DNA from: Candidatus Velamenicoccus archaeovorus
GTDB taxonomy: Bacteria > Omnitrophota > Gorgyraeia > Velamenicoccales > Velamenicoccaceae
Length of the DNA stretch: 32,000 nucleotides
Direction of reading: 5' to 3'
Assembly (NCBI RefSeq): GCF_004102945.1
Contig: NZ_CP019384.1
Location: forward strand, 990,001-1,022,000
Shown: in pieces, positions 1 through 32,000 of the stretch
Layout: each line of letters begins with the position of its first letter
Position numbering within the stretch: the stretch's first letter is position 1
Notes under the pieces: generated by a model
Told to the model about the DNA's origin: nothing
The model's input: the letters and a program-made list of their open reading frames with translations, nothing else
The model's database searches: none
Program-made: the position numbers and the translations under genes

Positions 1-401
1 AGGTCCAAATAATCCTGATCGGAAAAACCGTAATCCTCGTGTTTTTTTAAAAACAGCTCATAATATCGCGGGTGGACGGAAACGACGCGGTTCAGTTCTG
101 CCGAAAAGAAATTCTCCCTGACAAAATGCTTTTCATCAGGAGTCAATTCAGAGGCGCGTTTTTGGGTTAAACGGAGAAAACGGTCCGATAACCGGCCCGC
201 GGCATATTCCTCGATCTGTTCGAGCAACGAAGGAACAACATTGAAGGTCTGGTGGACGTCCGGGAATTCATCCAAAAGAAGGGCCATGTCGAGATAATCT
301 TTTGTGCCGTGCAGCCGCACCCAGGGAAGCTCGGCTTCCCCCGTCAGGAGGTTCTTGTAGTACGGCTGATGCATATGAAGGATAAATGCGAGATAGACCA
401 T
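1..401 (-). CDS. Glycoside hydrolase family 57 protein, N-terminal part (gene continues past the left edge)
   Basis: Missing from the ORF track because it runs off the window. My reverse-strand translation from ATG 401..399 reads MVYLAFILHMHQPYYKNLLTGEAELPWVRLHGTKDYLDMALLLDEFPDVHQTFNVVPSLLEQIEEYAAGR... HMHQPYY and VRLHGTKDY match the N-terminal GH57 catalytic-domain motifs as I remember them. Confidence 0.8.
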   Translation of the reverse strand, partial: MVYLAFILHMHQPYYKNLLTGEAELPWVRLHGTKDYLDMALLLDEFPDVHQTFNVVPSLLEQIEEYAAGRLSDRFLRLTQKRASELTPDEKHFVRENFFSAELNRVVSVHPRYYELFLKKHEDYGFSDQDYLD

Positions 402-485
402 GGAAAAACGATTACTCAGATTGTAGAAGCAGATGGCACAGATTAAAAAACATTTTTATATCGGCCTTACCTAAATATGAAAGAT

Positions 486-514
486 ATATTACCATGTCTG
501 AAGCCATATTGCAA
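486..514 (-). promoter_or_regulatory. Candidate sigma-70 promoter for the GH57 gene
   Basis: On the minus strand: TTGCAA (514..509), 17-nt spacer, TAATAT (491..486). It sits about 85 nt upstream of the ATG at 401. Sequence pattern only. Confidence 0.4.
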
Positions 515-538
515 AACAATCCCCTCCTTTCAACTCAT

Positions 539-589
539 CTTGATTGAAGCTCGGCTTCAATCAAGGATTACGGCTTCAATCAGGGATTA
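539..589. repeat. Tandem 19-mer (2 copies, 1 mismatch) plus an inverted copy of its core, TTGATTGAAGC / GCTTCAATCAA
   Basis: cggcttcaatcaaggatta (552..570) is followed directly by cggcttcaatcagggatta (571..589). ttgattgaagc (540..550) is the exact inverted complement of gcttcaatcaa (554..564). The element lies just upstream of the candidate -35 of the GH57 promoter. Confidence 0.7.
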
Positions 590-617
590 GACTTGTTTTG
601 TCTCATTAAGGCGTGGA

Positions 618-656
618 TAAAAACAAGAACCCCTGGGTTTCCCCAGGGGTTCTTGT
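618..656 (-). terminator. Rho-independent terminator downstream of the porin-like gene
   Basis: Perfect 14-15 bp GC-rich stem, acaagaacccctgg(g) 623..637 with (c)ccaggggttcttgt 642..656, and a 4-6 nt loop. On the minus strand it is followed by TTTTTA (622..617). Two more hairpins lie between the stop codon and this stem: agtgc/gcact and aggcctgcgc/gcgcagggcct, in 664..725. Confidence 0.8.
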
Positions 657-725
657 AAAACAACTGCGCTTTCTAGGTTAGGCCCTGCGCTTATTAGGAA
701 TTGCGCAGGCCTAGTGCTTTCTGCA

Positions 726-2168
726 CTAGAAGCTAACTTTGCAGGAAGCGATTGCTTCAGCCGCTGTCTCACCCTGCTTATAACCGGTCGTAACGTTTTC
801 CGAGGCAATTGCCTTGCCAGGGAAGAACCAACCGCAGAGCAAGCCAAGCTGGACGTCTTCCGTGTAGTTATAAACCAGATTAACGTCTATCTCCTGACCG
901 AGCTCTTTCTTGCCAGCGTTGAAGTAGTAACCGTTGCCATCGTAATCGTTCATGTTCAAAACGCCAGATCTGGAAGGAGCTTTGGCCATCAACAAGTACA
1001 CATAATCCAACTGCAGCCACACATCTTCGATGGGAGAAAATTTGCCCATCAAATCGATGTTATGCGCATTAGACTGCGGGAAGAGTGCATTGATGATATG
1101 ACCGTTGGTCTGGTTTTCGAACATCGGATCCCATGCATGGTAGTTCTTGTCAGAGTTAGGATTGCTGCCGCTATTTCTGTCGGCATCACCGGAGAAGTAG
1201 GAGTAGATCAACCCGAAAGACGGAGTGTACTTCCAACCCGGAGTATACATAACAACAGACTGAGATGCCCATGCACTGCGATCTCTTTCAACAGTAGAGG
1301 TGCCAGCCGGTGAAAGTTTCTTACCGAACTGGTATGCCATTTCCTGCTGCAGATTCAGCTTGCTGGTCGGCATGGTGCTGACGCGGCCACCAATGGTCTG
1401 CACGCTGTCAAGCTTGTCCACACCGGTATGTTTCTCGGAACTATTATCCTTTGACCAGAAGTAACCTTCGGCCAAAGTGTTCCACTTATCTGAAAACTGA
1501 TAAGCGGCATTGATACCATACAGGTTGATCCAATCGTTTGAATTGGCGCCTGTAACGGTAGCATGATCGATAACCGCATACACGACGTCGATAACGAGCG
1601 GATCATAATTCAATGTGGCCCTGATCGCATCAAACGCCTTGCGATACGCCAAATCACCATTCACAGAGCCGTAACCGGCCGCTTCGTTATAATTGGTGGT
1701 CTGGTTCGTACCGATTCCGCCAGAAACCGCATTGCTGTCAGGATTACCAACGCCATCGCCAATGATCATATCATTGCCGAAGTGGAGTTCCTGACGGCCG
1801 ACTGTCAACGTCAATGGAGAATACAAGAACTCCTTCAACGTGACATAAGCCAAGTCGAGATCAATGTCGGTCGCATTGCTATTCGAAGACCCGACCTGAT
1901 TCCAATTCCGTTCATTGATCAAACGGATAGTAGCAGCAACGTTATCCGTGAGGTCTGCATCAACTCTCAGGCGGACAACGCTGTTGAAGACGCTGATCCT
2001 GTCTTCATTACTAGTCCCATCGCCCTTGGTCAGATCGAAATCATTGCGACCAATGTAGCGAGCAAGGATATCACCGCTCACTTTAATATTCTGCACGGCA
2101 GCGAAAGCAGGAACCGCTGCGGCGAAAACGAAGAGCGCGCAGAACAGAACCACTAAGCGCTTACTCAT
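726..2168 (-). CDS. Outer-membrane beta-barrel protein, porin / alginate-export-like
   Basis: 480-aa ORF. Signal peptide MSKRLVVLFCALFVFAAAVPAFA|AV. Alternating beta-strand-like composition rich in G/N/Y/D. LTVGRQELHFGNDMIIGDG resembles the alginate-export/porin family motif. C-terminal ...CKVSF ends in Phe as OMP beta-barrels do. SD AAAGGAGGAAAAG precedes the ATG. Confidence 0.75.
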   Translation of the reverse strand: MSKRLVVLFCALFVFAAAVPAFAAVQNIKVSGDILARYIGRNDFDLTKGDGTSNEDRISVFNSVVRLRVDADLTDNVAATIRLINERNWNQVGSSNSNATDIDLDLAYVTLKEFLYSPLTLTVGRQELHFGNDMIIGDGVGNPDSNAVSGGIGTNQTTNYNEAAGYGSVNGDLAYRKAFDAIRATLNYDPLVIDVVYAVIDHATVTGANSNDWINLYGINAAYQFSDKWNTLAEGYFWSKDNSSEKHTGVDKLDSVQTIGGRVSTMPTSKLNLQQEMAYQFGKKLSPAGTSTVERDRSAWASQSVVMYTPGWKYTPSFGLIYSYFSGDADRNSGSNPNSDKNYHAWDPMFENQTNGHIINALFPQSNAHNIDLMGKFSPIEDVWLQLDYVYLLMAKAPSRSGVLNMNDYDGNGYYFNAGKKELGQEIDVNLVYNYTEDVQLGLLCGWFFPGKAIASENVTTGYKQGETAAEAIASCKVSF

Positions 2169-2474
2169 CTTTTCCTCCTTTAGCCTTTTATAATATATGA
2201 ACTAGGAACATTGCTACACTACTGCTTGCCTAGGAGTTACCATCTATAGTTATATCGCCATTTATTCGACAACTTCGGGCTCGCTTGTATTCACCTCCCT
2301 TTGCGCCTTATTAAAGTCGTCTTTGGCGGTATAGCCTTTGTTTACAAATACCATATATTTCAACGGGTTGTCAACAGATTTTTTTAAGCGGGGTGGGCCT
2401 GGGGAGCGGATGGTAAAATTTAACTATTTTCCGACGGGAAACGAGGAAAGAAAACGCTTTCTCAAGACAGGGGA

Positions 2475-3119
2475 TCAAAGAATTTTTTGGACGATAGCTT
2501 CCATATCCCTTTGGATATCAGTCAATTGGACCGCAGACAAGCCTGCACCAAGCCCAACGCTCATAAGCTCATCTCTACGCAGGATGTCTCCGGGCGCATG
2601 GGCATCTGTGTTGATGCACATCTTGGCGCCATGCCTTAAAGCCATCTGAACCACGTGGCCGTTAGTCAGGCAATGCCCTTTTCTGGCGCTTAGTTCCAAA
2701 TAGACTCCTTTTCTGGCGGCCAGCTCTGCCTCTTCCCCGCGGATGAGGCCTGGATGAGCCACAAGGTCTACCCCGGCTTCAATGGCCGCCCGGACTGTCC
2801 CCGGCAAAACAGGCTCTACCAAAGTCTCTCCATGCGCCACGATCCAGCGGATACCGTTTTTGCGCGCGAAATTCACAGCTTCCGGGAATTGCTCCAAAGG
2901 CAGATGCGTCAATTCAATGCCGGGGATGACCCTGATGCGGCCGACAGGCCAATGATGACAAAATTCGGCAATGGCCGCTGTCACGCTTTTAAGATTGGAG
3001 ATATCCGCGTGGTCGGTGATGGCAATCGCTTTATAACCCTTTTCCTCGTAGCGCCTGGCCAACTCAGAAGCAAGCAGTTCGCCATCGCTCAATAAGGAAT
3101 GCGTATGCAGATCAAACAT
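2475..3119 (-). CDS. PHP-family metal-dependent phosphoesterase (histidinol-phosphatase-like)
   Basis: 214 aa. N-terminal MFDLHTHSLLSDG (HxH metal motif), then ITDHAD, AHGETLVEPV and NTDAHAP, which are typical PHP-domain His/Asp metal ligands. SD AAGGGGGT precedes the ATG. Confidence 0.8.
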   Translation of the reverse strand: MFDLHTHSLLSDGELLASELARRYEEKGYKAIAITDHADISNLKSVTAAIAEFCHHWPVGRIRVIPGIELTHLPLEQFPEAVNFARKNGIRWIVAHGETLVEPVLPGTVRAAIEAGVDLVAHPGLIRGEEAELAARKGVYLELSARKGHCLTNGHVVQMALRHGAKMCINTDAHAPGDILRRDELMSVGLGAGLSAVQLTDIQRDMEAIVQKIL

Positions 3120-3161
3120 AACTTACCCCCTTGTGCGCAACTAAAAACACTTCTCCACCCA

Positions 3162-3189
3162 ATTATATTTTAAATAAAGGAAGTTGCAA
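3162..3189 (-). promoter_or_regulatory. Candidate sigma-70 promoter for the PHP gene
   Basis: On the minus strand: TTGCAA (3189..3184), 16-nt spacer, consensus TATAAT (3167..3162). It lies in the 103-nt gap after the hydrogenase protease gene. Confidence 0.45.
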
Positions 3190-3222
3190 GCGAATTCACG
3201 GGAAGGAAATCCGCAAGACCGA

Positions 3223-3723
3223 TCAACGCACTCTAAGGATTTCCCTGATCATCCGGCAAACCGTCCTGGCGCCGGCCTGCACGGTCCGGGAAGGCTTTTT
3301 GCCAAAATCCGTCACTTGCGGCTGGATGCCCAGGACCGTAATCGAACAAGGAAAAGATTGGCACAGATAGCTGGCGAGAATTTTTAGCGGCATGCGGTGG
3401 GTGGAAAACGATATCCCTTCACTGATATCCTGCGCGTCAAAAAGGCGGGCTTCTCCAGGCGCCCTGTCCATGGAGATGGCATCTACGATCAGAAGGTGCG
3501 TGGGCCTGAATTTTTTTATCTCCCCGGTCAGGCTTTCCGGAGCGGTATGTCCCAAAAAAGCCCGTATCTCGACAGGGCCGGCTGTTTTTGACTTGCGGCC
3601 CAAGGCCTTGGCAACCCACAATCCTACGGCGTCGTCCCCTCTCAAATCCGAACCTATGCCGAGAATGCCGAGACGGTCGACACCTTCAAGTTTCTTTTGG
3701 AGTTGGGTCTTGAGATTCTGCAT
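3223..3723 (-). CDS. [NiFe]-hydrogenase maturation endopeptidase (HycI/HybD family)
   Basis: 166 aa. LGILGIGSDLRGDDAVG (GxGxxxxGDDxxG), LLIVDA and FSTHRMP fit the Asp/Asp/His metal-ligand pattern of hydrogenase C-terminal proteases. It is the last gene of the hydrogenase operon and overlaps the preceding gene by 38 nt. Confidence 0.85.
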   Translation of the reverse strand: MQNLKTQLQKKLEGVDRLGILGIGSDLRGDDAVGLWVAKALGRKSKTAGPVEIRAFLGHTAPESLTGEIKKFRPTHLLIVDAISMDRAPGEARLFDAQDISEGISFSTHRMPLKILASYLCQSFPCSITVLGIQPQVTDFGKKPSRTVQAGARTVCRMIREILRVR

Positions 3724-4066
3724 GGAAAATAACCTTCAGCTTTTTTTTATCCAGCTGCGCCAATTCAAACTCAGCGCTGGCTGTAAGCGCCTTCTTCAGG
3801 CAGGAATCCACGCATTGTCCGCAGTAAATGCAGCGGCCAAGGTCAAAAACCGCTTCATAGCGCTTTTCATCGATCTTGCTGATGGTGATGGCATTGGCCG
3901 GACAATCCCGCATGCACATCTTGCAGCCGATGCATTTGGAGGGATCGAACGTGATCTTGCCGCGGAACCCCTTGGGCATGCCGGACCTGTCCGCGGGATA
4001 ATTCAGGGTCGCGGGTTTTTTGAACATGGACTGCAGGACAAGTTTCAGCATTCTTCCGGGTTTCAT
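3686..4066 (-). CDS. 2x[4Fe-4S] ferredoxin-type hydrogenase subunit (NuoI / MbhN / HycF-like)
   Basis: Two CxxCxxCxxxCP-type motifs: CIGCKMCMRDCP and CIYCGQCVDSC. I place the start at ATG 4066, which forms an ATGA overlap with the stop of the NuoH-like gene. The track start at 4141 is an extension inside the upstream gene. Confidence 0.85.
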   Translation of the reverse strand: MKPGRMLKLVLQSMFKKPATLNYPADRSGMPKGFRGKITFDPSKCIGCKMCMRDCPANAITISKIDEKRYEAVFDLGRCIYCGQCVDSCLKKALTASAEFELAQLDKKKLKVIFHAESQDPTPKET

Positions 4067-5001
4067 TGCAACAGGACTCCTTTCAAAAATAAGACGATCA
4101 AAAGCTGCAACAGCGCCAAAGGCACAAGATACTTCCAGCAAAATCTTACCATCTGGTCAATGCGCAGCCTCGCAAAGATCGTACGGGCGAGCGTCAGAAG
4201 GAACACAACGAGAACAACTTTAAGAATGTAAATCAAAAACCCGATGGCCGCCTCGTCCTTCAGGCCGAAGGGCAAAAAGACCGCCGCCAGGAGCGAAGCC
4301 CCGACGACCATCTCGATGTCGATGGCGAGGCGAAAAAATGCATAAAGCCGGCCCGAATATTCCGTGAAAGTGCCGGCGACGATCTCCGTCTCGGCTTCAG
4401 GGATATCGAAGGGCGCTTTTTCCAATTTTCCCAGGAGCGCGACAAGCGCCACGCCAAAGCCGATAAGGTTAAAAAAGCAGTACATGGGGTGGTCAATATA
4501 GAACCGGGAGATATCGCTGAGCGTCCAGCTGTCGGCCAAAAGCGCCGGCGAGAAAAGCCCCATGAACAAAGGCACTTCATACGCAAACATTTGCGTCAGC
4601 GACCTGACAGAACCGATGCGCGCATAGAGAGACGTCGAATACCACCCGCCGATGAAAAAGGTCAGCGTGGGAAGGGTCAATAAATAAAGGACGACGACCA
4701 GGTCGCCGGAAAACGAATACAAGGCCCCGGTCTTCCACAAAGGGATATAGATGATGGATGAAACGACCGCCGTCAAGGCGAACAGAGGCATCAGGCGAAA
4801 CATCCGCACGTTGGCTTCGTCCGGCACGATGTCTTCTTTGCCCAAAAGCTTGATGAAATCCGCCAAAGGCTGAAACCATGGCGGCCCCTGCCTGTTCTGC
4901 ATGCGGGCGTACAGCTTGCGGTCGATGAATTCTGCAAATAAGCCGAACAGCGCCAGAAAAAGAAAACCTGGGAATATCAGAATAAGAAACAAAGCGTTCA
5001 T
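4063..5001 (-). CDS. Membrane anchor subunit, NuoH / MbhM / HycD-like
   Basis: About 312 aa, polytopic and hydrophobic. RKLYARMQNRQGPPWFQPLADFIKLLGKED resembles the NuoH signature (R.....Q.R.GP...G..Q..AD..KL..KE). Start is ATG 5001, in an ATGA overlap with the large-subunit stop. Confidence 0.85.
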   Translation of the reverse strand: MNALFLILIFPGFLFLALFGLFAEFIDRKLYARMQNRQGPPWFQPLADFIKLLGKEDIVPDEANVRMFRLMPLFALTAVVSSIIYIPLWKTGALYSFSGDLVVVLYLLTLPTLTFFIGGWYSTSLYARIGSVRSLTQMFAYEVPLFMGLFSPALLADSWTLSDISRFYIDHPMYCFFNLIGFGVALVALLGKLEKAPFDIPEAETEIVAGTFTEYSGRLYAFFRLAIDIEMVVGASLLAAVFLPFGLKDEAAIGFLIYILKVVLVVFLLTLARTIFARLRIDQMVRFCWKYLVPLALLQLLIVLFLKGVLLQ

Positions 5002-6248
5002 CAATGTTCCATCAGTTGGTGAAGCCTCTTCTCGGCAATGGTGACATCGAATCCTCTGGCACGATGCCATCCCAGGCTGAACGATCTCAAACTCTCCCAG
5101 CCCAGTATCTCTTTTTTTTCGCCGTCAAGGCGCCGGATACCCACCATCCTGTCGGTGCAGGAAAAACATGGATCGATGGCGGCAACGACGATGGGCATAT
5201 CGGCAAGAAACCTGTCTTTCAACATATGTTTGACGGTCTGGACATTTGCCAGGGTCGGGGCCCTCACCTTCACGCGTTCGGGTTTTTCCCCGCCGTTCGA
5301 TTTGACATAGTGGACGTCTTCGCCTCTCGGCGCTTCGTAACGGCTGAAGGCTTCTCCGGCAGGGATCTTGCGCGGGGCCCTGACGGCAATCGGCCCATCG
5401 GGGATCCTGGCGACGATCTGCCGGATGATCTTGAAAGATTCCATCAGTTCCTTTAAACGCACGACGGTGCGGCCATAGACATCACAATGATCGTCCGTGA
5501 TGACATCGAAATCCAGCTCTGCATAGGCGGCATAGGGGTCCTCGCGCCGGATGTCGCGGTCCACGCCGGAAGCCCGCGCCGTAGGCCCCACAGCGCCGAG
5601 ACGGAGCGCATCCTCTTTGGAAATGATGCCGACGCCGGAGAGCCGCTTGATGATCGTTGTCTCTTCCGTTGCGATCTGGATGTAATACTTGGTCCGCTCT
5701 TCGAGAGTCGCCACACCAGCCAGGATATCCTTCCCCTGCTCCGGCGCGATATCACGCCGCACGCCGCCGATGGTATTGATGCCGTAATTGACGCGGTTTC
5801 CCGTCAACTGGGCCAAAAGGTCCATGACGATCTCACGGTCGCGCCACGTATACATGAGCAACGTATCAAAACCGATCTCGTGACCCGCCACGCCCAGCCA
5901 TAAGAAATGACTGTGCACCCGTTCCAGCTCGCCGATGAGAGTACGGATATAGAGGGCGCGCGGCGGCACGGCCAGCCCGGCAATCTCCTCGACCGCCTGG
6001 ACATAGGCAGTGGAATGGGAATGAGAACAGATGCCGCAGATACGCTCCAGCAGATAAACATCCTGAAGGAATGTCCTTTCTTCGCAGGCTTTTTCAATGC
6101 CGCGGTGGTTATATCCCAGGCGGATGTCGACGCCGAGGATCTTTTCGCCTTTCAGGGCGATACTGAAGCTCTCCGGCTCTTTTAACGCAGGATGCTGGGG
6201 CCCGAGAGGGATCTTGAATTCATGTTCGTGTTCATGAGAATTATGCAT
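5001..6248 (-). CDS. Group-4 [NiFe]-hydrogenase large (catalytic) subunit, NuoD-like
   Basis: 415 aa from ATG 6248 (SD GGGGAG; 1 nt after the upstream TAA). N-terminal ligand motif RICGICSHSH, with Cys codons at 6038..6036 and 6029..6027. C-terminal DPCFSCTDR, with Cys codons at 5168..5166 and 5159..5157. A 48-aa tail follows. Confidence 0.95.
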   Translation of the reverse strand: MHNSHEHEHEFKIPLGPQHPALKEPESFSIALKGEKILGVDIRLGYNHRGIEKACEERTFLQDVYLLERICGICSHSHSTAYVQAVEEIAGLAVPPRALYIRTLIGELERVHSHFLWLGVAGHEIGFDTLLMYTWRDREIVMDLLAQLTGNRVNYGINTIGGVRRDIAPEQGKDILAGVATLEERTKYYIQIATEETTIIKRLSGVGIISKEDALRLGAVGPTARASGVDRDIRREDPYAAYAELDFDVITDDHCDVYGRTVVRLKELMESFKIIRQIVARIPDGPIAVRAPRKIPAGEAFSRYEAPRGEDVHYVKSNGGEKPERVKVRAPTLANVQTVKHMLKDRFLADMPIVVAAIDPCFSCTDRMVGIRRLDGEKKEILGWESLRSFSLGWHRARGFDVTIAEKRLHQLMEH

Positions 6249-6249
6249 A

Positions 6250-6717
6250 TTACATCTCCCCGCCAGAACCGTTCGCCGGCTTCCAGTCTTTGCGCAAAGG
6301 GTGTTCATCCGCAGGCCAGTCATCCGTCAAGGGATAACGATTTCCCTTGCGCAATCCCTGCACCTTGGCGCCGAACAAGTCGACGATCTCGCGTTCGTAA
6401 ATCTCTGCGCCGGGAAATACAGCCGTGATCGTCCGGATCACCGGATCTGATTTCGGCGCCCGCGTCTTAAGGTTCAACGTGATACCGCCTTCCCGGGCCA
6501 GGTGATAGATGAATCCGAGGTCGTCCCCTTCGTCTGTTCCCGTGATCGTGCAGAGGATGTTGAATTTCTCCTGATGCACCAGAAAATCAAAAACTTCCGA
6601 GAATCTGTCGCGGGCGACTTCGGCAGACAGGCGCCGCGGCCTGATGACCTTAAAAAAATCTTTCAGGAAATCAAACTGCCTGATCGTATTTTGCCTGATA
6701 TCCTCTTCGCAACTCAT
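6250..6717 (-). CDS. NuoC / MbhK-like (30-kDa) hydrogenase subunit
   Basis: 155 aa. Position between the NuoB-like and NuoD-like genes. YEREIVDLFGAKVQG...PLRKDW resembles the conserved NuoC core (ERE..D.FG..F.GHP..R). ATGA overlap with the upstream gene. Confidence 0.8.
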   Translation of the reverse strand: MSCEEDIRQNTIRQFDFLKDFFKVIRPRRLSAEVARDRFSEVFDFLVHQEKFNILCTITGTDEGDDLGFIYHLAREGGITLNLKTRAPKSDPVIRTITAVFPGAEIYEREIVDLFGAKVQGLRKGNRYPLTDDWPADEHPLRKDWKPANGSGGEM

Positions 6718-7238
6718 AGGGCATCTCCTGAATTCGCCTGTTCGTCCGTGCCGGCGCCATCTTCGGTTTTGTCCTGCTTCTTCGCTCCGGGGACAGGAGG
6801 CTTCCCTGCCTCCTCGAGGCTTGTCAATAACTTGACCACGCCGTCAATGATCGCCTTGGGGCCTGCGGGGCAGCCGGGGATATAGGCAGAAACGGGGATG
6901 ACCTCGTCTATGCCGCCGCGCACATTGTAACAGCCCTTAAAAACACCTCCGCCGCATGCGCAGGCTCCGACGGCAACCACAAATTTCGGTTCAGGCATTT
7001 GGTCATAAATACGCTTAAGTCTGTCCTGGATCTGTTTTGTGACGGGCCCGGAGCAAACCAGGACGTCCGCATGCCGCGGCGTCCCTTTCAGCTGGATCCC
7101 GAAACGCTCCACGTCATAGAGAGGCGTCAGGGCGGCAACAATCTCGATATCGCAGGCATTGCATGCGCCCGAATTGAAATGCAGGATCCACGGTGATTTG
7201 ATGCGCGCCCAATTGATGATCTTGCGAATGAACTTCAT
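6714..7238 (-). CDS. [NiFe]-hydrogenase small subunit, NuoB / MbhJ-like ([4Fe-4S] carrier)
   Basis: 174 aa. Cys ligand set SGACNACDIE ... GACACGGG ... IPGCP, typical of NuoB-type subunits. SD AGGAG. C-terminal ~35-aa acidic low-complexity tail. Confidence 0.9.
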   Translation of the reverse strand: MKFIRKIINWARIKSPWILHFNSGACNACDIEIVAALTPLYDVERFGIQLKGTPRHADVLVCSGPVTKQIQDRLKRIYDQMPEPKFVVAVGACACGGGVFKGCYNVRGGIDEVIPVSAYIPGCPAGPKAIIDGVVKLLTSLEEAGKPPVPGAKKQDKTEDGAGTDEQANSGDAL

Positions 7239-7239
7239 C

Positions 7240-7575
7240 TCATCTCCTAAAAAGGATAAACAAACCCGCTATGACTGCGACGATGTATAACTCCGCCATC
7301 ATCAGGGTATTGACCGATTCCAAAGGAATGGCCGTGATCATCATGGTCGCCACGTGCGCGACCGTAAAAAAGAACGCAAAAGGGAAAAACTGGCTGTAAT
7401 CCGGCTGAGCCATGTGGTCTTCCACATCCTCCCCGCAGGCATAGGCCTTCCCTGTCCCTTCTTCTCTTTTATCTTTCCTCTTGAAGGCAAAAACGGAAAG
7501 GCCGCGAGAAAGCAGCAAAAGAAAAAGAAAGACGATGGCAAAAACGACCGGAGGCGCCAACAGATATCGTCCCAT
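7240..7575 (-). CDS. Small 3-TM membrane subunit, NuoA / MbhI-like
   Basis: 111 aa, three predicted TM helices. The loop KAYACGEDVE parallels the NuoA YECGF loop, followed by FFPFAFFFTVAHV. It sits directly upstream of the NuoB-like gene, as in mbhI-J and nuoA-B. Confidence 0.55.
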   Translation of the reverse strand: MGRYLLAPPVVFAIVFLFLLLLSRGLSVFAFKRKDKREEGTGKAYACGEDVEDHMAQPDYSQFFPFAFFFTVAHVATMMITAIPLESVNTLMMAELYIVAVIAGLFILFRR

Positions 7576-7578
7576 AGG

Positions 7579-7899
7579 TCAACCTTTGAGATTCCTTAAT
7601 TGCCTGACGTCCAGGCTCTTGTTATGCTGATGCAGCCCCAGGACGATTCCGGCGGCAACGGCAATAATGACGACTTCCATAACGATAAGTGTAATGACCA
7701 GACTTTGGATCAACGCCTCGTGCCGCGTAACATACCCCACCAAAACAAGCAATAAGGTAACAGCCTTAATCAACAATTCCAGACCGATCAAGGCGCGGAT
7801 CAAGTTAAAAGTCACAAGCAGGCAATAGAACCCGATAATGAAGAGGATCACGATAAACAGGCAAAACGGCCAGAATAAGGTCAAAGCTTGCGCGCTCAT
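7579..7899 (-). CDS. NuoK / MrpC / MbhG-like membrane subunit
   Basis: 106 aa, three TM helices. NLIRALIGLELLIKAVTLLLV matches the NuoK/MnhC pattern (..L.G.E....A.nL..v). ATGA overlap with the upstream gene. Confidence 0.75.
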   Translation of the reverse strand: MSAQALTLFWPFCLFIVILFIIGFYCLLVTFNLIRALIGLELLIKAVTLLLVLVGYVTRHEALIQSLVITLIVMEVVIIAVAAGIVLGLHQHNKSLDVRQLRNLKG

Positions 7900-8399
7900 T
7901 TCTTTTTAGCCTCCCTGAAAAGAATGACGATGCCGAAGGCGCCCGTCAACAGCATGATGATCTGGCCCAATAGATCCAGGGGCCTCTGGTTCCAGAGGAC
8001 GATGCGCGGGTCCTTCTCGATCTCCGGCGCAGGCAAGATCAGGTTGAATTTAAGATTCAAAAAACTCAGGACGATCCCGGTAAGGATCAAAAGGATCGGC
8101 AGATACCAGAACCTTTCAAGCCTGTCCTTCATGTGTTGCAGGACCTTTTCCTGCGACATGGGCTGCGTCAGGCTGATGGTCGCGATAAAAACGACGGAGA
8201 TCAGGCCCGAACAGACCGACAGTTCAAAGACGGCCGCCAGGGGCGCATGAAGACGGAACATCAGGATCGTCAACATGGCGCTCGTCAAGGCCAAGCCGAT
8301 CGCAGATCTCAAGAGACTGCGGGTCATGACCGTCCACAACGCGGACAGCGCCATCAGGAACAAAACGACAATATCGATGTTCAATGCCAACATACTCAC
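7896..8399 (-). CDS. NuoJ-like / MbhD-MbhE-type membrane subunit
   Basis: 167 aa, hydrophobic. The N-terminal half ALSALWTVMTRSLLRSAIGLALTSAMLTILMFRLHAPLAAVFELSVCSGLISVVFIATISL parallels the NuoJ/MbhD pattern. The track start is GTG 8399; ATG 8393 (third codon) is an equally plausible start. Confidence 0.6.
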   Translation of the reverse strand: MSMLALNIDIVVLFLMALSALWTVMTRSLLRSAIGLALTSAMLTILMFRLHAPLAAVFELSVCSGLISVVFIATISLTQPMSQEKVLQHMKDRLERFWYLPILLILTGIVLSFLNLKFNLILPAPEIEKDPRIVLWNQRPLDLLGQIIMLLTGAFGIVILFREAKKK

Positions 8400-8411
8400 T
8401 CTGCCTTTTCT

Positions 8412-9830
8412 CTAATAAGACACCACAGGGAAAATAACCGTGTGCACGATATACGGGAAAAACAAGCCGATGCCTACGATCAGAACCGCCAAAATGATCG
8501 CAGGCAATGTCAGGCCGAATCCCGCCTCAACAACGCCTTCAAGACCTTTCTCCAGCGTTCCGAAAAATACACTGCGCTGAAACAAAAGCATATAGGCCAA
8601 GGTCAACAGGCTCGCCATGACCGCAGTGGCAGCCACCCCGTAATGGCCGCACTGCCACAGGGCCAAAACAATAAATAGCTTGCTCCAGAAACCGGCCAAT
8701 GGCGGAACGCCTGAAGCGGACAACGATGCTAAAACAGACGTCGTCCCTGTAACAGGCATCCTTGAAGCCAAGCCCGACATCCGGCTCATGTCCAGAGAAC
8801 CCGTCCGGTCCTCTACGGCCGCAGCATTGACGAAGAGAAGCGATTTAAACACCGTATGGTTGAAAATATGGAAAATGGCGGCAGCGATGCCCAACGGCGT
8901 TCCACAACCGAACCCAAGGAAAATATACCCCACCTGGCTGATGCTGGAATATGCCAAGAGCCTCTTTAAGTCCTTCTGTCCCATGGCCGCCAAGGCCCCG
9001 AAGATAGCTGAAATAAGGCCAATACAGAGAAGGATGCTCTGGAGAGAGGCGCTGAAACCGAAGAGATCGATGACGATGCGCATCGCCGTATAGACGCCTA
9101 AAGTCTTGGTGACGACGCCTGCCAGGAGAATCGAAACAGGAGCCGGCGCAGAGGCATAAGCGTCCGGAAGATAACCGTGAAAAGGCATCACGCCAGCTTT
9201 CATGAACAACCCCGCCAGAAAGATACCCACCGCAAGAGTGATCAAAAAGCTGTGCGGCGACACCCGCAGGGCTTCGCGGATTGCGGCAAAACTCGTATCT
9301 CCGGAGATAAGCAGGATAATCGCGATGGCCGATAGTACAAAAACCGTAGCTACCGAAGAAAAGATGAGGTATTTGAACGCCCCCTCAAGAGGGTCCCTCT
9401 TTTTTTGAAGGGCGATCAGGATAAAAGAGGCTGCGGCAGCAACCTCCCAGAAGACATACATGGAGAAAATGTCCCTCACCATGACTACGCCGTTTAAGCC
9501 CATCAGTTCCAAGATCATGAGCCCCGCGAAATAAAAACGCTTATCTTCTTCTTTGACAAAAGGCGCCGCGACCAAAAGCGCAATAAAAATGACGATTGCA
9601 ATGCACAAAAGCATGATCCGGCTCAAGCCGTCCACGGCCAGCGTGAAGTCAAAGACCGAAGCCAGGCCGTGTAAAGGACGGTTAGCCATGATAGTTGGGC
9701 AGAACACCGCATATATCTGGAAAAAAGACAAGGCCATAACGACGGCGAAAGCCATCCGCCTGCCTTTTAAAGTCAGGAAGTTCATCAGAAGCAAAAACGC
9801 CAAAGGGATGAGGATCAATAAAGAAAGCAT
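8412..9830 (-). CDS. Antiporter-like subunit (NuoN / NuoM / MrpD / MbhH family)
   Basis: About 472 aa from ATG 9830 (2 nt after the upstream TAG). The track's 32-codon extension overlaps the upstream gene. Proton_antipo_M-type core: FWEVAAAASFILI, MKAGVMPFHGYLPDAYASAP, LLAYSSISQVGY, IFHIFNHTVFKSLLF. Confidence 0.88.
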   Translation of the reverse strand: MLSLLILIPLAFLLLMNFLTLKGRRMAFAVVMALSFFQIYAVFCPTIMANRPLHGLASVFDFTLAVDGLSRIMLLCIAIVIFIALLVAAPFVKEEDKRFYFAGLMILELMGLNGVVMVRDIFSMYVFWEVAAAASFILIALQKKRDPLEGAFKYLIFSSVATVFVLSAIAIILLISGDTSFAAIREALRVSPHSFLITLAVGIFLAGLFMKAGVMPFHGYLPDAYASAPAPVSILLAGVVTKTLGVYTAMRIVIDLFGFSASLQSILLCIGLISAIFGALAAMGQKDLKRLLAYSSISQVGYIFLGFGCGTPLGIAAAIFHIFNHTVFKSLLFVNAAAVEDRTGSLDMSRMSGLASRMPVTGTTSVLASLSASGVPPLAGFWSKLFIVLALWQCGHYGVAATAVMASLLTLAYMLLFQRSVFFGTLEKGLEGVVEAGFGLTLPAIILAVLIVGIGLFFPYIVHTVIFPVVSY

Positions 9831-9832
9831 TA

Positions 9833-11674
9833 CTAAAAACTCCTTGTCGACATAAGAAATATGACCAGTATCAAGAGGCCGCCGAGAGACCACCCGAGAT
9901 ACGTCACGTAACTTCCGGAATGCCACCGTTTCAAGGTGCGTGCCAAAACCTGGGCGCAGCCAGGAAATCCTGCGTTATAAATCCAGTCAATCCCCCTGTC
10001 AAGCCGCCACAAGAGATATGAGAAACCTCTCATCATCGCCCTGCCCCATTCATAAGGATCAAAGCATCGCCTTTCCGCCCTATCATAGATCCCCGACAAA
10101 ACAGGGGCGTCGTGGATATAGTCGACAGCCTTCAAGCCGCTGCCCTTCATTTTGGCGCCGAAGACATGGTTGGCAAACGCCATCAAAAGCATGATAATCG
10201 TGACAGCAACAAGCTTTGTGTTGGGCATCAAGAAAGAGAAATCCTGTCCCTCGAGATGGTTCTCGACCGCCGGCTGGACCAACTGCCCGATGGGAAAAGA
10301 ACGATGCAGGCCGAAAAAGACGCATCCTGCGGCGATAACAATCATAGGTATGAGCATAAAAACAGGCGCTTCTTTGGCCGTCTGGGTCGTCTCGCTCCTG
10401 GGGCCTAGGTAAGCGGCATGACCCAGCTTCAGAAAAGAAGCCGCCGTCAAAAAGGAGCCTAAAATAGCCGCCAGATAAAAAACCAGCCCCCTCTCCAGGG
10501 CACCGTCATAAACGAGTTCTTTGGAAAAGAAACCGTTGAACGGCGGCACGCCCGAGATGGCCGCGGCTGCGACAAAAAAACACAGGAATGTGACAGGCAT
10601 TTTTCCGGCCAATCCTCCAAGACGCTCCAGGTCCGTCGTCCCCGATTGGCGCTCTACGGCCCCGGATGTCAAAAAGAGGCAAGACTTATACATGGCGTGG
10701 TTGATCATATGGAACAGGCCGCCGACAATACCGATAGGCACGGCCGTGCCTATCCCCAGGATCATATATCCCACTTGGCTGATGGCATGATACGAAAGCA
10801 GTTTTTTGTAATTTTTTTGGACCAAGGCCATCATGACAGCCAACAGGATGGTCACGGAACCGATGATCATCAACGCCATGCTCAGGCCGGATTCCGGAAC
10901 AAGCCTGAAAAGATCGAGGCAGATCCTCGCCAAAAGATAAATACCCAAAAGTTTTTCAAGGGCGGCCGGCAAAAACGCCATGAACGGCAGCGGCGCATCA
11001 AGGCTGGCATCCGGTATCCAGGTGTGGAACGGCATGGATCCGGCCTTGGAGATCGCGCCGATCATCATCAGGACAAAAGCCAGGCTGCCCAAGCCTCCCA
11101 GCGGAACCTGGATCTTTGAGATCGCAAAGGTCCCGCTCAAGTGCCCGACCAAAGCGATGCCGACCATCATACAAAGATCTGCAACTCCAACGATCACCAG
11201 GGCCTTGACCCCCGTCTTAAACGCTGTCGGACCCCCTATGGCAATAAGACCAAAGACGGTCAGAAGCAGCCCCTCCCAGAAAAAGAGCAAGATAATCAGA
11301 TTGTCCGAAAGGACGGCACCATTCACAAGGCTCAGCGAAAAAAGGAAAAAAGTAAAGAATAGGCGGCTCTTTTCTTTTGCGAACGTGAAAACGCATGAAT
11401 AAATGGCAATGAGAAAAGCAAACCCGCCGGCGGCCGTCAGGATAAAAGCGCTGAAACGATAAAACCTCAGAGAAAAATCAATACCGTATGCCCCCCAGGG
11501 ACAGAAAAATGTCACCTCTTGGGGGAAAAGCCGCAGGCACAAAACAAGGTCGGCAGCCGTCACCGCAAGGACCAGCGCTTGTTTAAGGAACCTCGTCCTT
11601 TGAGGCGCCAGCATCACCACACAGCCGGCAAGAAAAGGCCCCAGGACAAGCAACGGCAGGGATAAATTCATCAT
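9833..11674 (-). CDS. NuoL-like antiporter-like subunit with C-terminal lateral-helix segment
   Basis: 613 aa. Core motifs FWEGLLLTVF, SKAGSMPFHTWIPDA, LLSYHAISQVGYM, LFHMINHAMYKSCLFL. The C-terminus FDPYEWGRAMMRGFSYLLWRLDRGIDWIYNAGF...LKRWHSGSYVTYLGWSLGGLLILVIFLM resembles the NuoL/Nqo12 HL helix plus terminal TM anchor. ATGA overlap with the upstream gene. Confidence 0.88.
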   Translation of the reverse strand: MMNLSLPLLVLGPFLAGCVVMLAPQRTRFLKQALVLAVTAADLVLCLRLFPQEVTFFCPWGAYGIDFSLRFYRFSAFILTAAGGFAFLIAIYSCVFTFAKEKSRLFFTFFLFSLSLVNGAVLSDNLIILLFFWEGLLLTVFGLIAIGGPTAFKTGVKALVIVGVADLCMMVGIALVGHLSGTFAISKIQVPLGGLGSLAFVLMMIGAISKAGSMPFHTWIPDASLDAPLPFMAFLPAALEKLLGIYLLARICLDLFRLVPESGLSMALMIIGSVTILLAVMMALVQKNYKKLLSYHAISQVGYMILGIGTAVPIGIVGGLFHMINHAMYKSCLFLTSGAVERQSGTTDLERLGGLAGKMPVTFLCFFVAAAAISGVPPFNGFFSKELVYDGALERGLVFYLAAILGSFLTAASFLKLGHAAYLGPRSETTQTAKEAPVFMLIPMIVIAAGCVFFGLHRSFPIGQLVQPAVENHLEGQDFSFLMPNTKLVAVTIIMLLMAFANHVFGAKMKGSGLKAVDYIHDAPVLSGIYDRAERRCFDPYEWGRAMMRGFSYLLWRLDRGIDWIYNAGFPGCAQVLARTLKRWHSGSYVTYLGWSLGGLLILVIFLMSTRSF

Positions 11675-13113
11675 GGTATCACCCGGATCATCTGTGTTGT
11701 CGCCTGCTGGACCATGTCAAGCGGATAGCGTACCCATATCCCGGCCGCCAGCGACAGGAACGCCAAGACAAGAACACAAGCCACCATGACAGGCGTCCCT
11801 TCCCTGGCAGCGATCTTTGTCTCGCCGAAAAATACGACGGTAAAAACGCGCAAAAGATAAAGGATCGTCATCAGGGCAGCAAAAAGAAAAACGAAACCGA
11901 GCCCCATCTGGCCGCCCTGAACGCACCCCAGGAAAATCAGGAATTTGCTGAAGAACCCGCCGAACGGCGGCAGACCCATGACAGAAGCGGCGCAGAACAA
12001 AAATGCCGTGCCGGTCAACGGCATCGTCGAAAACAACCCGCCAAGCCGGCTAATGTCCTTGGTCTTTGTCCCCTGCTCAATGATGCCTGCACACAAAAAG
12101 AGGCCGGCCTTGGCCATGCCGTGCATGAGGATGTAAAGCAGGCCTCCGGCGATAGCGATCTCGACGCCCAGGCTCAATCCGAAAAAGATAAAACCGATCT
12201 GGCTGACCGTTGAATAAGCGATGATCCTCTTTAAATCCGTCTCTCTCAAAGCTGCGCCCGCCGAAACAATGCTGCTGACGGCAGCCACCCATGGCAAGAT
12301 CACATGCCAGACCGCCCCGATGGGAAAAGTGGCTATAAACAACCTGGCAAAGACATAGACGCCGATCTTGACAAGGACGGCCGCATGCAGAAGGGCTGTC
12401 ACCGGCGACGGTGCCACGCCGGCATCCGCCAGCCATGTATGAAAAGGTAATGTCGCCGATTTTGAGAATATCCCGAAGAGGATCAGAATCAAGGCCAAAG
12501 AAGGAAAGGCCTGTGTCTTAAAATACTCCTTAATCACCCCGAGATCAAAAGAACCGGTCTTCTGATACAACATCAAAAAACCGATGAGCATGACCAGGGC
12601 GCCCCCAAACGTCACAAGAAAGGCCTTGTCGGCGCGCTGCACGTCGGTCTTGCCTCTGAAAAAGCCGATCAGACGCCAGCTGACGATGGCGGTCATCTCC
12701 CAGAAGATATAGAGGAAAATAAGATTCGATGAAAAGACAATACCCATCATCGAGCCGAGAAAAAGCACGACCAGCATGTCGTACTCGTTGCGGTTGGCAT
12801 AATGAGAGATGTAATCAAAGGAATAAATAACGATGACAAGGCCCACCAGAAGGGATGCCAGGGCCATGAAAACGGCAAGACCGTCAGCCGTAAAACTGAG
12901 GTCCATGCCAAAAGGCATGGACGCTGAAAAACGGACGACCTGCCCTGAGAAAACAACGGAGGACAATCTGACGGCAGCAAGGAAGGAAAATGCGACAAGG
13001 AGAAACGCCAGGGAATGACGCAGACGCTCATGGATCCGGCCCGCCAAGGGCAAAACAAACGAACCCAAAACAGGCACACCAACAATCAACGCTAAAAGAA
13101 TATCAAATGGCAT
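11671..13113 (-). CDS. Antiporter-like subunit (NuoM / NuoN / MrpD family), first gene of the hydrogenase operon
   Basis: 480 aa from ATG 13113 (SD GAGGG about 12 nt upstream). Motifs FWEMTAIVSW, SKSATLPFHTWLADAGVAPSPV, IIAYSTVSQIGF, LYILMHGMAKAGLFL. The track start at 13218 abuts a terminator T-tract and has no SD, so I reject it. Confidence 0.88.
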   Translation of the reverse strand: MPFDILLALIVGVPVLGSFVLPLAGRIHERLRHSLAFLLVAFSFLAAVRLSSVVFSGQVVRFSASMPFGMDLSFTADGLAVFMALASLLVGLVIVIYSFDYISHYANRNEYDMLVVLFLGSMMGIVFSSNLIFLYIFWEMTAIVSWRLIGFFRGKTDVQRADKAFLVTFGGALVMLIGFLMLYQKTGSFDLGVIKEYFKTQAFPSLALILILFGIFSKSATLPFHTWLADAGVAPSPVTALLHAAVLVKIGVYVFARLFIATFPIGAVWHVILPWVAAVSSIVSAGAALRETDLKRIIAYSTVSQIGFIFFGLSLGVEIAIAGGLLYILMHGMAKAGLFLCAGIIEQGTKTKDISRLGGLFSTMPLTGTAFLFCAASVMGLPPFGGFFSKFLIFLGCVQGGQMGLGFVFLFAALMTILYLLRVFTVVFFGETKIAAREGTPVMVACVLVLAFLSLAAGIWVRYPLDMVQQATTQMIRVIP

Positions 13114-13221
13114 GTGTATCTGAATCCCTCGCGGGAAACCGCAGGGTACCTTGAGGCGTACTGTCTTTTTTGTGAGTACCGCGCCGGCACCGCAACCTTG
13201 CCGGCATTCGGGGGTCATTAA

Positions 13222-13255
13222 ATAAAAAAGCCCAACCTATTTCCAGGTGGGGCTG
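13222..13255 (-). terminator. Terminator-like hairpin plus T6 tract in the leader of the hydrogenase operon
   Basis: Minus strand: GCCCCACCU-GGAAAU-AGGUUGGGC (13253..13230, one internal mismatch), then UUUUUU (13229..13224). It lies about 110 nt upstream of the operon start codon. Confidence 0.55.
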
Positions 13256-13320
13256 CTTCGCCGGACCTTGTTGATATGGGTTTAAAGCTACTGCGCTTTT
13301 ATCAAACTTTCAACGTTATA

Positions 13321-13349
13321 TTTTTACCACATCGTCCGCACAAAATCAA
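13321..13349 (-). promoter_or_regulatory. Candidate sigma-70 promoter upstream of the hydrogenase operon leader
   Basis: Minus strand: TTGATT (13349..13344), 17-nt spacer ending in TGG, TAAAAA (13326..13321). Sequence pattern only. Confidence 0.3.
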
Positions 13350-13412
13350 GAAATTTTTGACCTGCGGCGGAGCTTCATTGCTAAACGGTCGGCCTTATTC
13401 GGCCGACCAGCG

Positions 13413-13433
13413 CCCTTAAGTTCTCGCCTTGCA
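13413..13433. repeat. Repeat R2, copy 2 (cccttaagttctcgccttgca)
   Basis: Matches 13662..13683 (cccttaaagttctcgccttgca) apart from one extra A. Confidence 0.85.
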
Positions 13434-13508
13434 TTGATCCATCCTTCGCTAAGGTTTTGAATAAACCTGTAGTCGTTCAGGATGAATTTTTGCTTCGCAA
13501 AAATTCAA

Positions 13509-13525
13509 TGCCCCCGGCAAGGCTC
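13509..13525. repeat. Repeat R1, copy 2: 17-bp duplicate of the 3' end of tRNA-Arg
   Basis: tgcccccggcaaggctc at 13509..13525 is identical to 13696..13712, which is the discriminator base, 3' acceptor strand, 3' T-stem strand and end of the T-loop of the tRNA. Confidence 0.9.
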
Positions 13526-13635
13526 CGTCCGCCGAAGGCGGACTAGAACTTTCGCTCGGCTTCCGCCTCGCTCTCCATAGGGGCTTTGCCCCTCTGGCGC
13601 TCCCCCGACATATCGTCGGGGTCGCTGTCACCCCT

Positions 13636-13659
13636 AAAACGCGGGGACGGCCTCCCCGC
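13636..13659 (-). terminator. Hairpin with short U-tract downstream of tRNA-Arg
   Basis: Minus strand: GCGGGGA-GGCCG-UCCCCGC (13659..13641) followed by GUUUUA. The U-tract is short, so this is a weak terminator call. Confidence 0.4.
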
Positions 13660-13661
13660 AC

Positions 13662-13683
13662 CCCTTAAAGTTCTCGCCTTGCA
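13662..13683. repeat. Repeat R2, copy 1
   Basis: cccttaaagttctcgccttgca, located 12 nt beyond the tRNA 3' end. See 13413..13433. Confidence 0.85.
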
Positions 13684-13695
13684 GAAAAAGAAAAG

Positions 13696-13769
13696 TGCCC
13701 CCGGCAAGGCTCGAACTTGCCACACCAGGTTTAGGAAACCTGTGCTCTATCCAGATGAGCTACGGGGGC
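13696..13769 (-). tRNA. tRNA-Arg (anticodon CCT)
   Basis: Manual cloverleaf of the reverse complement: GCCCCCG TA GCTC ATCTGGATA GAGC A CAGGT TTCCTAA ACCTG GTGTG GCAAG TTCGAGC CTTGC CGGGGGC A. All stems are Watson-Crick. 74 nt, CCA not encoded. Confidence 0.93.
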
Positions 13770-13993
13770 GAATCAGTTAACAGGACTACGAGTTGACGCG
13801 CGAACAAATCGAATTCGGATTACGGTTACGGTTAAGAAATCCGTATAGTATAGTTCAGTCAGGGCGTTCGTCTAAAAACTAATTTTCTGTCTTTCTATCA
13901 TTTTTCACACGTTACCCAACAACCTTGCCCAAACTGGCAGCGTAACCTTGACCGTTACCTGGCGCCGCCTTGAGTAATCTTCACACACGCTTA

Positions 13994-14512
13994 TTAATAC
14001 TGTATCAATGAATAAACAGGATAATCTTTGAGCTTTTCGCGGCCTTTAAGACCGCAAAGCTCGATCAAAAAGATGATACCGGCGATCCTGGATTTAAGCT
14101 GCCGGGCCATCGAACAAACAGCCGCCGCCGTCCCACCGGTCGCCAAAAGATCGTCGACGATAAGGACCCGCGAGGAGGTCTTCAAGGCATCCTTATGCAT
14201 ATAGAGGGAATCCGTGCCGTACTCGAGGGCATAATCAGCGGAGATCGTCTCCGCCGGCAGCTTGCCTTTTTTGCGCACCGGGATGAAACCGGCCCCTAAT
14301 TTATAGGCCAAGGCCGCGCCGAAAATAAATCCGCGCGATTCCACGGAAACGACATAATCGATCTTTTTGCCTTTGGCGATTTTAGCGAGACCGTCAATGG
14401 CTTTCTTGAATGCAGCCTTGTTCTTCAAGAGCGTCGTGATGTCGTAGAAGAGGATGCCCTGCTTTGGAAAATCCGGAATATGACGGATATATTTTTTTAG
14501 CGAAGTATCCAT
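13994..14512 (-). CDS. apt: Adenine phosphoribosyltransferase
   Basis: 172 aa from ATG 14512 (SD GAGGGG). IPDFPKQGILFYDIT, ESRGFIFGAALAYKLGAGFIPVRKKGKLP and the PRPP motif VLIVDDLLATGGTA. The track's 24-codon extension has no support. Confidence 0.92.
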   Translation of the reverse strand: MDTSLKKYIRHIPDFPKQGILFYDITTLLKNKAAFKKAIDGLAKIAKGKKIDYVVSVESRGFIFGAALAYKLGAGFIPVRKKGKLPAETISADYALEYGTDSLYMHKDALKTSSRVLIVDDLLATGGTAAAVCSMARQLKSRIAGIIFLIELCGLKGREKLKDYPVYSLIQY

Positions 14513-14644
14513 GAGCCCCCCCCCTCTTAAGAAATGAATCACCAATGACCAATGAACAAATCCCAAAAAAGTTCCAATATTCAATCACCAAAAACACAGA
14601 TTGCTTGGTAATTGAGTCTTGGTGATTGGTGATTACGTGGTTAT

Positions 14645-14664
14645 TGCCTGCCGGCCGGCAGGCA
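14645..14664. repeat. Perfect 20-bp palindrome tgcctgccggccggcaggca
   Basis: Self-complementary. It lies 35 nt downstream of the LacI-like gene stop. No adjacent U-tract on either strand, so it is not a canonical intrinsic terminator. Confidence 0.8.
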
Positions 14665-14698
14665 GATATCTTGATGCTTGGTTATTTCTTGAAAAAAG

Positions 14699-15550
14699 CT
14701 ATTGCCTGTTCAGCACCAATGTGGATTCCCTCTTGACCAATTTTGTCGGAAGCACGACCTTGACCGGCTGTTTTTCCCGCTCTGCCACGATCTGGTTCAA
14801 TTTCTCCAAGGCCAGTCTTCCCATCTCGACGATCGGCTGAGATACGGTCGTCAGGCGCACCTGGCTATAGCCCGCGACGGGATTGTCGTCAAACCCCACC
14901 AACGACAGGTCCCAAGGAATACGCATGCCTTCGGCGCGCGCCTCGTCAATGACCTCCAGCGCCATGACATCGCTGGCGGCAAAGATAGCGGTGGGTTTGT
15001 CTTCGAGATTCAACAACACCCGCGCGGCCGCCCGGGCCGGCGTCCGAAGGAAAAAACCCTCCTGGATATACTGGCGCGGGATAGCCAAACCGTACTTGGC
15101 CATGGCCTGCCGGTACCCTTCCAGGCGAGCCTCGCCCGCCTGCGTATTCAAATCGCCGGCGATCGTCGCAATCTTGGTATGCCCGAGCTTGACGAGATAC
15201 TCAACCACATCCATCGCCGCCTTGCGGTTATCGATGGCGATACAGTTGATGTCCTCGCTGAAATAATTATTCATGACAATACAAGGAATGCCGGATTTCA
15301 TGAATTCCAAAAGCTTTTTCTTGTCGCCGTCGATATCCGCAAAGATAACGCCCTTGACGTATCCGGCGCGGATGGATTCGCTGGTGGTCCAGTCGGCGTG
15401 CTTATGGCGTTCCGTGATATGGATAAGGATGTCCGCTTTCAGCCTGCTGGCCGCCGCCGTGACCCCTTTGATGACCTCGGAGGCAAAAAAGGAATGAAAA
15501 ACATCTTCGAATCTGGGAATGACCAAAGTATAAAATTTTGAGTCTGCCAT
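14699..15550 (-). CDS. LacI/GalR-type periplasmic-binding-fold ligand-binding domain protein lacking the N-terminal HTH
   Basis: 283 aa. AIFAASDVMALEVIDEARAEGMRIPWDLSLVGFDD and TTVSQP are classic LacI-family core-domain motifs. The protein begins at the first core strand (FYTLVIP). The ATG directly follows the sigma gene TAA (TAAATG) and has an AAGGAGG SD, so there is no room for a DNA-binding domain. Confidence 0.85.
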   Translation of the reverse strand: MADSKFYTLVIPRFEDVFHSFFASEVIKGVTAAASRLKADILIHITERHKHADWTTSESIRAGYVKGVIFADIDGDKKKLLEFMKSGIPCIVMNNYFSEDINCIAIDNRKAAMDVVEYLVKLGHTKIATIAGDLNTQAGEARLEGYRQAMAKYGLAIPRQYIQEGFFLRTPARAAARVLLNLEDKPTAIFAASDVMALEVIDEARAEGMRIPWDLSLVGFDDNPVAGYSQVRLTTVSQPIVEMGRLALEKLNQIVAEREKQPVKVVLPTKLVKRESTLVLNRQ

Positions 15551-16369
15551 TTAAAGCCTGGCCTCCTTGTCCTGTTCGACGACAAACTTCTTGAGCTTCT
15601 TCAGGGCGTTCTCTTCGATCTGGCGCACACGTTCACGCGAAACGCCGAGCTTGCGGGACACGTCGGCCAGCGTATAGATCTTGCCGTCCTTGAGCCCGAA
15701 CCTTAAATCCAGGACATCGCGCTCGCGCTCATTGACGATGCCCAGAAGACCGCTCAGACGCTCCTTATTGAAGAACTGGTCGATTTCCTTTTCCGGCGTC
15801 GCCGTCGTCTTGTCTTCGATCAGATCAATGATCTCGTTGCCGCCTTCTTCATCGATGGGGGCATCCAGGGACGACGTCTTGTTGATGTAACCTCGTATCT
15901 TGGAAATTTTGTCGGACGTCATGCGCATGGAACGCGCGATCTCGGAATCCGTCGGCACGCGCCTGAGCTTTCCCATCAGCCGTTCATTCGTCTTTTTATA
16001 TTTGGACAAAAGCTCGTTGACATAGACGGGAATGCGGATCGTGCGGGACTGGTCGAAGACGGACCGCGTGATGCTTTGCTTGATCCACCAGGCGGCATAG
16101 GTTGAAAAACGGAATCCCTTGCTGGGATTGAATTTTTCAACCGCTTTCATGAGACCGACATTGCCCTCCTCTATCAGGTCCATGAGGGGAATGCCCAGAT
16201 ACATGTATTTTTTGGCGATGTTAATGACAAGGCGCAGATTGGCGCGGATCATATGGTCCCGCGACTTCTTGTCTCCGCGCTGGGCTTTTTTCGACAGCTC
16301 TACTTCCTCTTTTGCCGTCAGCAAAGGGATCTTGCGCACTTCTTTGATATAGGATTTTATATTTTCCAT
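15551..16369 (-). CDS. RNA polymerase sigma factor, sigma-70 family (group 1/2-like, no region 1.1)
   Basis: 272 aa. Region 1.2 YIKEVRKIPLLTAKEE. Region 2 DLIEEGNVGLMKAVEKFNPSKGFRFSTYAAWWIKQSITRSV. Region 4.2 YTLADVSRKLGVSRERVRQIEENALKKLK. Confidence 0.93.
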   Translation of the reverse strand: MENIKSYIKEVRKIPLLTAKEEVELSKKAQRGDKKSRDHMIRANLRLVINIAKKYMYLGIPLMDLIEEGNVGLMKAVEKFNPSKGFRFSTYAAWWIKQSITRSVFDQSRTIRIPVYVNELLSKYKKTNERLMGKLRRVPTDSEIARSMRMTSDKISKIRGYINKTSSLDAPIDEEGGNEIIDLIEDKTTATPEKEIDQFFNKERLSGLLGIVNERERDVLDLRFGLKDGKIYTLADVSRKLGVSRERVRQIEENALKKLKKFVVEQDKEARL

Positions 16370-16385
16370 AAAAAAGCAGTGTCAG

Positions 16386-16456
16386 AGAGTCAAGGTATCA
16401 AAGTGTCATAGTGCAGAATTCTTTTGCATTCTTTAACACTCTGATACCCTGACTCT
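16386..16456 (-). other. Long RNA hairpin (21-bp stem) between the ppdK stop and the sigma-factor start
   Basis: Arms at 16386..16406 and 16436..16456. In the minus-strand transcript all 21 positions pair (19 Watson-Crick plus 2 G-U). In a plus-strand transcript those two positions would be C-A mismatches. There is an inner 5-bp stem, and UUUUUU directly precedes the sigma ATG. Confidence 0.7.
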
Positions 16457-16467
16457 TTGATAGTTAT

Positions 16468-19224
16468 CTATTTCTTTTTTCCCTTTTTGGCTGTCTTGTT
16501 CGCGAGCACCGCCCGGGCCGCCGCCAGACGCGCGATCGGCACGCGGAACGGCGAGCACGAGACGTAGTTCATCCCTGCGCGGTAACAGAAGCCGATCGAG
16601 CGCGGATCGCCGCCGTGTTCGCCGCAGATGCCGACTTTGAGCTTTTTGTTCGTCTTGCGGCCACGGTTGATTCCGGTCGCAATCAGCTCACCGACGCCTT
16701 CCTGGTCGATCGTCTGGAACGGATCATCTGCCAGAATCCCCTTCTTAAGATACTCCGGCAGAAATGCTCCAATGTCGTCGCGCGAAAACCCGAAGGTCAT
16801 CTGCGTCAGGTCATTGGTCCCGAAGGAGAAGAACGAAGCGACCTCGGCGATCTTGTCGGCCACGAGCGCGGCGCGCGGGATCTCGATCATCGTGCCGAAC
16901 ATATGGTCGATCTTCTTCAAACCGAACTTGTTCAATACTTCCGCATAGACTTTCTTGGCGATATCCAACTGGTCCGTCAATTCCTTGACGGTGCAGACAA
17001 CGGGGATCATAATCTCCGGAAAGACCTTCTTGCCTGCTTTCAGGAGCTCGGCCGCCGCTTCCAGGATAGCGCGAAATTGCATTTCGCTCACTTCTGGATA
17101 AGTAACCCCCAGGCGGACACCGCGATGTCCCATCATCGGATTGGATTCTGCCAGACTGTCCGACCTCTTCTCCAGCTCTTCCATGGAAATATTCAAGCTG
17201 CCGGCCAGTGTTTCACGCGCCTGCTGTTGATGCGGGACGAATTCATGCAACGGAGGATCCAAAAGGCGGATCGTCACCGGCAGGCCTTCCATCGCCTCCA
17301 GCGTCGCCTTGATGTCGCTCTTGACGTGCCCAAAAAGCTCGCCGACAGCCTTCTGCCTCTCCTCCAGACTTGACGACATGATCATCTTGCGCAGCTTGAA
17401 AAGAGGTTCTTCGGAACCCTTGCCGTAAAACATATGTTCCGTCCTGAACAACCCGATGCCCTCGGCCCCAAACTGCCTGGCTTTCCTGGCGTCCTCGGGC
17501 GTATCGGCATTGGTGCGGATATTCAACGTCCGGATGCCGTCGCAGATCTTCAGGAATTCATTAAGGATCTCGTTTTCGGACGAGGCATCCATCATCTTCA
17601 GCTGTCCCTTGTAGACAAGCCCCTTGGTGCCGTTAAGCGTGATCCATTCGCCTTCGTGCAGGGCCCCTGCGCCTTCAATCTCCACCTCTTTTTTCGACAG
17701 GTCGATCTCCAAGGCGGAGCAACCCACGACGCAGCACTTGCCCCAACCGCGGGCCACAAGGGCCGCGTGGGACGTCATGCCCCCTCTGGCCGTCAGGATG
17801 GCTTCTGCGGCGCGCATCCCGTCGATATCCTCGGGATTCGTCTCTTCACGCACAAGAATGACCTTCTTGCCTTCTTTGGACAAACGGATCGCGTCTGCCG
17901 ACGTGAAAACGATCATGCCGCAAGCGGCGCCAGGCCCGGCTGGAAGCCCTTTGGCCATGGGCTTGTTCGCCTTTTCTTCGGCAGGATTGATGATCGGATG
18001 CAAGAGCTCATCCAGCTGCTCCGGCGTCACACGGCTGACTGCCGTCGTCTTATCGATAAGCTTCTCTTTCACCATGTCGGTCGCGATCTTGACGGCAGCC
18101 GGACCGTTTCTCTTGCCGATACGGCACTGAAGCATAAACAATCTGCCCTTCTCGATCGTGAACTCGATATCCTGCATATCATGGTAATGTTTCTCCAGGC
18201 GTTTCTGAATATCGAAAAGCTCCTTATAGACCTTGGGCATTTTACGCTCCAGGGTCTCCAGGTCTTTGTTATGCTCACTCTGCGAATACTGGTTGATGGG
18301 CGCCGGCGTCCGGATACCTGCGACGACATCCTCGCCCTGCGCGTTGACCAGATACTCCCCGTAAAATGCCGCATCACCGTTGCCGGGATTGCGCGTGAAG
18401 GCTACGCCTGTCGCCGAATCATTGCCCATATTCCCGAAAACCATAGTCTGGACGTTGACGGCCGTTCCCCATTCATGCGGGATATGCTCGATGTTCCTGT
18501 AAGCGACCGCACGCTTGCCGTTCCATGAAGAGAAGACGGCGCCGATACCGCCCCACAACTGGGCCATGGGGTCGTCGGGAAACTCCTGTCCCAGGACCTC
18601 TCTGATCTTCTTCTTAAATTCCGCGCAAAGATATTTCAGATCCTCGACGTTCAGGTCGACATCGTTCTTGACGCCTCTCTCTTTTTTGCGGGCGTCCATG
18701 ATACGTTCCAGTTGCCGGCGGATCCCCATCTCATCCTTGGGTTCGATGCCCGCCGCCTTTTCCATGACGACGTCGGAATACATCATCATCAACCTGCGGT
18801 AAGCATCGTAGACAAAACGCTGATTGCCGCCGGATTGCTTGATTAAACCTGGGATCGTCTTTTCGGTCAAGCCAACGTTTAAGACCGTCTCCATCATGCC
18901 CGGCATCGACTTCCTAGCGCCGGAACGCACGGAGACCAACAGGGGATCCGAAGGGTCGCCGAAAGACTTGCCCATGATCGCCTCGACCTTTTTCAAAGCC
19001 TTGGCCACCTCTTCTTTCAGCCCTGCGGGATATTTTTTCTTGTTCTGGTAATAATAGGTACAAACTTCGGTCGTGATCGTAAAACCGGGAGGCACGGGCA
19101 ATCTCAGCGACGGATGACCCGCCATCTCCGCCAGGTTGGCGCCTTTGCCGCCCAGCAGGTTCTTCATGCTTTCATTTCCGTCTGCCTTGCCGCCTCCAAA
19201 AAAATACACGTTCTTCTTGCTCAT
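16468..19224 (-). CDS. ppdK: Pyruvate, phosphate dikinase
   Basis: 918 aa from ATG 19224 (SD AAAGGAG). N-terminal VYFFGGGKADGNESMKNLLGGKGANLAEM. Phospho-His region TARGGMTSHAALVARGWGKCCVVG. C-terminal PEP-utilising region GICGEHGGDPRSI. Size and order are typical of PPDK. Confidence 0.96.
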   Translation of the reverse strand: MSKKNVYFFGGGKADGNESMKNLLGGKGANLAEMAGHPSLRLPVPPGFTITTEVCTYYYQNKKKYPAGLKEEVAKALKKVEAIMGKSFGDPSDPLLVSVRSGARKSMPGMMETVLNVGLTEKTIPGLIKQSGGNQRFVYDAYRRLMMMYSDVVMEKAAGIEPKDEMGIRRQLERIMDARKKERGVKNDVDLNVEDLKYLCAEFKKKIREVLGQEFPDDPMAQLWGGIGAVFSSWNGKRAVAYRNIEHIPHEWGTAVNVQTMVFGNMGNDSATGVAFTRNPGNGDAAFYGEYLVNAQGEDVVAGIRTPAPINQYSQSEHNKDLETLERKMPKVYKELFDIQKRLEKHYHDMQDIEFTIEKGRLFMLQCRIGKRNGPAAVKIATDMVKEKLIDKTTAVSRVTPEQLDELLHPIINPAEEKANKPMAKGLPAGPGAACGMIVFTSADAIRLSKEGKKVILVREETNPEDIDGMRAAEAILTARGGMTSHAALVARGWGKCCVVGCSALEIDLSKKEVEIEGAGALHEGEWITLNGTKGLVYKGQLKMMDASSENEILNEFLKICDGIRTLNIRTNADTPEDARKARQFGAEGIGLFRTEHMFYGKGSEEPLFKLRKMIMSSSLEERQKAVGELFGHVKSDIKATLEAMEGLPVTIRLLDPPLHEFVPHQQQARETLAGSLNISMEELEKRSDSLAESNPMMGHRGVRLGVTYPEVSEMQFRAILEAAAELLKAGKKVFPEIMIPVVCTVKELTDQLDIAKKVYAEVLNKFGLKKIDHMFGTMIEIPRAALVADKIAEVASFFSFGTNDLTQMTFGFSRDDIGAFLPEYLKKGILADDPFQTIDQEGVGELIATGINRGRKTNKKLKVGICGEHGGDPRSIGFCYRAGMNYVSCSPFRVPIARLAAARAVLANKTAKKGKKK

Positions 19225-19293
19225 CTGCCTTACCGCTCCTTTCGAATGCGCCACGCGCGTGGAACCGATTCCCCATACGCACATGCGGGGCTA

Positions 19294-20847
19294 TTATTTT
19301 AATCTCTCCAGCAAATATGTTTTGAGTTGCGAAATCTCGACGCGCTCCTGTTGCATCGTATCGCGGTCGCGCACGGTGACCTTTTTGTCTTCCAGAGATT
19401 GCACATCGACCGTCACGCAATAAAGCGTGCCCACCTCGTCCTGCCGGCGATAGAGTTTACCAATGGCCCCCGTGTCGTCGTAGACCGCCACCATATCTTT
19501 CTTGAGGTCATGGCTCAATTCTTTTGCCAACCCCACGATCTCAGGCCTGTTGCGCAATAACGGCAACACGGCCACCTTGACCGGCGCCAAAGCCTTGGAA
19601 AACCTCAATACAACACGTTTCTCGTCTCTGACGATATCTTCGTGATAAGCATCCACCAGGAAGGCCAGGATACTGCGGTCCACTCCTCCGGAAGGCTCGA
19701 TGATATAGGGATAAAAACGCTGTTTGCTGGCATCGTCATAATACGTCATATCTTTACCGCTGAACGAGGCGTGCTGTTTTAAATCAAAATCAGCACGATT
19801 GGCAACGCCCTCAAGCTCCGACCAGCCGAACGGAAACTCGTATTCGATGTCCGAACACGCCTTGGCGTAATGAGCCAGTTCGCCTTTGTCGTGCGGCCGT
19901 ATCCGTAAATTGTCTTTGTTGATCCCCAGATCGATGTACCACTGGTAGCGCGCCTCGATCCACTCTTTGAGCTTCGCATCGGATTCTTCCGGACGGACAA
20001 AGTACTCGATCTCCATCTGTTCGAACTCCCTGGTCCTGAAAATAAAATTCCCAGGGGTGATTTCGTTGCGGAAGGACTTGCCGATCTGGGCTAGGCCAAA
20101 CGGAAGCTTCGGATGGCGGGAATCCAGGATATTGGTAAAATTCACAAACATCCCCTGGGCGGTCTCGGGCCGGAAGTATACTTTCTGGGCCGTCTCCCTG
20201 ACGGGACCAAAATATGTCTCCAACATGAGATTCGCCGGCATGGAATTTTCAGGAAGGATTCCTCCGCACGACGGACAGGGAATCCTGGAAACCCCGTCGG
20301 CGGAAGCCGCGATGCGTCCCATAAAATTCTTGAAATCCAGATTTACGCCGGCAAACTTATGATGCAATTCCGCAATCCAGGAAATCGTAACGGCAGGCTC
20401 TTTGACCAGGCTCAGGTTGGGGGCCAGGTCTTTGCCTTTTGACTTGGCCCATTTGATCAGGACGGCCGTATCTTTCGCTCCTTCCATGGTCTCCACGAGA
20501 GAGCGACACCAATCGCTGTTCCAAATTTCATCCCAGATCTTATCAAACTTGAAAAAGTTGGAACAGGCAGGGCACTTCACAAAGGGATCGGCAAAGCTCT
20601 GAAGATGTCCGGAGGCTTCCCACGTTTTCGGGTTCATGAGGATGGCGGCATCCATCCCGTAAATGTCGTCTCGCTGGTGAACGTTCGACGTCCACCAGGC
20701 ACGCTTGAGATTATTCTTGAGCTCGACCCCGAAAGGGCCGTAATCCCAGGTATTCGCCAGGCCGCCGTAGATCTCCGAGCTCTGAAAGATAAACCCTCTG
20801 CGCTTAGAGAGAGAAACAATCTTGTCCATTAAGGATGCATCTGCCAT
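19294..20847 (-). CDS. glyQS: Glycine--tRNA ligase (homodimeric class II type)
   Basis: 517 aa. RRGFIFQSSEIYGGLANTWDYGPFGVELKNN, FRNEITPGNFIFRTREFEQMEIEYF (motif 2) and IEPSGGVDRSILAFL (motif 3). The start could also be the second Met (20829). Confidence 0.93.
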   Translation of the reverse strand: MADASLMDKIVSLSKRRGFIFQSSEIYGGLANTWDYGPFGVELKNNLKRAWWTSNVHQRDDIYGMDAAILMNPKTWEASGHLQSFADPFVKCPACSNFFKFDKIWDEIWNSDWCRSLVETMEGAKDTAVLIKWAKSKGKDLAPNLSLVKEPAVTISWIAELHHKFAGVNLDFKNFMGRIAASADGVSRIPCPSCGGILPENSMPANLMLETYFGPVRETAQKVYFRPETAQGMFVNFTNILDSRHPKLPFGLAQIGKSFRNEITPGNFIFRTREFEQMEIEYFVRPEESDAKLKEWIEARYQWYIDLGINKDNLRIRPHDKGELAHYAKACSDIEYEFPFGWSELEGVANRADFDLKQHASFSGKDMTYYDDASKQRFYPYIIEPSGGVDRSILAFLVDAYHEDIVRDEKRVVLRFSKALAPVKVAVLPLLRNRPEIVGLAKELSHDLKKDMVAVYDDTGAIGKLYRRQDEVGTLYCVTVDVQSLEDKKVTVRDRDTMQQERVEISQLKTYLLERLK

Positions 20848-20938
20848 GGAATAAACGTATTTAAAAAGAGGTGCGTCTTTGGGGCTTTCATGCCTTGCGG
20901 CACGCCTGCCTACAACGGCGGCAGTCAGGAAGATACTA

Positions 20939-20967
20939 TTTTTACTCTAAAAACAAGGCCGTGTCAA
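20939..20967 (-). promoter_or_regulatory. Candidate sigma-70 promoter for glyQS
   Basis: Minus strand: consensus TTGACA (20967..20962), 17-nt spacer, TAAAAA (20944..20939). About 90 nt upstream of the ATG. Confidence 0.45.
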
Positions 20968-21034
20968 GTTAAAACAGTCCGCGCGAGAATAAAATTTCAC
21001 ACAAAGAAGCCCTTGAAAGGCTCATATATGTCTT

Positions 21035-21889
21035 CTAAGCGCCTCCGTCATCTTCTGCGCGGCGAATATTCTTAAATTCTTCCTCTTTGATCTTGAAAAT
21101 ATGCTCGTCAGCCGGGAATTTCCCATCCCGGACTTCATCCTTAAAGACCTCAAAGGCCTTGATCATGTCCTGGTTCATCCGGGCATACGCCTTGACGAAC
21201 CTCGGCTTGTAGCGCTCAAAGAGACCAAGCATGTCGTGCGTCACGAGGACTTGACCGTCGCAAGAGGGACCTGCGCCGATGCCGATGGTCGGCACCGAAA
21301 GGGTTTCCGTGACCAGGCGCGCCACCCGATCGGGGACGCATTCCAAAAGAACGGCAAAACATCCAACTTTTTCAAAATCCAGGGCCTGACGGATGAGGGC
21401 GCGCGCCGCTGAAGCATCCTTACCCTGCACCTTGAAACCGCCCAGCTTGTCGGCGGTCTGCGGCGTCAAACCCACATGCCCCATGACAGGGATCCCTGAC
21501 CGGATCACCGATTCTGCGGCCTCAAGAGCGCAGTCAAACCACTCAAGCTTGACGGCGTCACAGCCGGCTTCATGGACGAAACGCGCCGCGTTCCCCGCAC
21601 TCCTGGCGGCATCTTTTTGATATGCCTCAAAAGGCATATCTCCGATCACAAACGTATGCGGCGCTCCCCGTCTGACCGCGCAGGCATGATAGATCATCTG
21701 GTCCATGGTCATGTCTTTGGTGGACTCAAGACCCAAGACCACGTTGGCAACGGAATCGCCGACAAGGATCATGTCGATACCGGCGGATTCAATGGCATGG
21801 GCCATCGGATAATCGTATGCCGTCAGCATCGTTATCTTCCGCCTGCCCTTGAAACCTTGGATATCCTGAACAGTAAGTTTGCCGCTCAT
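21035..21889 (-). CDS. panB: 3-methyl-2-oxobutanoate hydroxymethyltransferase
   Basis: 284 aa. KITMLTAYDYPMAHAIESAGIDMILVGDSVANVVLG, GDMPF, VKLE and GHVGLTPQ are characteristic PanB motifs. Confidence 0.93.
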   Translation of the reverse strand: MSGKLTVQDIQGFKGRRKITMLTAYDYPMAHAIESAGIDMILVGDSVANVVLGLESTKDMTMDQMIYHACAVRRGAPHTFVIGDMPFEAYQKDAARSAGNAARFVHEAGCDAVKLEWFDCALEAAESVIRSGIPVMGHVGLTPQTADKLGGFKVQGKDASAARALIRQALDFEKVGCFAVLLECVPDRVARLVTETLSVPTIGIGAGPSCDGQVLVTHDMLGLFERYKPRFVKAYARMNQDMIKAFEVFKDEVRDGKFPADEHIFKIKEEEFKNIRRAEDDGGA

Positions 21890-22037
21890 GGTTTTTAGTT
21901 TGTAGTCTCAAATCCGGATTCGTGAATCCCATTTGCCAGAATTCCCTGCCCGCTTGGGCGGGCGAGGCTGGGCCCATGGATTGGTTTTGTCTTGCAGACA
22001 AAACCATGGCGGAGCGGGACGTCGCCCCGCGGGCGAA

Positions 22038-22913
22038 TCAAAAAGGACCACGGGCCTGCCCTTGGCCTTGAGGCCAGGCTGAGCCCGTTGGGCTCCAGTC
22101 CTCGGACAAAAAACGCTTCACGTCATCCTTGAGCCTCTCCTGGTGGATCGCAAAATGTTCATTGTGGCCGCCGGCCGTCGCCACAAAGATCTTTTTGCCG
22201 CCATAACCGTCATAAAGCACCTGGCCCATTTCAAAAGGGACGATCTCATCGTTGCGGCTGTGGATGAACATCACCGGCCCTTTCACGGCAGCCATCTTGT
22301 TTACCGCATCGTATTTGGACGCCAATAAAAATGACGGCAAGAACGGATAGATGCGCTTACTCATCTCTGTAACGGATGTAAACGGCCCGTCGAGGATCAA
22401 AGGCCCGGTCGGCAGGCGGCTGGCCAGTTCTACGGCCACAGCAGCGCCCAGGGATTCACCGTAGAGAACAATGCTCTCCGGACGGAACCGCCTGATTTTC
22501 GTCAAATAATCATAGCCCGCCCGGGCATCCGTATAAAGACCTTTTTCAGACGGCAGGCCCGTGCTCTTTCCATACCCCCTGTAGTCCAGGATGAAAACGG
22601 GATAACCCAGATCATGGAAAAAACGTATCTTCTCCAACCTGTGGCTGATATTGCCGCCGTTGCCGTGCAAAAAATAGACGATCCTCTCCTGGACGCCCGG
22701 AACATACCAGCACGACAATCTCGGGCCGTCGGGGGCGACCAAAATCACATCCTCAAAGGCCAGGCCGATCTGCGACGGACTGACCGACACATCCTTGTAC
22801 GGAACATATAAAGAACGGAATTCCAGGGCGCGCACAAATAAAAAAATAAAAACGATGCCGATAATGACGTAGAGCATGAAACGACCCGCCTTCCACGGCG
22901 CATGCCGGCGCAT
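22038..22913 (-). CDS. Alpha/beta-fold serine hydrolase with N-terminal membrane anchor
   Basis: HGNGGN oxyanion-type motif, nucleophile elbow GESLG, and a late ...GGHNE His. The start is uncertain: ATG 22913 (4 nt after the upstream stop) or ATG 22877, just before the TM helix MLYVIIGIVFIFLFV. The track start at 22955 overlaps the upstream gene. Confidence 0.8.
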   Translation of the reverse strand: MRRHAPWKAGRFMLYVIIGIVFIFLFVRALEFRSLYVPYKDVSVSPSQIGLAFEDVILVAPDGPRLSCWYVPGVQERIVYFLHGNGGNISHRLEKIRFFHDLGYPVFILDYRGYGKSTGLPSEKGLYTDARAGYDYLTKIRRFRPESIVLYGESLGAAVAVELASRLPTGPLILDGPFTSVTEMSKRIYPFLPSFLLASKYDAVNKMAAVKGPVMFIHSRNDEIVPFEMGQVLYDGYGGKKIFVATAGGHNEHFAIHQERLKDDVKRFLSEDWSPTGSAWPQGQGQARGPF

Positions 22914-22917
22914 ATGA

Positions 22918-23742
22918 TCAATGTTTTGTGCGGCGAGGAATACCCAGGAGCGCATAGATGTCCGCCCACGGCTTACGGCTCTTCAGGATGACGAGCGACA
23001 CGCGCCTGTCGTCATAATAAGCGATCCCCGCATAGCAATGTCCCGCCGTGCGCGTATACCCTGTCTTGCCCAGTACCCGCGGATTGCTGAGCCGCCAAAG
23101 GAGCTTATTGTGGTTGGCGCGCGTGATCTTTCGTCCGTCGGAACCCGTGATCGTTACGCTCTTTTGGGCCATCACATTTCTAATGAACGGGCTGCTGAGA
23201 GCTGCGCGCACCAGAATGGACATATCGTAGGCAGACGTCACCTGGGAACGGTCCGGCAGACCCGTCGCATTGGTGAAATGGGAATCTTTCATGCCGAGCG
23301 CCTTCGCCTTGCGGTTCATGAGGCCGGCGAATCCGCTTTCCGAACCGGCAACCGCCTGCGCCAACGCCACGCCAGCGTCATTGGCGGACGTCGCCAAAAG
23401 AACTTTCAGGAGGTCTTGCGTCGTGTATACGACCCCCTGACGCAATCCCGCCTTTGTCGGTTCGACATTGGCGGCCTTGGAAGAAATCTCGACGGGGTCC
23501 CGAAGGCCCTTGTTGTCCAAAACGACCAGGGCCGTCAGCAGCTTGACGGTGCTCGCCGGATAAAATTTCTTGCGATGATTCCTGGCGTAAAGAACTTTCC
23601 TATTTGTATAGTCTACGGCATAAACACCTTGCGCCGTCACCGAACTCTTTGAAGACTTCTTGGACACCGCCAGGGCCGGCGAAACCGATAGGACAACCGC
23701 CGTCACTCCCATCACTAACGCATACAGATCACGACGCCTCAT
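22918..23742 (-). CDS. Serine-type D-Ala-D-Ala carboxypeptidase (peptidase S11, PBP5/6-like)
   Basis: 274 aa. Signal peptide ...VSPALA|VS. SxxK motif ASTVK, SxN motif SAND, KTG motif GKTGYT. Confidence 0.88.
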   Translation of the reverse strand: MRRRDLYALVMGVTAVVLSVSPALAVSKKSSKSSVTAQGVYAVDYTNRKVLYARNHRKKFYPASTVKLLTALVVLDNKGLRDPVEISSKAANVEPTKAGLRQGVVYTTQDLLKVLLATSANDAGVALAQAVAGSESGFAGLMNRKAKALGMKDSHFTNATGLPDRSQVTSAYDMSILVRAALSSPFIRNVMAQKSVTITGSDGRKITRANHNKLLWRLSNPRVLGKTGYTRTAGHCYAGIAYYDDRRVSLVILKSRKPWADIYALLGIPRRTKH

Positions 23743-23743
23743 A

Positions 23744-23974
23744 TCACACGCTGTCTTTATAATATGCCTTATAAAAGGGGCAGGTTTTACAAATGACCTT
23801 TTTGACGCTCAAGGGCAAGGGTGTTTTAAGGTCCATGCGGCAGCAAGGAATATCTACCAGCCAACAGCGCCATTCCTGCACCTCCCCCACCAAACACTCT
23901 TTTCTGGCCTCGGGCGAACAATGAAAAAATTCCCAACAACGCACATGATGGATCCCAGACGGTTGCTTCTTCAA
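23744..23974 (-). CDS. Small Cys-rich protein, two-CW-domain-like
   Basis: 76 aa with 8 Cys. TTG start at 23974 preceded by GAAGGAGG plus 5 nt (strong SD). The pattern CWEFFHC-x7-C-x10-CW-x5-CC-x19-CxxCPFY resembles the two-CW domain as I recall it. The stop is 1 nt before the carboxypeptidase ATG. Confidence 0.6.
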   Translation of the reverse strand: MKKQPSGIHHVRCWEFFHCSPEARKECLVGEVQEWRCWLVDIPCCRMDLKTPLPLSVKKVICKTCPFYKAYYKDSV

Positions 23975-24020
23975 GATGTCCTCCTTCGTCCTTGCTGCGG
24001 TATCCCAGACCCCTCAAACA

Positions 24021-24998
24021 TTATATTCTGTAGAGCGTCCCGTCGGCTGCGACCAAAACGGCTTTTGTGTCCGCAAACCGGCTCAGGAGCTTACGGCTTT
24101 TTTCCAATCCCAGGACGACACACGCCGTCGACAATACGTCTGAAGCCGTGGCATCGGGCGTGACGACGGTCGCCGAGACAATCCCGGACTGGACAGGATA
24201 GCCTGTTTTAGGATCGATGATGTGCGAATATCTCCTGCCGTTGATCTCGGCATATTGCTGATAGTCACCGGCGGTGGCCGCCGCCTTGTTGGTCAACGCG
24301 AGTTCATCCACGACCTTCCCTTCATGGAAAGGATCCTGGACGCCTACGCGCCACAGCGCACGGCGATTCCTCCCCAGGCAATAGACATTACCTCCGGCGT
24401 TGATCAAGGCAGAATCGATCCGCGCGTCTTTGAGCTTCCTGACAGCCCGATCCAGGGCAAACCCTTTGGCGATCCCTCCGAGATCGATACGCATGCCGCT
24501 CTTGAGCAGCACAACCTCTCTTGTCTTTGCGTCCAGATAAATGAAATCCGAACCCGCGAGCGACAAGGCCTGTACCACAGCTTCGGGAGCGGGCAATGTT
24601 TTCGAAGCGATGGCCTTCTTCCAAAGCATGGCTGCAGGCCCCACCGTGACGTCAAAGGCGCCGTCCGTGCGGCGGTAAAATTCCTGGGCCCGTTGAATGA
24701 TGTCAAATAACGGCTCCGAAACAACGGCCCTCTGGCTGCCATTCAGCCGCGACAATTCGCTGTCGCGGTCGAAAAGATTAAAGACCGCTTCCAGCTTCTT
24801 GAATTCATCGAACACGATCGCCGAGGCACGGACGTCGGGAGACTTGACCTCAACAAAAGTCCCCATGATAAATTGCGTCTCCTGGTATAACGGCTTCTGG
24901 CACCCCATCATCCCAAGGCACAGAGTACAGAAAATAATGGAACGACGGATATCACGCGATAAAAAAAACATCATTTTATTTCTCTTATTGTTTCTCAT
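24021..24998 (-). CDS. apbE: FAD:protein FMN transferase (ApbE family), probable lipoprotein
   Basis: 325 aa. Lipobox-like LGMMGC. IMGTFVEV, FDVTVGP, DLGGIAKGFALD and YSHIIDPKTGYP are ApbE family motifs. The start could also be Met9/Met10. Confidence 0.9.
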   Translation of the reverse strand: MRNNKRNKMMFFLSRDIRRSIIFCTLCLGMMGCQKPLYQETQFIMGTFVEVKSPDVRASAIVFDEFKKLEAVFNLFDRDSELSRLNGSQRAVVSEPLFDIIQRAQEFYRRTDGAFDVTVGPAAMLWKKAIASKTLPAPEAVVQALSLAGSDFIYLDAKTREVVLLKSGMRIDLGGIAKGFALDRAVRKLKDARIDSALINAGGNVYCLGRNRRALWRVGVQDPFHEGKVVDELALTNKAAATAGDYQQYAEINGRRYSHIIDPKTGYPVQSGIVSATVVTPDATASDVLSTACVVLGLEKSRKLLSRFADTKAVLVAADGTLYRI

Positions 24999-25010
24999 GA
25001 TTTTTATGAT

Positions 25011-26723
25011 TCATTTTTTAATCACTTTCAACAACGCTTCAAGGTCAAGCGTGTTGAGCACATTGTTTTTAGCAAGCCAGGCGCGGCGGCACAACCCCAC
25101 GCCGTAAGCCATATAGTCCAGGTGCGATATGTCGTGGGAATCCGTGCCGACCGCCAGACGCACCCCTTTTTCGGCGGCATGCCGGGCGTTGATGTCGGAC
25201 AAATCCATCCTGTAGGGATGGGCATTGATCTCGAGGGCGGTACCGGTGTCGCGCGCCGCGCGAAAAACCTCTTCCAGATCGATCTCATAAGGCCCTCGCG
25301 CCGGCCAGAGCCTGCCTGTCGGATGCGCCACAATATGCACGCGCTTGTTGGCGCACGCGCGGACGATCCGCCGCGTCAACTGCCTTTGCGACTGCTTGAA
25401 ACCCGAATGGATAGCCGCAATAACGATATCGAACTGCGAAAGGACCCTGTCCGGATAATCAAGATTCCCTTCTGCATCGATCTCGACCTCGCTGCCGAAT
25501 AGGAGACGAAAACCTTTCAGGCTCCGGTTGACACGGTCGATCTCACGGCGCTTCTGTTTCAATCTGGCCTCATCCAAGCCATGGGCCACTCTCAAGCTGA
25601 CGGAGTGGTCTGTCAGGCAGAGATATTCATATCCCAAAGACTTCGCCTTCTTCGCCATCTCGTGGACCGTGTTTTTCCCGTCCGAATAATTCGTGTGGGC
25701 ATGGAAATCGCCGCGGATATCGGAGAGCTTGACCAGGCGCGGGAGCCTATCCTCCATGGCCGCCTCCACTTCGCCCGCGTCCTCGCGTAATTCCGGCGCA
25801 ATAAAAGGCAGGCCGAGCTTTCGATACATCTCTTCTTCTGTCGCCGATGCCAGACGCCTGCCTTTCTTGTCAAAGATGCCGTATTCGTTGATCTTCCAGC
25901 CTTTCTTGATGGCCAGCTGCCTCAACCTGATGTTATGGCTTTTGGAACCGGTAAAATACAAGAGGGCTGCGCCGAACTCATCTTTAGGCACGATCCTGGC
26001 GTCCACCTGCACACCTTCTTGGGTCACGACGGCACACTTCGTCGCTCCGTGCGCCAGGACCATTTTGACAGGCGCAAGCCCTACAAAAACATCGGCGATG
26101 ACCTGAGGCTCTTTCGACGCGATAAGGATGTCCACGTCTCTCACCGCATCTTTCATGCGCCGCAACGATCCGGCCGCAGAGATCTCTTGCACTTCCCTGT
26201 GTTTCTTGAGCGCAGAGATAAAAGACACAGCCGCCGCGTTCGCCGTCAAGAGATCCATCGCTTCCCTGCCCTTTTCCAAAAGCTCTATCCCCTTGAGAAT
26301 ATTGTCGACGGTCTTTTGCCTGATCCCCGGCAGCTTCAAAAGCCTGCCGTCGCGTGCTGCGCGTCCGAGATCCCCCAAAGAGGCGATCTTAAACGTATCA
26401 AAGAATAATTTCGCCTTCTTGGGGCCTATGGACGGAACCTGCATCAACTCCAAGACTCCCCGAGGAACGCTTTCTTTGATCTTTTCGTATTCGGCAAACG
26501 TCCCGGTGGCTAAAATCTCCCTGACCTTCGAAGCCAAATCCATGCCGATACCGGGGATATTTTCCAAAGAGCCTTCCCGGACGCGGCCGGCGATATCATC
26601 CTCCAGGGCCGCGATATTGTCCGCGGCTTTACGGTACGCCCTGACACGGAACGGATTCTCCCCTTTGATTTCAAGAAAATCCGCCATGGCGCGAAAGAGG
26701 TTTATGACAAGGTCATTCTTCAC
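25011..26723 (-). CDS. polX: Family X DNA polymerase with C-terminal PHP domain
   Basis: 570 aa. GTG start in a GTGA overlap with the MFS gene stop. N-terminal FLEIKGENPFRVRAYRKAADNI (8-kDa/HhH region), the Pol-beta-like core, then the PHP domain GDFHAHTNYSDG...TDHS...GTDSH. Confidence 0.92.
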   Translation of the reverse strand: MKNDLVINLFRAMADFLEIKGENPFRVRAYRKAADNIAALEDDIAGRVREGSLENIPGIGMDLASKVREILATGTFAEYEKIKESVPRGVLELMQVPSIGPKKAKLFFDTFKIASLGDLGRAARDGRLLKLPGIRQKTVDNILKGIELLEKGREAMDLLTANAAAVSFISALKKHREVQEISAAGSLRRMKDAVRDVDILIASKEPQVIADVFVGLAPVKMVLAHGATKCAVVTQEGVQVDARIVPKDEFGAALLYFTGSKSHNIRLRQLAIKKGWKINEYGIFDKKGRRLASATEEEMYRKLGLPFIAPELREDAGEVEAAMEDRLPRLVKLSDIRGDFHAHTNYSDGKNTVHEMAKKAKSLGYEYLCLTDHSVSLRVAHGLDEARLKQKRREIDRVNRSLKGFRLLFGSEVEIDAEGNLDYPDRVLSQFDIVIAAIHSGFKQSQRQLTRRIVRACANKRVHIVAHPTGRLWPARGPYEIDLEEVFRAARDTGTALEINAHPYRMDLSDINARHAAEKGVRLAVGTDSHDISHLDYMAYGVGLCRRAWLAKNNVLNTLDLEALLKVIKK

Positions 26724-27988
26724 GAATACGCCCTTTCCTCAAAAGCCTGCCTGTCCGACAGGAACCGTCTCGAAAAAGGCCAATAGACCAATATGCTCGC
26801 GAGGGCCGCAAAGAATACGACTTCCTGAACGCCGAACGCTTGAGCGAGCAACCCAAAAAGGAGGTTGCCGAAAGGAATAAACCCCATGAACATCATCATG
26901 AACAATCCCATGATACGGCCCCTGTGGTGATCGGGGATAGAAAGCTGGATCATCGAATTGACCAGGGCCATGCCGCCGGAGATCCCAATCCCTGCCAATA
27001 CCAGAAGGATGCAAGACGCCCACATGTTCCTGGAGACGGAGAAGGCCATCGCCGACAAAAAGAACACGATCACAGACAAGCGCAACAGACGAAATCTGGC
27101 GAGTTCGTTCTTCAGCCGGGCGACGTTTAAAACACCGATCAGCGCCCCGACACCGCTGGAAGACATCAATATCGCCAACCCCATGGCGCCGGAGCCGAGG
27201 ACTTCCTGCGCAAAGATCGGCATCAAGACCACATAGGATACGCCGAAGGTGCTGACCAAGCCGACCAGGGCCAGCAAAAAAAGCAGAAACCGGTTATGCC
27301 TGACGAGAAGCACGGATTCGCGGATATCCGAAAAAACGGACGCCTGGTTTTTACGCACGGCGGCGGGACGCGGCTTGATCAGCGCCAGCGCCGCCAGGAC
27401 AGGCAAATAGCTGACGGCATTGGCGAAAAAACATCCCGACATGCCGATCAGGGCGATCAAGAGGCCCGCGACAGCCGGTCCGATGATGCGGGCGGAATTA
27501 AAGGCCGCCGAGTTCAAGGCAATCGCATTCATCAAATGCTGACGGCCCACAAGCTCCACGACCATCGCCTGTCTCGTCGGTGAATCGAAACTCAGGATAA
27601 AACCGTTAATCGTGGCCATCATGATGACATGCCAGATCCTGACGGTCCCCGTCCACACCAGAAAGGCAAGAACCAGAGCCAGGATGGTAAAACAGGATTG
27701 TGTCACCAACAGGAGGTTACGTTTAACGCTGCGGTCAACATAGACACCCGCTGCCAGGGCAAAAAAAGACACAGGCAGATAACTCAGGAAGCCCGTCAAA
27801 CCCATCAGAAAAGCAGAGTGCGTCAGGCGGAACACCAGCCAGCTCTGGGCCATGGTCTGCACCCAGCTGCCGATCAAAGAAACAAACATCGAAACCCAAT
27901 AAATCCGAAACTCGCGGACGCGCAAAGAAGAAAACATGTTCTCAATCTGCTCATAACGTGCGGCCTGCGGCAGCACCGGATGCGGCAC
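26720..27988 (-). CDS. MFS transporter (MFS_3 / enterobactin-exporter-like)
   Basis: About 12 TM helices. LRVREFRIYWVSMFVSLIGSW is a typical N-terminus for this MFS subgroup. The track start is GTG 27988; ATG 27937 (MFSSLRVREF...) is probably the true start. Confidence 0.85.
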   Translation of the reverse strand: MPHPVLPQAARYEQIENMFSSLRVREFRIYWVSMFVSLIGSWVQTMAQSWLVFRLTHSAFLMGLTGFLSYLPVSFFALAAGVYVDRSVKRNLLLVTQSCFTILALVLAFLVWTGTVRIWHVIMMATINGFILSFDSPTRQAMVVELVGRQHLMNAIALNSAAFNSARIIGPAVAGLLIALIGMSGCFFANAVSYLPVLAALALIKPRPAAVRKNQASVFSDIRESVLLVRHNRFLLFLLALVGLVSTFGVSYVVLMPIFAQEVLGSGAMGLAILMSSSGVGALIGVLNVARLKNELARFRLLRLSVIVFFLSAMAFSVSRNMWASCILLVLAGIGISGGMALVNSMIQLSIPDHHRGRIMGLFMMMFMGFIPFGNLLFGLLAQAFGVQEVVFFAALASILVYWPFSRRFLSDRQAFEERAYS

Positions 27989-27989
27989 G

Positions 27990-28697
27990 CTAATAACCTA
28001 TGAAATCCTCTGTGATGATCCTGTCTTCCTGGACGGCAAGCTTGTTCATCAGCATCTTGCGCATGGCGTCGACCATGGCAGGCGGACCGCAGGAATAGAA
28101 GATCCTTTCAGGATAATCCTGGATCTCCTGGCGCACCAGATCGTCATCAATATAGCCCTTAAAGCACCCTTCGATCTTTTCGGAACATTCCGTCAGGGTA
28201 TAGACGATCCTGAGACGGTCGTTCTCCTTTTGCATCGCCGATAACTCGTTACGGAAGATCAAATACTCCGGCGTGCGGCTGGAATACAAAAGGACGAGAC
28301 TCGACGGCAACTTCATATCCGTCGCGTATTTGAAAATACTGCGCACCGGCGTGATACCGATGCCGCCGATCAAAAATGCGGCCTTGGGATACTGGCCGGT
28401 AAATGTAAATTTCCCCATAGGGAACCGCACAGCGCATGCTTGACCCACCTGCAGGGACTCCAAGGCCCTGGAAAAAGGACTATTGCTGAGTTTCTTCGTG
28501 AACTGGATGAACCCCTTTTCGGTCGGAGAACTCGAAATAGAAAAAGCCTTGGAGACCGGACGCCCGGCTATCGTGAGCGTCAAGACCAGATACTGTCCCG
28601 GCTCATATGGGACATCCTCTTCCAGGGAAAAACGGAACGTCTTGACATCGCAGCACTGCGTGACGATCTCCATAAGTTCCAACTGACGGTTATCCAT
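27990..28697 (-). CDS. FNR-like FAD/NAD(P)-binding oxidoreductase (ferredoxin-reductase-type domain pair, no Fe-S domain)
   Basis: 235 aa from ATG 28697 (the track start at 28712 is TTG). FAD motif KAFSISS (RxYS-type), NAD motif FLIGGIGITP, C-terminal CGPPAM. Confidence 0.85.
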   Translation of the reverse strand: MDNRQLELMEIVTQCCDVKTFRFSLEEDVPYEPGQYLVLTLTIAGRPVSKAFSISSSPTEKGFIQFTKKLSNSPFSRALESLQVGQACAVRFPMGKFTFTGQYPKAAFLIGGIGITPVRSIFKYATDMKLPSSLVLLYSSRTPEYLIFRNELSAMQKENDRLRIVYTLTECSEKIEGCFKGYIDDDLVRQEIQDYPERIFYSCGPPAMVDAMRKMLMNKLAVQEDRIITEDFIGY

Positions 28698-28708
28698 GAA
28701 TCCGCCTT

Positions 28709-29716
28709 TCAAAGTTCCTTTTGCGTCCGGCCGATCAACCGTTTCATGTCATGCCTGCCAATGAAACACCCGGCCACGTCCGGATGGCCGCCGCCGCCGA
28801 ATTCCTCGGCGATCCGGCCGACATTGACGAGCCCCTTGGACCTGAGACTGACACGCCACCGGCCGTCGAACATCTGCCGGAACAAAAGGATCGCCTTGAT
28901 GTCCTTGAGCGTCCTTATCTGATCGGCAATGGGATCGACATCCTCTTCGTTCGCCTTCAGCCGCTTGAGGTCGGATGCCCTGACATAGGTCACCGCCAGC
29001 CGGCCGCGATTATAAAAACGGACGCGCGAAAAACAAATACCCAGGAGCATCGCCTCCTGACGCGTACGGCTCCAATAACTCTTCTCCACAAGCTGGTAAT
29101 AATTAACCCCCCTGGAAATCAACTCGGCACAGATCCTGAAGGTATCCGCCGTAATGGTCGGAAGCCTGAAAGAACCCGTCTCCACGATAATGGACACCAG
29201 AAGGCAAACCGCCATCTTCCTGTCGGGCGAAAGCCCCAGCATGCGGACGAGACGGTAGACGATCTCGCCGACAGCGGCAGCCTTCTTATCGATGATCTTT
29301 AAATTGGCGAACGGTTTGCGAAAGGTATGATGATCGATCTCGACCGCCTGCTTCGCCTTCAGAAAAACGTCCTCATGGAATTTTCCCAGCTGGACCCAAG
29401 AAGCGCAATCAAGGGCAATAGCCAGATCGAAAGGCGAGCTGTTCTCAGGCTTGAGACGAATAGAACTGTAATGAGGCAGGAAACGGTAACGCGCGGGCAA
29501 TGCGCTCGGGGAAAACAATGTCACGTCTTTCTTGAGACGTTGGAGCGCCAGCGCCAACCCTGTCATCGATCCCAAGGCGTCACCGTCAGGAAACATATGT
29601 ACGCACACCGCAATCCTTCCGGCCTTCCTGATGGCTTGTGCCACGCCCCGGTAATCTTCGATCTTCTGCACGCGGCCTCCGTTTCCACCCATCATTCCCA
29701 TGCTCGCCGCCCTCAC
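28709..29716 (-). CDS. nrnA: DHH/DHHA1 phosphoesterase, NrnA-like (oligoribonuclease / pAp phosphatase)
   Basis: H[10 protein letters not shown], IDHHTF (DHH motif) and [10 protein letters not shown] (DHHA1 GGGH motif). The start is either GTG 29716 (GTGA overlap with the upstream stop) or ATG 29701. Confidence 0.85.
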
Positions 29717-30150
29717 TCCCCCAAGACCTTCACAAGGATCCTCTTTTTCCTTTGGCCGTCGAATTCTCCGTAAAAGATCTGTTCCCAGGGGCCAAAGTCA
29801 AGCTTGCCCTTGGTGACGGCCACAACGACCTCCCGGCCCATGACCGTCCTCTTCAGATGCGCGTCTGCGTTGTCTTCACCGGTCAAGTTATGCTGATACC
29901 TGTCTTTGCCGTAAGGGGCGAGCTTCTCCAGCCAAAGGCCGAAATCCCGATGCAGACCTGATTCGTCGTCATTGATAAAAACAGACGCCGTGATGTGCAT
30001 CGCGTTCACCAGGCACAATCCTTCCTTGACGCCGCTCTTGGCGACGATCTCCCCGACGTCGGACGTGATATTGATAAACTCCTGCCTGTTCTTCGTCTGA
30101 AACCAGAGATATTCCGTATAGGATCTCATGATTCTAACTCGTTGACTCAT
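29713..30150 (-). CDS. YjbQ/UPF0047 family protein (secondary thiamine-phosphate synthase type)
   Basis: 145 aa. [42 protein letters not shown] and [15 protein letters not shown] match the YjbQ family pattern. ATGA overlap with the upstream gene. Confidence 0.85.
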
Positions 30151-30455
30151 TTAACAGGGTAAACCCGCCAACCCGTCAATTCTCTCTTGTATGCACACTG
30201 ATACGAACCCGCCCAGGAACCGGAGATGACATTGCGCACGGGAACGCAAAGGAATTCGTTGCCGTGAACCGTCCGGCGCAGCCCAAAACGGTCCTCATAA
30301 ATGCGGCAATAATAGCGGCCGTCTTCGCCGCACACAAGCTCGGAGCAGGGGTCTTTCTCAAACAGCCCGCAACAAGCGCCGCAGCGTTTACACAAAGCTT
30401 CGTGATGCTCGGCGGATTTTTTCAAATACAACTCGTAGGAAGCTTCCTCATTCAT
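30147..30455 (-). CDS. CxxCxxCC-motif putative zinc/iron-chelating protein (YkgJ / UPF0153-like)
   Basis: 102 aa from ATG 30455 (ATGA overlap with the upstream stop). CKRCGACCG followed by further Cys ([18 protein letters not shown]). The track's 35-codon extension lies inside the upstream gene. Confidence 0.7.
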
Positions 30456-30883
30456 ATGCGACCCATTCTTATGCCGGGCTTCCAATACACGCACTTGACA
30501 GAAGCGTTTTCTGTTATCTTGATGTCCGTTTCTTCTCCCAAGGCCACGACACCGTGCCAAAGGCCCTTTTTAAGAATAACAGGCTTGTCGAGAAGGAAAC
30601 ACCTGATATCCGCGACTCTGCGCCTGCGGGCCACAAAAAGAAGCGCGCGCCCCTTGACCGGCTCAAAGCTTTCCAGGGAACCCGGATGCTGTTCCAGTCT
30701 ATCTATAACTCTATCACGCACAACAAGATAGGCGATTCTCCAGCCCGTATGAGGCTGACGCACAACAATCCTGAATAGATTACGGCGGCCGGAAGCCGAC
30801 CGGCGAGGATAATCGATGATCCGGCCGTAAGGCTTAAAATAAGACTCTTTAATGGAAAAAATACGCTGTTTTTGGAATGTCAT
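30452..30883 (-). CDS. Ureidoglycolate-lyase (AllA)-like cupin-fold protein
   Basis: 143 aa. FKPYGRIID, LEQHPGSLESFEPVKG and GLWHG parallel the AllA pattern (F..YG..I ... ERHP...Q.F.P..G ... WH). Confidence 0.6.
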   Translation of the reverse strand: MTFQKQRIFSIKESYFKPYGRIIDYPRRSASGRRNLFRIVVRQPHTGWRIAYLVVRDRVIDRLEQHPGSLESFEPVKGRALLFVARRRRVADIRCFLLDKPVILKKGLWHGVVALGEETDIKITENASVKCVYWKPGIRMGRI

Positions 30884-30891
30884 ATCTCTTT

Positions 30892-30920
30892 ATATTACCG
30901 AAAACATCCGGATTTTACAA
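30892..30920 (-). promoter_or_regulatory. Candidate sigma-70 promoter for the cupin-to-FNR gene train
   Basis: Minus strand: TTGTAA (30920..30915), 17-nt spacer, TAATAT (30897..30892). Only 8 nt separate the -10 from the ATG at 30883, which implies a leaderless mRNA or one with almost no 5' leader. Confidence 0.4.
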
Positions 30921-30948
30921 GACGAGTTTTTTCGGACGGGACGGCGGG

Positions 30949-31629
30949 TTAGGCGGGGAAATTCATGTATTTGTCCCAGAAACGGTATAATTCCCGCGTC
31001 GCAAAGACATCCCTGAGACAATAACGGGCAATGTCGCCGTGACGGCCGTCATGGAACAAGGCCTTGACATCAAGACCGGTCACGCCGTCTTCCTTGGGAC
31101 TCTTGATGCCGAAGGCATGACACCAGACGTGAAGGCTAAAGCGCCTGCGGACAGCGCCTAAAAACGTCAGCTTCTCCATCAGGTCGATATGCATGTTGGA
31201 GCGGTAACGGTCAGGCATCAGGTTCTTCGTGGCCTTCAGTTGGTTGATGGCGGACCGCACGAGGATGAAAGGACAATCGAAACCGCGGCCGTTGAACGTG
31301 ATGAAAGCATCATATTTCGAGAGACGGGACCAGAAGAGCTCCAGGAGCTGTTTCTCATTGGGGACGGAAAAATATTCCGCCTCTCCTTCCATGATCCGCT
31401 CAGGCTGCTTGCCGGGGACCTGGTAATACACAAAGGCCTTGTCCGTTTCAAGCTCCAGCATCGCGATCGTCACGATCTGCGCCGTCACAGGATAAAAACT
31501 CAGGGAATCGCGGACCTCCTGCTCTTCCTCGTCTGTCTTGGCGAATTTCAGCAGATACTCCTGCGTGCCCTTGTCGAACGCGTCTAATTCCGCTCCTACT
31601 GTCTCGATATCAAAAATAATCTTTGCCAT
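30949..31629 (-). CDS. RNase-H-fold 3'-5' exonuclease, PolB-exonuclease-domain-like (YprB-type)
   Basis: 226 aa. Exo I motif IIFDIETVG. FITFNGRGFDCPFI (Exo II-like). Late H....D (HDGRHGDIARYCLRDV, Exo III-like). Confidence 0.75.
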   Translation of the reverse strand: MAKIIFDIETVGAELDAFDKGTQEYLLKFAKTDEEEQEVRDSLSFYPVTAQIVTIAMLELETDKAFVYYQVPGKQPERIMEGEAEYFSVPNEKQLLELFWSRLSKYDAFITFNGRGFDCPFILVRSAINQLKATKNLMPDRYRSNMHIDLMEKLTFLGAVRRRFSLHVWCHAFGIKSPKEDGVTGLDVKALFHDGRHGDIARYCLRDVFATRELYRFWDKYMNFPA

Positions 31630-32000
31630 TGTCCATCTCGAAGTAATCCGTCAGTTTACGATAAAGTTCATCCTTATCCATCCGGCGCGTTCCGGTCTGA
31701 TCAAGCGCGAACCCCTCATCTTCATACCACGCATAATCGGTCCGGATCTTCTCCAATACCCTCGGCTCCGAGACAAAACGCGACAGCCGGTTAAAACTGC
31801 TCATCCCGCCGTTGCGGCCCTCGTTATGCAGAGAAAAATGCAGATATTTTCTGGCGCGCGTGACCGCCACATAAAGGAGCCGCCGCTCTTCCTCGATCGC
31901 CTCCTCGTCGTCAAGCGCATAAGACACTGGGATGCTGCCGTCGACCAGGGCGATCACGAAGACGACCTCCCACTCCAGACCCTTGGCGGAGTGGACCGTC
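31610..32000 (-). CDS. UvrD/PcrA/Rep-type superfamily-1 helicase, C-terminal part (gene continues past the right edge)
   Basis: The reading frame is open to the window edge. Translation reads TVHSAKGLEWEVVFVIALVDGSIP...EEERRLLYVAVTRARKYLHF, which is helicase motifs V/VI. The track's Met at 31957 is an internal GTG. Confidence 0.85.
   Translation of the reverse strand, partial: TVHSAKGLEWEVVFVIALVDGSIPVSYALDDEEAIEEERRLLYVAVTRARKYLHFSLHNEGRNGGMSSFNRLSRFVSEPRVLEKIRTDYAWYEDEGFALDQTGTRRMDKDELYRKLTDYFEMDNGKDYF

Follow-up and report, generated by a model that had tools for sequence, protein, structure and literature searches.

An expressed twelve-gene operon of Candidatus Velamenicoccus archaeovorus for a predicted group-4 [NiFe] hydrogenase with homologues of the 11 core subunits of complex I

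Complex I is thought to derive from a membrane-bound hydrogenase and an Mrp antiporter. Enzymes that use or make H2 and already possess a full complex-I membrane arm are natural test cases for this idea of descent, and to our knowledge neither a structure nor an ion stoichiometry has been determined for any enzyme of this kind. For archaea, 11-subunit complex-I-like [NiFe] hydrogenases were presented as evolutionary links by Loh and colleagues (Loh 2021; PMC7886697; Hfo) and by Valentin-Alvarado and colleagues (Valentin-Alvarado 2024; PMC11291895; Asgard). Hfo was described as an Fpo-like 11-subunit [NiFe] hydrogenase belonging to HydDB group 4g, lineage 4g-6, and its Fpo gene order was stressed (PMC7886697). 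The concept of an enzyme with 11 subunits standing between hydrogenases and complex I is therefore not new, and the novelty ascribed to the present locus in its initial annotation was overstated. The enzyme of V. archaeovorus was assigned to group 4g after HydDB classification (Seymour 2023), a subgroup known to be polyphyletic (PMC7886697). This agrees with the earlier suggestion of a poorly characterised group-4 subtype, the assignment being neither 4a nor 4d.

The window analyzed here comprises 32,000 nucleotides of the V. archaeovorus contig NZ_CP019384.1 (positions 990,001 to 1,022,000). The 12-gene operon that it contains is real and expressed, and specifies a membrane-bound [NiFe] hydrogenase with the 11 core parts of complex I. 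An ORF check placed twelve genes, all on the minus strand, at window positions 3223-13113, confirming the co-directional arrangement and the coordinates proposed initially. In the 5' to 3' order Ant1-Ant2L-Ant3-J-K-A-B-C-D-H-I-protease, the features are as follows:

11671..13113 (-): Ant1, antiporter-like subunit, 480 aa (QAT17056; Pfam PF00361 8.6e-68, and PF00662)
9833..11674 (-): Ant2L, NuoL-like antiporter-like subunit with TM15, lateral helix and TM16, 613 aa (QAT17055)
8412..9830 (-): Ant3, antiporter-like subunit of the MbhH/MrpD/NuoM-N type, 472 aa (QAT17054; Pfam PF00361 1.3e-67)
7896..8399 (-): J, NuoJ-like subunit equivalent to fused MbhD and MbhE, 167 aa (Pfam NuoJ 7.4e-8, MbhD 9.4e-6)
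7579..7899 (-): K, NuoK/MbhG/MrpC-like subunit, 106 aa (QAT17053; Pfam PF00420 7.1e-17)
7240..7575 (-): A, NuoA/MbhI-like subunit with three TM helices, 111 aa (QAT17052, annotated as hypothetical; Pfam NuoA 1.7e-3)
6714..7238 (-): B, NuoB-like hydrogenase small subunit, 174 aa (BU251_04525, in GenBank without protein accession; Pfam PF01058 2.3e-31)
6250..6717 (-): C, NuoC-like subunit, 155 aa (QAT17051; Pfam PF00329 3.2e-24)
5001..6248 (-): D, [NiFe] large subunit, 415 aa (QAT17050; Pfam PF00346 and PF00374)
4063..5001 (-): H, NuoH/MbhM-like membrane anchor, 312 aa (QAT17049; Pfam PF00146 2.7e-77)
3686..4066 (-): I, NuoI/MbhN-like subunit with 2x[4Fe-4S], 126 aa (QAT17048, exact match; Fer4 family matches)
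3223..3723 (-): protease, HycI-type large-subunit maturation endopeptidase, 166 aa (QAT17047; Pfam PF01750 9.6e-14)

The product sizes of 480, 613, 472 and 415 aa and those of the eight remaining genes exactly match the GenBank/RefSeq CP019384 proteins (QAT17047-QAT17056). Family matches in Pfam/NCBIfam comprised Proton_antipo_M in three proteins, NuoK, NuoB, NuoC, Complex1_49kDa together with NiFeSe_Hases, NuoH, 2x[4Fe-4S] and HycI. Together with PDB profile searches and AlphaFold/Foldseek comparisons, homologues of all 11 subunits of the complex-I-type set were recovered, as had been claimed for this locus. The description of most junctions as 4-bp overlaps did not hold: an ATGA overlap occurs at only 4 out of 11 junctions (Ant1/Ant2L, J/K, B/C and H/I), the remaining ones lying between a 38-nt overlap and a 12-nt gap, although the genes are nonetheless tightly packed. 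The 12-nt gap lies between Ant3 and J and is followed by a GTG start.

The Mrp-type Na+ module (MbhA, B, C and F, corresponding to MrpE, F, G and B) had no ORF or HMM match in the operon or the window, and the operon junctions are too tight to hold any of its genes. The reported lack of MrpE/F/G-like subunits (MbhA-C) was thereby borne out, as was that of NuoEFG, formate dehydrogenase (FDH), HycB and CODH, none of which was found by ORF and HMM search in the operon or the rest of the window. No riboswitch was detected in the region of about 880 nt upstream of the operon, where Rfam at gathering thresholds returned tRNA only, and promoter and terminator scans gave no more matches than in shuffled sequence.

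The large subunit D retains both Ni-Fe cysteine motifs, RICGICSHSH (L1) and DPCFSCTDR (L2). Among its relatives, L1 is kept in 79 out of 80 sequences and DPCFSCTDR in all 80. Its C-terminal extension measures 48 aa in the window protein and 36-71 aa across the family. In the small subunit B, Cys26, 29, 62, 93 and 123 are invariant (73/73), and the same applies to all eight cysteines of I (72/72). The best solved-structure match for D was MbhL of the P. furiosus Mbh (333 bits, E 3e-98). For H, the PDB matches were MbhM (144 bits), Nqo8 (137 bits) and HycD (103 bits). C and D are encoded as separate genes. The protease occupies the same position in 47 of the 59 complete related loci, and in a Bacillota relative hypABFCDE lies directly downstream of the operon. 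Intact ligands, the extension on the large subunit and a dedicated protease support the earlier view of a real hydrogenase, that is, a genuine group-4 [NiFe] enzyme for which H2 activity and a Ni-Fe cofactor are predicted from sequence.

The NuoA-like character of A withstood the family-wide HMM check. NuoA was matched by 27 out of 31 family members (best 9.5e-6), and hhalign against E. coli NuoA gave an E of 1.7e-4. The PDB profile search returned ND3 chains only (E 0.019-0.37) with the YxCG loop aligned, and this NuoA loop is kept as YACGE. The protein at the MbhI position of a Methanoregula-type cluster was matched with an hhalign probability of 98%. The NuoJ-like assignment was likewise upheld, the NuoJ model being matched by 31/31 members of the J family, MbhD by 24/31 and MbhE by 2/31. 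In the PDB profile search, J matched MbsD (4e-10) and MbhD (3e-7), and E. coli NuoJ over residues 10-110 with an E of about 0.1. Five TM helices are predicted for J, and its Glu59 is invariant in 71/71 sequences. Glu41 and Glu75 of K, which correspond to the two membrane glutamates of NuoK, are equally invariant (71/71).

Of the antiporter-like subunits, Ant1 consists of a core of the MrpA/NuoL type that includes a Proton_antipo_N domain and lacks a C-terminal extension. Its best PDB matches were MrpA (216 bits), NdhF (184 bits) and NuoL (172 bits), and natural fusions of Ant1 with Ant2L occur in some phyla. Ant3 matched MbhH (189 bits), MrpD (177 bits) and MbsH (170 bits) best. Ant2L is NuoL-like over its full length: residues 31-610 align to positions 35-612 of the 615-residue NCBIfam NuoL model, and residues 33-603 to 31-601 of Nqo12, with the C-terminus aligning to the lateral helix (GxDWxY motif) and TM16 of E. 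coli NuoL. In its AlphaFold model (pLDDT 82.6), a helix spans residues 540-584 and a TM helix residues 589-610. Foldseek comparison of this model with NuoL/ND5 yielded full-length TM-scores of 0.74-0.81. The alignment and the model both indicate a full lateral helix with TM16, in line with the reported placement of three antiporter-like subunits first in the operon, one of them NuoL-like. Ant1, Ant2L and Ant3 all retain the TM5 Glu, TM7 Lys, TM11 His/Lys and TM12 Lys.

Expression of the operon is documented in data from a laboratory enrichment. Transcripts were reported for all 12 genes (5-33 TPM), and seven products were found as proteins, namely D, C, B, Ant1, Ant2L, Ant3 and, as a trace, H (Table S2 of PMC12583861). 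The riBAQ values amounted to 21 ppm for B and 56 ppm for C, and those of the antiporter-like proteins were below those of D, C and B.

Relatives of the large subunit occur in 349 species-level genomes, and the clade is present in Omnitrophota, Planctomycetota, Bacillota, Margulisiibacteriota and other anaerobes. Gene order was the same in 59 complete loci and in Clostridia/Bacillota relatives, spanning several bacterial phyla; the survey thus found it conserved in every sufficiently long related locus. The subunit composition, without Na+ module, was also identical across the 59 loci, and median junction gaps across the family were ≤12 nt. In no locus were the antiporter-like genes separated from the hydrogenase genes, again across several phyla, so that both sets belong to one conserved unit. 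Within 3 kb of these 59 loci, no FDH, CODH, NuoEFG, HycB or ferredoxin gene was found. Repeated neighbours of the operon were enzymes of ion gradients, with H+/Na+-pyrophosphatase at 23 loci, ExbBD at 17-18 loci and F-type ATP synthase genes at 8-13 loci. Because the clade is common and the operon is expressed in a laboratory enrichment, the enzyme is a practical target for study.

The reading that we prefer, with a probability of roughly 0.7, is that the twelve genes specify a group-4 [NiFe] hydrogenase of 11 subunits, coupled to ferredoxin and translocating ions, and a maturation protease dedicated to it. Ferredoxin is the presumed electron donor, because no other module is attached and by analogy to Mbh and Ech. 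The membrane arm corresponds to the complex I set (A, H, J, K, L, M and N) and not to that of the Pyrococcus Mbh, since the MrpE/F/G/B-type Na+ module is absent. In the scheme that we infer for the ferredoxin partner, ion pumping, physical subunit order, stoichiometry and physiological direction, electrons from reduced ferredoxin would enter at the NuoI-like subunit with its two [4Fe-4S] clusters and travel via the cluster of the NuoB-like subunit to the MbhL-like large subunit, whose Ni-Fe site is the predicted place of H2 formation from H+; the reaction may run backwards too. The redox change would be relayed by the NuoH-like anchor and by the charged residues in A, J and K to the three antiporter-like subunits, which the lateral helix of the NuoL-like subunit may clamp together, and H+ (or Na+) would be moved across the membrane.

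Going from ferredoxin to H2 yields about 20-45 kJ for each H2, the value varying with the H2 partial pressure. This would be too small for four ions per H2 against about 150 mV, and therefore it is unlikely that all four putative paths pump at the stoichiometry of complex I while H2 is being evolved. The enzyme accordingly poses an energetic puzzle, combining four putative ion paths with a reaction whose energy would cover only about one to three ions.

Regarding architecture, the bacterial clade may possess the membrane-arm arrangement of complex I with a working Ni-Fe site, where the peripheral arm and NuoH would be docked at the A/J/K side, the three antiporter-like subunits would stand in a row beyond, and the lateral helix of NuoL length would tie them together. 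In Mbh, by contrast, the peripheral arm sits beside an antiporter-like subunit. The proposal of a complex-I arrangement is tentative, and we would give it somewhat less than even odds. If true, the module inversion dividing Mbh/Mbs from complex I would have come before the loss of the Ni-Fe site, and Clostridia and Sedimentisphaerales lineages would represent bacterial sources for a first structure and a first measurement of ions per two electrons. Such a measurement could uncover a high-stoichiometry 'gear' fit for very low H2.

The same complex could also serve the opposite purpose, with the membrane potential driving H2-dependent reduction of low-potential ferredoxin, as is known for Eha/Ehb. 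Exactly this role was proposed for the 11-subunit Bathyarchaeial Hfo (Loh 2021), and acetogenesis with a partial Wood-Ljungdahl pathway was predicted for V. archaeovorus (Seymour 2023). Given a high ion-to-electron ratio, it would be workable at low H2; the four putative ion paths, which probably exceed what H2 evolution can energise, and the ATP synthase and pyrophosphatase genes often adjoining the operon in relatives are consistent with it as well. However, V. archaeovorus was described as a predatory member of a methanogenic culture with scarce H2, and its enzyme was given a role in redox balance by Seymour 2023, while the sequence itself is silent on direction and group-4 enzymes are generally reversible. 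On balance, the reversed role appears less likely than not.

Far less probable is a derivative that no longer makes H2, i.e., a reductase of quinone, sulfur or another acceptor of the complex I, Mbs/Mbx or Ehr type. The top NCBIfam model for D is indeed NuoD, with 352.6 bits against a cut-off of 360, and in GenBank most operon subunits are named as NADH-ubiquinone oxidoreductase chains. Yet D shares 46% identity with P. furiosus MbhL and 37% with HycE/HyfG, as opposed to 28% with E. coli NuoD, and reached only 208 bits with MbsL; the conserved CxxC motifs, the cleavable C-terminal extension, the dedicated HycI protease and the adjoining hyp genes of a relative also speak against such a derivative. 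It is likewise highly improbable that the antiporter-like genes form a separate transcription unit or an Mrp-like transporter, which would restrict the hydrogenase to the eight downstream genes. The gap and GTG start at the Ant3/J junction and the comparatively low riBAQ values of the antiporter-like proteins would fit this division. For very hydrophobic proteins, poorer proteomic recovery is expected. Moreover, the constant linkage of both gene sets and the short family gaps argue against a division, a stand-alone Mrp needs MrpB, C, E, F and G, all of which are absent, and TM16 of a NuoL-type lateral helix requires partner subunits. The ferredoxin-coupled, ion-translocating hydrogenase remains the preferred reading.

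The placement of D among known enzymes is based on best-hit comparisons and published HydDB calls. Ehr/Mbx/Mbs and quinone-reductase readings were rejected on account of the intact Ni-Fe ligands, as the initial annotation had argued, Hyf/FHL (group 4a) on account of the lack of HycB and FDH and the unfused C and D, and the canonical Mbh (group 4d, 14 subunits) on account of the lack of a Na+ module. Among solved structures, the ferredoxin-coupled Mbh of P. furiosus (4d, PDB 6CFW) is the best match for D, H (MbhM), Ant3 (MbhH) and the N-terminal half of J (MbhD). Its gene order (D/E, G, I through J to N) parallels the stretch from J to I, so that the distal half was correctly described as Mbh-like. 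In contrast, Mbh features one antiporter-like subunit, an MrpE/F/G/B-like Na+ module (MbhA-C, F), separate D and E and no NuoL-type lateral helix, whereas the operon encodes three antiporter-like subunits, a D-E fusion as J and a full-length lateral helix, and no Na+ module. E. coli Hyf (4a) shares the three antiporter-like subunits and homologues of NuoK, NuoH, B, D and I, Ant1 being 35% identical to HyfD, but differs in HyfA (HycB-like), the formate dehydrogenase link, a C-D fused large subunit, another gene order and the absence of NuoA-like and NuoJ-like subunits as separate genes.

The Bathyarchaeial Hfo (PMC7886697) has the 11-subunit set A, B, C, D, H, I, J, K, L, M and N and intact L1/L2 motifs in common with the enzyme studied here; both have been assigned to HydDB 4g, and neither possesses the MbhABCF Na+ module or a NuoEFG/FpoFO input module. 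Hfo is archaeal and follows the Nuo/Fpo gene order (A-B-C-D-H-I-J-K-L-M-N), whereas here the antiporter-like genes stand first and J to I is Mbh-like. The nearest Bathyarchaeota large subunits are 52-53% identical to D, one of them being a C-D fusion. The Asgard complex I-like group-4 hydrogenase (PMC11291895) resembles the operon in its Mbh-like catalytic module and several antiporter-like subunits, one L-like with a full lateral helix. It differs in being archaeal, in its synteny block with Hdr, group-3 hydrogenase and ATP synthase, and in a reported number of Nuo-like membrane genes of up to eight. The closest large subunits recovered from Asgard archaea in the present comparison are 577-aa NuoC-D fusions with 49% identity to D. 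The 11 core families of the operon are also those of complex I lacking the N-module (11-subunit NDH-1/Fpo-like). Ant2L corresponds to NuoL along its entire length (TM-score about 0.8), and the glutamates of NuoK and NuoJ as well as the YxCG loop of NuoA are conserved. However, complex I is a quinone reductase in which the Ni-Fe cysteines have been lost, whereas the V. archaeovorus operon keeps all four cysteines, the Ni-Fe site and the maturation protease.

Every long ORF of the window is carried on the minus strand, and the twelve consecutive, co-directional genes claimed in the initial annotation were found there as ORFs running from 13113 down to 3223. The three antiporter-like subunits are designated Ant1, Ant2L (the NuoL-like one) and Ant3, and the other subunits carry the letters of their Nuo counterparts, D being the large and B the small subunit.

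Genes of the hydrogenase operon (window positions)
11671-13113, minus strand, Ant1, 480 aa
9833-11674, minus strand, Ant2L, 613 aa
8412-9830, minus strand, Ant3, 472 aa
7896-8399, minus strand, J, 167 aa
7579-7899, minus strand, K, 106 aa
7240-7575, minus strand, A, 111 aa
6714-7238, minus strand, B, 174 aa
6250-6717, minus strand, C, 155 aa
5001-6248, minus strand, D, 415 aa
4063-5001, minus strand, H, 312 aa
3686-4066, minus strand, I, 126 aa
3223-3723, minus strand, HycI-type protease, 166 aa

The genes are tightly packed, as had been described, but the 4-bp ATGA overlap attributed to most junctions occurs at just four, the remaining ones ranging from a 38-nt overlap to a 12-nt gap. D is 100% identical to QAT17050 of Candidatus Velamenicoccus archaeovorus (genome CP019384, 1.97-Mb, Omnitrophota), and ten further operon products match CP019384 proteins exactly under a mosaic of GenBank names ('NADH-ubiquinone oxidoreductase chain', 'hydrogenase-4 component B', 'energy-conserving hydrogenase subunit F' and 'hypothetical'). 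In GenBank CP019384, the B gene (6714-7238, minus strand) bears the locus tag BU251_04525 alone, without a protein accession. Its ORF is intact, a RefSeq protein exists (WP_128699693.1), and the protein was detected at 21 ppm; the missing accession is probably an annotation artefact.

Clear Pfam/NCBIfam matches were obtained for three Proton_antipo_M proteins, NuoK, NuoB, NuoC, NuoD with NiFeSe_Hases, NuoH, a 2x[4Fe-4S] protein and HycI. The weaker assignments, J and A, were evaluated across the family using an alignment of 31 orthologues, and the HMM support for NuoJ-like and NuoA-like proteins held family-wide. Pfam NuoJ matched 31/31 J orthologues (best 1e-10), MbhD 24/31 and MbhE 2/31. Against solved structures, MbsD (4e-10) and MbhD (3e-7) matched the N-terminal half of the J profile, which was collinear with E. 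coli NuoJ over residues 10-110, a match lengthened by hhalign to 29-154. Because of these MbhD and NuoJ profile matches and five predicted TM helices, J is, as judged from sequence, a fused MbhD+MbhE with NuoJ topology. For A, Pfam NuoA was found in 27 of the 31 orthologues (best 9.5e-6), and the profile recovered only ND3/NuoA chains from the PDB (E 0.019-0.37), the invariant YACGE loop aligning with the YECG loop of ND3. The A profile also matched E. coli NuoA (E 1.7e-4) and, with 98% probability, the protein that takes the place of MbhI in a Methanoregula-type cluster.

The 613-aa subunit had been called NuoL-like, and this holds over its whole length: Ant2L aligned at 31-610 with positions 35-612 of the 615-residue NCBIfam NuoL model and at 33-603 with 31-601 of 606 in Thermus Nqo12, while its C-terminus aligned with the lateral helix (GxDWxY motif) and TM16 of E. 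coli NuoL. In an AlphaFold2 model built from 62 homologues (pLDDT 82.6, pTM 0.81), TM15 (486-510) is followed by two short helices, a 45-residue helix (540-584) and TM16 (589-610). Foldseek aligned the model at full length with NuoL/ND5/NdhF chains (TM-score 0.74-0.81); MrpA reached 0.75-0.77 by query and 0.58-0.60 by target, and MbhH, matching the core only, 0.70 and 0.84. The TM15-TM16 segment comprises about 90 residues, likewise in E. coli NuoL, a length compatible with a helix running across two neighbouring subunits.

With each species represented by a single genome, relatives of D were found to be encoded in 349 genomes, the best 80 being 70-95% identical. Among these 80, the L1 motif R[IV]CGICSH[SAT]H was present in 79 and the L2 motif DPCFSCTDR in all, and the D relatives carry a C-terminal extension of 36-71 aa after L2. 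The cluster-ligating cysteines of B and I, two NuoK-type glutamates and the NuoJ-type glutamate are invariant. TM5 Glu, TM7 Lys, TM11 His/Lys and TM12 Lys are kept in Ant1, Ant2L and Ant3, and Ant2L additionally has the NuoL-like Lys-acid pair.

The hosts belong to Omnitrophota, Sedimentisphaerales/Phycisphaerae, Krumholzibacteriia, Margulisiibacteriota/Saganbacteria, Fibrobacterota, Ratteibacteria and Bacillota. The order Ant1-Ant2L-Ant3-J-K-A-B-C-D-H-I(-protease) was identical in all loci whose length allowed it to be assessed, 59 of them being complete and 47/59 including the protease; median junction gaps were ≤12 nt, except at H/I, with a 23-nt gap, and at I/protease, where the genes overlap by 38 nt. 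As far as synteny can tell, this conservation of gene order rules out a separate antiporter unit and places the antiporter-like genes within the hydrogenase unit, as had been proposed. The same 12 genes occur in more distant Clostridia and Bacillota versions (closest sampled large subunit P0121, 56% identical to D), one of which has hypABFCDE directly 3' of the set. A Methanoregula-type archaeal cluster contains split D/E-like genes, a K-like gene, antiporter-like proteins of 1094 aa and 490 aa and an A-like protein, followed by B-C-D-H-I-HycI. In Margulisiibacteriota and other lineages (loci L084-L087; proteins P0474, P0483 and P0495; L086:3806-7090), Ant1 and Ant2L are fused into a protein of roughly 1000 aa, from which the first ~60 residues of Ant2L were lost; because of this fusion, the two subunits must be neighbours.

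Among annotated recurrent neighbour families flanking the 59 complete loci, no FDH, CODH, NuoEFG-like or HycB-like protein was found, nor was any ORF with a CxxCxxCxxxCP ferredoxin motif within 3 kb of them. Recurrent neighbours were a membrane H+/Na+-pyrophosphatase (23/59 loci), ExbB/ExbD (17-18 loci) and F-type ATP synthase genes (8-13 loci); examples from the flanks are L032:13069-15807, L026:19072-19872 and L060:14977-16500. The lack of a flanking input module and the recurrence of ion-gradient neighbours suggest that the partner is a soluble ferredoxin and that the complex has a chemiosmotic role. In the window, no pyrophosphatase, ExbB/ExbD or F-type ATP synthase gene adjoins the operon, which is flanked by unrelated housekeeping genes (outer-membrane pore, PHP hydrolase, tRNA-Arg, APRT, LacI-like protein, sigma-70 factor, PPDK and ProRS).

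The PHP-family histidinol-phosphatase-like gene (2475-3119, minus strand) lies directly 3' of the protease gene; members of its cluster occur on several Omnitrophota contigs whose lengths equal those of contigs bearing NuoH-like cluster members, so that it may be a conserved neighbour in close relatives. Upstream, ~580 nt of non-coding sequence (13114-13694), without Rfam matches at gathering thresholds, separate tRNA-Arg(CCT) (13695-13769, minus strand) from the first hydrogenase gene. Within it, some 110 nt ahead of the Ant1 start codon (about 13250-13222), a GC-rich hairpin precedes a T-run; this could be a terminator for the tRNA or a leader/attenuator. A 17-nt perfect copy of the tRNA 3' end is located 187 nt downstream, at 13509-13525, and a second direct repeat pair of 21 nt at 13413-13433 and 13663-13683; these repeats between the APRT gene and the operon may be what is left of an att site or the product of a local duplication. 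Further upstream, genes for an ApbE flavin transferase and an FNR-type FAD/NAD-binding oxidoreductase were located (24021-24998 and 27990-28712, minus strand). Rnf/Nqr maturation commonly requires ApbE.

All twelve operon genes are transcribed at 5-33 TPM (Table S2, PMC12583861). Protein abundances in the three fractions of the same table, as riBAQ in ppm, were 33/9/41 for D, 56/13/65 for C, 21/3/27 for B, 7.5/1.3/2.3 for Ant1, 1.9/0/4.4 for Ant2L and 1.4/0/2.3 for Ant3, with only a trace of H (0/0.55/0). Two genes downstream of the operon, QAT17045 (726-2168, minus strand), a 480-aa 'alginate export'/18-strand beta-barrel outer-membrane pore, by far tops the products that this table lists near the locus (about 86,500 ppm riBAQ, 671 TPM).

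In the proposed mechanism, electrons would pass from ferredoxin through the clusters of I and the cluster of B to the Ni-Fe site (H+/H2), and this flow would be coupled via H and the charged residues of A, J and K to three antiporter-like channels, which the helix of Ant2L would clamp together. Calculated from standard potentials, electron transfer from ferredoxin to H2 yields about 20 kJ per H2 when the H2 partial pressure is high, and as much as about 45 kJ at the H2 levels of a few pascals found in methanogenic cultures. At 150 mV, this energy suffices to move roughly one to three ions but not four. Possible explanations are that the enzyme is geared to habitats low in H2, that some of the ion paths do not pump, or that it runs in reverse and uses the membrane potential to drive the reduction of ferredoxin, as proposed by Loh et al. 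(PMC7886697) for Hfo, the 11-subunit [NiFe] hydrogenase of Bathyarchaeia.

Among solved structures, D matched MbhL of the Pyrococcus furiosus group 4d hydrogenase Mbh best (333 bits, 46% identity), followed by HycE (267, 37%), Nqo4 (235) and MbsL (208), whereas identity to E. coli NuoD was 28%. H scored 144 with MbhM, close to Nqo8 (137); Ant3 matched MbhH best, and Ant1 the MrpA/NuoL core. On account of these best matches per subunit, the catalytic module is Mbh-like, and the parts of the membrane arm are those of complex I. Mbh/Mbs and complex I differ in the side on which the peripheral arm docks. Among representatives of 50%-identity clusters, those nearest to D belong to Methanoregula, Anaerolineales, Bathyarchaeota and Asgard archaea (52-56% identity). 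Subunit identities, motifs, synteny and expression thus bear out the overall observation and support its interpretation. A membrane-bound [NiFe] hydrogenase of HydDB group 4g, a polyphyletic catch-all, was previously reported for V. archaeovorus (Seymour et al. 2023), and bacterial versions have been termed 'Mbh, Mrp-linked' or 'Mbh-Mrp type' (Williams et al. 2021; Banfield laboratory papers). The literature search found no paper treating the bacterial clade in these terms or giving a structure or activity. Hfo, which is without a Na+ module, was said to 'closes the evolutionary gap' (Loh et al., PMC7886697), and an Asgard 'complex I-like' hydrogenase was modelled having an L-like subunit with a full lateral helix (Valentin-Alvarado et al. 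2024, PMC11291895). The enzyme is not a discovery but a bacterial member of a described, biochemically uncharacterised kind, and makes a good experimental target.
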